Source of the DNA: a virus
Taxonomy: Duplodnaviria > Caudoviricetes
Reading direction: 5' to 3' (one strand)
Length of the DNA stretch: 64,000 bases
IMG/VR virus record: IMGVR_UViG_3300035498_000956
A program made the position numbers and the translations under genes. The notes beneath the pieces are model-generated. The model was given only the letters and a program-made list of their open reading frames with translations, was not told the origin of the DNA and did no database searches. Shown piece after piece: positions 1-64,000 of the stretch; positions within the stretch are counted from its first letter, which is position 1; each line of letters starts with the position of its first letter.

Positions 1-588
1 TATTCAATGGTAAGCCATATTGATGGTAATAAGTATAATAATAATGTTGATAATCTTCAATGGTGTGAAGAACCAATAAAAAAGAATAAAATTAATGCAG
101 TGACTAAAGTTAGTGTTGATAATGTAGAATGGAGACCTCTTAAAGGATTTGAAGGTATATATGAAATTTCTAATAATGGTGTTATAAAAAATTGTGTAAC
201 TAAAAAATTATCTTATGGCACAAAGCGTAATGGATATGTCCGTTTTAATTTACAAGACAAAATGTTTTCTGCACATAGATTAGTTTGGGAAACTTTTAAA
301 GGTGAAATTCCTAAAGATTATGTAATTGATCATATAGATGGTAATCGTTCAAATAATGATTTGAGCAATTTAAGATGTATTACTAATTCAGAAAATATGA
401 TAAATGCTCAAAAGAATGGTCATAAAGGTCAGCATAAAGTTGCTCAATATGACAAAAACCATAATTTAATAAAAGAATGGCCAAGTTTTACTACCGCCGC
501 AAAAGAATATGGTGTCACTTATGCTGCTATTAGTAGTGCAGCTAAGCGACATGGAATGAGTTGCGGATTTTATTGGGAAGAAATATAA
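1..588 (+). CDS. Intron-encoded HNH homing endonuclease (5' partial; HNH-NUMOD4-HNH-NUMOD1 architecture)
   Basis: HIDGNKYNNNVDNLQW; NUMOD4 WRPLKGFEGIYEISNNG; HRLVWETF...DHIDGNRSNNDLSNLRC; C-terminal NUMOD1-like VAQYDKNHNLIKEWPSFTTAAKEYG. Frame is open to the window edge. Confidence 0.9.
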   Translation, partial: YSMVSHIDGNKYNNNVDNLQWCEEPIKKNKINAVTKVSVDNVEWRPLKGFEGIYEISNNGVIKNCVTKKLSYGTKRNGYVRFNLQDKMFSAHRLVWETFKGEIPKDYVIDHIDGNRSNNDLSNLRCITNSENMINAQKNGHKGQHKVAQYDKNHNLIKEWPSFTTAAKEYGVTYAAISSAAKRHGMSCGFYWEEI

Positions 589-908
589 TTCTTCCCTACC
601 AACCCTTGAAAATCATTGGATTGCTGGAAGGTCCTTAAATCTTTATTACCAAACGAAATTAGTAATAATTTCGCGGCTGATTGTAGATAAGGTATGGTGA
701 TAATATAAAGATTTGGAAAATCAGCAGCTAAGTTTCCTATTGATTTTAGGAAAAAAGTTCAACGACTAACAGTCGGTCAAGGACTGTGTAGGATCAAGTG
801 ATCCGAAGTAGTGATACCTTTATGGTTTGATATAGTCTCAACTTCTATAGAGATATAGAGTAGTATAAACTAGTTTAAAAAGTAACGTTTTTAAAAATAA
901 GAAAATTG
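1..908 (+). mobile_element. Group I intron 1 in tape measure gene (5' end outside window)
   Basis: P TTGCTGGAAG, Q AATCAGCAGC, R GTTCAACGACTA and S GATATAGTC (P7 GACTA 764-768 / TAGTC 833-837). Terminal G908 precedes the exon TTG GAT ACA (LDT). Confidence 0.85.
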
Positions 909-1192
909 TTGGATACAAATGAAGCGTTAAGTTTGACAACCAATACCATGAAATTGGCTACTTTATCTGGTAGTGATTTTAGTACAGCAACAGAACAAAT
1001 GACAGCGGCACTTCGTGGATTTAATATGGAAATGGATGAAGGCTCAAGAGTAACAGACGTTTATTCATCTCTAGCTGCAAGCGCAGCGGCAGACGTTGAT
1101 GGTATAGCATACGCTATGAGTAAAACAGCGTCAATTGCTGCGAATGCAGGTATGGACTTTGAAACTACGTCTGCTTTTATTACTCAAATGAT
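909..1192 (+). CDS. Tape measure protein, internal exon
   Basis: TP901-type TMP core sequence LDTNEALSLTTNTMKLATLSG...TAALRGFNMEM...AMSKTASIAANAGMDFETTSAFITQMI. Ends at U1192. Confidence 0.85.
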
Positions 1193-1478
1193 TAACGTGA
1201 CTTAAGTCACAAAAGTCCCTTATAATAGTAATATTATATTGAACCGTGAATATGCGGGAAAGCCCTTAGAGCTTTACTTACTAAGTATTTTATAATATGG
1301 TGAGAGTAATGACCTCAGTATAGTAACAATAGTAAAGATTGGGTAATCCGCAGGGATTGGAATATTTAATTTCAAGCCCTCAACGACTACCAAGCGGTAT
1401 CCAAGTAATAATGGATAATGGTATAGTCTACTCCGACCTTATAGGTGTTAAAGTATCTTGAAAAAGACGGTAGAAAGG
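1193..1478 (+). mobile_element. Group I intron 2 in tape measure gene (ORF-less, 286 nt)
   Basis: Begins TAA after exon U; P ATGCGGGAAA, Q AATCCGCAGG, R CTCAACGACTA, S GGTATAGTC; ends G1478. Removal gives ATG AT|A GAA ACA (MIET). Confidence 0.88.
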
Positions 1479-1508
1479 AGAAACAACTCAAGAAGCGCCT
1501 GAAAACAT
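1479..1508 (+). CDS. Tape measure protein 30-nt micro-exon
   Basis: Encodes (I)ETTQEAPEN(I), bridging ...TQMI to GTAMKTIIARF in frame. Confidence 0.85.
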
Positions 1509-2409
1509 CAAGTACGGTGTCCTTGCAGCATAATACATAAACTGCATTGAATAACTCTTTCTAATTGACTTGGACATCCAGCAGTGGATAACAGGGCGGA
1601 AGCTCATCGAGATTGCTCGAATAAGCACCGTGAACGACTGAGTGAAAGAGGCCCATGTCAATGGGCGTGCGACAGTCTCAACTTTAGTATAACAAAAAGA
1701 AGCTAAAGGCACTATATGTGCAGAATTATAAATTTAATAAGTTTAATATTTAAAGGAGAATTAAATATGATTTATGAACGCAATTCAAATGTTTTTGAGA
1801 AGATTGATTCAGAAGAAAAAGCTTATTGGCTAGGTTTTTTATACGCTGACGGATATGTTGATCCAGAACGAGGTGAATTAATTCTAGGATTGGCAGACAA
1901 AGATAAAGAACATATAGTAAAATTTCAAAACTTTTTAGAAACAAATGCACCATATAAAGATAAAATTAATAATCAAAATAAACCTTATCGTTTTTTTAGG
2001 TTATATGATCAAAAAATCTGTTTAGATTTAGAAAAACAAGGTTTATACAGAAAAAAATCGTTAACTTTAACACCTCAAATGCAAATGTCAAATGAGTTAT
2101 TAATTCATTGGAGCAGAGGATTATTTGATGGCGATGGTAGTATTTATCCACAAAAAAATAGTGTTAATTCAATTAGATATCGAATTAATTTGGTTGGAAC
2201 AGAAGATATATTAAATTATGTAATGAATTTATGGCAAATTAATAAGAAATTAGATAGAAATAGAAGTGTTCCAAAATTTGTAGTAAGTGGAAAACGAGAA
2301 GTAAATAAAATTTTACATATGTTATATGATGATGCTTCTATCTATTTAGATAGAAAATATCAATTGGCGAAAAAAGCTATAGAGCAAAATTTATAATTTG
2401 AAGATATTG
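1509..2409 (+). mobile_element. Group I intron 3 in tape measure gene, carrying LAGLIDADG endonuclease
   Basis: P1 ACAU|C pairs with GGUGU (U-G at the splice site); P7 GACTG 1636-1640 / CAGTC 1673-1677; ends G2409. Removal gives AT|C GGT ACA GCA ATG (IGTAM). Confidence 0.88.
1767..2396 (+). CDS. Intron-encoded LAGLIDADG homing endonuclease (two motifs)
   Basis: YWLGFLYADGYV and WSRGLFDGDGSI motifs, C-terminal LYDDASIYLDRK; AAGGAG RBS before ATG 1767. Confidence 0.9.
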   Translation: MIYERNSNVFEKIDSEEKAYWLGFLYADGYVDPERGELILGLADKDKEHIVKFQNFLETNAPYKDKINNQNKPYRFFRLYDQKICLDLEKQGLYRKKSLTLTPQMQMSNELLIHWSRGLFDGDGSIYPQKNSVNSIRYRINLVGTEDILNYVMNLWQINKKLDRNRSVPKFVVSGKREVNKILHMLYDDASIYLDRKYQLAKKAIEQNL

Positions 2410-5400
2410 CGGTACAGCAATGAAAACCATCATTGCAAGATTTACAGAATTAAAAGAAAATGTATCTGCAGCAGATAGTGAATTTGATGATCTTGATTAT
2501 AATGATGTAGATACAGCATTAAAGTCTGTTGGTATTTCAATTAAAGATGCTAGTGGTCAATTTAGAGATCTAGATGATGTCTTTCTTGAATTGGCAGAAA
2601 AATGGGATACACTTGATAGAAATACTCAACGTTATATCGCAACTACCGCGGCGGGTAGTAGGCAACAGTCGAGATTTATTGCAATGATGAGTGATTATGA
2701 TAGAACACTTGAATTACAAGCAACAGCTTATGAGTCAACTGGACAATCAACTGTACAATTTAATAAATATCAAGATACTGTTCAATATAAAATTGAACAA
2801 ATTCAAAATACTTGGGAGCAATTAAGAGTTTCGTTATTGGATCAGGATGTTTATAAAGATGCTTTAGATTTAGGTAATAAATTATTAAGTGGGATTAAAA
2901 AAGATATTAGTATAAAAGATTTGGCATTTATTGCTGTAATCGGCTTAACAGTTGGTAAAAACTTTGTTTCTCAATTTATTAATGGCATGAAAACAAATAT
3001 TGGAACTGTAGCAGATGTTTTTAACAAACAGGTTACTCCTGCATTTAAAACAGCTGCAAGTACAGCTGGTAATTCTATTAATACAGGAATAGCGACAGTT
3101 TTAAGCAAAAGTAAGATAGGAACAAAAGTTAGTAGTTTAATTTTTTCTGATAATGCAAAAAAACAATTAGAGCAAAATCTTCAACAAGCAACAAGCGCAT
3201 TTAATCAACAAATGGAAAAAATTAATACTCAATTTTTAGAATTAACTAATAGACAAAAGAATCTTTTTTCTTTAGCTGATCAGCCTATTTCTGCTCAAGC
3301 ATTAACTGATTTTTATACTAAATTACAACAAGTTGGTTCTGTTACGGAATTAACAGAAACAGAAGTAAATGAATTATATAAAAAAATGGGTGGAACTGAA
3401 GAACTTACTGCTGGCACTGCAGCATATGATCAGTTCGTTGCAAAATTACAACAAATGGGAGTAGTTCTTCAGCAAGATATAACTAATGAGGAAAATACGA
3501 CTACAGCTTTACGACAATATATTCAAGCAGTCAGAGAAGGGTCAGCATCTAGTCAACAATTACAGCAAGCAACTCAAAATTTAAGTAATTCTTTTGGTGC
3601 TCTTGGTCCAGTAGTTAATAGTGCAGCAAGTGCAATAAAAGGTGCATTTAAATCTTCAATAGGATCTGCAATTACTAGTGGAATTATTACTGCTATTTCT
3701 ACAGGAGATTTTTCAACTGCTTTAAAGACAACTGGTTTAACTTTAGTAACAGGCATGATTTCTCAATTAGTTCCTCAATTTATATCTTTTTTAGGAAAGC
3801 AACTCGCCGCGTTTATCCCTACACTTATTCCTATATTATCAAATCCAGCCGCTCTAGCTGCTATAGCAATAGGAACAGTTGTAGTTGTTGGCTTAGGTGC
3901 ACTAATTTATAATTATTATAAGAAAAACAATGTATGGACTTCTTTATCTGAGAGCTTAGATGCAGAGATTTCAACTATGAAAAAAAATCTTGAAGATTTA
4001 AAAGAAGCTGCCGAAACTACTACATCTACAGCAAAAGCAGATCAACAAGCAGTTTCAACAATGGAGAGTGTAAAAAAAGAATGGGATGAATTAAATAATA
4101 AAATTAGTTTAACTGAGGATGAACAAGAAAGATACAATGAGTTAGTTGAAACAATAAATGATGAATATTCAGATACAGTTGCATATTATGATGAAATGAA
4201 TAATAAATTAATTATTAGTGAAGATTTGTGGAATCAGCAATTAGAAGATGCAAAAGAAATTGCGGAATTATCTCAAGCAATAGCTCTTGGCACTCAGAGT
4301 AATGTAAATGCAGAAGAATATGAACTTGAAAAAACAAAAAATCAAAAAGCTAAACTTCAATTAGAAGGCGGTTTTTATACTAAGACTAATGAGAATGGAG
4401 ATACTACATACACTACAGATATTTATGAGACAGGTACTTCTGCTGATTTTTCAGCTTTACAAGATGTTATCAATCAAGGATTAACAGATTATGATAGTAT
4501 TAGTCAAGCAATAAATGATAATTATTCGACCGCCATTGCCTCAGGTCGTATAGCAGCAGATGATAATAAAGCTGATGAAATTAATCAAATGTTAAAATTA
4601 TTTGACGATTATTATAAAGAGCATGGTACACAAGGAGAAGTTGATCTTTCTTATGTGCTGCAACAAATTTTAGATAATAATCAAGATGCGTTAGAATTTT
4701 ATCAACAAATATTAGACGAGCAAGAGGGAATTGATGACATTATTAATGAAGCAGATGAAGCGTCTAACCAACGATATATAGAATCACAACGTCAAAATTA
4801 TCAAAGTAATATTACTGCAACAGTAGGAGCAACGCAAGCTAGTATGGTAACAAATACTGATGCAGCTGATGAGCTTATTGAATTACAACGTTTATTACTT
4901 GAAGATGATCAAGAGGCAATAGAAAAAACTAGTCAATATATTAATGAAGAATTTAAATCATTAACCAATTTAGATCCAGCAGCACTCTCTGAAGGCTCAG
5001 ATTTTATGTCATCATTAATAAATGCAGAAGATTTTTCGAGTGCGGCCGAAGCTGTAAACTTATCCGAAGAAACATTATCAGCAATCACAGGCTTAACTGC
5101 AGATACATTTGTTAACATGAGAGGAGATGCAGAACATTTAGCAAAACTTATTAGAGATAATACATTTACTCAGTATATTGAAAATGATATGCAAACTGCA
5201 GCAGAAGAAATTCCAGAGCAATTAGTTGATAGCTTTGCTGAAGTAAGTGAAAATATAAGCACAATGTCTCTTGATGAATACCAGCAAAGTATTCAAAAGT
5301 TAGAAGGTCAATATGGAGATGCTTATAAAGACAATATTGAATCTGCAGCTACTGTTGATTATGAACAATATGCAAATATGTTTTTAACACAGAATGAAGG

Positions 5401-8400
5401 CGGACAAATTACTGGAGGATTTTTCTCTAATCTATTTACGTCAGAAGATGCAGCAACTGCTTTTACTGATGCAATAAAAAATGGAGATTTTGAAGCTGCT
5501 GGAGATGCTCTTAGAGATCAAGGCCAGGGTATGTGGGCGGATCTTTTTACTCAAATTGATCCTACAACTATCTCAACAATGTCCAATTTTATTGCTAATA
5601 ATGTTACTGGAGATGAAGCTCAAGCACAAGCCAAAGAAAAACTTCAAACAATGTTGACTAATATATTAAATGACGAGGATAGTGTATTATCAGAAAATGA
5701 ATTAGATTTGATATTAAATGCAAATGTTAACTGGGACGAAGTGAATCCTTTAAATGTAGAAGAAACAATGGAAGACTTGGCCGAACAGCTAATGACAGAT
5801 TCAAGTGGTGCTCTTAGTTTTAATGAAGCTTTAGAAAAAGTTAAATCAGTGTTTGGAGATATTAATGATTTAGTAGGTTCATTTGAATATGGATCAGCAA
5901 CTGCTTTTAATACATTAATCACATCAGCAAAAGAAGCAGGAGAAACAATGGTTACTCAAGCTGATACAATTACTTCAATAATGGATGAGATTGATACGTC
6001 TATTGGCTTAACTAGAGAACAATTAAACACTCTCGATGAAGCTGGATTAAGTGATGTGTATGAATTAGATATTGATACTGGTAAATTTGAAATTAAAATG
6101 GAGAAAGTGCAAAATCTATTTTCAGAAACAATTGCAACAAATGAAGAAGCATTGAAAAAAGAATTAGGAACTGAACAAGAACGTTTAAATACTGTAACAT
6201 CTCAAATTCAAGAATTAGATAATAAAATAGCAAATTATAAAAAATTAGGTATGGATACTACTGAATTAGAAGAAGAAAAAACTGAGTTACTAAAAGAACA
6301 ATCGACTTTAACAGATCAAATTGCAGAACGAACAGAAGAGGCAGAAAAAGAAATCTCATTAGAATTTCAAAATCAAGTTTCACTACTTGAAGCAATAAAA
6401 GAAACAATTCAAGAGGCACAAGATGCAGTAGATGAAGCGGAAAAAACTTTAAAAGAAAAACAAGAAGCATATGATGAAGCAAAAGAAGCAGCAGACAATG
6501 CAGCAGCAGTACGAGAAAAAGCTATTGCTGATGCATATGAAGAAGAAGCTAAAACGATTAAAGAAGCAGAAGAAGCTGCAGAGAGTGCTTTAAAATCATT
6601 ACAAGATGCGTATGATACTTTAGCAGATGCCCAAGAAAAACTTGCAGAAGCTCAAGAAGATTTATATGAAGCAATTCATGGTTCTGCTGATTGGGATAGC
6701 GGCCTTGAACGATTAGATTCAGCAAATCAAATGTTAACTGGATTAAATACTCGTTTAAAAACCTTAAAATCAAATATGGAAGATGCTTCAGATTTGGATA
6801 GTATGGTTTCTAGTACAGAAGCCTATATTGCGGCACAAAAAGAAAAAATGAATTTACTTGAAGCAGAAAAACAATCTACACAACAAAGTTTAGATAATAT
6901 GTTATCTGACCTTTATAGTAATGACGCATATGCCAATGTTCGTGATTCAGTTCAATTCACTGTTGATGGACGAATGATGCTTGACACCAGTGCTCTTGAA
7001 AATGCAGATGCAAGTGATGCTATTAAAGATGCATTAGTAAAATTACAAGCAGAATATAATAAAGAAGTAGACTCAATGGCAACTGCAACTGAAGAAATGG
7101 AAGCTCTTGAAGATGAATGGGAGAACTATTATACAACAGCATTAAAAAATTATATATCAACTCAAGATAAAGTAGTTAAAATTTTAAAAGAAAATGCTCA
7201 AGCAGAGATAGATGCAGTACAAGATAAATATGATAATTTAAAAGAGGCAGATGATGATTATATCAGTGCTCTACAGGATGCAATTCAGAAACAACGTGAT
7301 TTAAGAGATCAAGCAAGTCAATATGAAGAATTAGCAACAAAAGAAAAGAAATTATCTTTAATGTCAAGAGATACCTCTGGAGCTAATCAAAAAGAAGTTG
7401 CAACACTTGAGGATGAAGTTGAAAACACTCGTCAATCATTACTTGATAAAGAAGTTGATAATTTAATTTCCTCTATGCAAGAAATGTATGAAACTCAACA
7501 AAAGGCAAGAGAAGAAGAAATTGAATATTTAAACGCTTTGATGGAAACTACTGATTGGTGGATTCAAGCTAATGAAATTATTCAGGGATGGACAGATTCT
7601 GCTGATGCTGTTGAATGGTTTATGAGCAATGATTCATCTGTTCAAGACATGAGTACTGAAGCTCAAGTTCAATATGCACAAGAAGCTGAAACTGATTATA
7701 CAAATGCTATTAGTCTTGAAGCTGTTCAACAAGTATTAGCTGATGTTGGAGGTAGCATTACAGATGCAATTCAAGCAGATGTGGATAGTGTTAATGAAAT
7801 ACTTACAACATTAAATATTAGTACTGAAGTAGGAAACCAAGTGCTAGAAGCTGGTGTAGTTGCTAGAGATGAGGCTATAGAAACAGCTCAAACAGCTATT
7901 GAATCTGCACAAGAAACAGTTACTAATGCTGAAGAAAATTTAGTAAAAATGCAAACTGCTTATCAAGAAGCTTTGGATGACGTGACTACAAAAACACAAG
8001 AAGCTGCAGAAACTAGAGCACAAGCAGTTAAAGATGCTTATGATACAGAGTCGACTACTTTAGAAGCATTAACCACTGCAGAACAAGATTTGTCAACAGC
8101 TCAAGCAGATCTTGATACTGCTACTCAAAATTTAGATGAAGCATTGAAAGGATTAGGTACAGATGCTGCGACTGTAATATCTGGTATTGATGAACAAATT
8201 CGTCAATTACAGAACAATTGTGTGCAGTATATACAAGATTTAGAAAATCAAAGGATGTCCGAAGCTTCAGAACGATATTACGTTAGTGTTAATGGAAAAG
8301 ATGATTTGGAAAGCCTACATAGTTTAGAAGCTTCTGGTACTCCTCTTAGTAATGAAAACTGGTTTACTAGTGAGCAAGAGGCACAAGATTTTATCAATTC

Positions 8401-8818
8401 TAATGCACAGTATTTAAGTTCTCAAGGAAAAAATCTTTCTGTAAAACATTACGCATCAGGTGGTATGGTAGACTTTACTGGTCCAGCTTGGGTAGATGGT
8501 ACAAAATCAGAACCAGAAGCATTCTTAGACCCAGAAGATACAAGTAACATCGCAGCATTAGCTCAAGCACTACGTTCAATGAATCTTTCAACTCCACTAG
8601 TTAACCAAACAGAATCTCCTATATCCAACATTTCCTCAACTCTCAATAACGTAACCAATAACTCCAACACATCATATACAGGAGGAACTGTTAGTATCAA
8701 TCTTAACATAGAATCAATTTCAAGTGATTACGATGTAGAATCAATGTTAGACTTAATGGAAGAACGTATTAACGAAGCATCTAATCCAATTGGATCTTCT
8801 GTTATCCTTCGTAAATAA
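2410..8818 (+). CDS. Tail tape measure protein, main exon (spliced product within window 2240 aa)
   Basis: GISIKDASGQFRDLDDVFLELAEKW and AAGSRQQSRFIAMM TMP motifs, hydrophobic central segment, long acidic coiled coils, C-terminal YASGGMVDFTGPAWVDGT; followed by Dit and Tal genes. Confidence 0.92.
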
Positions 8819-8831
8819 AATATAACTTAAC

Positions 8832-8867
8832 TGAGTGAAGATTTATCTAAAATCTTCGCTCATTTTT
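8832..8867 (+). terminator. Intrinsic terminator after TMP
   Basis: TGAGTGAAGATTT / AAATCTTCGCTCA stem followed by TTTTT. Confidence 0.65.
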
Positions 8868-8881
8868 GGAGGTGGAAATAA

Positions 8882-11197
8882 ATGGCAGATTTCATTCATT
8901 TTCGTTTTGGAAACTACCATTCAAAAGATTTAAACTTAATCGTAACAAGCTCAAGCAATTTCTATTCTCAAGATTTATTACCATCAAATACTGATACAAC
9001 AACTGATATTAGCGGCAGTAATGGTAAGTATTATTTTGGCTCTATTTTTAGTACAAGAGAATTTACTTTAAATCTTGCGTTTGATAGTATTACCGAAGAT
9101 AATTTACGATTAATCTCTCAAATTTTTGGAAATGATAAACCACAAGATTTAGTTTTTGATGAACGTCCTTATAAAACTTATAAAGCAAAAATTAAATCTA
9201 AACCAACTTTTAAATATGTTTGCTTTTTAAATCAAGATGGAGAAAGAGTCTATAAAGGTACTGGCACACTCAATATGATTTGCTATTCTCCATTTGCTTA
9301 TTGTTTTAATAAATACATAGTAAGATCAGCAGATTATTACATTCATACTCCGCCAGAAAAAGCAATTAAAGAATGGTACAATACTGAAATTAATATTCAA
9401 CCATGGTACGGCGGCTATCCAACATATGATCAAGTGAAAAAAGGAGAACTCTATTTCAATACTCCTTCTGGTACTAGATCAATTATTGACGTAAGACGTT
9501 ATTGGGATAACATACCAGAATGGGCGCACAGCAGTAGATTATTAACTACTCCTACTCTTGATTATGATCAGGAATTAATGTATGCTCCTCAATGTTCAAA
9601 GGTTGGATATTTAAATTTAGATAAAGGCTTTGATAAAACAATAGACACAAATTTATTAACCAATCGCCTTTTTGTATATAATCCTGGTGATTTACCTATT
9701 GATTTTGAATTAAATTTCAACAATCCTGGCCTATCTACATTTTTTCAAAAACATAAAGATGCAAATGGGCATAAACGTTTTAGAATTAGGCGTTTAAATG
9801 TTCAGCGTTTAGGTCTAGCAGATGCAGTTAATTGGTGTGGATTGACAACTCAAGATTTAAATGATAATGTGACTTATAAATATGATAATAAGTATTTTAA
9901 ACGTGTTGGAGATATAGATGGAAGCAGTATTGACAGATTGGTTAGTAATAATGAAATTAAATCTTTGTCTGTTGATGATTTACAAGATACAGTTGCGGAA
10001 ATGTTATCTGGACATGAATCTTTTGATGATTTAGGACCTTGTCATCCTAAACATTGTTATATGATTGAACCAATTCCAAGAGAAAAATTAGGAGATTATA
10101 TTAGAACTTTTTGTTATCAAACCGCAAAATCTAATACAGGTTTTACTAATCAATTAAATGAATTATCAGCCGCGGCGGATCGATATGAAGAATTGTATGA
10201 TTTGTGTATAACAGAACAAGAAAAATTTCAGTTATATTGGGAAACTTTAATTAATACCGTACTTAAATTCTATGGCAATACTAGCTTTTTTAAGAGTAGC
10301 ACTCAACAATCAATGTACACTAACTATACTATTGATAGTTTCATTAATGATTATCTATTTGATCCACCAGAATATTTAGTTGATTCAGAGGATGCTGCAT
10401 ATGGTCAATTTATTTTTAATTATAATAATCTTCCTCAATACTACACTGGAGATTATCTTGAAATTGATATAACCGATTTGTCAATAGATGAAGGAGGAAA
10501 TGCTTCAGACCTACCAGAGCAACTAATACTTGACACGGAAAACAGAATGTTGTATAATATAATAGAAGATAATACCAATACTTATTATGGTACAAAATCT
10601 AAAAACATTCTCAATGATTATATAACTAAAGGTCACTGGTTTCAACTACCTCCTGGCTGGAGCGTAATTGAAATTATTCCAGTATTAGATCAAGATATTA
10701 CAGATGATAAAACATGGAAAGCTGCACGAGAGTATTATTGGGGTTATAATAACAATAGTACAGAATATGATGCAGATCTTATGCGCGCGTACTATAATTG
10801 CGTATATGATTTAGCAAAAGATAATTTTCTTACTTATGCAAAATGGAATTTAGGATTAACATCTAATGATTATTCTAATCAAGAATTAATTCGTCACTGG
10901 TTAGCTGGATGGGAGGAATATAATGAAAAGAATGAAGATAATAAAAATTTTGTAGAATCATTATATACACAAAAGCTCCATAGTTTAGAAGTTCAATTCC
11001 TAAAAACGATTCAATCCTATTGGTCAATGTTAACTGGTCAATCAACAGGAAAAGGTGACAATAAACTTTCTGGTACAATCAGTGAATGGTTTCAATATGC
11101 AGAAAACTATATTTGGGAATTATTCCCACCTACATATTGGGGATATAATCAATTTTTAGACGGCGCAACAATTAAATATACACCATTATATTATTAA
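8882..11197 (+). CDS. Distal tail protein (Dit), evolved type with insertions
   Basis: Directly after TMP; N-terminal FRFGNYHSKDLNL...GKYYFGS...REFTLNLAFD...LVFDERPYKTY...CYSPFAY; VYNPGDLPIDF; ends KYTPLYY. Confidence 0.75.
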   Translation: MADFIHFRFGNYHSKDLNLIVTSSSNFYSQDLLPSNTDTTTDISGSNGKYYFGSIFSTREFTLNLAFDSITEDNLRLISQIFGNDKPQDLVFDERPYKTYKAKIKSKPTFKYVCFLNQDGERVYKGTGTLNMICYSPFAYCFNKYIVRSADYYIHTPPEKAIKEWYNTEINIQPWYGGYPTYDQVKKGELYFNTPSGTRSIIDVRRYWDNIPEWAHSSRLLTTPTLDYDQELMYAPQCSKVGYLNLDKGFDKTIDTNLLTNRLFVYNPGDLPIDFELNFNNPGLSTFFQKHKDANGHKRFRIRRLNVQRLGLADAVNWCGLTTQDLNDNVTYKYDNKYFKRVGDIDGSSIDRLVSNNEIKSLSVDDLQDTVAEMLSGHESFDDLGPCHPKHCYMIEPIPREKLGDYIRTFCYQTAKSNTGFTNQLNELSAAADRYEELYDLCITEQEKFQLYWETLINTVLKFYGNTSFFKSSTQQSMYTNYTIDSFINDYLFDPPEYLVDSEDAAYGQFIFNYNNLPQYYTGDYLEIDITDLSIDEGGNASDLPEQLILDTENRMLYNIIEDNTNTYYGTKSKNILNDYITKGHWFQLPPGWSVIEIIPVLDQDITDDKTWKAAREYYWGYNNNSTEYDADLMRAYYNCVYDLAKDNFLTYAKWNLGLTSNDYSNQELIRHWLAGWEEYNEKNEDNKNFVESLYTQKLHSLEVQFLKTIQSYWSMLTGQSTGKGDNKLSGTISEWFQYAENYIWELFPPTYWGYNQFLDGATIKYTPLYY

Positions 11198-11208
11198 GAG
11201 GTGATAAA

Positions 11209-14200
11209 ATGTCAATTATTAAACCTACTTATGAACTTAGTGTTTGGGAAGAAGTTCTTAATTCAGATGGCACAAAAAGTGAAAAGAAACAAGCGATTAT
11301 AGGAGCAGATGATATGACTGCTCTTGGTCGCGCGACAAGTGTTCAGTTAAAAAGAGAATTAAAAGGACAAAATACTTTAACTTTTCAAATGCCATCAAAA
11401 TATTTTGATCCAGAATCTGGTGACTATGTTCGTAATGAATTAGCAGAATATTTGTGTAATGAAAAAAAGGTTAAATTATTATTTGAAGATGAATGGTATG
11501 AATTTTATGTAAAGAAAATTGACGAGAAAAAGCAATTTAAGAGTATTATGTATAGCTATACTTGTAATGATGCGTTTATTGAAGAATTATCAAGAAATGG
11601 TTATGGTATTACTTTTGATACTGATTTATATAATAATGTTGAAGAGCTGGGTGTATTTAGTGATACAATTTTAAATGATAATACAATTTGGGATTATGAC
11701 GCAAGTAAAAACTGGGGAGATTTTACAGAATATACTGAAGAAAAGTTGTATAAAATTGACGCAAGTTTACTTGATGGATTAGCGGTATATAAGATTGCTC
11801 TTGATATTCCTGAAAAAACACTTACAAACGATTTTACAGATTCAAGTGATTATACGCTTACTAATGTGTATACTGGTGAGACTCGTATTATTAATATGAG
11901 CGATGATAAAGCAAGAGAATTAAGGTATTTTTGGAATAATAAGAAAAAACCTGATAATAATGCTCCTACTACAGTTTATAGTAGAGGTTTTGATTTATTA
12001 CAATCACCTACTACTATTGGTACTGATGTTAAATATATATATTTCCCATATAGTCAATTGCAATATGTTTATAATGTTACGGATACAACTACTGATACAA
12101 AGTATAAAGCAACTGCTACAGCACAGTTATATCCAAATAGAACTGATAAACTAGCTTTAAGTGCTTATACAGATGATCCAGCACAATTAATCCAAATGTT
12201 AATTATTCCAGATGATGCTGAGGTATCTATTGATGAAGATGGTTTGTTAACAAATACAAATTTCCATTATGTTACAACAATTCAAGCATGGGAAAAATTC
12301 TTAAAAGAAGATAAAAATGTTACATTAGTAGAAGATCAAGATGGTAAATACTGGCCAACTGTTTATTCAGAAGGATATTTAGATAATTGGGGAGTTACAA
12401 CTGTTAATTTAGGAAAAAAAGTTTCTATTACTGATAGAACGGAAATTAATATTAGTGAAGATATTGATAGATATGTTACTGTGTATAATAATCCAGCAAA
12501 GGGTGATAATAATAGTTTTATTGAATTATGGACAGATGAAACTTTTTTAGAGCATCAAAGTGATGATACATTTAAGAATTTTTGGTTATGTTCTTATTCC
12601 ACATCACGTTCTATTGTTCCTCAATTAGCTAGAAATTATGTTCAAAATGGTACAAATATAACGGAATCAGATGGATGGGAATTTGCTAAAGTTGATGCAA
12701 ATCCATTGAAAACTTCACCTTCTTTGTCCGCGGGGACGGGAAATGAGGATCAAATTATTACTACTATTTCTGAGAGTGGATCTTCTGGAAAGTGGTATAT
12801 ATCTCGTTATAATTATAAAGAAGCATCCTATGAATATTATGATCAATCTATGACATCATTCCCGACTATTCCCACTTCAAATTTGTTTGATACTTGGGCA
12901 GATGCAAAAAGCAAAGCAGAAAGTGAAGGCTTGCAAGTTGGTGGTGGCACATCAGACTATTATGTTCAAATAGTACAATATACTACAACTGAATTAGCTG
13001 ATATAGAATCATCAACATCAACTGGTATTAGTGGTTTATTAGTAACTATCCCAGGCGCGGAAGATAATGAGGATGTAAATTATTGTTCTGTAGCTGAGCG
13101 TTCAGTGTTAAATTTTGGATTAGTTGGACAGGAAATGACAATTGAAGCAAATAAATTCTACGCATTTAAAATAGCTCTTGAGTTTTCAAAAAACTCATCG
13201 ACAATTGAAGATAAGGACGATACAAGTAATGCAACAATGGCTTTAGCTGCTAGTAGTCAAACTACTGTTATGTTATTAGGTAAAGCCACTTCTTCTATTA
13301 TTAAAAAATACGATCAGCTTATTAATGGCACTGATGAAAATAGTAAAATTAAACGATTAGCTAATTTGCTAAAAGAGATAGATGAATTAAATGCTAATGA
13401 TGAAATCAATCAAGCTATAAGTGACGAAATCTATCAAGCGATAAATGATGCTGCAACACTTATGCAGGATTTAAACAGTAATAATAGTTTAAATCAAGAC
13501 TCATATGGTAATGCAAAAGACAGTATTGTAAAACAAATTAATATTTTACAAAATTTATACAATACAAAAGCAACAAGTGAAGAAAGACAATATTTAAGAG
13601 AAGCTATTAATATTCTTTCTCAAGGACTAATTGATTTTACTCCATCTCTTGAATCAGACTCTTCTTCTGATACAACTGAAGAAACAGATACAACTGAAGA
13701 AGCTGATATTAACACAAGTGAAGAACAAACTGATATTGCTCTTACTCAGCAAATTATTATAAAGATCGGCAATGGTGCAATTAATCCTAATGGTTATTAT
13801 AGTTTAACTGGAGATATTTTTTATTCTAAAGATAGTGAAAATAAACTTATACCAACAACAGAACAAAGTCAAGTTATTAGTTTTTCTTACTACGATTATA
13901 CTCAAATGATTAAAGATGATAATTATTATTTATTAATTTCTCCAACAAATAGTTATGATACTCCATATATTCAAATTACTTTCCCTCAATGCCAAGAAAC
14001 AGTTACATATAAAATTACAGATATGGAATTTTTTGAAGCTTATACGAGAGGAGTAGATAGTAAAGAGTCAAGAGAAGAAGATCTAGAAGATTCCGATTTT
14101 ATTTATAAATATAGTGGAAGAGATTTTAATTATGATAAAAGTAAAGATCTTGATTATACAGGTTATTTTTCAAATGTTAATTGGGTAAAAATTGTTAATA

Positions 14201-17200
14201 AAAGAGATTTATTGCTTGAAACTGATGTTACTCTTGGTGATGTATTTGAATATGAACGATATTATTTGCAGGCATTAGAATACACTGATAAAGATACAAA
14301 AACATTAACTTATAAAGATACATTTAAACTTACTTCATTTGTTACTGAGGATACTACTACAGAATATCATGGATTGGATTCTAGTATATATACAGATGAT
14401 GACTATAAAGTTATTACCAATTATTTTGATTTAGGTAAATGTAAATATTATACTAGCGGATGGATGGACTGTTGTTATTCAGAAAGTGGTACAGATAATG
14501 TTCCTAATAGAGAATGTTTATTTCAAAAATATGGTTATTGTCCATATAGATTCCAAACTGAAAAACATCCTCGCCGCATAAGGACTTTAACAGGAGAAAA
14601 ATCAAATCGTTTTAATTTAATTCAAGAACTATCTAAAGTTTTTGAAATTTATCCAATGTTTTATATTAAACATAAAAACAATGGTAAAGTAGAAATGGAT
14701 GAAAACGGTAAAATGATTAAAAAAGTATTTTTCATAACTGAAAAAGGTATGGAAAATAAAATTGGATTTAGATATGAGAAAAACTTAAGTAATATCACTC
14801 GTACTATTGATTCAAGTTCTATTACAACTAAAATGTATGTTTCAGATGTAGATTCAAGTTTATCTGATACTGGTTTATGTACCATTAAATTAGCAGAAGA
14901 CAATCCATCTAAAGATTCTTTTTTAATTGATTATTCGTATTATATAGAAAAAGGGTTAATGAATAAAGACGTTACAGAAAAAGAATTGTATGGATCAAAT
15001 CCTGATCAAACCATAACAACAGAAAATGAATATCTTAATGCTGATGGATTTTTACCTAAATTAGGATATTTAAATGGACAATATGATACTTATTCCAATC
15101 TAATTATAAATATGCAAGACGAATCATATACTGAACTACAAGCTAACATTGAAACAAATTTTACAGCAATAGAAGAAGCTATTAAACTCTTAAATGATTA
15201 TCAAACTAAACTTAATAAATATAAAAATCCTAAGAAAGGAGTTAATGACCAAAGTGATAGTTTTAATAATACTTTAGAGCAATATAAAGAACAATATAAT
15301 ATATTAAGTGGTTTAATTGGAGAAACATTCGGAAAATCAGGAACGGAAATTGAAGGATCTGTACAATTAGATGGTATAGCTTTAAACGACAATAGCCAAA
15401 TGGTCATTACATTGCAAAGCATGGAATATTATGATCCTATTACTAATCAATTTAGAAGATATCATGTTAAAGACTTTTTAGAGCAAATTATTTGGCAAAA
15501 AACAGGTGATGATCAATATAATTCTGATTGGAAAACTTTTAAGGAAACTTATTTAGATATGTTTTTATATAATAAATATTATGGACTTTTTGGGCAATTT
15601 CAAGGTGAATATGAACAAATTCAAGAATGGAAAAAAATTCGTGCAAGTTATTTAAAACAAATCAATAGTTTAACTGCAGAATATTATAAAAAATATGAAC
15701 CATTCTTAAAAGAAGGTACTTGGTCTGATAGTAATTATTTAAGTGATAATACGTATTATTGGGGCGCGAAAGCGGTTCTTACAGATAGTTGTAAACCAAA
15801 TGTAAAATATACAATTTCAGTAATTGATTTACATAATTTACCAGAATATCAAGAGTTATATACCTTTAATTTAGCTGATACAACATATGTTGAAGATATT
15901 GAAATGTTTGGTGCAGATGCCTTCACGGGATTACCAAATAGAATTAAGGTACTAATTTCTTCAATCACGTATAATCTTGATAATCCATCTAAAAACTCAA
16001 TAGGAGTGCAGAATTATACTACTGCTTTTGAAGATTTAATGAGTTCTGTGTCAGCAACTGTTCAGTCTTTAAGCTTTAATGAGAATACTTATAAGCGCGC
16101 GAGTAACTTTACTGCAACACAAGAGGTTCAAGGCGATAGTTTGCAAGGCGCTCTTGATAATAATACACTTACTTTAGTTAATACTGATGAGGACAATATT
16201 ACTATTGATGAACAAGGTCAATCTGGTAGTGATATTAATAATCATGCTTATCAATATAAATTAACTGGAGAAGGACTATTCTTCTCTAAAAATGGTGGGC
16301 AATCTTGGGATACTGGTGTTACTCCTAATGGAATTAATGCAAGTTATATTAAAGTTGGAGATCTAGATGCTAGTAAAATTTCTATTATTGATGGAAATTA
16401 TTTATATTTTATGTGGGATAAGACTGGTATTACAGCTTATAGAGATCCTAAAACGACTGGTCAAGAATCAACCTTATTTGGAGATTATGCAAGATTTAAT
16501 AAAATGGGTTTATCTATTGTTGAAGATCATAAAATAAAATTAAGAGCTGGATATAATTATGAAAAGAGTAATAATAGTGATTATAATGATGGCGATATTA
16601 GAGGCGAATTGGATATTTCATCACAAGAACAAAGGCAAGATACAGATGGCAATTTGTATGTAAAAAACACTCAAAGGAATATTGGTTTTTATTTATATGA
16701 TAATAAAGGCAATGTAATATTTAAATCAGAAAATTCTGAAGATGGTGCAGCCCAAATTTCTTTATTGGGAGAATTACAAGTTAGTGATACAACATTATCT
16801 GAAACAAAAGATGTAATGATTTATAACTATTCAGACGGAATTGAAGCGACATATCACGCAGCACAAAGCTCTGATGAGCAAAAATTATTAAAAGATAATA
16901 TTTCAGGGATTTTTACAAATAACGGCTTTTATACATCACTAGAAGCAGTTGGAAAAAATATTAAAATTACAATAGATAATAGTACTTATTATACAAATTT
17001 TACTAATCCAGATACAAAGTCATCAACTAAAATATCTGAAAGAGTAATTAAATGTAGTAATGGAACAATGCAAATTTGTAAAAAACGTTATTTATTTCAA
17101 AAATACACAAAAATTGAAAAAACTACGACTAATTCTACAACTGATTCTTCAATAGAAACAATAACAGAAGAAAATTACCATATCGAATTATGGGTTTATT

Positions 17201-18102
17201 CCATTGTAGATGCAAATAAGACAACCGACTATTATCGATATAATGATCCATCTTCAATTAATGATGATACTTTTATTACAACAACTAAAGCTACAACTAT
17301 ACCAGCGTATTATAAAATAACAGGCACTCCAATTGAAGATGTAACAAACTTAGATTCTAGTTATAAATCTACGTCAATTTATCTTTTAGATAAGGATAAA
17401 ACTGAAATAACACAAGCAACGTCTCAGACAGTTTATTTTTCATCTGATAATTCAGTTGACAAACCAATTGATGGACAGCCATATATTTTTTATCTTACAG
17501 ATAGTAGCTTCGCAAAAACTGAAGATAACAAAAAAGTTACAGAAACAATAACATACACAGATGGTGCACAATTATTATTAAACAATATGAATGTAAATAG
17601 TGGAACAGCACGTGATTTAAATGAAAGGCTATTTTCAGCGTTCTCAACTTCTGCAACTGAAGGTGGAAAAAATATTTTAACTATATTAAAAAATGGTAAT
17701 TTATATATAGGAGGAGTATTTAATAGCGACAATTTTAATGGACAGACATTGACAAATACACTTACTATTACTGATGCTCCATTAGAATATGATAGCAGTA
17801 ATAAAGTATTAAAAATGGAATTTAATACAATACAGGACAGTAATGGCCGTAAATTAGGTGATTTTATTCAAGACTCAATCTATGATATGAAAGGCCAAAT
17901 TACTGACTGGATAAATGAGCAAATTATAGCAATAAATAGCAACATATCAAGTGCACAACAAACAGCCAGCGCAGCTTCTGAAGATATAACTACTATTTTA
18001 AATGACATAAGTAGTTTTAAAACCACATATAATAAGCATACTCATACTATACAAGTAGAAGAAGAATCGAAGGAGACGGAGAAACCTGCTCAACAAATGT
18101 AG
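11209..18102 (+). CDS. Large tail-tip / Tal-like baseplate hub and central fibre protein
   Basis: Follows TMP-Dit; N-terminal LKRELKGQNTLTFQMP, FRYEKNLSNITRTIDSSSITTKMYV, GLFFSKNGGQSWDTGVTPNGINASYI typical of siphovirus tail endopeptidase-like proteins. Confidence 0.75.
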   Translation: MSIIKPTYELSVWEEVLNSDGTKSEKKQAIIGADDMTALGRATSVQLKRELKGQNTLTFQMPSKYFDPESGDYVRNELAEYLCNEKKVKLLFEDEWYEFYVKKIDEKKQFKSIMYSYTCNDAFIEELSRNGYGITFDTDLYNNVEELGVFSDTILNDNTIWDYDASKNWGDFTEYTEEKLYKIDASLLDGLAVYKIALDIPEKTLTNDFTDSSDYTLTNVYTGETRIINMSDDKARELRYFWNNKKKPDNNAPTTVYSRGFDLLQSPTTIGTDVKYIYFPYSQLQYVYNVTDTTTDTKYKATATAQLYPNRTDKLALSAYTDDPAQLIQMLIIPDDAEVSIDEDGLLTNTNFHYVTTIQAWEKFLKEDKNVTLVEDQDGKYWPTVYSEGYLDNWGVTTVNLGKKVSITDRTEINISEDIDRYVTVYNNPAKGDNNSFIELWTDETFLEHQSDDTFKNFWLCSYSTSRSIVPQLARNYVQNGTNITESDGWEFAKVDANPLKTSPSLSAGTGNEDQIITTISESGSSGKWYISRYNYKEASYEYYDQSMTSFPTIPTSNLFDTWADAKSKAESEGLQVGGGTSDYYVQIVQYTTTELADIESSTSTGISGLLVTIPGAEDNEDVNYCSVAERSVLNFGLVGQEMTIEANKFYAFKIALEFSKNSSTIEDKDDTSNATMALAASSQTTVMLLGKATSSIIKKYDQLINGTDENSKIKRLANLLKEIDELNANDEINQAISDEIYQAINDAATLMQDLNSNNSLNQDSYGNAKDSIVKQINILQNLYNTKATSEERQYLREAINILSQGLIDFTPSLESDSSSDTTEETDTTEEADINTSEEQTDIALTQQIIIKIGNGAINPNGYYSLTGDIFYSKDSENKLIPTTEQSQVISFSYYDYTQMIKDDNYYLLISPTNSYDTPYIQITFPQCQETVTYKITDMEFFEAYTRGVDSKESREEDLEDSDFIYKYSGRDFNYDKSKDLDYTGYFSNVNWVKIVNKRDLLLETDVTLGDVFEYERYYLQALEYTDKDTKTLTYKDTFKLTSFVTEDTTTEYHGLDSSIYTDDDYKVITNYFDLGKCKYYTSGWMDCCYSESGTDNVPNRECLFQKYGYCPYRFQTEKHPRRIRTLTGEKSNRFNLIQELSKVFEIYPMFYIKHKNNGKVEMDENGKMIKKVFFITEKGMENKIGFRYEKNLSNITRTIDSSSITTKMYVSDVDSSLSDTGLCTIKLAEDNPSKDSFLIDYSYYIEKGLMNKDVTEKELYGSNPDQTITTENEYLNADGFLPKLGYLNGQYDTYSNLIINMQDESYTELQANIETNFTAIEEAIKLLNDYQTKLNKYKNPKKGVNDQSDSFNNTLEQYKEQYNILSGLIGETFGKSGTEIEGSVQLDGIALNDNSQMVITLQSMEYYDPITNQFRRYHVKDFLEQIIWQKTGDDQYNSDWKTFKETYLDMFLYNKYYGLFGQFQGEYEQIQEWKKIRASYLKQINSLTAEYYKKYEPFLKEGTWSDSNYLSDNTYYWGAKAVLTDSCKPNVKYTISVIDLHNLPEYQELYTFNLADTTYVEDIEMFGADAFTGLPNRIKVLISSITYNLDNPSKNSIGVQNYTTAFEDLMSSVSATVQSLSFNENTYKRASNFTATQEVQGDSLQGALDNNTLTLVNTDEDNITIDEQGQSGSDINNHAYQYKLTGEGLFFSKNGGQSWDTGVTPNGINASYIKVGDLDASKISIIDGNYLYFMWDKTGITAYRDPKTTGQESTLFGDYARFNKMGLSIVEDHKIKLRAGYNYEKSNNSDYNDGDIRGELDISSQEQRQDTDGNLYVKNTQRNIGFYLYDNKGNVIFKSENSEDGAAQISLLGELQVSDTTLSETKDVMIYNYSDGIEATYHAAQSSDEQKLLKDNISGIFTNNGFYTSLEAVGKNIKITIDNSTYYTNFTNPDTKSSTKISERVIKCSNGTMQICKKRYLFQKYTKIEKTTTNSTTDSSIETITEENYHIELWVYSIVDANKTTDYYRYNDPSSINDDTFITTTKATTIPAYYKITGTPIEDVTNLDSSYKSTSIYLLDKDKTEITQATSQTVYFSSDNSVDKPIDGQPYIFYLTDSSFAKTEDNKKVTETITYTDGAQLLLNNMNVNSGTARDLNERLFSAFSTSATEGGKNILTILKNGNLYIGGVFNSDNFNGQTLTNTLTITDAPLEYDSSNKVLKMEFNTIQDSNGRKLGDFIQDSIYDMKGQITDWINEQIIAINSNISSAQQTASAASEDITTILNDISSFKTTYNKHTHTIQVEEESKETEKPAQQM

Positions 18103-18128
18103 ATATAGTAACTAGGAGGAGAAATTAG

Positions 18129-18485
18129 ATGTTAATAAATCGTAATATAATAATTCAATTACAGCCGATTTTTAATAAAATAAAACAAAATACAAATATT
18201 GGAATTTATACTCAATATAATTTTCTTAAATTAAAGAAAATCTATGAAGATGAATTATCTATTTTTAATGAACAAAAAGAAAGATTTATGAATTATTGTG
18301 AACCAACTTCAAATCCAAATGAATTTAAGATAAAAGATGAATATCTAGAACAATGTACTAAAGAATTGAATCAACTTAATTCAATATCTATTCAAATTCC
18401 AGATATCTATTTTTCTCTTGATGAATTGGAATCATTAAATCTTACATTTGAAGAATTAGAGCTATTAATGCCATTTATTAAATAA
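18129..18485 (+). CDS. Small tail-module-associated hypothetical protein
   Basis: AGGAGG RBS; follows tail-tip gene; C-terminal LDELESLNLTFEELELLMPFI. Confidence 0.6.
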   Translation: MLINRNIIIQLQPIFNKIKQNTNIGIYTQYNFLKLKKIYEDELSIFNEQKERFMNYCEPTSNPNEFKIKDEYLEQCTKELNQLNSISIQIPDIYFSLDELESLNLTFEELELLMPFIK

Positions 18486-18492
18486 TCATTTT

Positions 18493-18697
18493 GGAGTTTT
18501 TGTGCAAGTTGCACAAAAACTCCTTTTTGATTTTATTCACTAAAAATCTTTTTGTGCAAATTGCACAAAAATTTCTATGTTTCAATCATATCCATCCTTT
18601 AAAATTTCTCTTTACTCCATTACCTCTATTAAAATTTTTGTGCAACTTGCACAAATCCAAAAATCCCTATTCCTAATTTTTGTATAAAATTAACAAA
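18493..18697. repeat. Array of palindromes TTTGTGCAA-N-TTGCACAAA (3 perfect, 1 degenerate)
   Basis: Centres at 18508, 18560 and 18646, degenerate copy at ~18678-18697. The first copy extends to a GGAGTTTTT...AAAAACTCC stem with a T-tract (terminator-like). Confidence 0.9.
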
Positions 18698-18776
18698 CTT
18701 TTTTTCCAAAAGGAAAATCTCAAAACTTTTTTCTCAGTTCCTACTTATAATATAGAACGATAGAGAGGTGAGAAAA

Positions 18777-19253
18777 ATGGCATATAATTATCCAAATAAT
18801 AGTCAAAACTATTATAACCAACCAAATATGCAACAAATGCAATTTCAACAACAACAAAACGTTCAACCTTTATTTCCACAACCACAAGGTAACGTTTATT
18901 ATATAAATTCAACGCTTGAAGTTGCAAATGTTCCTACTAGCGCTGGTGTTTCAGTAGCATTGTGTATGCAAGAGGGTTTTATGTATATAAAAACAATGCA
19001 AAATGGAAATCCAATGTTTTGGGCTTATAAAATAACTCCATATGAAAATACTAATCAAAAGGAAGTAACCAAAACTCCAGAAACACCACAAATTAATTTT
19101 AATGAACAATTTGAACAATATAACAATCGTTTCTTAAAATTAGAAGAGCAAGTAAATGGTATACAGGCGGTCATAAATCAAAATAATCAAGCCGCACCAG
19201 TACAACAAACTAATGCAACCCCTAATAGCAAGGGAGGAGATTGGCAATTATGA
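18777..19253 (+). CDS. Gln/Asn/Pro-rich hypothetical protein (cassette gene 1)
   Basis: GAGGTG RBS; low-complexity N-terminus, central globular segment (GFMYIKTMQNG), short coiled coil. Confidence 0.8.
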   Translation: MAYNYPNNSQNYYNQPNMQQMQFQQQQNVQPLFPQPQGNVYYINSTLEVANVPTSAGVSVALCMQEGFMYIKTMQNGNPMFWAYKITPYENTNQKEVTKTPETPQINFNEQFEQYNNRFLKLEEQVNGIQAVINQNNQAAPVQQTNATPNSKGGDWQL

Positions 19254-19492
19254 TAAATTTTAATATGAATCCTATGGAATTAGTTGGCCTATTAAAAGGC
19301 AGAAATCCACAGGAATTAGTAATGTCAATGATTAAAAACAATAACATTAATGATCCAATGATTAATGAATTAATTGGATATGCCGAATCAGGCGATATGA
19401 CAAGCTTAACTAAAGTTGCTGAAGACGTATTTGCAAAACAAGGAAAAAACTTTGATACTGAATTTAATAATTTTATGTCCTTATTGCAATAA
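19250..19492 (+). CDS. Small helical NP-repeat hypothetical protein (cassette gene 2)
   Basis: ATGA overlap with gene 1, GGAGG RBS; MNPMELV...RNPQELVMSMI...NDPMINELI. Confidence 0.8.
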   Translation: MINFNMNPMELVGLLKGRNPQELVMSMIKNNNINDPMINELIGYAESGDMTSLTKVAEDVFAKQGKNFDTEFNNFMSLLQ

Positions 19493-19542
19493 GCCTTTAA
19501 CAATTAAATAAATACTATATTATTTTTTAGGAGGAATCTTTT

Positions 19543-19645
19543 ATGGGAGAAAACGGACTATCAGTTGCTGATGCTTTAGCATTACAGAACAAGAATGGTA
19601 CACAAAACACAGACGGTACTTTTGGTGGAGCAAATGGTGCATGGT
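19543..19645 (+). CDS. Membrane-anchored Cys-rich coiled-coil protein (cassette gene 3), exon 1
   Basis: AGGAGG RBS; MGENGLSVADALALQNKNGTQNTDGTFGGANGAW then TAG created by the intron start. Not in the ORF track. Confidence 0.85.
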
Positions 19646-19811
19646 AGAAACCTGCCACTTTATAAGGTGACTTATATCGAATAATCGCGGAATTAAGCGG
19701 GAAGGCTGAAATGCTAATCCGAACCGAAGGCTTAATAGAATTAAGTCAGGGACAACGCATAGGAGTTGAAAAGATATAACACTCCCACGAGGCCGCGACA
19801 CTATTTAATTA

Positions 19812-19840
19812 TTGACTCCTTAATAAAAATATGTTATAAT
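19812..19840 (+). promoter_or_regulatory. Sigma-A-type promoter inside intron 4 for the HNH gene
   Basis: TTGACT-17 nt-TATAAT with extended TG, followed by AAGGAG RBS. Confidence 0.75.
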
Positions 19841-19865
19841 AAAAATAAAAAAAGGAGTGGATTCT

Positions 19866-20324
19866 ATGTCACAAAAATCAATGACAATGGATGAATATAT
19901 TATTACTAAGACTGGAGAAGTTATAAATAGTAGGAACAATCACATCTTAAAACCTCAACCAAATAGTAAAGGATATTTAAGAGTTAATCTTTGTGGTAAG
20001 CGATATTTTATTCATAGATTAGTAGCTGAAAAATATATTCCAAATCCAGAGAATAAGGAACAGGTAAATCATAAGGATGGTAATAAAAATAATAATTCAG
20101 TAGAAAATTTAGAATGGGTAACAAATCAAGAAAATAGAGATCATGCAATAAAAAATAAGTTACATTTACAAGGAGAAGATTGTCCTTGGTCTAAATTAAA
20201 TCAAATGCAAGTTGATTATATTAGAGCTGATAATACACATTCTAGTCGAGAATTGGCTGATTTATATAATGTTTCAATTCATACCATTAATGATATTAAA
20301 AATTATAAGACATGGAAAAATTAA
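19866..20324 (+). CDS. Intron-encoded HNH homing endonuclease
   Basis: KGYLRVNL...IHRLVAEKYIPNPENKEQVNHKDGNKNNNSVENLEWVTNQEN; C-terminal HTH (SKLNQMQVDYIR...ELADLYNVSIHTINDI). Confidence 0.92.
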   Translation: MSQKSMTMDEYIITKTGEVINSRNNHILKPQPNSKGYLRVNLCGKRYFIHRLVAEKYIPNPENKEQVNHKDGNKNNNSVENLEWVTNQENRDHAIKNKLHLQGEDCPWSKLNQMQVDYIRADNTHSSRELADLYNVSIHTINDIKNYKTWKN

Positions 20325-20405
20325 ATAGTTGAAAAGTTATGCTGAACTATTACGAATAGAAAGTAATAGAAATATAAGATAAAAAACTTATATGATAACA
20401 ATTTG

Positions 20406-21316
20406 GGGTCATCATTTTAATCCTATTCTTTGCTTTTGCAGGTTGGGGCGGCAATCGCAACAATAACGGAGGTAACGAAGGTACTAACACAGTAGTTATT
20501 CCAGCTAATTTAGGCGGCAACAATGGATATAATGCTTGTTGCACTCCAGCTACACAGCAAGGAGTAACTGATGCTTTTAACTTTAATAACCTACAAAATG
20601 GTGTTAGAGGAGTTCAAAATGGTCTTTGCCAAGGTTTCTATACAACAAGTAATGAAATCGCTGGTCTAGGATCACAAATGCAGAATGGTTTTTATAATAA
20701 TGAAGTATCAAATGTAAGAGGTCAGTTTGATATTCAAAATGCTATTAACCAAAATTCCGATTCACTACAAATGTCAATTAATCAAGGTGTTAACGGAATC
20801 CAAAGCACTTTAAATCAAGGTTTCAATTGCACTCAAAACGCAATGAATCAAGGCTTTAACGGAGTACAAAGTGCACTAGCACAAACTAACTATAATATGA
20901 AAGATTGCTGTTGTGAAACAAGAGAATCCATAATGCAATCCAACTTTAACAATCAAACATCATTTAATGGTATCCAAAATACAATGCAACAAGGATTCTG
21001 CGGCGTACAGAACGGACAGGAAAATCTAAAGTATGCTCTAGCTCAATCCACTTGTGACATAATCTCAAATGCAGATAAAAATACTGATAGAATCATCAAC
21101 CATCTAGTTCAATCTGAGATGGATGCTCTAAGGAATCAATTACAATCTGCTAATTTCCAACTATCACAGCAAGCTCAAACTAGCAATATAATTAATCAAC
21201 TACAACCTGTTGCACGCCCAGCTTATTTGGTTCAAAGTCCTTATATGTCTGCCCCTCTAGGTGGATTTGGCGGCAACGGTACATTCAATAATAACAATAG
21301 TTGCGGTTGTTGTTAA
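20406..21316 (+). CDS. Membrane-anchored Cys-rich coiled-coil protein (cassette gene 3), exon 2; spliced product 337 aa
   Basis: Open frame from 20408 continuous with ORF 20678..21316; TM segment WWVIILILFFAFAGWGG; 11-aa NQGFNGxQ repeats; CC, CCCE and terminal CGCC clusters. Confidence 0.85.
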
Positions 21317-21329
21317 GGAGGGATGACGT

Positions 21330-21761
21330 ATGAGTTGTCCTACAGCAAAATGTCTTTGTGAGCATTTAATAATTTCACAAAGTGTAACGTTTTCTAATGG
21401 AACATTAATCATCAATATACCTAGTGGTAATTATGAGAATGATGAAAAATATTGTATAATAGTAGCACAATCAATTCCTACAACTACAACTATCGCGGCG
21501 AATGTTGTGATCACTATTGGTACAGGTACAACTCAATATCCACTAGTCAATAGTAACTGTACAAATGTAAATGCTTATGAAATTCAATCTAGAACACGTT
21601 ACTCTACAGTAGTTCATACAAATATCCAAAGTGGAGTATTCCAGCTTACTGGACCAGTTTGTAGAAATTCTTCTTCCTCTTGTTCTAGCATTTTATCTTT
21701 ACCTATTGCTGCCGCGAAAAGTACGGCAGAAACAAATACTGAAAATACAGAGGAGGAATAA
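21330..21761 (+). CDS. Cys-rich beta-rich hypothetical protein (cassette gene 4)
   Basis: AGGAGG RBS; N-terminal CPTAKCLC, alternating Thr/Ile/Val strands, further Cys residues. Confidence 0.8.
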   Translation: MSCPTAKCLCEHLIISQSVTFSNGTLIINIPSGNYENDEKYCIIVAQSIPTTTTIAANVVITIGTGTTQYPLVNSNCTNVNAYEIQSRTRYSTVVHTNIQSGVFQLTGPVCRNSSSSCSSILSLPIAAAKSTAETNTENTEEE

Positions 21762-21764
21762 TTT

Positions 21765-22208
21765 ATGGAACAGTTATTGAAAAAAGTAGAAAAAGAACTC
21801 CATACTATTGGAGAAAAAGGAATTACAAACGCAAATCTTGATGCAACTTTTAAGCTAATAGATATTTATAAAGATATTAAAGAGAGTTGTTATTATGATT
21901 ATAAGACTAAAAAAGGAGAGGAAATGACTTACTCTGTTGATGAACAAGCAGGTACTTGGGAAGCAAGTGGCTCATATGGAACAAGAGAAACAAGTCCACT
22001 CCATAGTCGTATGCATAAATACACTACAAAAATAAAAAATGGCGTAGATGAATATCTTAGCGGCGAAAATCAAGAGGATAAAATTGCAGGCATTAGTGTA
22101 GTTATGGAAACTATTTGTTCATTTGTTGAGGAACTTTATGACTATGCTAGTACAGATAAAGAGAAAGAAGTTATTAAAAAACACATCCACATGATGAAAA
22201 ATTGGTAA
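21765..22208 (+). CDS. Helical hypothetical protein (cassette gene 5)
   Basis: GGAGG RBS; amphipathic helices MEQLLKKVEKEL...LIDIYKDIKE and ...EKEVIKKHIHMM. Confidence 0.8.
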   Translation: MEQLLKKVEKELHTIGEKGITNANLDATFKLIDIYKDIKESCYYDYKTKKGEEMTYSVDEQAGTWEASGSYGTRETSPLHSRMHKYTTKIKNGVDEYLSGENQEDKIAGISVVMETICSFVEELYDYASTDKEKEVIKKHIHMMKNW

Positions 22209-22212
22209 AATA

Positions 22213-22243
22213 AAAAGGAGTAGATTTTTAATCTACTCCTTTT
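22213..22243. terminator. Bidirectional terminator at the strand switch
   Basis: AAAAGGAGTAGATT-ttt-AATCTACTCCTTTT between convergent genes. Confidence 0.85.
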
Positions 22244-22245
22244 CT

Positions 22246-22971
22246 TTATATAAATTCAACCATTTGGCTTTGAGATTGAACATAATCAACATATCGTCCA
22301 ATTAAAATTGCGTCTGCTTCATCATTAGTAACGTTAATATCAAATAAAGTCTTAACCTTAATTTGTGCATTTTTCTTTTGATCTGAACGTGAGCGTCCTT
22401 TAATTTGATTGTAATTTCTCCATGTCCCAGGCGGCACAACAGAGAATGGGATTCCTTTCTCATAGGTATAATTAATCAAAACACCTTGTAATGAGGCTAA
22501 TTTTTTATAAGTAGTAACACTTTCATTTCTACCACTCTCTAATTGTTGCAATTGAATATCCTCAAAAGCAACTATATCTGGATGCCAATTTTCAATCATT
22601 GAAGCCACCCACTGTTTCGTTTTACTAACTCGTTCCGTATGATTATTTCCTTCCGATTGCCATTTTCCGTACTTTATGAGATGGCCTGAATCATACACAC
22701 TCCATCCACTAGTAATTGTTGCTTGATCAAAAGCTAATACTCTAAAACCTGTTTTTTTAACGGGGCGGCAATCTACGCTAAAATGAGGATTCTGTGAGCA
22801 GAGCGGACAGATTGGTTTTCTTCTCCATTTATCAAGAGATAGGAACACAGAATGATCATTAGGGCATTTAAATTCCATCTCACTTTTTAGGTTCAAATAA
22901 GTGGTTGAGATTAAATCCCAACCACTACTTACTACCTCCTGTTTTACATCATCATATTTTAATTTACTCAT
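22246..22971 (-). CDS. ruvC: RuvC-like Holliday junction resolvase with N-terminal zinc ribbon
   Basis: VLAFDQATITSGWSV, VAFED, NDEADAILIG; N-terminal CPNDH...CPLC. Confidence 0.8.
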   Translation of the reverse strand: MSKLKYDDVKQEVVSSGWDLISTTYLNLKSEMEFKCPNDHSVFLSLDKWRRKPICPLCSQNPHFSVDCRPVKKTGFRVLAFDQATITSGWSVYDSGHLIKYGKWQSEGNNHTERVSKTKQWVASMIENWHPDIVAFEDIQLQQLESGRNESVTTYKKLASLQGVLINYTYEKGIPFSVVPPGTWRNYNQIKGRSRSDQKKNAQIKVKTLFDINVTNDEADAILIGRYVDYVQSQSQMVEFI

Positions 22972-23744
22972 TATTTACCACTAGAACCAAAGCCGCCTTC
23001 TCCTCTATTTGTATCATCTAATTCATTTACTTCAATGAAATTAGCGATTGGAACTTCGTTTAGTACTAGTTGAGCAATTCTATCGCCTTTATTAATTGTA
23101 TAATCTTCAGAACCAATATTATCAAAAATAACACCAATTTCGCCGCGATAATTGCTATCAATAGTACCAACACCATTAGCAATTCTCAACTTTGTTTTAG
23201 CCGCCATACCGCTTCTGCTTCTTACTTGAATTTCATAACCAATAGGAATAGCAACCTTTAAACCAGTAGGAACAATCACTGTTTCGCCCGCTGGAATAGT
23301 AACTTCACTTGGTGCATAAACGTCCATACCAGCATCTCCATCATGAGCATAAGTTGGAATTACTGCGTCTGGATTACTCTTAACAATTTGTATATCAATT
23401 CTCTTTGATGGATTTTGCATATAGTCTAATGCTTGTGCAGAAGATGATTGTACAATGTATATGAGCAATTCTTTCTTTAGGTCAGAAAGACTATCATCAC
23501 CATTAATCTCATCAAGAATTGTATCAATACCTTTTTGCTCATTTTCTATTGAACTATGAGGAGTAATTATAATTTGTTGTCTTAATGATTCTTTAAATTC
23601 AACTGAATTAAAAGTTTCTGCAAATATATTCTTTATAGATGGATAACTTATCTCAAACTGTTTATCATCTAGCTCTATAAGCTTAACAAAATCATCTCCA
23701 CCATTACCTAATGCTACTAAAAATTCTCTTAAATTATCAGTCAT
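22971..23744 (-). CDS. dut: Trimeric dUTPase with ~110-aa N-terminal extension
   Basis: DAGMD, RSRSG, GTIDSNYRGEI, GDRIAQL, RGEGGFGSSG. Confidence 0.95.
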   Translation of the reverse strand: MTDNLREFLVALGNGGDDFVKLIELDDKQFEISYPSIKNIFAETFNSVEFKESLRQQIIITPHSSIENEQKGIDTILDEINGDDSLSDLKKELLIYIVQSSSAQALDYMQNPSKRIDIQIVKSNPDAVIPTYAHDGDAGMDVYAPSEVTIPAGETVIVPTGLKVAIPIGYEIQVRSRSGMAAKTKLRIANGVGTIDSNYRGEIGVIFDNIGSEDYTINKGDRIAQLVLNEVPIANFIEVNELDDTNRGEGGFGSSGK

Positions 23745-23758
23745 ATTTTAATCCTCCA

Positions 23759-24490
23759 TTATATTAAACTTGTTGCAATTTCATCTATAATGCCATATTG
23801 AATGGCTTCTTCAGCCGTAAACCAATAGTCATCTTTACGAATCTTATCATAAAACTCTTCATCTATCTTTGTCTTATTTAGAACGTGCTTACGAATTTTC
23901 TTTAATAGAATCTTATAATGTTCTCCATGTTCATTAAATTTATGAGCGTCTCCTTCATATGTGCAAGAACCCTCATGGAATAAGAAAGATGAATGTGGAA
24001 AAGCATAACGTTTATGGCCGCTAATGCCAATAAAAAATCCACCACTAAATCCATTTCCTATTGTTATAGTGTGTACAGGAGTTTTAGATAATCCAATTGT
24101 ATCTATAATTGATAGTGTTGCATATAAATCGCCGCCAGGGGTATCAATATAAATCTTAATTGGGATTCTATCTGCCACTGGTATCTCATCCATTTCATCA
24201 GCTAAGTTCCAAAATTTAATTGAATTAAATATTAGTGTAGCGTGTTCTGGTGTAATTTCTTGATTTAAATATAGACATCTTTCTAAGAAATCAACTGCTT
24301 CATAAGCTTTTTCTGTATCTTGTAATTTTTCATTTGATAAAATCTCATCTAAAAATCCACCCAATTGAGGAATTTCTTCTTCAGCAATTTCATCATAAAT
24401 TTCAGCAATTTGATTTAAAATTACTTCAAGTGGCTTTAGTTTACCATTATCATCTAAAAAATTAATTTCATTCATTACTTCATTACTCAT
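23759..24490 (-). CDS. clpP: ClpP-like protease
   Basis: IKIYIDTPGGD, GFSGG (catalytic Ser), FLFHEG, DYWFTAEEAIQYGIIDEI; start moved to ATG 24490 behind AGGAGG. Confidence 0.88.
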   Translation of the reverse strand: MSNEVMNEINFLDDNGKLKPLEVILNQIAEIYDEIAEEEIPQLGGFLDEILSNEKLQDTEKAYEAVDFLERCLYLNQEITPEHATLIFNSIKFWNLADEMDEIPVADRIPIKIYIDTPGGDLYATLSIIDTIGLSKTPVHTITIGNGFSGGFFIGISGHKRYAFPHSSFLFHEGSCTYEGDAHKFNEHGEHYKILLKKIRKHVLNKTKIDEEFYDKIRKDDYWFTAEEAIQYGIIDEIATSLI

Positions 24491-24683
24491 TTGTTTCCTC
24501 CTTTTGACAATACTCACATTTTCCATTTTTATAACTATGTGGGCAGCCATTTCTAATTATATTTAATTGAGTTGTTAATTGTTCAATCTTAGGTTGATAA
24601 GTAAAAGTTCCTCCATGAACTAAATTATTTAACTCATTTATTATATCCTTCACTTGAGTTTGAATTTCAAAGGTTGTTAACAT
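24483..24683 (-). CDS. Small hypothetical protein with C-terminal zinc-finger-like motif
   Basis: CPH...CEYC; AGGAGG RBS; overlaps the clpP start. Confidence 0.7.
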   Translation of the reverse strand: MLTTFEIQTQVKDIINELNNLVHGGTFTYQPKIEQLTTQLNIIRNGCPHSYKNGKCEYCQKEETNE

Positions 24684-24694
24684 TTAAATACCTC

Positions 24695-25621
24695 CTATCT
24701 ATATGGATTTGATTTTAATAATAATCTAATATCTTTTTTGTCTTGTAAAATTTTTTCAATGAAATTATACTCCTTATTATTATTTTCATAAAATTTATAA
24801 AATGAAACTTTTTCTTTTGATAAGAACCAATCCCATATTAATTTTATAAATTTCATTTCATTATTTGGTGGTTGATAAATTTTTTCATATCTAAGAGTTT
24901 TATTATTTTTAATACTATAGTAGATATTATTAACATATTGATTAAGAAAAGTAATAAAATCTTTTTGTGTAAAATCAGGGTATGAAAAAATTAATCTATC
25001 TAAATCGATAAATTCCTTAAAGAACTCATCAGTATAATCAAATTCAACTACGATGTTGTTTCTATTAGCAGTTGCTATTGAATACCATTGTAAAAATGTT
25101 TCTAAATCTTTCGCCGCGGTTCTATGTAAGAAAATTAAATTATGATGTGTTTTTAATTCTTGACATAAATCCCAGCCATTTACATATAATGGATTGATAT
25201 CTACAATATAAATACTCCTTTTGCTTTCTTTATATCCAGTCAAATCTTGATTTTCTAATCTTATTATACCATGTTTTTCAACTTTAGTCAATATCTTCGG
25301 CGGCTTATTAAGTAGAGAATAAACTAGATAATTAGGTGAATATGGTTGATATTCAATAGGTAATGGTTGAAAAGCTTTTATGATACCTTGCCCATATGTT
25401 ATTACGTTATCTTGCGCCAAAATCGTTTTTTGAAATTTTGTATTAAAATAATTTTTAAAGTACCATATTTGATTATATCTACCTAGCTCTTCCTTTTCAG
25501 GATATTGAATCAGTTTTACTATATCTCCTTTTGAGTGATGAAAGTTAAAAACTTTCATCATCTCAAGGTTTGGGACATAATTTGGATATGATAAATCTTG
25601 GTCATATAAACCTACTACCAT
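24695..25621 (-). CDS. Hypothetical protein, N-terminus like phage radical-SAM-associated proteins
   Basis: VGLYDQD...PNLEMMKVFNFHHSKGDIV; no CxxxCxxC motif. Confidence 0.6.
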   Translation of the reverse strand: MVVGLYDQDLSYPNYVPNLEMMKVFNFHHSKGDIVKLIQYPEKEELGRYNQIWYFKNYFNTKFQKTILAQDNVITYGQGIIKAFQPLPIEYQPYSPNYLVYSLLNKPPKILTKVEKHGIIRLENQDLTGYKESKRSIYIVDINPLYVNGWDLCQELKTHHNLIFLHRTAAKDLETFLQWYSIATANRNNIVVEFDYTDEFFKEFIDLDRLIFSYPDFTQKDFITFLNQYVNNIYYSIKNNKTLRYEKIYQPPNNEMKFIKLIWDWFLSKEKVSFYKFYENNNKEYNFIEKILQDKKDIRLLLKSNPYR

Positions 25622-28600
25622 TATAAATCCTCCTCTTCAATTCTTTCTGTTGATGATTGAATGATAATTCCTTTTTCGCTTAGCTCATCTATCTTTTCAA
25701 ATAATGGATATTCAGTGTTTTTATATTTTTTAGGAATGAAATCATCTCCTCTTCTAATACCAGTTATAATTAACTTAGTTCCTCTTGTAAACCATGATTT
25801 TTCAATTACGTGTTTTACTCCTTCGCTATCTCTTTGAGATATTTGTTTATCCCATTGTGCAAATTGATTTTTCCAAACTTTTACTGTAACAACACCAGTA
25901 GTTGTTAATAATGTAACTGAACTTTTATTTTTATCTTTATCGATAACTGTTCCAGCTATACGTACAATTTTATATAATGTAATGACATCACCATTTTTAT
26001 TTTGAATTTTTGTTTCAACTATTGGACTTTCAGGTAATTTGTTAAAATTAACTACATGATATAAACCATTCTGTAATGAATCTAGTTCATGAGCATGATA
26101 GTAGAATCCTAAGCTATCCATTTCCCACTTTGAAATTGATCCCTCTGTATATTTTTCTGCTACGTCATTTAATAATGATTGATTTAAATCATTCAATATT
26201 TGCTCTTGATTGGCTTTCATCCACACTCTTACTTTTTCCATTCCTCTTTTATATATTCCATCCCATATTGATTGTTTTATATAAGCTGTTTGAACATTAT
26301 TTTCAACTGTTAATTGCTCAAGTAAATTAATGTCATAATTTTCAGAGAAAAATCTCATAGCATTATTATCTAATTTATAATAATCATCATGTTTTGATTT
26401 TTTAATATATTTATTGAAGTTAAATAATCTTCTTTCAAAATCTAATTCTTGAGGAATCATATTTTTTGCAATCAACATTTGCATATTCTGCAATGTAATT
26501 CTTTTCTTTTTATCTGCAATTAATTCTAAATACATATCCATGATTTCATTACGATTTTGATTTTTATAAAGCTCATCAAAAACTCCCGCTTTTATCAGAC
26601 TAATCATTTGAACTTTATTAATTTTAACTTTCTCAAGAAAATCTTCTATTGAATCAAAAGGACGATTGTTAAATATATCTAATACCAATTGAGTGCCAAT
26701 TCTATTAATACCTTTCATTCCATAGATAATTGCATTTCTGTCTTTATCTGGTTTAAAAATTAAATCTGATTTATTAATATCAGGAGGAAGAACATTAATA
26801 TTCTTTGACTTTGATTCGCCAATCGCCGCACTAATTTTACCATAGTTAACTGATTTATTTTTCTTTTTATCATCTTCTTCATTTATATCATCTATTTCTA
26901 ATAAATCTGCACCGCCAGCATTAACAATTAAACAAGCACAATTCCAATATATTGATGGATAATTTGTTGCTAAATAAAGAGTTTGAATACCAACAAAACT
27001 ATAAGCGAGAGCATGAGGTTTTGCAAACGCATATGACATTTGTGGCATCATTACTGTATCCCATACATACTGACCCAAACATTCATTTGGACATTGTGTT
27101 AAGAATTTCTTTTTTAATTCAGGCACTTTTTTAATATCTTTTTTTGCAACTACTTTTCTTGCCATATTTGCTTCTGCTAATGTAAAGTGAGCAATATTTT
27201 CATCCATACATACTTCCATTAAATCCTCTTGGGAGGCTGGAACTCCATAATTTTCTAAATAATAAGGCTCTAATAATTTAATCTCGTCTTCGCTTAATCC
27301 TCGCTCTCTAACTTCTTTATACCATAAATCCATATTATTTCTTAATCTACAATATCTATCCAATGGACGTTCTTTATCTTTCTCTCCCATTAATCTCATT
27401 AATGCATTTGCTGATGTTAACTCTATAGGATTTCTTGGCTTAACTTGTTTTGCTGTTGCTAATCCAACACCAGTACTAAATTGGAACACATCTAATACTT
27501 CGCCGTTACCAAGCGCATCCCATAATCTTTGATCTTCTAAATCTAGAACGCTAGGATGAAGATATTGATTGTAGATTTGGCGCAAAGATTGATTATTTGG
27601 AATTACATTATCTTTCTGCATTAATTCTATACAAGTTGTAATCTTATCACAAATTTCTGTTACCAATATATCATATTTTACATCGCCCATTTTTTCTGCA
27701 TCATGTAATGAAAATTGAGTTGTTAAATCTCCGTTTGGACTTCTCATTAATGCACCAGTTTCATATGGGTTATTATTATACATGATAACACCACTTGCGT
27801 GTTGACCTCTTTTATTAACTAATCCTTCTATTGATTCTATTATATTTAATAGTCCAGGGTACTTATTTACTTCATTTACAAATGCTAAAATTGGTTTTCT
27901 ATCTTTTTCTTCATTTCCATAGACAACATCATGAATGCTCCATAAGAATCCTCTCTCTTGAGGAATTAATCCACTTAAATATTGAGTTGTTTCCACCTCT
28001 AATCCATTTGGATATATTTCTGAACGATAACCTCTTCCTGCCGCGGCGATTGCTGAACGAGTACCTTCTGTACCAAAAGTACAGACTTGTACTACGTTAA
28101 TTTCTCCACGTTCTTCTCTAATTGCTTCAAAAATCTTTTTTCTTTTACTTGGACTGACATCTGTATCAACGTCGGGCAATTCTAATCTTTCTTTATTTAA
28201 GAATCTCCATTCCTTTAATTTCCAAACAATAGGATCTAATTGCGTGATGCCTAAAAGATAGTTAGATAAGAAACAAACGCTTGAACCTCTTCCAGGCCCT
28301 ACGATTGAACCACATTCCCAAAATAAATCAATATAATGTTTATAAGTGTTAAAATATTTAAACAAAATATCATTTAATTTATCTCCTACTGTTTTGATTA
28401 TATCTGCTTCAATTTCTAAACGATTTAAATAAGTTTCATTATATAAACCTTTTTCATTTAATCCATTAATACATTCATTTAACCAATATCTTTCTTGTTC
28501 ATTATCACTTTGAGATAAATAAGTTAAAATTGGATATTGAGATAAATTAAAGTCTTTTTTAGGATAATTTATAACTGCAATCTCAGGAATAATTGAAGTA

Positions 28601-29538
28601 TGTTCTAATGAAAAATGTTCAATTTTATTATAAATTTCCATTGAATTATTACAAATCTCAACAAACTCATCAATAGAGAAAAAATCTTTTAAATTTTCAT
28701 AAGCCTCCTCATTATCCATCATGTGAGCATCTTTATAAAATTCATCTACTTCTCTTTCTCCTTCTTTAGAGTTTAAATATGCTTTATGAACTGGGCGCTC
28801 TTTAGATGTTAAATAATGTGCATCTGAGCCAATGATAATTTTACGTTTATAACATTGTGCAATACTTTTTATTCTACTATTAAAAATTCTTTGTTCTTTT
28901 GATGTTCCCGCGGCGATTTCAATGTAAAAATCGTCTTGAAATAAGTCAATATTCCAACGTATATACTCGTCAATTTCTTTCTTGTACTGAAGAATTAATT
29001 CTTTATCGTCTTGATTTTCAGCTTTAACTAATTTTAATACTCTATCGTCAAGAAAATTTCCTAAACAAGCACTGGATGCAATTAAACTGTGTGGATATTT
29101 TTTTAATATTTGTTCTAGTTCTTTCTTTTCTGTTGGTACTCTTGTCATACCACGAGATGAAAAACTATTATACCATGCTATTGAACTTAATTCTCTTAAT
29201 GCTCTATGCCCTTCTTTATTCTTTGCTATTAAAATATAGTGCCAATATTTTTCAATATTTGTTCTATCATCAACTAAATAAATCTCATTTCCACAAGCAC
29301 ATTTAAAATCTTGAGATATAATTCCGTCTTTTTTTAATTGTTCTTCTGCTTGTAACCATTTTAAATGACCACATAAGCATTCATGGTCAGTTAATGCTAA
29401 ACCTTTCATACCTAATTGATAAGCAGTTTTTATCATATCAGGGATTTTATTAATTGAATCAATTAAACGGATATTTGAATACTCACTATGGGAATGATTA
29501 TCAAATCTTGCGATTTCATTAAGACTATTCATATCCAT
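25621..29538 (-). CDS. dnaE: DNA polymerase III alpha subunit
   Basis: PHP HSHSEYS...ALTDHE; GPGRGS; LPDVDTD; GQHASGV; SYAFAKPHA; PPDINKS. Confidence 0.96.
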   Translation of the reverse strand: MDMNSLNEIARFDNHSHSEYSNIRLIDSINKIPDMIKTAYQLGMKGLALTDHECLCGHLKWLQAEEQLKKDGIISQDFKCACGNEIYLVDDRTNIEKYWHYILIAKNKEGHRALRELSSIAWYNSFSSRGMTRVPTEKKELEQILKKYPHSLIASSACLGNFLDDRVLKLVKAENQDDKELILQYKKEIDEYIRWNIDLFQDDFYIEIAAGTSKEQRIFNSRIKSIAQCYKRKIIIGSDAHYLTSKERPVHKAYLNSKEGEREVDEFYKDAHMMDNEEAYENLKDFFSIDEFVEICNNSMEIYNKIEHFSLEHTSIIPEIAVINYPKKDFNLSQYPILTYLSQSDNEQERYWLNECINGLNEKGLYNETYLNRLEIEADIIKTVGDKLNDILFKYFNTYKHYIDLFWECGSIVGPGRGSSVCFLSNYLLGITQLDPIVWKLKEWRFLNKERLELPDVDTDVSPSKRKKIFEAIREERGEINVVQVCTFGTEGTRSAIAAAGRGYRSEIYPNGLEVETTQYLSGLIPQERGFLWSIHDVVYGNEEKDRKPILAFVNEVNKYPGLLNIIESIEGLVNKRGQHASGVIMYNNNPYETGALMRSPNGDLTTQFSLHDAEKMGDVKYDILVTEICDKITTCIELMQKDNVIPNNQSLRQIYNQYLHPSVLDLEDQRLWDALGNGEVLDVFQFSTGVGLATAKQVKPRNPIELTSANALMRLMGEKDKERPLDRYCRLRNNMDLWYKEVRERGLSEDEIKLLEPYYLENYGVPASQEDLMEVCMDENIAHFTLAEANMARKVVAKKDIKKVPELKKKFLTQCPNECLGQYVWDTVMMPQMSYAFAKPHALAYSFVGIQTLYLATNYPSIYWNCACLIVNAGGADLLEIDDINEEDDKKKNKSVNYGKISAAIGESKSKNINVLPPDINKSDLIFKPDKDRNAIIYGMKGINRIGTQLVLDIFNNRPFDSIEDFLEKVKINKVQMISLIKAGVFDELYKNQNRNEIMDMYLELIADKKKRITLQNMQMLIAKNMIPQELDFERRLFNFNKYIKKSKHDDYYKLDNNAMRFFSENYDINLLEQLTVENNVQTAYIKQSIWDGIYKRGMEKVRVWMKANQEQILNDLNQSLLNDVAEKYTEGSISKWEMDSLGFYYHAHELDSLQNGLYHVVNFNKLPESPIVETKIQNKNGDVITLYKIVRIAGTVIDKDKNKSSVTLLTTTGVVTVKVWKNQFAQWDKQISQRDSEGVKHVIEKSWFTRGTKLIITGIRRGDDFIPKKYKNTEYPLFEKIDELSEKGIIIQSSTERIEEEDL

Positions 29539-29636
29539 CCTCCATTTCTTTATTTACTATAAATATTATATCATATTCTATAAAAAAAGACAAGATAATT
29601 TTTATTTTTAAATTATCTTGTCTTTTCTCCTTTCTT

Positions 29637-29861
29637 TTAATTATATTTTTTTCTTACTGATGTAACCCAATATTGATCAATTATTTCTCCTTTTGATTTC
29701 TTTTCTTTTTTAACAGAACCATATGATACTAATTCATATCCCTCCTTAAAAGAATTTTCTTTAATTTGCTCAATAAACTTCGTAACCATTTCCTCTGAAT
29801 CAATTCTATACTTTTCTGTTCTCTCTAAAAGTTCTGCTCCAATAATCATATTCTCTTCCAT
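29637..29861 (-). CDS. Hypothetical protein
   Basis: AGGAGG RBS and own sigma-A promoter. Confidence 0.7.
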   Translation of the reverse strand: MEENMIIGAELLERTEKYRIDSEEMVTKFIEQIKENSFKEGYELVSYGSVKKEKKSKGEIIDQYWVTSVRKKYN

Positions 29862-29935
29862 ATTAAATCCTCCTGAGGTCTTTTCTCATTTTCTATATAT
29901 ATTATATCATACTTTCTGGTAAAAATCAATAGGAA

Positions 29936-31681
29936 TTAGAAATCTAAATTAGAAATTTCTTTAAACTCCATATTTTCTATTAATATTTGAGGTGTACTCA
30001 CACCATTCCAATTGTTTATATTTGGTTTACCTACAACAGTAGCATTGAATGCACCATTCATCTGCTGAATTTTCTCTATTGTATCTGTTGCTTTAAATTG
30101 AATATAAGTGGTATTATTAAATGTAAATTTAAGTGTATCAGCATTTTTACCAATCACATCATACTTTTCTATAGGAACGTTCTCGATCAAAATTAATCCT
30201 TCAGGATTGCCTTGTCCCCATAGATTTGATGCTTCACCTAATTCTAATATCATCTTTTTTAATTTAGCAGAATTACCATTAACTATATAGTCCACTTCAT
30301 AAAAACCACTATTAAAATCAATAGACTCTAGTTCTTTATTTGCATATTGAATTAACTTATTAATTTGTGAAGTTTTTATTCCAAATCCTGCCGCATTTTT
30401 ATGTCCCTCTACATATTCCATATAATTACTTGAATCTAAAAATGCTTTAAAATCTTGCAATTCACTATCATTTAATCCTCTCATTGAGCCGCGGAAATAG
30501 CCATCAGAACATTGTCTACCTAATAATGTTGGTTTTTTATGAGTTGCGGCGATATTCATTGCCATTAATCCAGTTAATGTTGTACTTGTATGTAAATCAG
30601 AAGCATCTACAACTAAAATTTTATTTTCATCTAAGTTATTATTAAAAATTTGAATCTCTAAAGCTTCAATTCCTTTTTCCTTTTCTCTATTTTGTCTAGC
30701 TCTAGCATTAACACAATTTCGGGCGCTTTGTTCAGCTAAACATTCAAATTGACCAGCTTTTGCACCACGCTTTGTGGACTGAACCATTTTATCTCCATCT
30801 ACAAATGCTTCAAACAAAATTTCCTTTTCTCGCATACTACCAACTCTAATAAGAGCATTTACTATTGGTGTTATATAAAAACTTATGTCATTTGGTGTTA
30901 AATTTGAAGTATTACCAATAGAGAAAGATTGTTTTTCAATTAATTCTCTTAATGCAGGATTATTAATATGGCTTAAACCCCAGGCATTAATAAAACGATT
31001 TTCTAATGTTGTAACTTGTGCCATATCACCTATTGATCCTACTGCCGCAAGATCAAGATAATAATCTGCATTGTCAATTCCCAATTTTTCATCAAGTACA
31101 CAAAGGAATTTATATACGACACTCGCGCCTGTTAGCTGTTTATTTGGATAATTTTGACTCAATTGATTATTTATAACAATAGCATCTTCACTATAATGTG
31201 GAGCTTCGTGGTGATCAAGTACTAATATATCATATCCAGCCTCTTTTAAAATTTTATGATATTCATAATCATTACTTGAAGAGTCTGGTAATATTATTAA
31301 ATCAAATTGCTTAGAATCTTGTAAATCTTCCATTTGATCTTCTAGACCATGTTGTTTGCCTTCATGGAGTTTATAAGATAAACTCGTATCAGGTTTATAC
31401 TTCTTAATATAATTCCATAAAGCAGATGCAGATGTTATGCCGTCTTGGTCACAGTCTTGAATAATAAGAATTTTACTATCATTATTCAAATGCTTAATTA
31501 ATAAATCAGCACCTTCACCAATATTATCCAACAAATATGGATCTAGTAAATTTTCTTTAGAGGGATATAAAAATTGTTTAAATTCCTCTTCTGAATTATT
31601 AATGATACCTCTATCAACTAATAAATTAAAAAGAAAGTTATCATTAACATCTTGTCTAACTTTTTTTTGTATATATTGCAT
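29936..31681 (-). CDS. recJ: RecJ-like ssDNA exonuclease (DHH family)
   Basis: QDCDQDGITS, VLDHHE, GSMRG, GHKNAAG. Confidence 0.93.
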   Translation of the reverse strand: MQYIQKKVRQDVNDNFLFNLLVDRGIINNSEEEFKQFLYPSKENLLDPYLLDNIGEGADLLIKHLNNDSKILIIQDCDQDGITSASALWNYIKKYKPDTSLSYKLHEGKQHGLEDQMEDLQDSKQFDLIILPDSSSNDYEYHKILKEAGYDILVLDHHEAPHYSEDAIVINNQLSQNYPNKQLTGASVVYKFLCVLDEKLGIDNADYYLDLAAVGSIGDMAQVTTLENRFINAWGLSHINNPALRELIEKQSFSIGNTSNLTPNDISFYITPIVNALIRVGSMREKEILFEAFVDGDKMVQSTKRGAKAGQFECLAEQSARNCVNARARQNREKEKGIEALEIQIFNNNLDENKILVVDASDLHTSTTLTGLMAMNIAATHKKPTLLGRQCSDGYFRGSMRGLNDSELQDFKAFLDSSNYMEYVEGHKNAAGFGIKTSQINKLIQYANKELESIDFNSGFYEVDYIVNGNSAKLKKMILELGEASNLWGQGNPEGLILIENVPIEKYDVIGKNADTLKFTFNNTTYIQFKATDTIEKIQQMNGAFNATVVGKPNINNWNGVSTPQILIENMEFKEISNLDF

Positions 31682-31685
31682 TTAA

Positions 31686-32744
31686 CTAACCTACCTTAAT
31701 TCTATTTTTAATTAATTGAATTAACTTCTCTTGACCTCTATCAATAGGAGAATCTTTATGATTTAATAAACCATAATCATCTAATATAAAGCTCATTTGA
31801 CAGTAATTCTTATATCGTACACATTTATCCCATAACTTTTGAAAATATTTATCTCGTTCTTGTCGATTTGTAAATTCTTTATCAAAAGCTATGATAATTT
31901 CTCGCGCTCCAGCATCCATTAATAATTGGATTTGATATTTATTAAAATTACTGCCGCAAACTGCAACAGAATTATTATTAAAAATACCTTCTTGCATTAA
32001 CACTGCTTTTTCACTTTCATAAACAATAGCAAAACCACTATCTTTTATCGCTTTACTATTGAAGTTTAATCCATATAAATTATATGCTAAAGGATGAGAA
32101 TATAATGTTTTTTCTATTTTAATCGGCATATATTTACCGATAACTATGTCTTCTTCATTTAAAGAACGCGCGCGAATACCTATTAAATTATTATCTTTAT
32201 CATAATGGGGAATGATTATTTTATTACGAGAAATTGAATAGAGTATATTAAATTTATCCATAGCATCTTTTGATATTCCATCTTCAAGCCATTCTACTGG
32301 ATAATATTTATTGAACACTGATAATACATTTGGGTTATAATGTTTTAATTTAATTGACTGAATTTTTCTTGCATATTTATCGCTAATTCTTTCATATGGA
32401 ATGTCTGCAAAATCAGTCAACATTGATTGTCTATAATCTTTGTTAATTATTAATAATACGTCTTTATAAAAATCATATTTCTTATGTAACAAACTATATC
32501 GTTTTTCAAAAAGTTCGTAAATATCAAAAGTCTCATCACAACCACTATAACAATGAAATAATTTTGTATTTTTATAATAATATAATTTCATACTCGCTTC
32601 TTCTGTATCATAGTTGTGACAGATTGTTGGAAAGATAATCGCATCATTTGTTTCCATATGTCTATCTGCGCCGAGATAATAAACTAATTCAATTATTCGG
32701 TCAGAGTCTAACTCATCTCTTAAAATTCTTAATTCATTATCCAT
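31686..32744 (-). CDS. dnaG: DNA primase
   Basis: Zinc-binding CHN...CYSGC; IIIPHYD...IGIRAR; TOPRIM YESEK and IAFD; adjacent to helicase. Confidence 0.85.
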   Translation of the reverse strand: MDNELRILRDELDSDRIIELVYYLGADRHMETNDAIIFPTICHNYDTEEASMKLYYYKNTKLFHCYSGCDETFDIYELFEKRYSLLHKKYDFYKDVLLIINKDYRQSMLTDFADIPYERISDKYARKIQSIKLKHYNPNVLSVFNKYYPVEWLEDGISKDAMDKFNILYSISRNKIIIPHYDKDNNLIGIRARSLNEEDIVIGKYMPIKIEKTLYSHPLAYNLYGLNFNSKAIKDSGFAIVYESEKAVLMQEGIFNNNSVAVCGSNFNKYQIQLLMDAGAREIIIAFDKEFTNRQERDKYFQKLWDKCVRYKNYCQMSFILDDYGLLNHKDSPIDRGQEKLIQLIKNRIKVG

Positions 32745-32756
32745 TTAATCTCTCCT

Positions 32757-33497
32757 TTACAATTCCCAACTATCTATAGCTTTTTTCTTACGAGCTTTAG
32801 TGTCCATTTGACTTTGTTCTATTGATTCTTTTATTAAAGAACTACACTCATTTAACAACTCTTCCTCACTTTCTTTAATATCACATTCACATTTCTCATC
32901 ATCAAAATTTAAATTACTATTAATTTTTTCTAATTGATCTAAAATTTCTTGCTCTTGATTTGCTTGTTCTAATTCAACAGGAGTTTGATTAATTTTCTCT
33001 TCTATAAATTCAATTCCTTTTATTTCTTCAAAATTAACCATTGGTGCAGTTTTATTAAATTCTGTTACTAATTGTTGAAAATATTTGTTTGTTGGAGGAA
33101 CGAATCGTATAATTTGGAAATCTTTAACTTCACAATAATTTGCATCTGTAATGAACATATCCTCTCTTCTCATAGTTCCTAAATCAATGCGTGACCAAAT
33201 TCTAACGTCAATCCAACGTCCACGTCTAACTTTATAAACGTCTGTTACTATATTGGGGAGATAACCAAAAGGAGAACTTAATTTTTTAATCATTTCTGCA
33301 TCATCTTTACTAACTCTTGTTGTAACATATCCTACATCCGCCATATCAGCTACTGCCTTTGAACCTCTAATATATTTATATCCTTTAATACCTTTTTCAT
33401 TGTCTAAATCTCCACTTGCTTGTGTACAAGTCATTACAAATACATCGAGTTCAGTTGCTAAATCCTTTAATGCGGTTGATAGCATCCTAAGTGCAAC
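32757..33497 (-). CDS. dnaB: Replicative helicase, exon 2
   Basis: VALRMLSTALKDLATELDVFVMTCTQ, IRGSKAVADMAD, VYKVRRG. Confidence 0.88.
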   Translation of the reverse strand, partial: VALRMLSTALKDLATELDVFVMTCTQASGDLDNEKGIKGYKYIRGSKAVADMADVGYVTTRVSKDDAEMIKKLSSPFGYLPNIVTDVYKVRRGRWIDVRIWSRIDLGTMRREDMFITDANYCEVKDFQIIRFVPPTNKYFQQLVTEFNKTAPMVNFEEIKGIEFIEEKINQTPVELEQANQEQEILDQLEKINSNLNFDDEKCECDIKESEEELLNECSSLIKESIEQSQMDTKARKKKAIDSWEL

Positions 33498-33851
33498 CAT
33501 ATAAATCTTCTTATTTCTAAGAAGTATAGACTATATTTCACGATATAATCAATATCGTATAACTCTTTCGGTTTTCATTGGCTTCGTTACCTAAAACCAA
33601 GATACGTATCAATAGTATCCCTACTCCCTCATGATAAGGGATAGTCGTTACAGGTTATTTTATTTCTAAAATTTTCCCTCGGTATTACCTGCTATCTTAC
33701 GAAAGACCGTAGGTTTTCTTAGTCAGCGTATTCGTCTTTGGGATATAGCGCCATCTCGCTATTTGCGCTAGTCTTATTTAGCTGATACCGATAGCCACTT
33801 ATGTGACCCCACTGATTAGTGGAAAAGTTATTTTAAGGACATTACAAGTTT
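33498..33851 (-). mobile_element. Group I intron 5 in dnaB (ORF-less, 354 nt)
   Basis: P1 GAGGAU| pairs with GUCCUU; R TGTAACGACTAT, S ATATAGTC; terminal G33498. Removal gives RED|VAL in frame. Confidence 0.9.
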
Positions 33852-34946
33852 ATCCTCACGAATTCCTAAATCTCTAAACTCTCCTAATAAATTTGGAGAA
33901 CTAAAAATATAATCATAAAATATATTTTCAATTCCATATTTTAAAACATTTTGTCTTATAATTGTCTTTATTTGTGCAATACTAGGATCGCTTACGCGAA
34001 CAAATATAAAGTTATCAGAAAATAATTCAATTATTTGAATTGCAATTTCCGTTCTTTGTTTTTCTTCATCATTTAATAAGCCATATGTATATTTATCTTC
34101 ATTAATATCTGTTAAATATGACCAAATCATTGTTTGATATTCATCAACATCTTGCTCTGTTCCTATGAACAGGACTTTTTCACACGAACCAGTAGCTACC
34201 CACTGACCAATAGATGAGTCGAAGCGTATCGGATATGCTAAATAACAAGCTTGTGAAACCATAATCCTCGATTTGCCCGTATTAGTTGGACTCGTCTGAA
34301 GATACATTTTTCCTTTTCTCGCTCCACGACATATTGTATTATAAATATCTCCTTGTAACGGAGCGCCAACTTCAGGAGTTTGGCATAAATTATTTAATAA
34401 TTCTCTAGCATTTTTTGTAATTTTCTCAATTTCAACTTCAGAACCAAATAAATAATTACTTTCAAGCTCCGCTACATTACCTTTTACTATTGATAAAATA
34501 TTCTTTACTGTTAAAGTTTCAAATTTTTCATTAATCTTTTTTTGTTTTGGATTTAATATATCTTCACAATAAATATGATTTGTCTTATAACCTAACTTAT
34601 TTAAATCTCTTAGCAAATTAAATTTCTTTAATTTATTATAATAATAATTAAAATTTTCTGGCTGTGACACATCAAGTGCATCTTGCAAAAATTCAATTCC
34701 TTTTTGTTCTTGAAAAACTGCATAAATTGCGGGATTATCTTTTAAATAATTATCAATATCAATTTCACTAACTATTTCTGCATCATTCACGTATAAATTA
34801 TATATTGCTGAAAAACAATATTTTTCTAATTGACTTTCAAAATCGCCTACGGTTATATTATATTGGTCTATAAGACCTAATAAAGAAGGCTTTTTCATTA
34901 AATCTCCAAGAACTTGGAGAATTATATATTTATCTGTTTTTATCAC
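33852..34946 (-). CDS. dnaB: Replicative helicase, exon 1 (spliced product 611 aa)
   Basis: Walker A SPTNTGKS, FIGTEQ, Walker B IFYDYI. Confidence 0.9.
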
Positions 34947-34959
34947 CTAAAGCCCTCCT

Positions 34960-35490
34960 TTATATTTCGTTTAAATCAATTGTCTTTTTAATCTTTTTAT
35001 GTCGTTTTTGCGGAGAAATTTGAACTGTAATTTTTTCTTGTTCGTTTTGCTTTTCAATTGCTTCTTGAAAATCATTTTGCTTTTGTCTTTGTCCTTCCCA
35101 GTAGGCTCGTGCCTCATCAATAACATGAGGCACTATTCCTATTGTTTTCTTTGTAATTGGCATTTTTCTTATTTCATAAAAATATTTTAATGTTTGATAT
35201 GTTTGTTTGTATGTAATTCCTTGTTTGCGAAATTTTTCTATTTGTGTTAAATTCCACTTAGATATATCTTCATGAAATAATAAAATTATATAATCAACTA
35301 GTTCTTTTTTATCGTTTGCTAATTGCTGTTGAACTTTAATTGCTTGTGGGTCTTGATTTAAATAACGAGTTACTGTTCCTACTGAAATCCCCAACTCTTT
35401 TGCGACAGCACTCTTATTATGCATTTTTTCATATAGAACATATATTTGTTCTATTTGCTCTTGTGCAATTCTACTCATATCTTTAATCAC
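34960..35490 (-). CDS. HTH-containing protein upstream of helicase (possible replication accessory)
   Basis: NKSAVAKELGISVGTVTRYL helix-turn-helix; co-transcribed with dnaB. Confidence 0.7.
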   Translation of the reverse strand: MIKDMSRIAQEQIEQIYVLYEKMHNKSAVAKELGISVGTVTRYLNQDPQAIKVQQQLANDKKELVDYIILLFHEDISKWNLTQIEKFRKQGITYKQTYQTLKYFYEIRKMPITKKTIGIVPHVIDEARAYWEGQRQKQNDFQEAIEKQNEQEKITVQISPQKRHKKIKKTIDLNEI

Positions 35491-35544
35491 CTTTCCTCTT
35501 TTTTACTATAATAATTATATCATAGATCAAAAGAAAAGTCAACT

Positions 35545-36741
35545 TTAACATTCATCTAAATATTGGGCGGCAGAAGCAGTTAAGCTACGTTCATTTGATG
35601 AAAGTTTAACCATACCAAAAATAGATGCAAATTGTGAGGACTTTCTTAATTGAGATAAAATTCTTAATCCGTTTTTATTTCTGAAAAGTTGACTATCGGC
35701 TTGTTTAATATCTCCGTCAAAGAAAATTCGAGTATTTTCTCCACAACGTCCGATTAATAGTTTTAAATGGTCTTCTGTTAAATTCTGTGCTTCATTGGCA
35801 ATTATAATGCTATTTTTAAAACTACGTCCACGAATATAGCCAAGAGGAACTATTTCTAATTGCCCCTTATCTAAATAACCTTGAACGTAATCTGCACCGA
35901 TTAAATCAATTAATGGACCAATAGAAGGTAATGCTTTATCATTAGCATCTCCAGGGAGAAAACCTAATTCCATGGCGTTTTCAGTATAAGCGTTATTAGG
36001 AATATAAACTATTTTATCAATGCGATTTTTTAATAACTCTTGCATTGCATAGTTATTTAACAACCAGCTTTTTCCACTGCCATAATTACCTATCGCCGCG
36101 ACAATTGTAATTGATGGGGTATTTAATAATTGCAATAAGCAATCTTGTTCTTTGTTTCTGCCTTTTACTTCCTCAAAACTATTAATTACGTGCTTATGAA
36201 CAGGAATGTAATTTCCTTTACGATATTGTCTTAAATCCAAGATTTCATCATTTTGATTTTTAAAAAGTACAAATTCATTTTCGTAAATTTGCTCATTATT
36301 AATAATATTTCCATGTTCATTATTTAAAATTGATTCTAATTCTGCACTATATAAATTTTCATCTGTCTCTAGTACTACAGTTACAATACCTTCATAATCA
36401 TCTGATTTACTATAACCAATAGCAGTCACATTTTGTGCTTGAGCTTGTACTTTTAAATATATATCATTAGTTACAATTGGAACATCATAATCTTTCGCGG
36501 CGGAAATCAATTGTAAATCAACAGCATCATTTCTAGTAACTGTATCAAATTGAATTTTATCCATATTCCTACTGATTTTAATTGCAGCTCTTCTAGCATT
36601 AAAAGCAGTTTCTTGATTTAGATTATTTTTTAATCCATCTAATTCTCTTAATACGCCTAATGTTAAAATTGGTTGTTCATAGTCATCTATAACATTTGGG
36701 AAATCTAATAATACACATGAGTCTATAATTCCTATCTTCAT
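35545..36741 (-). CDS. phoH: PIN-PhoH family ATPase
   Basis: PIN IIDSCVLL...VLRELDGLK...VTNDIYL; GNYGSGKS; YIRGRSF; NEAQNL; GDIKQAD. Confidence 0.92.
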   Translation of the reverse strand: MKIGIIDSCVLLDFPNVIDDYEQPILTLGVLRELDGLKNNLNQETAFNARRAAIKISRNMDKIQFDTVTRNDAVDLQLISAAKDYDVPIVTNDIYLKVQAQAQNVTAIGYSKSDDYEGIVTVVLETDENLYSAELESILNNEHGNIINNEQIYENEFVLFKNQNDEILDLRQYRKGNYIPVHKHVINSFEEVKGRNKEQDCLLQLLNTPSITIVAAIGNYGSGKSWLLNNYAMQELLKNRIDKIVYIPNNAYTENAMELGFLPGDANDKALPSIGPLIDLIGADYVQGYLDKGQLEIVPLGYIRGRSFKNSIIIANEAQNLTEDHLKLLIGRCGENTRIFFDGDIKQADSQLFRNKNGLRILSQLRKSSQFASIFGMVKLSSNERSLTASAAQYLDEC

Positions 36742-36768
36742 TCGAATCCTCCGTTTTATAACAAAAAT

Positions 36769-36796
36769 AGGGAGAAATCCTAAAGACTTCTCCCTT
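36769..36796 (-). terminator. Intrinsic terminator
   Basis: AGGGAGAA / TTCTCCCT stem with a T-tract on the minus strand. Confidence 0.6.
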
Positions 36797-36817
36797 TAAA
36801 TCTCAAAGAATTAAATT

Positions 36818-37768
36818 CTATAATTCTTTAATTTGGTCAAGAGCCTTAGATAATAAATCTTTATCATCTTCAGTAATCTGAGAGAATTTCGTCTCCTTTC
36901 CAAATACTTTATTTAAAATTTCTAATACTTCATTTTGTCTATTGACTTTTATCATACTAGACCATATTTCTTTTGCTTCATTCATCAAATCATCAAATGA
37001 TTTTTCATAGTATGGATTAACTTCATTGGTAGCTGTATCTCCAGTTTCAGCGGCTTGTTTATCAATAGCATCATAGATTGAATTAACAAAATTCTCATAA
37101 GAAAATTCAATTTTATCAACCATGTATTTGTATCTTGAACCAGCCAAGAATCTGTCGTTTCCTCTAAAGAACATATAAGCTTTTTCTTCATTATCATTAA
37201 CTTTTATGCGGCGGATATAAGCAATTATATCAACCATTTTATTAATGATATTGTAAGGACGAGTTGGCAACGCTGGAACAATTTGAGTATATTCCTCGCC
37301 TTTTTCGTCTTTAAATGTCTTTTCTGTTGAGTGAGAAACGAAAATTAAACCATAACCGAGAAAAGCTAAATCATAAAATGCTCTTTGAAATTCCTTAGAA
37401 GCCATATCATAACCTTGACCATAAGGAATATCACCTAACTTTTCTACACCATTTTGATTACAAATCCATTTTACACAAGCTTCCCACGCTATATCGCAAG
37501 TATCAATACCAAGTGTATTAAACTTTTCTTGAACTTGAGGCATTTTAGCTTGTTTAATTAATTGTTTAAATTCATCCCAGCTTTTTACGGGCTGAACATA
37601 CACATTATTTAACGCATTACTACCGGGTTCAAAAGAACATAACAAACATTTTTCAAATTTTGAAACTAATGTTGTCTTGCCTACTTTTGGAAGTCCGTAA
37701 ACCAAAGTAAACTTACCTTTAAGATTTTTACTAATAACTTGTGGTTCTAAATTCATTAAATCTATCAT
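36818..37768 (-). CDS. AAA-family (Sak4-like) recombination ATPase
   Basis: YGLPKVGKTT, GIDTCD, IFVSHS, VDIIAY, AGSR; adjacent to SSB. Confidence 0.8.
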   Translation of the reverse strand: MIDLMNLEPQVISKNLKGKFTLVYGLPKVGKTTLVSKFEKCLLCSFEPGSNALNNVYVQPVKSWDEFKQLIKQAKMPQVQEKFNTLGIDTCDIAWEACVKWICNQNGVEKLGDIPYGQGYDMASKEFQRAFYDLAFLGYGLIFVSHSTEKTFKDEKGEEYTQIVPALPTRPYNIINKMVDIIAYIRRIKVNDNEEKAYMFFRGNDRFLAGSRYKYMVDKIEFSYENFVNSIYDAIDKQAAETGDTATNEVNPYYEKSFDDLMNEAKEIWSSMIKVNRQNEVLEILNKVFGKETKFSQITEDDKDLLSKALDQIKEL

Positions 37769-37828
37769 ATAATATCCTCCAAACTAAACATATAACTCTC
37801 ATTTTAAACTTAAAAATCTTAAATTTAA

Positions 37829-37852
37829 GCAATAGAGGGATTACCTCTATTG
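37829..37852 (-). terminator. Hairpin terminator after ssb
   Basis: GCAATAGAGG / CCTCTATTGC stem. Confidence 0.6.
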
Positions 37853-37864
37853 CATTTACTTCCA

Positions 37865-38767
37865 TTAGAATCCAAAATCATTCATATCATTCTTCTTAGG
37901 CTTTGGAGCAGAACTCTTATTCTTCATCGCTTCAATTCTACCCTTTCTTTCACTAAGAACAACCTTTATATCATCTGCATCGTAAGAAAATTCCTCTTCA
38001 AGACCACTCTTTGAACCAGAAGCAAGAATTAATTCCTTAGAAGTCTTAGTTCTTGTACGAGTTATATCCTCACCAAATCCCATCTCTTCCTTATAAGTTT
38101 CAACTGTTTGACTATAAACAATGTAACCAGCTATCTTAACTGTATCGCCCTTGTTCCAATAAGTCTTAACGTGATTCTTTGCATTCTCATCTGTAATATA
38201 TACATCAATGATATCTGCCTTACCATTATAACCTATTACAATTGCTTTAAGAATTAGTCTACCAGTTGGATTACCTTCCTTATCATATTCCTCATCGATA
38301 TCGTTACCAACAACACAAGTCATTTGGAACTTAGCTCTTTGTTCAAAAGGAGCTGTCTTACTCTTCTTGGAAATGAAATTAGTTGATACTTGCCAACCTG
38401 TACGTTCCATCTTAGTTGATGGATCTACCCAAAGATTTTCTTCAAGCTTACCACGATTAATTATTACTCTATCTGCTTGAGATGGTTCATCTGCCGCCGC
38501 GAGAGACGTATAATCTTCTGCCATTTGAGCGATAGAATTATAGATTTGATTCTCGCCGCCATCCTTCTTCAATCTCATTGAGAACATTCTTACAGGAATT
38601 TCTTCCTCGTAAACTTGACCCTTAATTTCTTGGTCAACACCAATTATTGCCTTTGCAGAAATATAATCTCTGCCATCATTAGTTGTTCTCTTGTCTACTT
38701 CTAATTCCTTTAAAATACCTTCGATTTCAACTACATTTTCACATTGCTTAGTTCTAATATTTAACAT
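37865..38767 (-). CDS. Single-stranded DNA-binding protein (two OB-like halves)
   Basis: NVVEIEGILKE start, KGDTVKIAG, acidic-aromatic tail NDMNDFGF; GGAGG RBS before ATG 38767. Confidence 0.72.
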   Translation of the reverse strand: MLNIRTKQCENVVEIEGILKELEVDKRTTNDGRDYISAKAIIGVDQEIKGQVYEEEIPVRMFSMRLKKDGGENQIYNSIAQMAEDYTSLAAADEPSQADRVIINRGKLEENLWVDPSTKMERTGWQVSTNFISKKSKTAPFEQRAKFQMTCVVGNDIDEEYDKEGNPTGRLILKAIVIGYNGKADIIDVYITDENAKNHVKTYWNKGDTVKIAGYIVYSQTVETYKEEMGFGEDITRTRTKTSKELILASGSKSGLEEEFSYDADDIKVVLSERKGRIEAMKNKSSAPKPKKNDMNDFGF

Positions 38768-38835
38768 ACACATATCCTCCAAAGATAACACTTTATTCAT
38801 TTATTTTTTTTTACATTATAGAGATAAACTCTAAG

Positions 38836-38907
38836 CTAGAGAGGTAGGATTCGAACCTACGTATCATAAAATCAAAATTTATTGTCTCACCACTTGACTA
38901 CTCTCTA
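38836..38907 (-). tRNA. tRNA-Gln(TTG)
   Basis: TAGAGAG acceptor stem, ATAAA-TTTTGAT-TTTAT anticodon arm, GTAGG-TTCGAAT-CCTAC T arm; no encoded CCA. Confidence 0.9.
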
Positions 38908-38930
38908 ATTTCTCTTGATTTTCTATAATT

Positions 38931-38959
38931 ATTATATCATAATCTATAGGAAAAATCAA
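38931..38959 (-). promoter_or_regulatory. Sigma-A-type promoter for tRNA-Gln and ssb
   Basis: TTGATT-17 nt-TATAAT with extended TG. Confidence 0.7.
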
Positions 38960-38964
38960 TTAAG

Positions 38965-39037
38965 TGAAACTGGGGAGATTTGAACTCCCGACTTCCAAAT
39001 TAAAAGTTTGGCATTCTTCCGACTGAATTACAATTTC
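38965..39037 (-). tRNA. tRNA-Lys(TTT)
   Basis: CCAAA-CTTTTAA-TTTGG anticodon arm, GGGAG-TTCAAAT-CTCCC T arm. Confidence 0.9.
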
Positions 39038-39043
39038 ATTTAA

Positions 39044-39114
39044 AGCAAGTAGAGGTAATCGAAACCTCATCTTGTGCTTGGGAAGCACACATTCTACCGT
39101 TGAACTATACCTGC
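39044..39114 (-). tRNA. tRNA-Gly(CCC)
   Basis: GCAGGTA acceptor stem, TGTGC-TTCCCAA-GCACA anticodon arm, GAGGT-TTCGATT-ACCTC T arm. Confidence 0.88.
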
Positions 39115-39118
39115 ATAT

Positions 39119-39139
39119 TAGAGGGGAAAGTCCCCTCTA
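39119..39139 (-). terminator. Hairpin after small winged-helix gene
   Basis: TAGAGGGGA / TCCCCTCTA inverted repeat. Confidence 0.6.
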
Positions 39140-39144
39140 TTTAA

Positions 39145-39420
39145 TTACTCTTCTACCTGAGCATCTGGATCGTAATTTAGACCAGCTTCATTTAGTTGGA
39201 AATACTTAACTTCCTTTTGCTTACCATCAACTTCAACTGTTTCTGTTGACTTATCAACTAGACCCTTCTTAGCTAGACCAGTAACAGAACCAGTAACAGA
39301 ACCAGCCTTTTCAAAGCCTAGTGCAGTCATAACATCCTTGCAGGTAAACTTTGTACCGTAGTTATCCTTTAGAAATTGTAGTACCTTTCTTGAATTTTCA
39401 GACATTGGTTTCTTTGCCAT
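39145..39420 (-). CDS. Small winged-helix DNA-binding protein
   Basis: SENSRKVLQFLK...FTCKDVMTALG...SVTGSVTGLAKKGLV...YFQLNEAG wHTH pattern. Confidence 0.75.
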   Translation of the reverse strand: MAKKPMSENSRKVLQFLKDNYGTKFTCKDVMTALGFEKAGSVTGSVTGLAKKGLVDKSTETVEVDGKQKEVKYFQLNEAGLNYDPDAQVEE

Positions 39421-39496
39421 AATTAAATCTCTCCTTTTAAATTAAAAATTATTTTATTTTTTAAATAGCTCGTTTTGCTATTTAACTTACTTAAAT

Positions 39497-39712
39497 ATTA
39501 TATCATAGGATTAAGAATTTTTCAATATCTTTAAAGCTTAATGCCTTTAAAAAATTTTTTTTCTTTTTCTTTTCTCAATCACTATAATTATTATACCATA
39601 ACTTTTGATTAAAGTCAACTATATGAACTTTTCAATGGTATTAAGAAAATCATTTAATATTTCTTGTTTGATTTTCTATAATTATTATATCATAACCTAC
39701 AACTAAAGTCAA
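39497..39712 (-). promoter_or_regulatory. Three tandem sigma-A-type promoters
   Basis: TTGA(A/C)(A/T)-17 nt-TGnTATAAT with -10 boxes at 39497-39502, 39590-39595 and 39684-39689. Confidence 0.8.
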
Positions 39713-40098
39713 TTAGCATCAATGTCGCGTTGTATTGGCGTTTGTAACTTTTTAGCTAATTCTTGTACTGTTACAGAAGCTTCTTTCATATAACGATATT
39801 GAGCTTCCATACGAGCCGCCGCAAGATGTAAACAAGTTGCAATTAAATTAACGTCAAACATTGTTAACTCTTCATGATCTAAAATCTTACGTCTTAACTT
39901 TTCATATGTATCTACACTTGATCTATAAGATTCATAAAAAGGTCGATCTTCATCTTTTATATCTAAAGTGACTTTACCCTCTTTCTCTTTATCAAGCATA
40001 TCTACAACTTCTTGTAATTTATCTATAGCAGTTTCTACTGCCGCAAGAATTGGTTTTTCATTTTCTTTTACTAATTCTATTTTTTCTTGAAGTTCCAT
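39709..40098 (-). CDS. Hypothetical helical protein
   Basis: ORF with RBS and upstream promoter-like sequence. Confidence 0.65.
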   Translation of the reverse strand: MELQEKIELVKENEKPILAAVETAIDKLQEVVDMLDKEKEGKVTLDIKDEDRPFYESYRSSVDTYEKLRRKILDHEELTMFDVNLIATCLHLAAARMEAQYRYMKEASVTVQELAKKLQTPIQRDIDAN

Positions 40099-40167
40099 CC
40101 TTATCTCACCTCACTATAAATATTATACTATAGGCTAATAAAAATATCAATAGGTATAAAGTAGGGA

Positions 40168-42549
40168 TTATATAATCCCTACTACGTACTCGTTATCTTT
40201 TAATTCCATAGCTTTAACACCAAGAGTCATACGATTACTCTCTCGAATATCGCCGCTATTAAATTTTAGAATATTATTATTTGAAATTACAATTATCTCC
40301 TCATCATTTCCTATTGGTTTAAATTGTACAACATTATCATTTTCATTAATTTTTTGAATTTTATTACCCTTAATTCCACGATTACAAATTCCAAACTCAT
40401 CAATAGAAGATTTCTTAATCAAGCCATTTTTAGTTACACTTACTATTGATTTTGTATTCTTTGCTACAATTTTTGCATCAATTACTTCATCATTTAATAA
40501 TTTAATTGCCTTAACTCCAGCTGTAGCTCTACCAATAGCAGTAATGTCAGTTGTTTCGATAATTATAAAGTTGCCTTGTCGCGTTAAAATTCCAACGTTT
40601 TCATCGTTTACAAATAGAACATTTACAACACTATCTCCATCTTTTAAATTAATTGCTTTTAAAGAACGTCCTTTTCTTAAAGTATATTCTCTACTTAATG
40701 TTTTCTTAATCATACCATTCTTAGTTAAAAAGACAAAATATTTCGCCGCGTCTTTCTTTTCATATGTTGTGATTGTAGCAATTTCTTCATTATCTTCAAA
40801 ATCAAATAAAGATTTTAAATTAATTTTACTATTTACTGGTAATTCACTGGTATTTGTAACAAACATTCTACCTAATGTTGTGAATACCATTAAACTAGAA
40901 AAATTATCGTCAGCCAATGTCTCAATTATGGTTTCTCCTTTAGCAAGTTTAATTTTAGCTCCTTTTCCGCCACGCTTTTGAGTTAATAGAGTAGAGCTTT
41001 CTTGTGTATAGATGTTATTGAGATTTGTATAGTGGATTAGTAGTTCTTTCTTTTCTATTGGTTCTGCATCTTCGTCTTCTGAAGTGAAATCAAGATTAAT
41101 ACATTTAGTACGGCGCTTATCTCCATATTTTTCTGCCATTGTTTGAATTTCTTTAATCATTTCTTCTTTAATCTTTTCTTCTGATTCTAAAATCAATTGA
41201 ATACGATCTGCAGTTTCTTGTTTTTGATTTCTTTCATTTTCTAATTTTTCGATTTCCAAATGAGTTAAACTCGATAATCTCATCTTTAATATTGCTTCTG
41301 CTTGTTTTTCAGATAAATCATAATTTTTCATAATTAATTGTTTGGCAGATTCTGTGTTTTTTGAACTTCTAATATCTTTTACTAAATCTTCTATGTTATG
41401 AAATGCAACAATTAATCCTTCTAAAATATGGATTCTGTCTAATAATTTAGATAAGTCATATTGATATGCTTTTATAATTATAGTTTTTAAATGTTGTAAA
41501 TATGCCTCCATACTTTCTTTCCATGTAAAAAGTTTAGGAATTTTACCATTATCTAGCATATTCATATTAATAGAATATGAATTTTGAAGAATTGTATGTT
41601 TATATAATAAACGAGTTACCTTTTCAACATTAGCATTTCTTGTTAATTTAATAAAAATTTTACAACCAGAGTAATCTGTGCCATCATATACACTTTCTAC
41701 GCCTAATAATAATCCATCTTCTATTGCTTTACTAATTGAAGCTACTGCATTATTAGTAAAAGTCATATATGGCATTTCTGTAACGATTAATTCCTTATTT
41801 TCATCATCATATTCTATTTTTGCTCTTACTAATGCGGCTTTACCATTTCCATATTTCAAACTTTCTTTTACTTCATCTTCATTAATAATGATTCCACCTG
41901 TAGGAAAATCAATAGGGCAATAAATGTCTTCAAAATCAATGTCTGGATTATTGATTAACTTTTCCAGCGCCACCGCGACATCTTTAAGATTATGTGGAGG
42001 TACAGAACTAGAACAAGCAACTCCAATACCAAAACTACCATTAACTAAACTAAAAGGAAATTTTGTTGGTAAAACAGTTGGATAATATTCTTCTTCTGTA
42101 TAATTTAATTTCCAATCGTCAATAGTTTCTTTTTCTAATAAAGAAGTCATCTCATATGCAATTTCATTTCCACGCATTTCAAGATAACGGGCTTGACTAT
42201 AGTCATCTCCACTTAAATAAGAACCATTATTACCTTGTACTTCAATAATTGGATAACGTAAAGAAAAATCTTGAGATAATCTTACTGCAGTACCTAAAAT
42301 AGATGCGTCACCATGAGGTGAATATCTCATAGCTCCATTAACAGTTGCTACAGCTTTTCTTCTCTTGTCTTTATAAGTAAGCTTATCTTTATATTGAGCA
42401 TATAATATAAAACGCGCTCCGCATTTTAGTCCATCTCGTGCATCTGGTAATGCACGAGTTTGGATAACATAAGATGCATAAGGCACATAAAATGCCTGTA
42501 AAGCATCACTAACTTCCCATTCTTTTCCATTAAATTGTATTTCTGCCAT
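40168..42549 (-). CDS. gyrA: DNA gyrase subunit A
   Basis: RALPDARDGLK, SPHGD, catalytic ARY, GyrA-box QKRGGKG, C-terminal beta-pinwheel repeats. Confidence 0.95.
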   Translation of the reverse strand: MAEIQFNGKEWEVSDALQAFYVPYASYVIQTRALPDARDGLKCGARFILYAQYKDKLTYKDKRRKAVATVNGAMRYSPHGDASILGTAVRLSQDFSLRYPIIEVQGNNGSYLSGDDYSQARYLEMRGNEIAYEMTSLLEKETIDDWKLNYTEEEYYPTVLPTKFPFSLVNGSFGIGVACSSSVPPHNLKDVAVALEKLINNPDIDFEDIYCPIDFPTGGIIINEDEVKESLKYGNGKAALVRAKIEYDDENKELIVTEMPYMTFTNNAVASISKAIEDGLLLGVESVYDGTDYSGCKIFIKLTRNANVEKVTRLLYKHTILQNSYSINMNMLDNGKIPKLFTWKESMEAYLQHLKTIIIKAYQYDLSKLLDRIHILEGLIVAFHNIEDLVKDIRSSKNTESAKQLIMKNYDLSEKQAEAILKMRLSSLTHLEIEKLENERNQKQETADRIQLILESEEKIKEEMIKEIQTMAEKYGDKRRTKCINLDFTSEDEDAEPIEKKELLIHYTNLNNIYTQESSTLLTQKRGGKGAKIKLAKGETIIETLADDNFSSLMVFTTLGRMFVTNTSELPVNSKINLKSLFDFEDNEEIATITTYEKKDAAKYFVFLTKNGMIKKTLSREYTLRKGRSLKAINLKDGDSVVNVLFVNDENVGILTRQGNFIIIETTDITAIGRATAGVKAIKLLNDEVIDAKIVAKNTKSIVSVTKNGLIKKSSIDEFGICNRGIKGNKIQKINENDNVVQFKPIGNDEEIIVISNNNILKFNSGDIRESNRMTLGVKAMELKDNEYVVGII

Positions 42550-42614
42550 AGAATCTCTCCTTTTTTTTATTATAATAATATTATACTACAAATTAAATCT
42601 TTTGTCAATTTATT

Positions 42615-42799
42615 TTAATCCTCCAAATTTTCAAAATCCGCATGAGAGAAAACATAATCCTTTCTTGAAACAATATCTTCTCCTAAGAGAACGTCAAAAT
42701 AATATTTTGCCTGCTCAGCGTCGTCCATTTTAATTTGAACCATTCTAGCATCTTTTGAGAATATTGTTTGTCTAAAATCTTCAGGCTGAGATTCACCTA
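42615..42799 (-). CDS. gyrB: DNA gyrase subunit B, exon 2
   Basis: (L)GESQPEDFRQTIFSKDARMVQIKMDDAEQAKYYFDVLLGEDIVSRKDYVFSHADFENLED*, the canonical GyrB C-terminus; absent from the ORF track. Confidence 0.9.
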
Positions 42800-43861
42800 C
42801 GTATTACTCCATTATTTCTAATGGTACTGACCATTTCTTACTGTAAAAACAGCACATCGTTTCGGTTCTCATTGGCTTCGTTTCCTAAAACCAAGACGTG
42901 TATTAATAACGTCCCTACTCCCCAGCATTTCAACCTTAGGGATGGCCGATACAAGTTACTCAATTTCAATATAGGTTTTCCTATTATAAATTCTTTTAAA
43001 CACTTCTCTAGTTACTTTATCTTTAAAGTCTTGGTATAATTCATCTAAAGTTTCGGATGAAGATCTACGTCGAATTTCTCGTATTTCCTCTATACTAAGT
43101 CTTCGACCAGATCCTTTTCCAGGGTGGCTATTCCTCATCCAAGTATGAAAAGCTATATTTTCTTTGGTGAAAACATCCATATGTACCTTTGTCCAAGTAT
43201 CACCATTCCAAATTTTATGAAATCCACTTGGTCCAATTTTATCTTTATATTGTGCATACACCTCATCTTTTATCTGATGCTTATTATATGCTTCACGAAT
43301 ATTATATACATCAGCTTCAGATAATTTATGTCGTGGATGCCTTTCGCCATCTTGAATACGAAGAACCATATTACCACCTTCGTCTTCATTGTAACCATGT
43401 TTATAAGTATCATATAACTTTATATAATATATTTCCCAATCGTTTAATTCTTCTTGTGGACAAGTTTTTAATACTTCAAAATCAAAATTTTCTGTACCAT
43501 ATTTACGAAGAGCACGATAGAACGTTTTTTCATATTCTTTATTACTTTCAACATTCCAAAAAGCTCGTTGTATATGTGTTTTTCTACGTTTTTCAATATC
43601 AATACTTTGTCCAATATAACTATGTCCATTAATTTTATTTGTAAATTTATAAATTCCTATCATAAAATCACTCCTAATATAACGTGAGTGACTATTGAGT
43701 AACTCACGAGATTATCTTCTATTCTTGAAGTAGTTTTCCTAAGCCTTAACTTTAAGAAAAACGGATTACGAGAACGTTCAGACTCCCTCGTTAGCTAAGA
43801 TTTATCTTCTTAACCTCTATTAATAAAATAGATTAGATGTGTTAGGGCCAGACTATCTCTT
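42800..43861 (-). mobile_element. Group I intron 6 in gyrB carrying a GIY-YIG endonuclease
   Basis: Splits the RLKG(L)GE motif: GGG T|TA GGT; P1 GGGU/GCCC; P7 GGCCAT/ATGGTC; terminal G42800. Confidence 0.9.
42956..43663 (-). CDS. Intron-encoded GIY-YIG homing endonuclease
   Basis: MIGIYKFTNKINGHSYIGQSIDIEKR...ELNDWEIYYI...GYNEDEGG. Confidence 0.92.
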   Translation of the reverse strand: MIGIYKFTNKINGHSYIGQSIDIEKRRKTHIQRAFWNVESNKEYEKTFYRALRKYGTENFDFEVLKTCPQEELNDWEIYYIKLYDTYKHGYNEDEGGNMVLRIQDGERHPRHKLSEADVYNIREAYNKHQIKDEVYAQYKDKIGPSGFHKIWNGDTWTKVHMDVFTKENIAFHTWMRNSHPGKGSGRRLSIEEIREIRRRSSSETLDELYQDFKDKVTREVFKRIYNRKTYIEIE

Positions 43862-45521
43862 ACCCCTTTAATCTAGTTATATCACCTTTAGGTAATTCTT
43901 TTAGTTCTTTTTCGTTATAAGCAAAATATTTTTTACCTTTACTTTCAACTTTGAATAATGGAGTTACACCCCAATATACTTTACCTGCTTTAATTAATTC
44001 TGGATAATGACAATAGAGAAATGTTAAAACTAAACATACTATATCATATCCATCTTTATCCATATCCGCCATTATAACAATTTTACCATAACGTAATTTT
44101 TTAATATTAAATTTATCTCCCACGCCGCAACCAAAAGCAACGTGTAATTGTTTTACTTCCTCGTTTGCGGCAACTTTATCAGCAGGATTTTTTAAAGCAT
44201 TAATAATCTTACCTCTTAAATCAAAGCAAGCTGTAGTTTCAGAATCTCTCGCTTTAACAAGTGCTCCCTTTGCTGATTTTCCTTCACATATCATTAATTG
44301 TGAGGATTCATCATGTCTTCTGCAGTCAGCAAGCTTTTCTACTAGTATTGCTTTTTTCTTTAATTCTTTTTGAATATCATTATTACTTGATAAAATCGCC
44401 TCTCTTGCTTTATCAGCCGCAATTTCAGCTCGTTGCACCTTAACCATCATTTCAATAATTACAGAGAAATCATTAGTCTTACTAAATTCTTCTAATCCCT
44501 CTTTCATTGCTTGAGAAGTCAAAGTTCTAAGAGACGGCGTATTAATTTTAGATTTTGTTTGATTCGCAAATGATGGGTTTGCTACTTTACAATTAACCGC
44601 ATAGATTAATCCCTTTCTCATCGATTCAGGTTCTAAATTCTTTCCACTTAATTTTTTAATTTGTGTTGTAATAGCAGTTTTCGCTCCAGTAACAGGAGTT
44701 CCTCCCTCTGGACAATATAGTCCATTAACAAACACATAACTCTTTTCTTGTCCGCCAGTCCAAATAAAGGCTACTTCAACTTCATCTGTTCCATCAGTAG
44801 CAGAACAAATAATTGGTTTTTTCATTAATGGTTTTTTAGCTACATCTTTAATGAAATCTGCAATACCATTTTTAGAATAGTATTCTTGAGATTTACTATT
44901 ATCTTGATTTTTTATTATGAATTTAATACCTTTATTTAAATAGGCAATATTTTTTATTTCTTCACAAATTCTATCAAAAGAAAAAGATTCAGTTGCGTTA
45001 ATAAAAACTTTTTTATCTGGTTGGAATGTTATTAGAGTTCCGTCTTTTTCTTTTGTTGTAGTTTCTTCATAGGATTTAAGTAATCCTTCTTCAAAGATTG
45101 CTGTCGCTGATGTTCCACTTCGGTAACTCGTTACGATAAATTTGGAAGATGACATACATACTGCCGTTCCTCCGATTCCGTTCAATCCGCTACTATTTTT
45201 ATAAGAACCTTTATCAAACTTACCACCTGTATGAGATTCAGTATAAATTGCAACCAATATATTCCTATCATCTTTGATACCAAAAGGAACACCACGTCCG
45301 AAGTCACGGCATGATATCGTTCCGTCTGTCTCATCAAGTGTAAGAATGATGCTATCACCATATCCAGCGATTGCCTCATCAGTCGAGTTATTAATGATTT
45401 CCTTTAGGGCTTGATAGATGCCCTCTGTATCGTCTGTTCCAAGATACATTTGGATACGTTGACGCATCGCATTTCTGGTATCGAGGTGCTTTATATTATC
45501 TATATTATATTCTGTACTCAT
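43862..45521 (-). CDS. gyrB: DNA gyrase subunit B, exon 1
   Basis: EIINNSTDE, DFGRGVP, HTGGKF, SSGLNGIG, CEGKSA, LRGKIIN, MADMDKDG; start ATG 45521 after GGAGG. Confidence 0.95.
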
Positions 45522-45589
45522 GTGATTCCTCCTCAAGTTCTCGCGTTTATTTTCTTCTCTCTGTGTCCCTCCCCTCATTTTCTATATTT

Positions 45590-45618
45590 ATTATATCACT
45601 CTTTAGCGGCAAAGTCAA
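45590..45618 (-). promoter_or_regulatory. Sigma-A-type promoter for gyrB
   Basis: TTGACT-17 nt-TATAAT with extended TG. Confidence 0.75.
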
Positions 45619-45675
45619 TTAATTTTCGTTTTGCCCGCTGGAGATTTTGTTTGTGATTCGTTTGGGTAATAGTTA

Positions 45676-46254
45676 AGGCGGCTAGTTTTGATTCCAGCCG
45701 CCTAGGTTTGAGTTATTTAATTATTTCGGAGTGTTATTTGAGCTGTTACTCAATCACTTGTTTTTATTTATAATTCACCCTATTAATGAGCTACGCTCAT
45801 CAAAAATTAGAGAAAATTGATTTTGAACTCTTTTTCTCTAACTTTACTTTTGACTTATGTTTTACACCTACTATTAAAATACTAAACGCCAAGACTTATT
45901 AAACCAGCAAAATAAAACCTTGTTAATTTAAGTTGTGCGCCTATTCGGTAGTCCATAGGCAAGCTGGTTTCTTTGTTCCTCCCCTTCTTTTACAACAATA
46001 CGTTTGTTGACGGCTTAAGTTCCCGTTTTGACGATATAAGTTACGATTAACTGTCATGGATTTTGACATTAATTCCTATAACGTGTGATTTAGAACTTCC
46101 CGCTCACAACACGATTAACAGCGTGGACTAGATAGGCATATCATCACGACATTCCTAAATAGCCTTTTTGATAACGGAGAGCTGTCTAAGCGTCCCTCTC
46201 CGCTTAACAACGAACTAAATCGACTTACGTTAAGCATTCTATATTCACTTTTCT
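45676..46254 (-). ncRNA. Candidate large structured non-coding RNA (~580 nt)
   Basis: No ORF of 60 aa or more; GC higher than neighbouring intergenic DNA; many hairpins; consensus promoter at 46261-46289 and closing AGGCGGCT/AGCCGCCT hairpin at 45676-45703. Confidence 0.65.
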
Positions 46255-46260
46255 AATATT

Positions 46261-46289
46261 ATTATACCATGTAAACTAGAAAAAGTCAA
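46261..46289 (-). promoter_or_regulatory. Sigma-A-type promoter firing into the ORF-less structured region
   Basis: TTGACT-17 nt-TATAAT with extended TG. Confidence 0.8.
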
Positions 46290-46317
46290 TCCCATTAAGA
46301 GATTGACTTAATCAAAA

Positions 46318-46830
46318 TTATTTCTTTTTCTTATGATACTTTTTCGCCGCGGAATTTACAACGATTCCTTTATCTTTTTGCTCTTGTTCCCATTTACGTC
46401 TTTTCTCTGCTCGTTCAATTTCATATGTATTGATTCTACCCTCGGCCCAAATAATTTCTCTTTTGTCGGGCTTTAATCTTGCATCATCATCAAATAAAGT
46501 TTTCCATCTATCATCAAGAAAATATTCTAGTTGATAGATTTTCCTTTTTAATATTTCAACCTTCTTTTCATCTGTCTCTGTTTCTAGACATCTATTATAA
46601 TATGCATAGTCTCTTTCAATGATTGTTGGTAAATTTTTATCAAAAACCTTATGATTATGAGCTAAATATTTTGAATCCTTTAAAATCTTATTCCAAAATT
46701 TAACACCAAAGGGACTATCATAATCATGGATTCGTTGATTTTCTTTAACTAAATTCTTTATAACGTTTTTCTTCGTTCTTTTTACTGGCTTTGGACCTTT
46801 TCTCTTTTTCTCTTGATTTATATTTTCCAT
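46318..46830 (-). CDS. Basic hypothetical protein
   Basis: AGGAGG RBS, own promoter, Lys/Arg-rich termini. Confidence 0.7.
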   Translation of the reverse strand: MENINQEKKRKGPKPVKRTKKNVIKNLVKENQRIHDYDSPFGVKFWNKILKDSKYLAHNHKVFDKNLPTIIERDYAYYNRCLETETDEKKVEILKRKIYQLEYFLDDRWKTLFDDDARLKPDKREIIWAEGRINTYEIERAEKRRKWEQEQKDKGIVVNSAAKKYHKKKK

Positions 46831-46912
46831 ATAAATTCCTCCTTTATTTTTCTATTATCATTATATCAGAAAATAAAGAAAAAATCAAGCTAATTAAAGC
46901 TTGATTTTCATG

Positions 46913-48010
46913 TTACTTTTGAAATAGATATAAAAATTCTAAATCATAATCTTCTTGACGTTTCTTTCTTCCCTTCTTTCCATTTGTACCAATTTTATAT
47001 TTCTTAATAAATTTAAAACCAACTTTTTCTAGCTGTTCTAACCAATCTTCTGTAATATGATAATAATTTTTACTCTCATCTGAATAGTTATTTATATCAA
47101 CAGCAAAATATCCTCCAGTCTTTAACATATCATAACTATTTTTAACAGTATTATACACATAATTATTGACCCAATTATCATAATTTGCAAATTTAATTTC
47201 ACTTTGAGTATCTTCTGTACTATAATGCTCTAAATTAAAGAAAGGCGGGCATGAAAATATAAAATCAACAGACGAATTTGGTTCTATATGATTTTCAGAA
47301 CATTCTTTATATATTTTATAACTATTTTTTCTATTGGTGCATTGTTCAATATAAGAACCTAGATTTAATAGATTATCATATGTTTCAGTACATGGTTCTA
47401 CACCTATATATGTATAATTATTTTTACTTGATAATGCTCCTAGCATTCGCGCGCCAAAACCACAAGAATAATCATAAATTACACCATTTTTTGGACAAAA
47501 ACATTCATAAATAGCTTTAGCTCTCATTGGATTATAATTTGTTGGCATTTTACCATTTAATCTTCCAACACGAATAAAAAGATTACGCATATTAGAAATT
47601 TTTTCATGTTTAAAAGCAAAACGAAAAATTGTGTGTAAACAAGTTTCATTATAAAATTGATCATATAGGCTCATGTTTTTACCTTGTGTAGATGTAAATA
47701 AATTTGGAAACATAAAATCAAGAAAGACTTGTCCAGTATATGATCTAATATCTATATTTTCAGCATTAAAATCCATTACTGGATTGCTTTTAATACATCT
47801 TAAAATTTCTTTTCTAATTCCCTCTTGATTGTAATAATAAATAGGGAAAATATTAATTTCCCTAATTTTTTTTATAACTTGATTAATAATCCTATCTTGT
47901 TCATCTCTTGTTAGTTCTTTAAAATTATCTGGAATTAAGATATTTAAATCTTCAATAATACCACTATAGGCATCTTCTTTTTCTTGTGTAGCAATATAAT
48001 CCCACTGCAT
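46913..48010 (-). CDS. DNA amino-methyltransferase (N4-C/N6-A type)
   Basis: SAM-binding IYDYSCGFGAR, YIGVEP, catalytic-type FSCPPFF, LKTGGYFAVDI. Confidence 0.85.
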   Translation of the reverse strand: MQWDYIATQEKEDAYSGIIEDLNILIPDNFKELTRDEQDRIINQVIKKIREINIFPIYYYNQEGIRKEILRCIKSNPVMDFNAENIDIRSYTGQVFLDFMFPNLFTSTQGKNMSLYDQFYNETCLHTIFRFAFKHEKISNMRNLFIRVGRLNGKMPTNYNPMRAKAIYECFCPKNGVIYDYSCGFGARMLGALSSKNNYTYIGVEPCTETYDNLLNLGSYIEQCTNRKNSYKIYKECSENHIEPNSSVDFIFSCPPFFNLEHYSTEDTQSEIKFANYDNWVNNYVYNTVKNSYDMLKTGGYFAVDINNYSDESKNYYHITEDWLEQLEKVGFKFIKKYKIGTNGKKGRKKRQEDYDLEFLYLFQK

Positions 48011-48021
48011 ACGAAGCCTCC

Positions 48022-48195
48022 TTAATATCCTAATAAATTATCCCATTTCTTATTTGCAACAAGAATTGGTAATTCTGTTTCACTAAATTTCTTCCATTTC
48101 TTCATAAAATCAATAGCACATTTACACTCATCACAATTTTCATCACATTCAGGATTATCCTTTTGTAAAGGACACTTTAATTGCTTAAATTTCAT
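48022..48195 (-). CDS. Small Cys-rich hypothetical protein (57 aa)
   Basis: MKFKQLKCPLQKDNPECDENCDECKCAIDF...; start overlaps the nrdG stop, AGGAGG RBS; below the ORF-track cutoff. Confidence 0.6.
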   Translation of the reverse strand: MKFKQLKCPLQKDNPECDENCDECKCAIDFMKKWKKFSETELPILVANKKWDNLLGY

Positions 48196-48731
48196 TATGA
48201 TTCCTCCTTAAAATATTCTTTACTTATATTTTCCCATTTTAATCCATTATCATAGAATTTATATGCTTGTTGATTTGTACTACCTCTAAAATCTAAAATT
48301 TTAGTGGAGCGGCTCTTATCATAACGTCCATCTATCATTATATCAATTAATTGTAAAAAATCAATAGCGCCATTAATTTTTAGAAAATTTTCTAATATAA
48401 ATCCAGTATAAACAATAATTTGTAAAGGTTCTTTACGATTTTTAATATCATCATTATCTCTAATTTCGCGGCAAAATTTGGTAACTGTATCTAAATTTCT
48501 TGGATGACAAGGATCGCCGCCGAGTAATACAAAACTTTTTATATGAGGATTCTTTAAAGATTCTATTATCTTATCTTCTATTGATTTATCAAATAGCTTC
48601 CCTGCATTAAAATCCCATGTTTCAGAATTAAAACAATCCTCGCAATGTTGTTCACAACCTGATACCCATAAAGTCGTGGATAATCCATGACTATTCGCAG
48701 TATCGAAATATAACACTTTTGAATAGTTCAT
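48195..48731 (-). CDS. nrdG: Anaerobic ribonucleotide reductase activating enzyme
   Basis: LWVSGCEQHCEDCFNSETWDF, LLGGDP, IDGRY, FRGSTNQ. Confidence 0.95.
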   Translation of the reverse strand: MNYSKVLYFDTANSHGLSTTLWVSGCEQHCEDCFNSETWDFNAGKLFDKSIEDKIIESLKNPHIKSFVLLGGDPCHPRNLDTVTKFCREIRDNDDIKNRKEPLQIIVYTGFILENFLKINGAIDFLQLIDIMIDGRYDKSRSTKILDFRGSTNQQAYKFYDNGLKWENISKEYFKEES

Positions 48732-48732
48732 T

Positions 48733-49281
48733 TTAATCCTCCCATCTTAATCTGATAACACTACAATTTACTTGCACTCCATTAACTTTTCTTCTGGTTT
48801 CAATTACGTCAAAGCCTTGGGAAATTATCAAACGTTTAACAGAGGGCCATTTTAACTGTTTTCCACTTGTTCCTTTGAGATTAAAGAACTTACTAATCTT
48901 TTCTTTATCTTCTTTTAATAAAGGTTTTTCTAATAATCTTGTAATTAATTGAATAATTTCCTTTTTAGTTGGCTCTTTATCTTCTTTCTCTTGATATGAA
49001 TCAATAGAAGCATTGATTTTATTATAACCTTTTTCAATTGAATTATAAAGATTAATATAATAAGCTTCTCTTTCGTTTAATTCATCTTCTTTACATTCCT
49101 CTAAAATTTGGAATCTAAACCTATAAGGATGCTCATATAGTTCATAATGAAGCTCATCTTCAACTGAAGTCGCATAACGACCTTGTTCTATATGTTCTCC
49201 CCAGCGGCGAGATATATCAAGTGATTTTCCAATGTACTTCTTATTGTCACGAATATTTTCAATCATATAAATACCTATCAT
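48733..49281 (-). CDS. Free-standing GIY-YIG endonuclease
   Basis: MIGIYMIENIRDNKKYIGKSLDISRRWGEH...LNEREAYYI...GYN. Confidence 0.88.
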   Translation of the reverse strand: MIGIYMIENIRDNKKYIGKSLDISRRWGEHIEQGRYATSVEDELHYELYEHPYRFRFQILEECKEDELNEREAYYINLYNSIEKGYNKINASIDSYQEKEDKEPTKKEIIQLITRLLEKPLLKEDKEKISKFFNLKGTSGKQLKWPSVKRLIISQGFDVIETRRKVNGVQVNCSVIRLRWED

Positions 49282-49345
49282 TTAAATATCCCCTTTCTGA
49301 TTTCTATAATTATTATATCATGGTTTAAGAGAAAAATCAATTTAA

Positions 49346-49717
49346 TTAAAATTCCTCCATTTGAAAATAAATTGGTGTACTGCCAATAATTGCCTGTGGA
49401 ACTAAAATTAATTTTAATATTGCTTGATTAATATCATTATCATATGCAACCATGTTGAATTTTTGTCCTCTTGATGTAAAATCTGCTTTTTGAATAAGTA
49501 AAAATGAATCTGTCGTTGTATTATGAAAAAATAATTGATTAAAATTTTGAGTTATTTTTATATGTTGTGTGTTAATATGATTTTTTTTCATTATATCTAA
49601 AGTATATTTTTGTAAGTTTTTGGAATAATGAGAGTAATCAACGTAAATAGCCATATGCAAATCAGATTTTGATTCTAATAATTGAAAAAATAACTTTAAT
49701 ATTGATTGATAATTCAT
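49346..49717 (-). CDS. Hypothetical protein
   Basis: AGGAGG RBS and own promoter. Confidence 0.65.
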   Translation of the reverse strand: MNYQSILKLFFQLLESKSDLHMAIYVDYSHYSKNLQKYTLDIMKKNHINTQHIKITQNFNQLFFHNTTTDSFLLIQKADFTSRGQKFNMVAYDNDINQAILKLILVPQAIIGSTPIYFQMEEF

Positions 49718-49808
49718 TTATATACCTCCTTTTGATTTGATAATATTATTATATTATAGGATAGAAAAAAAGTCAAGTCTGATATGACTTGACTTAATTT
49801 TCTTTTAA

Positions 49809-58470: not shown

Positions 58471-61400
58471 ATGTTTCATCCATTTTTAGGATATCATGGT
58501 GGAAGCGGAGACGGAAGTGGAGGATCTGGTACTGATGGCAGAGGGATTGATTCTATTAGTTTTACTTCTAGTACTGGTGGCAGCACTGCAGGAATAGCTG
58601 GTGCGACTGATACTTATACTATTGTTTATACAGATGGTTCTACTAGTACTTTTAAAGTACAAAATGGTGCTGATGGTAAAGTTGGTAGTGACGGTAAAGA
58701 TGGTAAAGACGGTACTAATGGAACTAATGGTATTGACGGTAAAGATGGACAGTCGGCGTATGAAATATGGCGAGACAATCTAGATCCAGATGGTTCTGTA
58801 GATGAATTTTTACTATATATAAAAGGTAAAACTGGCGCGGATGGTCAAGATGGTGAGTCTTTAGATTATACATGGGACGGAACTAAATTAGGCATAAAGA
58901 AAGAAAGTGAAACAACTTACACTTATGTCGATCTACAAGGTCCTCAAGGTGAAAAAGGTGCTGATGGTACTAATGGTAAAGATGGTACTAATGGTGTTGA
59001 CGGCGCGCAAGGTCCAGCTGGTAATGATGGTGAAGATGGTATATCTGTTACTGATGCAAAAATTGATGACAATGGTCATTTAATTGTAACATTATCAAAT
59101 GGTAAGACAATTGATGCGGGTAATGCCAAGGGTGCGGATGGCCTACAGGGAGAAAATGGTGCAGATGGCACCAATGGCTCGGATGGTCAAGATGGTCAAG
59201 ATGGTAAATCGGCGTATAGAATTTGGTTAGATTTAGGTAATACTGGTAGTGAACAAGACTTTATCGATAGTTTAAAGGGAGATAAAGGCGATACTGGTGA
59301 AACTGGAGCTAATGGTCAAGATGGTCAGGACGGTACAAATGGTACTGATGGTGTTGATGGTGTTTCTCTTGATTTTCAATGGGACGGCACTAAGTTAGGT
59401 GTAAAAACATCCGAACAAACTGAGTACTCTTATGTCGATTTAAAAGGCGAAAAGGGAGATCAAGGTGAACAAGGTGTAGCTGGTGAAAATGGTAAAGACG
59501 GAGAAGATGGTGAAGATGGATTCTCTCCAGTAATTGAAGTCTTTAAGCACGTTATGACTTGGACTATTGCTACTAGTGAGACTCCTGGTAATGTAGCATA
59601 TTATAATAATGATACTAGCGTTACTAAATTTGATTTAACTGGTAGAGATAGCGTTGATATTATTTGCTGGTGGTTTGCTAACAGTAATGTTACAGATTCT
59701 ATTGATTTACAAATCGATTTCTATAAAGATGGACAAATAGTTAAAACAGATACAGTAGATGCTGTTACTAGTCGTCAACTTGAATATGAGACTACTGATT
59801 ATGATTATTTAACTATTACATCACCTAATAATATTAATGCAACTGGTCAAATTGTTTATAACGATGAGACTCAGGATGCTGGATATTTCTTAAAAATTAC
59901 TTATAAAGAAAACGATATTTTCCAAACAATAGTAACTGAGAATTTAAAAGGTTCAGATGGTGTTGATGGAGAAGCTGGCGCGACAGGTACAGATGGTATT
60001 TCTGTTACGGACGCAGAAGTAGATGAAAATGGCGATTTGATTATCACATTAAGCACTGGCGATAAAATCAATGCTGGTCACGTTAAAGGCGAAGATGGTA
60101 TTGATGGTGAAGCTGGTGGCGCGAAAGGTGATAAAGGTGACGATGGACGTGGTATAAAATCTGTTTCTGTTGATGAGGATGGTAATATTTATGTTACTTA
60201 TACTGATGAAACTACCGAATATGTTGGTAAAATTGAATTTACTGGTATAAAAGGTGACCAAGGTGAAAAGGGAGACACTGGTGAAAAAGGTGAACAGGGT
60301 GCTGATGGTCGTGGTATAGCATCAACTAGCATTGATGAAGATGGTAATCTATCTGTTACTTATACTGATAATGAAACTGAAGTCGTTGGTAATATAAAAG
60401 GACCAAAAGGTGACACTGGCTCAGCGGGCCAAAATGGTGTTGATGGAGATGACGGTATTTCTATCACTAATGCTGAAGTTAATAGTGATGGCGATCTAAT
60501 TGTTACATTAAGCAATAATACTACTATTAACGCTGGCAATGTTATGGGTGACGATGGAGACGATGGTCGTGGAATTAAATCTGTTGCTATTGATCTCACA
60601 GGTAATTTAACTGTATATTATACTGATGATACTGAGGAATCAGTAGGTAATGTTAAAGGACCTCAAGGCGAGAAAGGTGAGAAAGGCGACACTGGTGAAC
60701 AGGGCGAACAAGGTCTTCAAGGTGAAAAGGGTGATACTGGTGAACAGGGTATCCAAGGTGAGCAAGGTATTCAAGGCGAACAGGGTATCCAAGGTGAAAA
60801 AGGAGATAAAGGTGAAGATGGCATATCTATTACTGATGCTTCTATTACTGATGAGGGCACATTAAAACTCGAATTTAGTGATGGTAGTTCTAAAGATGTA
60901 GGTAAAGTTGTCGGAGCTGACGGTCAAGATGGTACTAATGGTACTGATGGAACAAATGGTACTGATGGTAAAGATGGCGTATCTCCAACTATTACAGAAA
61001 ATCCTGATAATACTTCTAAAGTTTATAAATTAAATATTACAAATGCCGATGGCACTGTTATTATAACTCCAAACCTAAAGGGCGCTGATGGTGATGGTAC
61101 TGGTGATAATACTAGTACAATTTTAATTGATAATTTTACAATTAAGAAAACTTCAGAAGATGAAGACGGAGTAATTTATGGCGCGGGTGCTGATATTACA
61201 GGAACAACTTATACTATTGATAATGATTATAATATTAGCTTACTAGACGATGCAGCGGAAATTAGTGATACTACTTCAACAACTCAAGCTGGTACTGGTG
61301 CGGAAATATTTAATGTTAGTAGACAAAATTTTGGTGATACTAACACTAACTATGCTGTTGGTAATTATTCTCATGCAGAAGGTACTGGTACTACAGCAGT

Positions 61401-64000
61401 AGGAATAAATGCTCATTCAGAGGGTAGAACAACTAAAGCTATTGGCGATTATTCTCACGCTGAAGGTGGCGGAACTACAGCAAGTGGTTCTACTTCTCAT
61501 GCTGAAGGTGGTGGCGCAACTGCTTCTGGAACAGGTGCACACGCAGAAGGTGGTGCTACTACAGCAAGTGGAAATAATTCTCATGCAGAGGGTGGAGAAA
61601 CCACAGCAAAAGGACAATATTCACACGCTGAAGGATACAAATCTATTGCTTCAGGCTTAAATTCCCACGCAGAAGGAGAAGAAGTTGAGGCTTCAGGAGA
61701 TACCTCTCATGCAGAGGGTTATAAAGCTCGTGCACTTGGTAAATATTCTCATGCAGAGGGTGTAAATGTTCAAGCAGCTGCAGAATCAACTCATGCAGAA
61801 GGTATAGCAGGCATTGCCAGTGGATATAATTCACACGTAGAAGGAAATGCAACATATGCATCAAGCGATTCAGCTCATGCAGAGGGCGAAGAAACTGAAG
61901 CAAGTGGATATAATGCACACGCAGAGGGTAATAATACTGAAGCAAGTGGAGATTACTCTCATGCTGAAGGTTTAGGTTCTACTGCAAATAAACAAGGTGC
62001 TCATGCAGAGGGCAATAGTACAGTAGCGAGCAGTTATAATGCTCATGCTGAAGGCGATAGTACAGAAGCAAGTGGTCCTAATAGCCATGCAGAAGGATAT
62101 AAGACTGTTGCTTCAAATCCATATGCTCATGCAGAAGGCATAAGCAGTACTGCTTCTGGAAATGCTACTCATGCAGAAGGTAATAGCACAATAGCGAGTG
62201 GAGATTATACTCATGCAGAAGGTTCTGAGTCTCAAGCAAGTGGTAAATATACTCATGCAGAAGGCTATAACACTACAGCAAGCATGATTAGCTCTCATGC
62301 AGAAGGCTATAAAACAACAGCAAGTTCATCATATTCTCATGCAGAAGGTGTTAGCACAATTGCAAAAGCAGCGAGTGCTCATGCAGAAGGAAATACTACT
62401 GTTGCATCTGGTGAAAATTCTCATGCACAAGGATGGGGAACTATTGCTGCTGGTGCTAATCAGGACGTTTCTGGTAAGTGGAATATTGCTGATGATACAA
62501 AAAGATATGCAATGTTAATTGGTGATGGTACATCTGATACTAATCGTCATAACTTATTTGGCGTTGGTTGGGATGGAAATATCTACATTAATGATATTGC
62601 TATTGATTTTACTAAACTTAATAATCTTAAAATTGAAGAAATTGACAGTGATGATACTACAGCAATAAAGGCATATAGATTAACTGATGGAACTGACACT
62701 TTAGGAGATATTATCAACATTCCTAAAGATTTAGTTGTAAAATCAGGTGAAGTACTTGAATGTACTGAAGAAAACAAGCCTCTAACTGGTTTGAAGGTTG
62801 GAGATAAATATATAGATTTGACTATTGCTAATTCTGATAACACTCATATTTACATTGATCTCAAGGATTTAGTTGATCCATATGAATTACCAATAGCAAC
62901 TGACACAATTCTTGGCGGCGTAAAAATTGATAAGTATACAATTCTTAGCAAAGATGATGGTACAATTTATGGTGTTGGCGCGGATGTAACTGGTAATGAA
63001 TTTTCAATTACAACAACATCTGATAGTAACATAGAAACTACAACGTCATATACAGCAGGGACTGGAGCAGAAGTCTTTAATGTATCTCAAAAGACCGCTA
63101 AAGGTATAATTAATGAAAATGTTGCGGCTGGTAATTATTCTCATGCAGAAGGTTTTGCAACTCATGCATTAGGAAATTACTCACATTCAGAAGGTAATCA
63201 TACTACTGCATCAGGAGATAATGCTCATGCTGAAGGTATTGCAACTGAAGCTCAAGCTAATTTCTCTCATGCTGAGGGTCAATCTACTATTGCATCAGGT
63301 TTATCAGCTCATGCAGAAGGAGCTGAAACTCATGCAACAAAAGATAATGCTCATGCTGAAGGTTCTAATACTACTGCTAGTGGATACAATTCCCATGCAG
63401 AGGGCGCATCATCTCAAGCAACAGGCGATTTAGCTCATGCTGAAGGTCGTACAACTACTGCAAGTGGAGATTCATCTCACGCAGAGGGATATCAAACTCA
63501 AGCAACAGGTTATGTAACTCATGCAGAGGGCGTATCTACAAATGCATCAGGAGAATATTCTCACGCAGAGGGCAATGCTTCAATTGCAAGTGGATCTGTT
63601 TCTCATGCCGAAGGTAGTCAAACACAAGCAAATGGTATTAGTTCTCACTCAGAAGGATATTTTATTGCAGAAACGGATGATACTAGTATAATTTATACTA
63701 TAGCTGATGGAACAGGCTCTCACGCAGAGGGCGTTGGTACTCATGCTATTGAAGAGGGGTCACACGCTGAAGGTTATAATACTATTGCAGGTCAAGAAGA
63801 AATTAAAAATGATTCAGACGAAATTACACAACAAAAGAGTACATATTGTCATGCAGAAGGATATAAGACTCAAGCTACTGGAGATATATCTCATGCAGAA
63901 GGTTGGAATACTCTCGCTAGTGGTACAAGATCTCACGCAGAGGGCGGAAAAACTACTGCAAGTGGAATTTATTCTCATGCAGAAGGAGTCAATACTACTG
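58471..64000 (+). CDS. Collagen-like / YadA-head-repeat fibre or adhesin protein (3' partial, more than 1840 aa)
   Basis: AAGGAGG RBS, ATG 58471, open frame to the window end (so missing from the ORF track); G-X-Y runs, DGQSAYEIW motifs, 14-aa SHAEG repeats. Confidence 0.9.
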   Translation, partial: MFHPFLGYHGGSGDGSGGSGTDGRGIDSISFTSSTGGSTAGIAGATDTYTIVYTDGSTSTFKVQNGADGKVGSDGKDGKDGTNGTNGIDGKDGQSAYEIWRDNLDPDGSVDEFLLYIKGKTGADGQDGESLDYTWDGTKLGIKKESETTYTYVDLQGPQGEKGADGTNGKDGTNGVDGAQGPAGNDGEDGISVTDAKIDDNGHLIVTLSNGKTIDAGNAKGADGLQGENGADGTNGSDGQDGQDGKSAYRIWLDLGNTGSEQDFIDSLKGDKGDTGETGANGQDGQDGTNGTDGVDGVSLDFQWDGTKLGVKTSEQTEYSYVDLKGEKGDQGEQGVAGENGKDGEDGEDGFSPVIEVFKHVMTWTIATSETPGNVAYYNNDTSVTKFDLTGRDSVDIICWWFANSNVTDSIDLQIDFYKDGQIVKTDTVDAVTSRQLEYETTDYDYLTITSPNNINATGQIVYNDETQDAGYFLKITYKENDIFQTIVTENLKGSDGVDGEAGATGTDGISVTDAEVDENGDLIITLSTGDKINAGHVKGEDGIDGEAGGAKGDKGDDGRGIKSVSVDEDGNIYVTYTDETTEYVGKIEFTGIKGDQGEKGDTGEKGEQGADGRGIASTSIDEDGNLSVTYTDNETEVVGNIKGPKGDTGSAGQNGVDGDDGISITNAEVNSDGDLIVTLSNNTTINAGNVMGDDGDDGRGIKSVAIDLTGNLTVYYTDDTEESVGNVKGPQGEKGEKGDTGEQGEQGLQGEKGDTGEQGIQGEQGIQGEQGIQGEKGDKGEDGISITDASITDEGTLKLEFSDGSSKDVGKVVGADGQDGTNGTDGTNGTDGKDGVSPTITENPDNTSKVYKLNITNADGTVIITPNLKGADGDGTGDNTSTILIDNFTIKKTSEDEDGVIYGAGADITGTTYTIDNDYNISLLDDAAEISDTTSTTQAGTGAEIFNVSRQNFGDTNTNYAVGNYSHAEGTGTTAVGINAHSEGRTTKAIGDYSHAEGGGTTASGSTSHAEGGGATASGTGAHAEGGATTASGNNSHAEGGETTAKGQYSHAEGYKSIASGLNSHAEGEEVEASGDTSHAEGYKARALGKYSHAEGVNVQAAAESTHAEGIAGIASGYNSHVEGNATYASSDSAHAEGEETEASGYNAHAEGNNTEASGDYSHAEGLGSTANKQGAHAEGNSTVASSYNAHAEGDSTEASGPNSHAEGYKTVASNPYAHAEGISSTASGNATHAEGNSTIASGDYTHAEGSESQASGKYTHAEGYNTTASMISSHAEGYKTTASSSYSHAEGVSTIAKAASAHAEGNTTVASGENSHAQGWGTIAAGANQDVSGKWNIADDTKRYAMLIGDGTSDTNRHNLFGVGWDGNIYINDIAIDFTKLNNLKIEEIDSDDTTAIKAYRLTDGTDTLGDIINIPKDLVVKSGEVLECTEENKPLTGLKVGDKYIDLTIANSDNTHIYIDLKDLVDPYELPIATDTILGGVKIDKYTILSKDDGTIYGVGADVTGNEFSITTTSDSNIETTTSYTAGTGAEVFNVSQKTAKGIINENVAAGNYSHAEGFATHALGNYSHSEGNHTTASGDNAHAEGIATEAQANFSHAEGQSTIASGLSAHAEGAETHATKDNAHAEGSNTTASGYNSHAEGASSQATGDLAHAEGRTTTASGDSSHAEGYQTQATGYVTHAEGVSTNASGEYSHAEGNASIASGSVSHAEGSQTQANGISSHSEGYFIAETDDTSIIYTIADGTGSHAEGVGTHAIEEGSHAEGYNTIAGQEEIKNDSDEITQQKSTYCHAEGYKTQATGDISHAEGWNTLASGTRSHAEGGKTTASGIYSHAEGVNTT
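61369..62430 (+). repeat. 42-nt tandem coding repeat, 26 copies (SHAEGxxTxASGxx, YadA/Hep_Hag-like beta-roll)
   Basis: CATGCAGAAGGT-type core recurring every 42 nt from 61372 to 62422. Confidence 0.9.
63139..64000 (+). repeat. Second block of SHAEG 42-nt repeats (with two insertions)
   Basis: Same repeat unit continuing to the window edge. Confidence 0.88.

What the first reader, a model, noticed from the sequence alone, without database searches (positions are those of the whole stretch)
1..2422. Tape measure gene interrupted by three group I introns, with a 30-nt micro-exon
Seen: introns <1-908, 1193-1478 and 1509-2409 each end in G (the two with visible 5' ends also follow an exon U), and removal reconstitutes ...FITQMI-ETTQEAPENI-GTAMKTIIARF in frame. 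Known: phage group I introns cluster mainly in DNA-metabolism, terminase and lysin genes. Three in a tape measure gene, two only 30 nt apart, is unusual. The micro-exon is a multiple of 3 and both 5' exons end in AT, so skipping it would stay in frame and give a TMP 10 aa shorter (inference: possible alternative splicing).
Basis: partly seen in the sequence, partly recalled or inferred. Interest (0 to 1): 0.7.

Follow-up and report, generated by a model that had tools for sequence, protein, structure and literature searches.

The report
Three self-splicing introns in tape-measure gene
The tail-length (tape measure) gene of this large uncultured phage is cut by three self-splicing group I introns, two only 30 bases apart; the call is correct, but introns in this gene are already published, so this is a dense new example, not a new kind of thing.

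Summary
Observation confirmed. Removing <1-908, 1193-1478 and 1509-2409 restores ...FITQMI-ETTQEAPENI-GTAMKTIIARF. This product is colinear, without a gap, with 19 intron-free tape measure proteins (TMPs).

Intron 1 reaches Rfam's group I cut-off (51.5 bits, cut-off 50). Intron 2 matches the whole model (41 bits, E 2.4e-9). Intron 3 gets no Rfam hit, but folds into the canonical P1-P9.1 order. Against an 87%-identical copy in another phage, all its stem changes are compensatory. Introns 1 and 3 carry HNH and LAGLIDADG homing endonuclease genes; intron 2 has none.

The "unusual" premise is outdated. Group I introns in TMP genes were described in 2008 (Bacillus cereus prophages, three sites). 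Vibrio phage ICP1's TMP has three introns, shown by RT-PCR.

Exon skipping as a functional isoform is unlikely: all 19 relatives keep the ten micro-exon residues.

New context: three related phages use about ten insertion sites in about 200 codons, five of them within 45 nt. One relative has seven introns with 8-, 9- and 27-nt exons.

Earlier notes of this scan report multi-intron TMP genes in at least 8 other genomes.

Verdict: new member of a known kind, moderate interest.

The parts
1..908 (+). Intron 1, 3' part only. Its 5' splice site lies an estimated 400 nt upstream of the window, judged from the L025 homologue.
   Evidence: It ends in G908. The exon resumes at L of the conserved QQG|L(D/K/E)TNE. 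A homologous intron with a homologous HEG sits at the same site in relative L025.
1..588 (+). Homing endonuclease gene inside intron 1 (HNH_3 + NUMOD4), cut at its 5' end by the window edge
   Evidence: Pfam HNH_3 E 1.6e-26 and NUMOD4 E 2.1e-09. The 269-aa homologue in L025 (6259-7068) has the same domains.
575..860 (+). Ribozyme core (P3-P9) of intron 1
   Evidence: Rfam RF00028 Intron_gpI: 51.5 bits (gathering 50), E 2e-12, model positions 24-253. nhmmer family profile E 1e-61 (this intron was one of the profile's seeds).
909..1192 (+). TMP exon of 284 nt, LDTNEALS...FITQM(I)
   Evidence: Pfam PhageMin_Tail positions 30-124, E 9e-15. Colinear with intron-free TMPs.
1193..1478 (+). Intron 2, an ORF-less group I intron of 286 nt
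   Evidence: Rfam Intron_gpI 41 bits (below gathering 50), E 2.4e-9, whole model 1-253 at 1198-1450. P1 has the U1192-G1215 wobble. It ends in G1478, and an in-frame stop lies at 1203-1205. blastn matches the lysin-gene intron region of Twort-like staphylococcal phages and the Moonbeam terminase intron.
1479..1508 (+). 30-nt micro-exon encoding (I)ETTQEAPEN(I)
   Evidence: It aligns without a gap to ETT[RQ]E[AS][AP]ETA in 18 relatives and to SRTREGASTI in Perkons. E, T, T, E and E are nearly invariant.
1509..2409 (+). Intron 3, 901 nt. The ribozyme is at 1509-1725, the endonuclease gene sits in the 3' extension, and 13 nt follow it before the splice site.
   Evidence: Manual model P1, P2, P3, P4, P5, P6/6a/6b, P7, P8, P9, P9.1: 56 bp, with the U1508-G1517 wobble. 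Against the 87%-identical L027 copy, 4 of 23 differences fall in stems, and they form two compensatory G-C to A-U pairs. No helix is broken (Fisher p 6e-4). No Rfam hit and no blastn hit in phage genomes.
1767..2396 (+). LAGLIDADG homing endonuclease gene (209 aa, two motifs) with its own ribosome-binding site AAAGGAG at 1752-1758
   Evidence: Pfam LAGLIDADG_3 E 4.9e-08, LAGLIDADG_1 weak. 89% identical copies sit in the same intron in L026/L027.
2410..8818 (+). Last TMP exon, (I)GTAMKTIIARF... to the stop; 2,136 codons, uninterrupted
   Evidence: ORF 2420-8818 is open. PhageMin_Tail positions 151-201. Homologues are annotated as tape measure proteins.

Best explanation
This is the tape measure gene of a large uncultured siphovirus-type phage. 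Its conserved N-terminal domain is interrupted by three independent mobile group I introns.

Mechanism, inferred from the anatomy:
- The gene is transcribed as one pre-mRNA.
- Each ribozyme pairs the last bases of its 5' exon with an internal guide sequence (P1, with a U-G wobble at the cleavage site).
- Each uses external guanosine for the first step and its terminal G for exon ligation.
- The exons are joined at 1192^1479 and 1508^2410, plus one junction ending at 908^909.
- The mRNA then encodes one continuous TMP of roughly 2,700 aa.
- In-frame stop codons 4 and 8 codons into introns 2 and 3 keep ribosomes out of the ribozyme cores.

The HNH (intron 1) and LAGLIDADG (intron 3) endonucleases are translated from their own start sites. 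They cut intron-free alleles of related phages during co-infection, so the introns spread by homing.

ORF-less intron 2, 30 nt from intron 3's site, most likely travels by co-conversion with intron 3 or is simply inherited.

All three introns are constitutive. The micro-exon is a by-product of two independent insertions into one highly conserved stretch, not a regulatory device.
For: Shown here:
- Exact in-frame reconstitution of a conserved motif, colinear with 19 intron-free TMPs.
- Rfam group I hits for intron 1 (51.5 bits, at or above the cut-off) and intron 2 (41 bits, E 2.4e-9, whole model).
- A canonical helix order in intron 3, with only compensatory stem changes against an independent copy.
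- U at -1 for both visible 5' sites and a terminal G for all three introns.
- Intact HNH_3/NUMOD4 and LAGLIDADG genes.
- Presence/absence polymorphism typical of mobile introns: 18 relatives have none of the three. L025 has intron 1's homologue but not introns 2 or 3. L027/L106 has intron 3's homologue but not introns 1 or 2.
- The insertion sites lie in the top ~10% most conserved 21-nt windows of the domain.
- No terminator-like site, and no excess of promoter-like sites over shuffled sequence, in 1-2600.

From papers: TMP introns splice in ICP1 (PMC10448857), and they occur at three sites in B. cereus prophage TMPs (PMC2504315).
Against: - There is no RNA or protein data for this uncultured phage.
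- Intron 2 is below Rfam's gathering score.
- Intron 3 is not recognised by Rfam at all. Its support is a hand-built model plus one related copy, with only two compensatory events.
- P1 of intron 2 is only 4 bp and very weak.
- I found no convincing P10 for either intron.
- Intron 1's 5' splice site is outside the window.
- Homing activity and co-conversion of intron 2 are inferred, not shown.
Confidence: 0.9

Rival explanations
1. Regulated or functional alternative splicing: the 30-nt micro-exon is sometimes skipped (1192^2410), giving a second TMP isoform 10 aa shorter with its own role.
For: Skipping keeps the frame. [quoted passage not shown] It is the dominant product for the SIOphi terminase (PMC11878797).
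Against: The ten residues belong to the most conserved TMP motif and are present, without a gap, in all 19 homologues. Ten residues are under 0.4% of a ~2,700-aa ruler. Intron 3's guide sequence pairs better with its own 5' exon than with the upstream exon end (-1.7 against -0.2 kcal/mol). The relatives L025 and L027/L106 lack intron 2 (and L025 intron 3 as well), so in them this 30-nt stretch is not a separate exon that could be skipped as a unit.
Confidence: 0.04
2. Exon skipping happens, but only as a non-functional by-product of two ribozymes working 30 nt apart.
For: Same precedents as above. Both 5' exons end in AU, and the P1 helices are short and weak.
Against: Nothing in the sequence speaks for it directly. 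It cannot be tested without RNA.
Confidence: 0.3
3. The gene is broken: endonuclease genes and decayed intron remnants have split the TMP into pieces that are no longer joined (a pseudogene, or separately translated fragments).
For: Intron 2 is below the Rfam cut-off and intron 3 has no Rfam hit.
Against: A 30-nt exon cannot be translated on its own. The junctions restore the frame and the conserved motif exactly. The 6.4-kb downstream exon is fully open. The ribozyme stems are kept by compensatory change. A TMP is essential for a tailed phage (general knowledge).
Confidence: 0.03
4. Assembly artefact: a metagenomic chimera placed intron-like sequences into the gene.
For: The source is an uncultured, assembled genome, and no whole genome is held for it.
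Against: Intron 3 with its endonuclease gene sits at the same site in two contigs from other samples (L026, L027). Intron 1 with its HEG sits at the same site in L025. The boundaries are exact to the base.
Confidence: 0.01

Closest known systems
[quoted passage not shown] 2023, PMC10448857)
   Same: - Same gene class and same number of introns.
- Closely spaced introns: my profile of this window's intron family hits three segments of the ICP1 locus, leaving internal exons of at most about 64 and 80 nt.
- An HNH_3-type intron endonuclease.
- Variable endonuclease content between isolates.
- Splicing was shown there by RNA-seq and RT-PCR.
   Different: - ICP1 is a myovirus of a Gram-negative host.
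- tblastn shows no similarity between its TMP and this one at the insertion region.
- ICP1 has no LAGLIDADG intron.
- The window's internal exon is shorter (30 nt).
- Nothing here has been tested experimentally.
TMP-IVS1, IVS2 and IVS3a/b group I introns in Bacillus cereus-group prophage tape measure genes (Tourasse & Kolsto 2008, PMC2504315)
   Same: - Group I introns of the phage IA type at three sites of a TMP gene.
- Related introns adapted to different sites.
- Most lack a complete endonuclease gene.
- The sites lie in conserved parts of the gene.
   Different: - In the strains named there, I read at most two introns per gene.
- Whether any site coincides with those found here could not be checked, because the figure is not held.
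- Those are temperate prophages of a different TMP lineage.
Staphylococcus phage Twort orf142 (tail tube gene; three group I introns, exon skipping) and Bastillevirinae polymerase and terminase genes (PMC11878797)
   Same: - Several self-splicing introns in one phage gene.
- Small internal exons.
- A documented precedent for exon skipping.
- Part of intron 2 resembles introns of Twort-like phages and of phage Moonbeam at the DNA level.
   Different: - Different genes.
- Three is the most introns per gene stated in the passages of that paper I read; the relative L027/L106 found here has seven.
Fungal mitochondrial cox1-type genes with many group I introns and micro-exons
   Same: Stacked group I introns with LAGLIDADG genes, leaving exons of a few bases (from my own knowledge; PMC12308204 appeared in a literature search but was not read).
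   Different: Organellar rather than viral. Splicing there is often helped by maturases.

Membership tests
Group I self-splicing intron (Rfam RF00028) | Conserved catalytic core (P3-P8, with P7 as the guanosine site) recognised by the curated covariance model | tested here: met
   Intron 1: 51.5 bits, at or above gathering 50, model 24-253.
Group I self-splicing intron (Rfam RF00028) | The same feature, for intron 2 | tested here: inconclusive
   41 bits, below gathering 50, but E 2.4e-9 over the whole model 1-253. It aligns along its whole length, at 47-61% identity, with five introns of this TMP family; three of them reach Rfam's cut-off (window intron 1 and two L027 introns), one is below it and one was not scanned (alignment and identities).
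Group I self-splicing intron (Rfam RF00028) | The same feature, for intron 3 | tested here: inconclusive
   No Rfam hit at E<=10. A hand-built P1-P9.1 model with the P3/P7 pseudoknot around P8 gives 56 bp. Two compensatory pairs and no broken helix against the L027 copy. Subgroup not assigned.
Group I self-splicing intron | 5' exon ends in U, paired with G of the internal guide (P1) | tested here: met
   U1192-G1215 for intron 2 and U1508-G1517 for intron 3. Intron 1 cannot be tested because its 5' end is outside the window.
Group I self-splicing intron | Intron ends in G (omega G) | tested here: met
   G908, G1478, G2409.
Group I self-splicing intron | Removal restores the host gene exactly | tested here: met
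   Gap-free colinearity with 19 intron-free homologues.
Group I self-splicing intron | Self-splicing with guanosine | not testable with these tools
   Needs in vitro transcription or RNA from an infection.
Mobile intron with homing endonuclease | Intact endonuclease ORF inside the intron, with presence/absence polymorphism at a conserved site | tested here: met
   HNH_3/NUMOD4 and LAGLIDADG ORFs. Empty sites in 18 relatives, and differently occupied sites in L025 and L027.
Phage tape measure protein (Pfam PF10145 PhageMin_Tail) | Domain match, very long open frame, place in the tail module | tested here: met
   PF10145 on both sides of the introns. A 2,132-aa ORF downstream. Homologues are annotated TMP.

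The most novel reading that the evidence does not exclude
The conserved N-terminal domain of the TMP in this group of large gut/rumen phages is an extreme homing hot spot.

Three related phages together use about ten different insertion sites in about 200 codons, five of them within 45 nt of the ETTQEAPENIGTAMK motif. One relative (L106/L027) carries seven, perhaps eight, group I introns there, leaving exons of 8, 9 and 27 nt.

If all of these splice, it is among the densest intron packings known for a viral gene. It would raise real questions:
- How do ribozymes 8-9 nt apart fold and choose their splice sites?
- Is there an order of splicing?
- Does occupying a site protect a phage from the endonuclease of a neighbouring intron during co-infection?
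Probability: 0.55. Interest if true: 0.6.

Novelty: new member of a known kind. Interest (0 to 1): 0.4.

Why it matters
For annotation: without the introns this TMP is called as fragments plus a truncated 2,132-aa ORF, and the 30-nt exon is invisible to gene callers. Rfam's fast filters also missed all three introns when 2.6 kb or the whole 64-kb window was searched. They appeared only in slices of about 300 nt.

For biology: it adds a well-supported case to the growing picture that the TMP, an essential and locally very conserved structural gene, is a favoured landing place for homing introns. The set of differently occupied relatives found here is good comparative material for studying intron competition and micro-exon splicing.

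Tried and rejected
- Rfam on the whole window and on 1-2600 gave no group I hit. This was a filter effect, not absence.
- Megablast of 1-4000 against phage genomes found nothing useful. An exact-word search for the window's own contig in IMG/VR found nothing. No whole genome is held, so the upstream exon and intron 1's 5' end stay unknown.
- Intron 3: no Rfam hit and no blastn hit. A covariance model built from it and its L027 copy found no further relatives among 70 loci, apart from one weak, unconvincing hit in L076. So covariation support rests on one comparison.
- I looked for P10 pairings for introns 2 and 3 and found none convincing.
- I tried to compare insertion sites with the B. cereus TMP-IVS sites through plasmid pBWB404, but it did not come up in a tblastn of the plasmid collection. 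Site identity is therefore unknown.
- The Landthaler & Shub 1999 paper is not held; it is cited only through PMC11878797.
- Rejected: group II intron (no reverse transcriptase gene was seen in the ORF lists and Pfam scans, a 286-nt ORF-less element is too short, and two of the three introns match Rfam's group I model) and intein (stops in the host frame shortly after each 5' junction).
Full report
**What is there**

- G908 is followed by TTG GAT.
- The exon 909-1192 ends in AT.
- 1193-1478 ends in G.
- The next exon, 1479-1508, is exactly 30 nt and ends in AT.
- 1509-2409 ends in G.
- The frame from C2410 stays open to 8818.

Joining the pieces in a script gives an in-frame product reading ...FITQMIETTQEAPENIGTAMKTIIARF....

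Pfam places PhageMin_Tail (PF10145) positions 30-124 on the 909-1192 exon and positions 151-201 just after 2420. The missing profile stretch is therefore what the micro-exon and the first codons of the last exon supply.

The ORF 1-588 is an HNH_3/NUMOD4 endonuclease. The ORF 1767-2396 is a two-motif LAGLIDADG endonuclease with its own Shine-Dalgarno sequence.

**Are the junctions right?**

The phage itself is not in the phage-genome collection searched or in IMG/VR. A search of IMG/VR with the downstream exon gave 19 related loci.

In 18 of them the spliced product aligns as one uninterrupted segment from its first residue across both junctions. A multiple alignment shows no gap in any of the 19 intron-free homologues, including Psychrobacillus phage Perkons, between residues 85 and 120.

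The stretch created by splicing, Q[IM]IETT[RQ]E[AS][AP]ETAGTA[ML]KT[IV]IARF, is more conserved than the domain as a whole. The window's identity to its relatives there is 69%, against 57% over the first 200 residues.

The start of the 909 exon matches L of the conserved YYQQG|L(K/E/D)TNE. This places intron 1's 3' splice site at 908|909.

**Are they group I introns?**

Rfam found nothing on the whole window or on 1-2600, but this is a filter effect.
- On a 311-nt slice, intron 2 matches RF00028 over the whole model (1198-1450, 41 bits, E 2.4e-9; gathering score 50).
- On a 351-nt slice, the part of intron 1 downstream of its endonuclease gene scores 51.5 bits, above the cut-off (575-860, model 24-253).

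Intron 2 also shares DNA similarity with two known intron regions: the one that splits the lysin gene of Twort-like staphylococcal phages, and the 3' end of an annotated terminase intron of Bacillus phage Moonbeam. Its P1 helix has the U1192-G1215 wobble.

Intron 3 has no Rfam hit and no blastn relative in phage genomes. It nevertheless folds into the canonical order: P1 (with U1508-G1517), P2, P3, P4, P5, P6/6a/6b, P7, P3', P8, P7', P9, P9.1. That is 56 base pairs, with the P3/P7 pseudoknot enclosing P8.

Two IMG/VR contigs (L026, L027) carry the same intron at 87% identity, with an 89%-identical LAGLIDADG gene. Of the 23 differences in the ribozyme, 19 fall in unpaired positions. The other four form two compensatory G-C to A-U exchanges, in P2 and P8. 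No helix is broken (Fisher p 6e-4). I did not assign a subgroup.

In-frame stop codons lie 4 and 8 codons into introns 2 and 3 (1203-1205 and 1531-1533), as is usual for phage introns. The region has no terminator-like site and no excess of promoter-like sites.

**Relatives: a hot spot**

The two closest relatives have introns too, but mostly at other sites.

L025 has:
- the homologue of intron 1, with a homologous HNH gene, at QQG|L;
- a 297-nt ORF-less intron at GGT|ACA, only 4 nt from the window's intron 3 site (Rfam 43.3 bits, E 5e-10);
- a third intron with an HNH gene at AAGSR|QQ.

The L106/L027 phage has no intron at the sites of the window's introns 1 and 2, but seven others.

Its exons are 121, 83, 8 (GAAAACAT), 9 (CGGTACGGC), 217 and 27 nt. 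Joining them gives a product colinear with both the window's product and intron-free L024.

The two introns flanking the intron 3 homologue there reach Rfam's cut-off (62.3 and 55.9 bits).

Six of these introns, including the window's introns 1 and 2, align along their whole length at 45-67% identity. A profile built from them finds further copies in the relatives, but nothing else in the 64-kb window.

Together the three phages use about ten sites in about 200 codons, five of them within 45 nt. The five clustered sites lie in the top ~10% most conserved 21-nt windows of the domain among 17 intron-free relatives. This fits the known preference of homing endonucleases for conserved targets.

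Some boundaries in the relatives cannot satisfy both the -1 U and the terminal G rule (L025 site 1, L025 third intron, L027 after the 9-nt exon). I leave this unexplained.

**Mechanism**

The best reading is three constitutive, independently acquired mobile introns. This is inferred from the structures, and splicing itself is not shown.

The endonucleases would drive homing into empty alleles during co-infection. Intron 2, which has no ORF, would be carried along by co-conversion or plain inheritance (inference).

**Exon skipping**

The arithmetic is right and there are precedents. Twort orf142 and the SIOphi terminase skip an internal exon (PMC11878797).

But no homologue lacks the ten residues. 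The relatives L025 and L027/L106 lack intron 2 (and L025 intron 3 as well), so this 30-nt exon does not exist in them. Intron 3's guide also pairs better with its own exon.

A functional short isoform is unlikely. A low level of skipped by-product is possible.

**Comparison with what is known**
- Tourasse & Kolsto 2008 described IA1/IA2 introns at three sites of B. cereus-group prophage TMP genes (PMC2504315).
- Barth et al. 2023 call the TMP a 'frequently interrupted' gene. [quoted passage not shown]
- My intron profile hits three segments of the ICP1 locus, leaving internal exons of at most about 64 and 80 nt.
- Introns in capsid and minor tail genes are also known (PMC3706429).

So three introns in a TMP gene, closely spaced, is a known pattern. 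The window adds a new member, with a shorter internal exon and a LAGLIDADG intron of a family that Rfam does not recognise.

Earlier notes of this scan list multi-intron TMP genes in at least 8 other genomes. I did not check those.

**Verdict**
- Observation confirmed.
- Interpretation right in its core, overstated in its novelty, and unlikely in its alternative-splicing addition.
- Interest 0.4.

The relatives' seven-intron gene with 8-9-nt exons is the most notable by-product of this work.

Noticed in passing
L027:430-5948 and L106 (reverse strand), IMG/VR contigs 3300043105_000250 and 3300043080_000160: A closer relative's TMP gene carries seven group I introns within about 165 codons, with exons of 121, 83, 8, 9, 217 and 27 nt. 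The joined product is colinear with intron-free TMPs. A stop just upstream of the first mapped exon hints at an eighth intron.
   Followed up: partly
L025:6089-7382, 7695-7991, 8250-9790: Relative L025 has three introns at QQG|L, GGT|ACA and AAGSR|QQ. For the first and third, and for one L027 intron, no pair of boundaries gives both a U before the 5' site and a terminal G while restoring the frame.
   Followed up: partly
L027:731-1711 and L106:3706-4467 (minus strand): Two intron-borne ORFs in the relative are not classical homing endonucleases. One is a 326-aa protein with no Pfam match. The other is a 253-aa protein with zinc-ribbon and DUF723-type matches.
   Followed up: no
window 1-64000 (method): Rfam cmscan missed all three introns on the 64-kb window and on a 2.6-kb slice, at both the gathering and the E-value setting. 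Two of them appeared only in slices of about 300-350 nt. Long-window Rfam scans therefore under-report phage group I introns.
   Followed up: yes
L109 (Vibrio phage ICP1, NC_015157 38800-43300, reverse strand 1336-3103): A profile built from this window's intron family hits three segments of the ICP1 TMP locus (E 1.5e-13, 1.2e-05 plus 0.012, and 8.2e-12). This matches the three published introns and implies internal exons of at most about 64 and 80 nt.
   Followed up: partly
L003 (Microcystis phage MaeS, MT362618) 1886-3630: The TMP homologue is annotated as two separate hypothetical proteins with a roughly 450-nt gap. This may be another unannotated intron.
   Followed up: no
L006:3001-3238 (Clostridioides phage pCD1602_4, CP069348): An unannotated stretch matches 79% of intron 2 at 67% identity, probably another group I intron.
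   Followed up: no
window 1555-1561 and 1752-1760: In the minimum-energy fold, the 5' strand of intron 3's P3 pairs with the ribosome-binding site of the LAGLIDADG gene instead of with P3'. This is a possible link between folding and endonuclease translation, or it may be chance.
   Followed up: no
window 38836-39114 (minus strand): Three tRNA genes in a row (Rfam 62-69 bits).
   Followed up: no

What the first reader, a model, noticed from the sequence alone, without database searches (positions are those of the whole stretch)
18777..22208. Self-contained five-gene Gln/Cys-rich cassette: candidate undescribed phage structural or spore-surface system
Seen: five closely spaced plus-strand genes bounded by a palindrome array and a bidirectional terminator: (1) Q/N/P low-complexity protein, (2) small NP-repeat helical protein, (3) 337-aa protein with Gly/Asn linker, one TM helix, 11-residue NQGFNGxQ coiled-coil repeats and CC/CCCE/CGCC clusters, (4) beta-rich protein with N-terminal CPTAKCLC, (5) helical protein. 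None has an enzyme motif, and they are not standard head, tail or lysis genes. Known: Cys-clustered, disulfide-crosslinked proteins typify endospore crust/exosporium proteins and Ena appendages (Cys-bearing N-terminal connector plus jelly-roll). My recollection, unverified here, is that similar clusters recur unannotated in gut Firmicutes phages. Inference: a membrane-anchored coiled-coil stalk with a beta-sandwich partner and assembly factors that decorates the host cell, spore or virion.
Basis: partly seen in the sequence, partly recalled or inferred. Interest (0 to 1): 0.8.

Follow-up and report, generated by a model that had tools for sequence, protein, structure and literature searches.

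The report
Portable gut-phage stalk-and-knob gene cassette
The five genes are real and are one copy of a widespread but uncharacterised gene module of gut viruses, which probably builds a cysteine-rich rod with a greasy anchor and a swappable small tip protein; it is not tied to spore-forming hosts.

Summary
Five tightly packed plus-strand genes (18777-22208) lie between a triple palindrome and a hairpin terminator. Gene 3 is split by a 760-nt HNH-carrying intron and splices to 337 aa. None of the five matches Pfam or NCBIfam. Gene 3 belongs to phrog_16490 (function unknown).

The gene order g1-g2-g3-g4-g5 recurs in dozens of uncultured gut phage contigs, in Clostridium perfringens phage CPD1 and in bajarodcaudo virus 2. 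Its genomic position varies: after tail genes, inside head modules, next to lysis genes, or in early regions. Gene 3 alone, with other partners, also occurs in crAss-like and Bacteroides phages and in Methanomassiliicoccales viruses. The spore-surface reading therefore fails.

Gene 3 has a TM-grade helix, 11/3 hydrophobic periodicity, two long predicted helices broken at an invariant CCC, and a Cys-rich tail. Gene 4 folds confidently as a beta-sandwich that resembles phage fibre tips only weakly. In divergent cassettes that slot holds unrelated beta proteins, some BclA_C-like.

Best reading: a modular anchored stalk with an exchangeable knob plus helper proteins. Its destination (virion or membrane) is unresolved. 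This scan met the same module before on other DNA. This copy lacks the small Cys-His-Asp enzyme gene that most relatives carry.

The parts
18497..18655 (.). Array of three perfect 23-nt palindromes TTTTTGTGCAA-N-TTGCACAAAAA, with a degenerate fourth at 18677-18702, upstream of g1. The first also forms a terminator-like hairpin after the preceding gene.
   Evidence: Found only here in the window, and in none of the 141 loci held when searched.
18777..19253 (+). g1: 158 aa. Q/N/P/Y-rich low-complexity N-terminus, a conserved ~55-aa central block, a coiled-coil-like C-terminal part and a conserved KGG..W.L end.
   Evidence: No Pfam or NCBIfam hit. Detected in 70 loci.
19250..19492 (+). g2: 80-aa Met/Asn/Pro-rich protein that looks helical. 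Start codon overlaps the g1 stop.
   Evidence: Detected in 51 loci.
19543..19645 (+). g3 exon 1: 34 codons plus the first base of the junction Trp codon. Encodes the conserved MGENGLSVADALAL.. N-terminus.
19646..20405 (+). 760-nt group-I-like intron in g3, ending in G, inserted in the Trp-Trp codons at the start of the hydrophobic helix.
   Evidence: The same site is occupied in L001, L007, L010, L011, L012, L088 and L089, and empty in sister alleles L008/9 and L013-15. P3, P7 and P8 complementarity was seen by eye. No Rfam match.
19866..20324 (+). HNH_3/NUMOD4 homing-endonuclease ORF inside the intron.
   Evidence: Pfam HNH_3 7.7e-13. phrog_59 4e-47.
20406..21316 (+). g3 exon 2: hydrophobic helix, Gly-rich linker, CCTPAT motif, hendecad-repeat helical region, invariant CCC, conserved C-terminal helix (DRIINHL..LR.ELQSA.FQLSQ.AQT), P.PAY..SPY tail and terminal Cys cluster.
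   Evidence: phrog_16490 7.4e-19. 801 homologues.
21330..21761 (+). g4: 143-aa beta-sandwich protein with an N-terminal C-x4-C-x-C peptide and further conserved Cys.
   Evidence: AF2 pLDDT 86.8, 8 strands. 526 homologues. 240 representatives at 50% identity. Alignment.
21765..22208 (+). g5: 147-aa protein that looks helical from its sequence (no model was made).
   Evidence: phrog_28802 5.5e-9, unknown function. Detected in 74 loci.
22213..22243 (.). Hairpin terminator shared with the convergent RuvC-like gene (22246-22971, minus strand).

Best explanation
The cassette is one copy of a portable accessory module of gut viruses. It most likely builds a modular 'stalk-and-knob' structure.

- g3 is the conserved core. 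It has a short acidic N-terminal peptide and a very hydrophobic helix flanked by Trp and Gly-rich linkers, which acts as the anchor. About 210 residues of 11/3-periodic alpha-helix follow, predicted as two long helices broken at an invariant CCC. The protein ends in a Pro/Tyr/Cys-rich tail.
- g4 is a small beta-sandwich tip protein. Its Cys-bearing ends could be fastened to the Cys clusters of g3 by disulfides or a bound metal.
- g1 (low-complexity region plus coiled coil), g2 (small helical protein) and g5 (helical protein) are non-enzymatic partners or assembly helpers.

All partners lack export signals, so assembly should take place in the cytoplasm, usually late in infection. The structure would be exposed only at lysis, either on the virion or on membrane remnants, where the exchangeable tip would bind a ligand.

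Shown here: gene structure, splicing, conservation, synteny, periodicity, the g4 fold and the variable occupant of slot 4. Inferred: the g3-g4 contact, the role of the cysteines, the oligomeric state, the destination and the ligand.
For: - Synteny g1-g2-g3-g4-g5 holds in most of 79 IMG/VR loci, in CPD1, in bajarodcaudo virus 2 and in a Bacilli-bin contig.
- The module sits in different genomic contexts. It follows Dit and a 2297-aa tail protein here. It lies between the minor head protein and the scaffold in the L062 group, after an endolysin in L053, and between a phosphoesterase and RtcB in L060. It lies among recombination genes in CPD1 and C3_41T2LP.
- g3 has one TM-grade helix, 3.65-residue periodicity and 11/22-residue self-similarity. 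AF2 predicts helices 59-165 and 171-265 broken at the CCC. C44, C45, C169 and C198 are invariant and the terminal Cys are nearly invariant.
- g4 gives a confident beta-sandwich model. Its nearest matches outside its own family are the C-terminal ends of long fibre, collagen-like and receptor-binding proteins in BFVD (E about 1e-4, TM about 0.45) and the C-terminal domain of a Pa193 baseplate/tail-fibre chain (Z 5.6).
- Slot 4 is exchangeable. In divergent cassettes it holds beta-rich proteins unrelated by sequence to g4. Three of them hit Pfam BclA_C, a trimeric fibre knob, below threshold (2.8e-6, 2e-4, 1.7e-3).
- Gut-phage virions are known to use disulfides and head fibres. The crAss001 authors note that uncharacterised proteins may play the fibre role in crassviruses that lack gp21/gp29 (PMC10172136).
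Against: - No direct evidence that g3 and g4 touch. No fused form was found, either for g3 or among longer g4 hits, which look like chimeric gene calls.
- The g3 model is low-confidence (pLDDT 54.5) and only a monomer could be folded.
- The fibre-tip resemblance of g4 is weak. Z 5.6 is below the usual noise level for a best hit, and no PDB Foldseek hit has E<=1e-3.
- A 15-residue, highly conserved, strongly hydrophobic helix is unusual for a soluble virion fibre.
- Placement among early or recombination genes in some phages is unusual for a structural protein.
- crAss001, the one crassvirus with a full virion atlas, did not appear among the g3-family tblastn hits.
Confidence: 0.4

Rival explanations
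1. An intracellular, membrane-tethered complex. g3 inserts N-out/C-in, so its helical rod and the partner proteins stay on the cytoplasmic face of the host membrane. There the complex would act on the host or on phage assembly. It could sequester a host factor or defence protein through the variable slot-4 protein, or organise replication or assembly at the membrane, as phi29 p16.7 does.
For: - g1, g2, g4 and g5 have no signal peptide or TM segment.
- The N-terminal tail of g3 is acidic and lacks Lys/Arg near the helix, whereas an Arg lies within about 3-12 residues after the helix in most homologues.
- The proteins are Cys-rich, which suits a reducing compartment.
- The module sits among early or recombination genes in CPD1, C3_41T2LP and L060.
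- A variable slot-4 protein could equally reflect host-specific intracellular targets.
Against: - The positive-inside signal is weak and is ambiguous in the archaeal homologue.
- Most copies sit at the end of late operons or inside head modules.
- BclA_C-like and fibre-tip-like folds are typical of extracellular fibres.
- No DNA-binding or enzymatic domain was found.
Confidence: 0.25
2. A lysis or egress accessory. g3 would act as an unusual large holin-like or spanin-like membrane protein, with the other proteins as regulators.
For: - Here the cassette occupies the end of the late operon, where lysis genes usually sit.
- It directly follows an endolysin in L053 and lies about 1-2 kb from the holin and carboxypeptidase genes in cr116_1.
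- g3 shares the outline of an i-spanin: an N-terminal TM helix, two helical segments and Cys residues.
- The sixth gene found in relatives has a weak Tae4 (cell-wall amidase) hit, E 0.018.
Against: - No holin, spanin or endolysin family hit was found.
- g3 is two to three times the size of holins and i-spanins, and no lipoprotein partner is present.
- Carriers such as cr116_1 and L053 have separate canonical lysis genes.
- The module occurs in phages of Gram-positive (single-membrane) hosts, where spanins are not needed, and inside head modules.
Confidence: 0.1
3. Internal capsid cargo or ejection proteins. g3's hydrophobic helix would insert into the recipient membrane at infection.
For: - In about 25 small phages and in bajarodcaudo virus 2 the module lies between the portal or minor head protein and the scaffold, where internal head proteins are often encoded.
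- Virion cargo proteins with TM helices are known; crAss001 gp45 is an example (PMC10172136).
- A small Cys-His-Asp enzyme in relatives could act as a maturation protease.
Against: - The module moves between phages of all three tail types and into non-structural regions.
- An exchangeable knob is not expected for cargo.
- No similarity to known ejection proteins was found.
Confidence: 0.07
4. One reading: a spore-surface or exosporium-like (Ena/BclA/CotY-type) system that decorates host spores.
For: - Cys-clustered proteins, and an N-terminal Cys peptide on a beta-sandwich (g4).
- Some slot-4 variants weakly resemble BclA_C.
- Some carriers infect Clostridium.
Against: - The core gene occurs in phages of Bacteroides, in crassviruses and in Methanomassiliicoccales viruses.
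- No DUF3992, CotZ or BclA_C hit for the window's proteins, and no collagen repeats in g3.
- Most carriers appear to be lytic phages of unknown hosts.
Confidence: 0.03

Closest known systems
phrog_16490, including crAss-like phage genes annotated 'spike protein/glycoprotein' or 'outer capsid protein/viral fiber' (e.g. cr116_1 QOR59421.1, Bacteroides phage C3_41T2LP WLZ21182.1, Methanomassiliicoccales virus vir215_00065)
   Same: g3 matches the family profile (7.4e-19). It shares the Gly-flanked hydrophobic helix, the CCC motif, the C-terminal helix and the P.PAY tail.
   Different: The family has no known function, and the 'spike/fiber' labels appear to be coiled-coil look-alike annotations. 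The Bacteroides and archaeal versions carry a longer N-terminal domain and different neighbouring genes.
BclA, the collagen-like nap protein of the Bacillus exosporium: N-terminal anchoring peptide, trimeric stalk and C-terminal TNF/C1q-like knob
   Same: The overall logic of anchor, long fibrous stalk and small beta knob. Slot-4 proteins of divergent cassettes hit Pfam BclA_C below threshold.
   Different: Here stalk and knob are separate polypeptides. The stalk is alpha-helical with hendecad repeats, not collagen. The window's g4 has no BclA_C hit and no TNF-like structural match. The hosts are not restricted to spore-formers.
Phage fibres with exchangeable tips: crAss001 head fibres gp21/gp29, phi29 gp8.5, and the P22/Sf6 coiled-coil tail needle with a knob
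   Same: An elongated coiled-coil shaft with a small beta tip domain that varies between phages, and use of disulfides in gut-phage virions (PMC10172136).
   Different: No sequence or clear fold relationship. Known fibres lack a TM-grade helix, and they are not encoded as a mobile five- or six-gene unit with low-complexity partners.
Two-component spanins (lambda Rz/Rz1)
   Same: An N-terminal membrane helix, two helical segments separated by a linker, functionally important Cys residues, and late expression.
   Different: g3 is about twice as long. There is no lipoprotein partner and no family hit. The module also occurs in phages of Gram-positive (single-membrane) hosts and away from lysis genes.
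Phage group I introns with HNH homing endonucleases (e.g. in tape-measure, polymerase or lysin genes)
   Same: Insertion in a conserved coding stretch, a T before the 5' splice site, a terminal G, an ORF in a peripheral loop, and intron-plus and intron-minus alleles among relatives.
   Different: No match to Rfam Intron_gpI, even for ORF-less copies. The core pairings were identified by eye only.

Membership tests
phrog_16490 (phage protein family of unknown function) | Significant match to the family profile over most of its length | tested here: met
   g3 exon 2: E 7.4e-19, profile positions 70-281 of 286. vir215_00065 is annotated phrog_16490 in its own record.
Ena endospore appendage proteins (DUF3992) | Match to the DUF3992 sequence model | tested here: not met
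   No Pfam hit for g4 or any other cassette protein at E<=1.
Ena endospore appendage proteins (DUF3992) | Jelly-roll fold like solved Ena subunits | tested here: inconclusive
   No Ena chain appeared among the Foldseek or VIA matches of the g4 model. Absence from these lists does not exclude the fold.
Ena endospore appendage proteins (DUF3992) | Occurrence in spore-forming hosts | tested here: not met
   The module core occurs in Bacteroides phages, crassviruses and Methanomassiliicoccales viruses.
BclA-type exosporium fibre | Collagen-like GXX repeat stalk | tested here: not met
   The g3 sequence has no GXX repeat run. Its periodicity is 11/3 and helical.
BclA-type exosporium fibre | BclA_C (PF18573) C-terminal knob | tested here: not met
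   The window's g4 has no hit. Only slot-4 proteins of divergent cassettes hit the model, and all fall below the 38-bit cut-off (27.7, 21.6, 18.7 bits).
Holins | Small membrane protein matching a holin family | tested here: not met
   g3 is 337 aa and has no holin hit in Pfam or PHROGs.
Two-component spanin | Outer-membrane lipoprotein partner with a lipobox | tested here: not met
   No cassette protein has a signal peptide or lipobox. Only g3 has a hydrophobic segment.
Group I intron | Match to Rfam Intron_gpI (RF00028) | tested here: not met
   No hit at E<=10 in the window, nor at E<=1 in ORF-less copies.
Group I intron | U before the 5' splice site pairing with a G of an internal guide sequence, and a terminal G | tested here: met
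   T19645 followed by ..TGCCA.. in the intron; 6 bp (CATGGT/GCCATG) in L001. The intron ends in G20405. The pairing was read from the sequence, not measured.
Group I intron | Conserved P3-P7-P8 core | tested here: inconclusive
   GCGG/CCGC (CGGGC/GCCCG in L001), the invariant GCATA/TATGC and a hairpin hosting the ORF were seen by eye in a 5-sequence alignment. There are too few sequences for covariation statistics.
Group I intron | Intron-less alleles with an exact junction, and a homing endonuclease ORF | tested here: met
   Intact alleles in L006, L008, L009 and L013-15. HNH_3 at 7.7e-13.

The most novel reading that the evidence does not exclude
The module encodes a previously unrecognised kind of viral accessory structure, shared by viruses of Firmicutes, Bacteroidota and methanogenic archaea of the animal gut. 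It would be a membrane-anchored, cysteine-riveted coiled-coil rod with an interchangeable binding tip. It would be assembled on the inside of the infected cell's membrane and exposed at lysis, or carried on particles, to bind a host or gut ligand.
Probability: 0.3. Interest if true: 0.85.

Novelty: new variant of a known kind. Interest (0 to 1): 0.6.

Why it matters
A five- to six-gene module with hundreds of homologues is conserved across gut viruses of two domains of life, including crAss-like phages. It is often invaded by homing endonucleases, which is a sign of a strongly conserved and widely shared target. Yet it has no assigned function and no Pfam entry. It is a well-defined piece of gut-virome 'dark matter'.

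The module is also directly testable. Cultured carriers exist (C. perfringens phages CPD1, XP41-N3 and CPQ4, and Bacteroides phage C3_41T2LP), so proteomics, deletion mutants and topology assays could settle whether it is a virion fibre, a membrane device or an egress factor. If the tip slot does encode binding specificity, the module could bear on how gut phages attach to hosts or mucus.

Tried and rejected
- Pfam, NCBIfam and PHROGs on all five proteins and on intact or distant homologues gave only function-unknown PHROGs.
- Profile searches against PDB sequences for g4, g3, g1 and the sixth-gene family found nothing significant.
- ESM Atlas searches for g3 and g1 returned only viral hypothetical clusters.
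- Fold searches with the g4 model:
  - No PDB Foldseek hit with E<=1e-3.
  - The best VIA score is Z 5.6.
  - No TNF/C1q/BclA or Ena chain was listed.
- hhalign of the g4 profile against slot-4 proteins of Bacteroides phages and of L062 found no relationship.
- The g3 AF2 monomer was too low in confidence (pLDDT 54.5) to be worth a fold search.
- Fused g3 forms were sought among longer proteins and none was found. Longer g4 hits look like chimeric gene calls.
- A YjcZ-like small-sporulation-protein link, recalled from memory for the Gly-flanked helix, has no NCBIfam support.
- A double-glycine leader with a C39-type processing enzyme was considered. The spacing of the g3 N-terminus does not fit the consensus, and this window lacks the enzyme gene.
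- An MCP-hairpin/CheW analogy (g4 against CheA P5/CheW, Z 3.3-3.9) was judged to be noise.
- The window's own genome is not held.


Full report
**Anatomy**

The window is a low-GC (about 30%) phage. Its plus-strand late operon encodes a siphovirus-type tail: a tape measure, a Sipho_tail/Dit protein and a 2297-aa tail protein. Convergent replication genes follow on the minus strand.

After a 118-aa gene (18129-18485) comes a 290-nt spacer. It holds three perfect copies of the palindrome TTTTTGTGCAA-N-TTGCACAAAAA. This motif occurs nowhere else in the window or in the 141 loci held when it was searched.

Five tightly packed genes follow:
- g1 is at 18777-19253.
- g2 is at 19250-19492; its ATG overlaps the g1 stop.
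- g3 is split into 19543-19645 and 20406-21316.
- g4 is at 21330-21761.
- g5 is at 21765-22208.

A hairpin at 22213-22243 is shared with the convergent RuvC-like gene.

**Splicing of g3**

Exon 1 ends ..GGTGCATGGT and runs straight into a stop codon. An in-frame continuation starts at 20406. Joining the two gives a 337-aa protein reading ..GANGAW-W-VIILILFFAFAGWGG...

Uninterrupted homologues have exactly this junction at both protein and DNA level, as in L006, L008/9, L013-15 and many database proteins. In 54 loci where both flanking motifs could be found, the same site is interrupted in 7 (counting the window). Bajarodcaudo virus 2 carries an eighth interrupted copy. Insert lengths range from about 236 to 760 nt, and near-identical sister phages lack the insert.

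The insert has the following features:
- It follows a T that can pair with a G of a GCCA(TG) guide sequence.
- It ends in G.
- It shows P3-, P7- and P8-like complementarity.
- In the window it carries an HNH_3 endonuclease ORF in the P8-like loop.

Rfam does not recognise it, even in ORF-less copies. I therefore call it group-I-like. The splice junction is secure, but the RNA class is less so.

**What the proteins look like**

None of the five matches Pfam or NCBIfam. g3 matches phrog_16490 and g5 matches phrog_28802, both of unknown function.

g3:
- It is the only protein with a TM-grade hydrophobic segment.
- Beyond that helix, hydrophobic residues recur every 3.65 positions (=11/3), and the sequence is self-similar at offsets 11 and 22.
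- AlphaFold, using 46 sequences, predicts two long helices (59-165 and 171-265 of exon 2) broken at the CCC. Confidence is low (pLDDT 54.5), as expected for a monomer of an oligomeric rod.
- Across 46 homologues the invariant positions include CC, the last Cys of the CCC, a further Cys, the FNF, DR and LR..LQ.A motifs, and P..P in the tail. The terminal Cys pair is nearly invariant.

g4:
- With 75 sequences it folds confidently (pLDDT 86.8) as an eight-stranded beta-sandwich with floppy Cys-bearing ends.
- It has no convincing solved relative. The best match is the C-terminal domain of a Pa193 baseplate/tail-fibre chain at Z 5.6.
- Among predicted viral structures, its nearest non-family matches are the C-terminal ends of long fibre, collagen-like and receptor-binding proteins.

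g1 has a variable Q/N/P/Y-rich head, a conserved central block of about 55 aa and a coiled-coil-like tail. g2 and g5 look helical from their sequences. I made no models for g1, g2 or g5.

**Distribution and synteny**

- g4 has at least 526 homologues, g3 at least 801, and none carries a name or a Pfam domain.
- tblastn finds g3 in 43 phage records. These include C. perfringens phages CPD1, XP41-N3 and CPQ4, many crAss-like phages, lemur and rodent gut viruses and the cultured Bacteroides phage C3_41T2LP.
- A second search, seeded with the cr116_1 protein, adds two Methanomassiliicoccales viruses.
- I ran an HMM-based survey on 79 IMG/VR loci plus the other loci:
  - The order (up)-g1-g2-g3-g4-g5 is complete in 35 loci.
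  - It is fragmented or cut off in 16 more.
  - In 22 loci it appears as g1-g3-g5. A look at the L062 representative of this group shows divergent proteins in the g2 and g4 slots.
- All 56 hits in species-representative genomes lie on contigs from animal-gut metagenomes. All but perhaps one (labelled 'isolate' rather than MAG) come from metagenome bins. The bins span many phyla, and the 160-170 kb contigs are probably whole phage genomes mis-binned.

**The module moves**

The cassette occupies different genomic settings:
- after tail genes in this window and its large relatives;
- between the minor head protein and the scaffold in about 25 small phages and in bajarodcaudo virus 2;
- after an endolysin and a sigma-like gene in L053;
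- between a phosphoesterase and RtcB in L060;
- among recombination genes in CPD1 and C3_41T2LP;
- between the small terminase and capsid genes in cr116_1.

crAss001, in the same subfamily as cr116_1, did not appear among the hits, so the module is accessory there.

Homing endonucleases recur in or next to the cassette:
- as the intron ORF here;
- as free-standing genes in CPD1 and L006;
- as an I-HmuI-type gene in C3_41T2LP;
- possibly as the unexamined 1.1-kb inserts in L017, L018 and L026.

**The variable fourth slot and the missing sixth gene**

In Bacteroides phages g3 is followed by different partners: a 136-180-aa beta-rich protein, a protein of about 170 aa with a coiled-coil C-terminal half, a small charged protein and a DUF7841 protein. 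In divergent Firmicutes-type cassettes the gene after g3 is again a 136-152-aa beta-rich protein, but it is unrelated to g4 by profile comparison. Three of these hit Pfam BclA_C, the trimeric knob of a fibre protein, below threshold. A conserved shaft gene followed by an exchangeable small beta protein is the pattern seen in adhesin-like and receptor-binding fibres. This is my main reason for preferring the stalk-and-knob reading.

Most relatives also carry a sixth gene of about 120 aa with invariant Cys17, His93 and Asp104. Its only family signal is a weak Tae4 hit. It is absent from this 64-kb window. Here the terminator follows g5 directly, whereas in the relative L016 the sixth gene sits between g5 and the same RuvC-like gene.

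**Mechanism**

Best-supported reading (confidence 0.4): g3 forms an oligomeric hendecad rod held by its hydrophobic helix. g4 is a tip protein fastened through the Cys clusters. g1, g2 and g5 are partners or assembly helpers. Because the partners lack export signals, the structure would be built in the cytoplasm and exposed at lysis.

Whether it ends up on the virion or on membrane remnants is open. In favour of a virion role:
- gut-phage virions use disulfides and head fibres;
- the crAss001 authors expect unknown fibre analogues in other crassviruses (PMC10172136).

The TM-grade helix and the early-region placements argue against it.

The main rival (0.25) keeps the rod inside the cell, with N-out/C-in topology. 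It rests on a weak positive-inside signal. Lysis-accessory and capsid-cargo readings are less likely. The spore-surface reading is contradicted by the host range.

**Relation to earlier notes of this scan**

The same module was met before on other DNA (e1-5905185, e1-5905182, e1-5757106), with the same general conclusion. I reached the synteny, phrog_16490 and fibre-tip results independently before reading those notes. The sixth-gene lead came from them, and I checked it myself.

New here:
- this lineage lacks that gene;
- the 11/3 periodicity has been measured;
- a helix break is predicted at the CCC;
- some slot-4 variants hit BclA_C below threshold;
- presence or absence of the intron has been counted across alleles;
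- the topology argument has been made.

**Limits**

- Only monomers could be folded.
- No whole genome is held for this window, so a sixth gene or a lysis cassette elsewhere in the phage cannot be excluded.

Noticed in passing
L016:4085-7000 (IMG/VR 163-kb contig), also L019, L033-36, L041, L046-48: Relatives of this phage need TAG read as a sense codon. With TAG=Q the fragmented g1, g2, g4, g5 and sixth gene of L016 become intact (g1 alone has 4 TAGs). The window's own cassette is open under the standard code.
   Followed up: partly
window 18497-18702: The triple palindrome TTTTTGTGCAA-N-TTGCACAAAAA differs only in its central base. It occurs nowhere else in the window or in any related locus, so it looks like a lineage-specific operator or terminator array rather than part of the portable module.
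   Followed up: partly
window 18129-18485: The 118-aa gene upstream of the cassette is co-conserved in 43 loci, but only in the large-phage clade, where it follows the big tail protein. It is absent from small-phage copies of the module, so it probably belongs to the tail genes.
   Followed up: partly
L011:6785-7147, L027:6759-7121, L053:6623-6991, L062:3211-3645 and about 60 other loci: A sixth gene of about 120 aa with invariant Cys17/His93/Asp104 (a papain-like triad) accompanies the module in most relatives. Its only family signal is a weak Tae4 amidase hit (E 0.018). It is missing from this window.
   Followed up: partly
L061:6066-6335: In one divergent cassette the slot after the knob gene holds an 89-aa rubrerythrin/ferritin-like protein (Pfam Rubrerythrin 9e-8). 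This hints at a metal or redox link for this Cys-rich module.
   Followed up: no
L002:4065-4715, L006:4955-5983, L005:3270-3890, L017/L018/L026 (1.1-kb inserts between g3 and g4): Free-standing homing-endonuclease genes sit between cassette genes in CPD1 and L006, and directly upstream of the g3 homologue in C3_41T2LP. The 1.1-kb inserts between g3 and g4 in L017, L018 and L026 were not examined. These are in addition to the intron in g3.
   Followed up: partly
g4 model (window 21330-21761): Several weak structural matches of g4 are to CheA P5/CheW domains (Z 3.3-3.9). g3 is a membrane-anchored long helical protein with its most conserved stretch at the predicted helix break, which recalls a chemoreceptor outline. 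I judged this to be chance, but the coincidence is recorded.
   Followed up: no
window 58471-63999: An open-ended plus-strand ORF of at least 1843 aa with collagen triple-helix repeats (Pfam Collagen 3e-26). This is another giant fibre-like protein of the phage.
   Followed up: no
window 1716-2396: A LAGLIDADG_3 endonuclease ORF lies just upstream of the 2132-aa ORF at 2420-8818, taken to be the tape measure. This fits the intron-rich nature of this phage noted elsewhere in the scan.
   Followed up: no
P0191, P0193, P0222, P0226, P0231: Database proteins that join half of a g4-like domain to unrelated N- or C-terminal parts (small terminase-like, BIG2/YARHG, ROK kinase). They look like chimeric gene calls or assemblies rather than real fusions.
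   Followed up: partly

What the first reader, a model, noticed from the sequence alone, without database searches (positions are those of the whole stretch)
45676..46254. ~580-nt promoter-driven, ORF-less, highly structured RNA candidate upstream of gyrB
Seen: a consensus sigma-A promoter (TTGACT-17-TGnTATAAT, 46289-46261) fires leftward into ~580 nt with no ORF, in an otherwise gene-dense genome. The minus-strand transcript is GC-richer than other intergenic DNA and full of helices: GCTTAAC/GTTAAGC, GGAGAG/CTCTCC, CGTGT/ACACG, AAACCAGC/GCTGGTTT enclosing GCCTAT/ATAGGC, TTAGAGAAAA/TTTTCTCTAA, ATGAGC/GCTCAT, and a closing AGGCGGCT/AGCCGCCT. gyrB has its own promoter (45590-45618), so this is not simply its leader. 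Known: Firmicutes phages carry large ornate RNAs (ROOL, GOLLD), and ROOL is about this size. I see no tmRNA, RNase P or group I core hallmarks. Inference: a ROOL-like or new class of large phage ncRNA.
Basis: partly seen in the sequence, partly recalled or inferred. Interest (0 to 1): 0.85.

Follow-up and report, generated by a model that had tools for sequence, protein, structure and literature searches.

The report
New large structured phage RNA family
The gene-free stretch upstream of this phage's gyrB encodes a shortened (~455 nt) copy of an apparently undescribed large folded RNA, which related uncultured giant phages carry as a self-contained gene and whose helices are kept by compensating mutations.

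Summary
The promoter-driven region with no ORF is real, and it is a structured RNA gene. It is not ROOL or GOLLD.

**Relatives.** Homologues occur in eight distinct sequences from about five lineages of uncultured 150-180 kb phages. Each has its own TTGACT-17-TATAAT promoter and a hairpin plus U-run. Each lies on the same strand as its neighbours, inside the nucleotide-metabolism and replication gene block, but next to different genes. Close relatives with the same gene order lack it.

**Structure.** Ten helices (60 pairs) are 96% canonical. Thirty-six pair columns changed on both sides, against 5-13 in slid controls. A loop-loop pseudoknot shows one G-C to A-U swap.

**Not coding, not a known family.** No ORF is conserved. 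No Rfam family matches in three lineages tested.

- The conserved RNA in the window is 46254 to about 45800 (~455 nt) and ends at the AU-rich hairpin. The "closing" GC hairpin at 45676-45703 is not shared with relatives.
- The window copy lacks the ~130-nt 5' domain that the other lineages have.
- One helix register was wrong.

**Function.** Unknown. I favour a trans-acting, compactly folded early RNA. A read-through leader is the main rival. This scan noted the same stretch once before on the same DNA, and not on other DNA.

The parts
46261..46289 (-). Sigma-A-type promoter of the RNA (-35 at 46289-46284, extended -10 at 46266-46261); predicted start near 46254
   Evidence: 11/12 matches, TG extension. 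The same promoter class occurs 11 times in the window vs 0.10 expected. Every homologue has one at the equivalent place.
45798..46254 (-). Conserved structured RNA, ~455 nt. It is a 5'-shortened member of the family, corresponding to profile positions 134-590.
   Evidence: nhmmer profile of five lineages hits 46251-45794, E = 3.6e-94, as the only copy in the window. MFE z = -3.1. No conserved ORF.
46175..46202 (-). Helix Ha (7 bp; arms 46202-46196 and 46181-46175) with a 14-nt loop
   Evidence: 4 of 7 pair columns change on both sides among lineages.
46126..46164 (-). Helix Hb (11 bp) enclosing the hairpin Hbi (5 bp; arms 46152-46148 and 46142-46138)
   Evidence: In register in the unfitted MFFT alignment A5; 8 of 16 pairs change on both sides; includes invariant G-U pairs that fix the strand.
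46084..46108 (-). Helix Hc (5 bp).
   Evidence: 3 of 5 pairs change on both sides.
46032..46083 (-). Helix Hd (2 + 6 bp closing a variable insert); its internal loop holds one arm of the pseudoknot (46046-46043)
   Evidence: All 6 inner pairs change on both sides. The insert varies from 10 nt to about 110 nt between lineages.
46010..46026 (-). Hairpin He (4-5 bp, 7-9 nt loop), preceded by a conserved A-rich junction
45993..46009 (-). Hairpin Hf (6 bp) with a pentaloop; loop bases 46003-46000 form the second arm of the pseudoknot
   Evidence: 100% paired, 4 of 6 pairs change on both sides. The loop ACGU pairs with the Hd-loop motif; three sequences carry ACAU with AUGU instead.
45900..45971 (-). 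Helix Hg (8 bp; arms 45971-45964 and 45907-45900) enclosing hairpin Hh (arms 45960-45956 and 45943-45939)
   Evidence: Hg has 3 and Hh has 5 of 5 pair columns changed on both sides.
45802..45841 (-). AU-rich hairpin (arms 45841-45832 and 45816-45807) plus a five-U run (45806-45802): the probable intrinsic terminator and 3' end of the RNA
   Evidence: It aligns with the hairpin/U-run terminators of all other lineages, which differ in sequence but keep the form. The scan missed it because it demands three G-C pairs.
45760..45784 (-). Block after the terminator that resembles the segment just before the terminator (module A')
   Evidence: The same before/after duplication flanks the terminator in L013, L015, L056, L082 and L102, and the two copies change together between L056 and L102. 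Judged by eye only; its role is unexplained.
45676..45703 (-). It is specific to this phage and lies outside the conserved family.
   Evidence: Not covered by the family profile; no counterpart in other lineages. No U-run follows it.
45590..45618 (-). Separate consensus promoter of gyrB (context, not part of the RNA)

Best explanation
The stretch is a free-standing gene for a large, compactly folded non-coding RNA of a family that I could not find described.

**How it is made (inferred from sequence).** Host RNA polymerase starts at a strong early-type promoter near 46254. It transcribes a ~455-nt RNA and mostly stops at an AU-rich hairpin plus U-run near 45800.

**What it looks like.** The RNA folds into at least ten helices joined by conserved A-rich junctions. 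A loop-loop pseudoknot ties two of the hairpins together. In the other lineages the RNA is about 580-630 nt and carries an extra 5' domain of three hairpins, which this phage has lost.

**How it travels.** Promoter, RNA and terminator move as one cassette within the nucleotide-metabolism and replication block of related 150-180 kb phages. Close relatives with the same gene order lack the cassette, so it is an accessory gene.

**How it most likely works (inferred).** It acts in trans as a folded RNA particle early in infection. It may bind or sequester a host or phage macromolecule, or it may assemble with copies of itself as ROOL and GOLLD do. Terminator leakage incidentally feeds the downstream gene.

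**Shown versus inferred.** Shown: homology, promoter and terminator motifs, covarying helices, and absence of coding. Inferred: actual transcription, trans action, and any partner.
For: **Homologues**
- Eight distinct sequences, plus two near-identical variants, come from IMG/VR, ENA and Logan contigs: L001, L013, L015, L041, L052-55, L056/L066, L082, L102/L103.
- All are non-coding. Each sense frame holds 9-23 stops, and no open stretch is shared between lineages.

**Transcription signals**
- Each copy has its own consensus promoter and a hairpin plus U-run.

**Covariation**
- RNAalifold on a plain MAFFT alignment: 27 of 54 predicted pairs show compensatory change.
- My 60 pairs in ten helices: 95.8% canonical. 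Thirty-six columns changed on both sides, against 5-13 when the partner is slid by 1-3 positions.
- The counting tool on the unfitted alignment A5, 45 pairs: 96.0% paired. Twenty pairs and 53 cells changed on both sides. None of 500 shuffles reached these values, and slid controls gave 1-5 pairs.
- Invariant G-U pairs fix the minus strand.
- Pseudoknot: G-C is replaced by A-U in three sequences.
- The 99%-identical twin L001 has two helix substitutions, and both turn G-C into G-U.

**Context**
- The downstream genes all differ: gyrB, nrdG, DNA ligase, NT5C, and an ORF interrupted by TAG codons.
- gyrB here has its own consensus promoter.
- Relatives with the same gene order lack the cassette: L067-L069 and L098-L101.
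- There is one copy in a complete 179,787-bp genome with terminal repeats.
- No conserved antiterminator alternative to the terminator stem was found.
Against: - There is no expression data.
- Only about five deep lineages exist, so covariation counts are partly inherited and are not independent events. No R-scape significance could be computed.
- I chose the helices by eye, although the unfitted MAFFT and RNAalifold results agree with them.
- In the L056/L082/L102 clade the next gene (NT5C) starts about 60 nt after the terminator with no promoter between. That gene must depend on read-through, as a leader model predicts.
- A diverged copy of the segment before the terminator is kept after the terminator. 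This suggests the functional unit runs past the hairpin.
- The window copy lacks the 5' domain and has a divergent 3' domain, so it could be a decaying copy.
Confidence: 0.6

Rival explanations
1. The RNA is a giant cis-acting leader or attenuator. It senses a signal, such as a nucleotide-pool metabolite, a protein or a tRNA, and sets how much transcription passes its terminator into the downstream DNA-metabolism gene.
For: - A hairpin plus U-run lies between the RNA and the next gene, on the same strand, in every lineage.
- In the L056/L082/L102 clade NT5C has no promoter of its own after the terminator.
- All downstream genes act in nucleotide or DNA metabolism.
- The duplicated module on both sides of the terminator, changing in concert, hints at alternative pairings.
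Against: - Five different genes lie downstream.
- gyrB in the window has its own consensus promoter 180 nt beyond the terminator.
- No conserved antiterminator was found. The best competing duplexes are -6 to -12 kcal/mol, against -12 to -17 for the terminator stems, and they lie at non-homologous places.
- At 450-630 nt with ten or more helices, it is far larger than any known leader.
- Relatives with the same gene order express the same downstream genes without it.
Confidence: 0.2
2. It is a divergent member of ROOL or GOLLD, the known large ornate phage RNAs.
For: - Similar size (ROOL env-120 is 659 nt).
- Phage-encoded, many helices and a pseudoknot.
- Like GOLLD, a conserved 3' part and a dispensable 5' part (bioRxiv 10.1101/2024.12.08.627333, read).
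Against: - No ROOL or GOLLD hit at the gathering score, or at E <= 10 with relaxed filters, on three diverged lineages.
- No tRNA genes in six homologue-bearing loci.
Confidence: 0.03
3. It is a pre-primer RNA of a replication origin. It would work like ColE1 RNA II or the promoter-primed T4 origins: a structured transcript forms an R-loop that RNase H processes.
For: - It sits in the replication module, next to RNase H, ligase or gyrase genes.
- Strong promoter.
- A conserved G-rich run after hairpin Hf.
Against: - No iterons, tandem repeats or AT-rich unwinding element.
- No skew inflection at the site.
- Missing from close relatives that must still replicate.
- The intrinsic terminator argues for a released RNA.
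Confidence: 0.05
4. It is the decayed remnant of a gene (for example a free-standing homing endonuclease) or of a group I intron, in a genome rich in both.
For: - The window and its relatives carry many GIY-YIG and HNH endonuclease genes and insertions that are present or absent between relatives.
- The site between nrdG and gyrB holds an HNH gene in L003.
- Rfam also misses the window's putative introns, so a negative intron search is weak evidence.
Against: - The region is kept non-coding in eight diverged sequences while base pairing is preserved by double substitutions.
- It has its own promoter and terminator.
- It does not interrupt any gene. GyrB is full-length at its N-terminus compared with relatives (96-97% coverage).
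Confidence: 0.03

Closest known systems
ROOL RNA (Rfam RF03087)
   Same: Phage-encoded, about 600 nt, many helices with pseudoknots, no known protein partner, function unknown. Known to form an RNA-only octameric cage (bioRxiv 10.1101/2024.12.08.627333).
   Different: No sequence or structure match to the Rfam model in three lineages. Not near tRNA islands. Found only in one clade of uncultured 150-180 kb phages and not in bacterial genomes. Self-assembly is untested.
GOLLD RNA (Rfam RF01998)
   Same: Large phage RNA with a conserved 3' region and a variable or dispensable 5' region. Expressed from the phage's own signals.
   Different: No model match. Smaller (450-630 nt against more than 800 nt). 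No flanking or embedded tRNA.
OLE RNA
   Same: About 600 nt, an ornate multi-helix fold with highly conserved single-stranded junctions.
   Different: OLE is chromosomal, occurs in Bacillota, and travels with oap protein genes. Here no protein gene travels with the RNA, and there is no Rfam match.
Terminator-based riboswitches and T-box leaders
   Same: A structured RNA followed by an intrinsic terminator upstream of metabolic genes on the same strand.
   Different: Two to five times larger. It has its own promoter and moves between different downstream genes. No conserved antiterminator.
ColE1 RNA II / phage origin primer transcripts
   Same: A structured transcript of about 550 nt from a dedicated promoter, in a replication context.
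   Different: No origin features. Absent from close relatives. Ends at a terminator.

Membership tests
ROOL (RF03087) | Match to the family covariance model | tested here: not met
   cmscan at gathering score on the whole window. E <= 10 with relaxed filters on the window copy, L015 and L013. No ROOL row appeared in any of these.
ROOL / GOLLD | Usual position beside tRNA islands in phages or prophages | tested here: not met
   ARAGORN finds no tRNA in six homologue-bearing loci. In the window the three tRNAs lie 6.5 kb away.
GOLLD (RF01998) | Match to the family covariance model | tested here: not met
   no GOLLD row.
ROOL / GOLLD (works-like) | RNA-only homo-oligomeric cage | not testable with these tools
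   Needs native gels, light scattering or cryo-EM of the transcript.
Group I intron | Interrupts a host gene, with exons that join into one reading frame | tested here: not met
   The element lies between a complete 170-aa gene with its terminator and gyrB with its own promoter. The GyrB N-terminus is complete compared with relatives.
Group I intron | Conserved catalytic core (match to the Rfam model) | tested here: inconclusive
   No hit. However, Rfam also reports none of the putative introns that other notes describe in this window, so the negative carries little weight.
RNase P RNA, tmRNA, 6S, SRP RNA | Match to the Rfam model, or an ARAGORN tmRNA call | tested here: not met
Riboswitch / transcription-attenuation leader | Constant functional class of the regulated gene, and a conserved antiterminator competing with the terminator | tested here: not met
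   Five different downstream genes. No conserved competing helix. Read-through dependence of NT5C in one clade keeps this rival alive.
Structured non-coding RNA gene (general) | Base pairs maintained by compensatory substitutions, and no conserved reading frame | tested here: met

The most novel reading that the evidence does not exclude
This is a new class of large phage RNA with a function of its own. It could be a self-assembling RNA particle or a ribozyme, made early in infection by a clade of giant uncultured phages to capture or modify a host component. Its roughly 300-nt core would be sufficient, since the window phage has dropped the 5' domain.
Probability: 0.3. Interest if true: 0.85.

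Novelty: new variant of a known kind. Interest (0 to 1): 0.72.

Why it matters
Bacterial and phage RNAs of about 600 nt with this many conserved helices are rare; OLE, GOLLD and ROOL, the classes treated in the cryo-EM study, are among the known ones. That study showed that all three build RNA-only quaternary structures whose purpose is unknown (bioRxiv 10.1101/2024.12.08.627333).

An unrelated family with the same lifestyle gives a new, independent case for asking what such RNAs do for phages. It is phage-borne, strongly promoted and accessory.

It comes with natural deletion variants: the window copy lacks the 5' domain, and L052 carries a ~110-nt insert. These variants mark out the essential core for structural and biochemical work.

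Tried and rejected
**Searches that found nothing useful**
- Rfam at gathering and relaxed thresholds on three lineages gave only noise-level hits such as sRNA terminators.
- blastn of three lineages against 50,697 GenBank phages: no match.
- Alternative genetic codes (TAG, TGA or TAA read through): no long frame.
- Tandem repeats or iterons: none.
- No whole genome is held for the window.

**Pattern scans**
- The metagenome pattern scan returned 30 loci. Twenty-eight were chance matches inside coding genes of gut bacteria, for example a 279-codon ORF in L031.
- All eight hits in representative genomes of 185,579 species were chance, being negative with nhmmer.
- L016, L025, L050 and 27 of 28 new loci from the last viral scan were chance.

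**Neighbourhoods of relatives**
- GyrB relatives at about 70% identity (L003-L008, L067-L069) lack the RNA.

- A full-length covariance model was not built, because the length exceeds the calibration limit.

**Ideas dropped**
- A fixed protein partner. The 170-aa basic protein is adjacent only in the window, and no neighbouring protein is shared by all lineages.
- Mimicry of the 16S rRNA 3' end by a motif in the 5' domain. The motif overlaps a covarying local hairpin and is absent from the window copy.
- Resemblance to RNase P CR-I or to box C/D. Recalled from memory and not borne out by the models.
- A common pairing partner for the duplicated module. RNAduplex gave inconsistent sites.

Full report
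**1. The observation**

- The gap between a 170-aa basic-protein gene (46318-46830, minus strand) and gyrB (43860-45578, minus strand) is 739 nt. Its longest ORF is 42 aa.
- Reading TAG, TGA or TAA as sense opens nothing longer.
- The consensus scan finds TTGACT, a 17-nt spacer and TATAAT with a TG extension at 46289-46261 on the minus strand. It finds a second promoter of the same kind at 45618-45590 in front of gyrB.
- This promoter type occurs 11 times in the window against 0.10 expected from shuffles, so it is the phage's standard strong promoter.
- G+C is 36-40% across 45900-46300, against 22-30% in the two genes upstream.
- The minus strand folds better than its shuffles: z = -4.7 over 601 nt and -3.1 over the conserved 457 nt. 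The plus strand gives -3.3.
- There are no tandem repeats or iterons.

**2. Not a known RNA**

- Rfam 15 at gathering score finds only three tRNAs in the window.
- With relaxed filters and E up to 10, the region gives only noise, mostly terminator-like sRNA fragments.
- The same is true for two diverged homologues.
- GenBank phages hold nothing similar to any of three lineages.
- Two literature searches gave no description of such an RNA.

**3. Relatives**

| Source | How found | Notes |
|---|---|---|
| L001 (IMG/VR) | 99% identical twin contig | Carries the same stretch |
| L013 | Through the neighbouring 170-aa protein | Promoter, ~580 nt without ORF, and a terminator follow nrdG; shares a 67-nt block at 79% with the window |
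| L015 = L017 = L024, and L041 at 98% | Patterns drawn from conserved blocks | |
| L052-L055, L051 | Patterns | |
| L056/L066 | Patterns | |
| L082 | Patterns | |
| L102/L103 | Through NT5C neighbours in Logan assemblies | |

- A profile of five lineages matches the window once, at 46251-45794 (E = 3.6e-94), over profile positions 134-590 only.
- Most pattern hits in metagenomes, and all hits in the representative genomes of 185,579 species, were chance matches in coding DNA.
- The family therefore appears confined to these phages.
- One carrier is a complete 179,787-bp genome with terminal repeats and a single copy.
- The phages are related but diverged: GyrB is 40-62% identical and NrdD 57-75%. 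They have no cultured relative, with GyrA at most 36% identical to any GenBank phage.

**4. Anatomy**

- Every copy begins a few bases after a consensus promoter and ends in a hairpin followed by a U-run. The hairpin sequence differs between lineages but its form is kept.
- Full-length members are about 580-630 nt. They have a 5' domain of three hairpins, a core, and a 3' domain.
- The window copy starts at the end of the 5' domain, so about 130 nt are missing. Its 3' domain is divergent.
- Its AU-rich hairpin (45807-45841) with five U (45802-45806) aligns with the terminators of the others.
- The conserved unit is therefore about 455 nt.
- No frame is open in common. Each sense frame holds 9-23 stops.

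**5. Structure and covariation**

- RNAalifold on a plain MAFFT alignment of seven sequences predicts 54 pairs, and 27 show compensatory change.
- I traced ten helices by eye, anchored on the invariant junctions (Ha, Hb, Hbi, Hc, Hd0, Hd, He, Hf, Hg, Hh; 60 pairs).
- Across ten sequences, 95.8% of the cells are canonical pairs and 36 columns changed on both sides.
- When the 3' partner is slid by 1-3 positions, 41-45% are canonical and 5-13 columns changed (five-lineage version).
- The counting tool on the unfitted alignment A5 was restricted to the 41 pairs that MAFFT keeps in register, plus a four-pair pseudoknot.

| Measure | Observed | Shuffles | Slid controls |
|---|---|---|---|
| Cells paired | 96.0% | 84.7% | 36-48% |
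| Pairs changed on both sides | 20 | 11.3 | 1-5 |
| Cells changed on both sides | 53 | 15.3 | 2-9 |

- None of the 500 shuffles reached any of the three observed values.
- Invariant G-U pairs would be C-A on the other strand. Together with the promoters and terminators, this fixes the minus strand.
- The pentaloop of Hf (window 46003-46000) is complementary to a conserved motif in the internal loop of Hd (46046-46043). In L082, L102 and L103 the loop changes G to A and the partner changes C to U, which keeps the pair. This is one event, so the support is modest.
- The twin L001 differs from the window by six bases in 739. The two that fall in helices both turn G-C into G-U.
- Caveats: there are only about five deep lineages, the counts include inherited changes, the helices were chosen by eye, and R-scape was not available.

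**6. Context**

The cassette always lies on the same strand as its neighbours, inside the nucleotide-metabolism and replication block, but between different genes.

| Lineage | Order of genes |
|---|---|
| Window | basic protein, RNA, gyrB |
| L013 | nrdG, RNA, an ORF interrupted by TAG codons |
| L015 | small ORFs, RNA, nrdG |
| L055 | NT5C, RNA, ligase |
| L056/L082/L102 | RNase H, RNA, NT5C |

- Relatives with the same gene order have RNase H abutting NT5C, or nrdG abutting gyrB, with no RNA.
- No neighbouring protein is shared by all carriers.
- No tRNA gene is nearby.
- This patchy distribution is that of an accessory gene, not of a regulatory element tied to one operon.

**7. An unexplained 3' feature**

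- In L013, L015, L056, L082 and L102, and more weakly in the window (45760-45784), the roughly 40 nt before the terminator reappear as a diverged copy just after it.
- Each copy can form a small hairpin. The 3' arms of both copies differ between L056 and L102 in the same way.
- In the L056 clade the second copy runs up to the ribosome-binding site of NT5C, with no promoter in between. That gene must therefore rely on read-through.
- I found no conserved antiterminator and no consistent pairing partner.
- This feature keeps a read-through-control model alive at about 0.2.

**8. Verdict**

- It is a real structured RNA gene of a family I could not find described (confidence about 0.9 for that much).
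- I favour a trans-acting, compactly folded early RNA (0.6).
- The rivals are a cis-acting leader (0.2), an origin primer (0.05), ROOL/GOLLD membership (0.03) and a gene or intron remnant (0.03).
- The comparison with ROOL and GOLLD (bioRxiv 10.1101/2024.12.08.627333) is one of lifestyle and size only.
Nothing similar was noted on other DNA.

Noticed in passing
window 42965-43770 and about 45177; L001:4402-5239: The 99%-identical twin contig L001 lacks the window's 806-bp segment that holds the GIY-YIG ORF. Instead it has an 838-bp insertion with a 206-aa ORF inside gyrB, at the point matching window position ~45177. These are mobile insertions that are present or absent between near-identical phages.
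   Followed up: partly
L013:6910-7803: Downstream of the RNA lies a 297-codon frame that is open only if seven in-frame TAG codons are read through. It is either a pseudogene or local TAG recoding. The window's three tRNAs (Gln-UUG, Lys-UUU, Gly-CCC) include no suppressor.
   Followed up: partly
window, whole: Rfam 15 reports no group I intron anywhere in the window, even at E <= 1. Other first-stage notes describe six introns here. Either those calls or the models' sensitivity need checking.
   Followed up: no
window 46318-46830; L011, L013, L014: The 170-aa lysine-rich protein next to the RNA is 83-86% identical between phages whose GyrB is only 40-62% identical. This suggests recent exchange of that gene.
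   Followed up: no
window 46913-48010: A 365-aa protein with no Pfam hit matches a phage DNA methyltransferase family (PHROG 498). Together with a 57-aa ORF, the basic protein and the RNA, it fills a 2.6-kb insertion between nrdG and gyrB that relatives lack.
   Followed up: partly
L067:9272-10001: A relative that lacks the RNA has a 730-nt gap without called genes just after its DNA ligase gene. This may be another non-coding element.
   Followed up: no
L052:3790-4060: Between the RNA's terminator and the ligase gene lie about 280 nt with several GC-rich hairpins and then a very AT-rich run. This stretch is not shared with other lineages.
   Followed up: no
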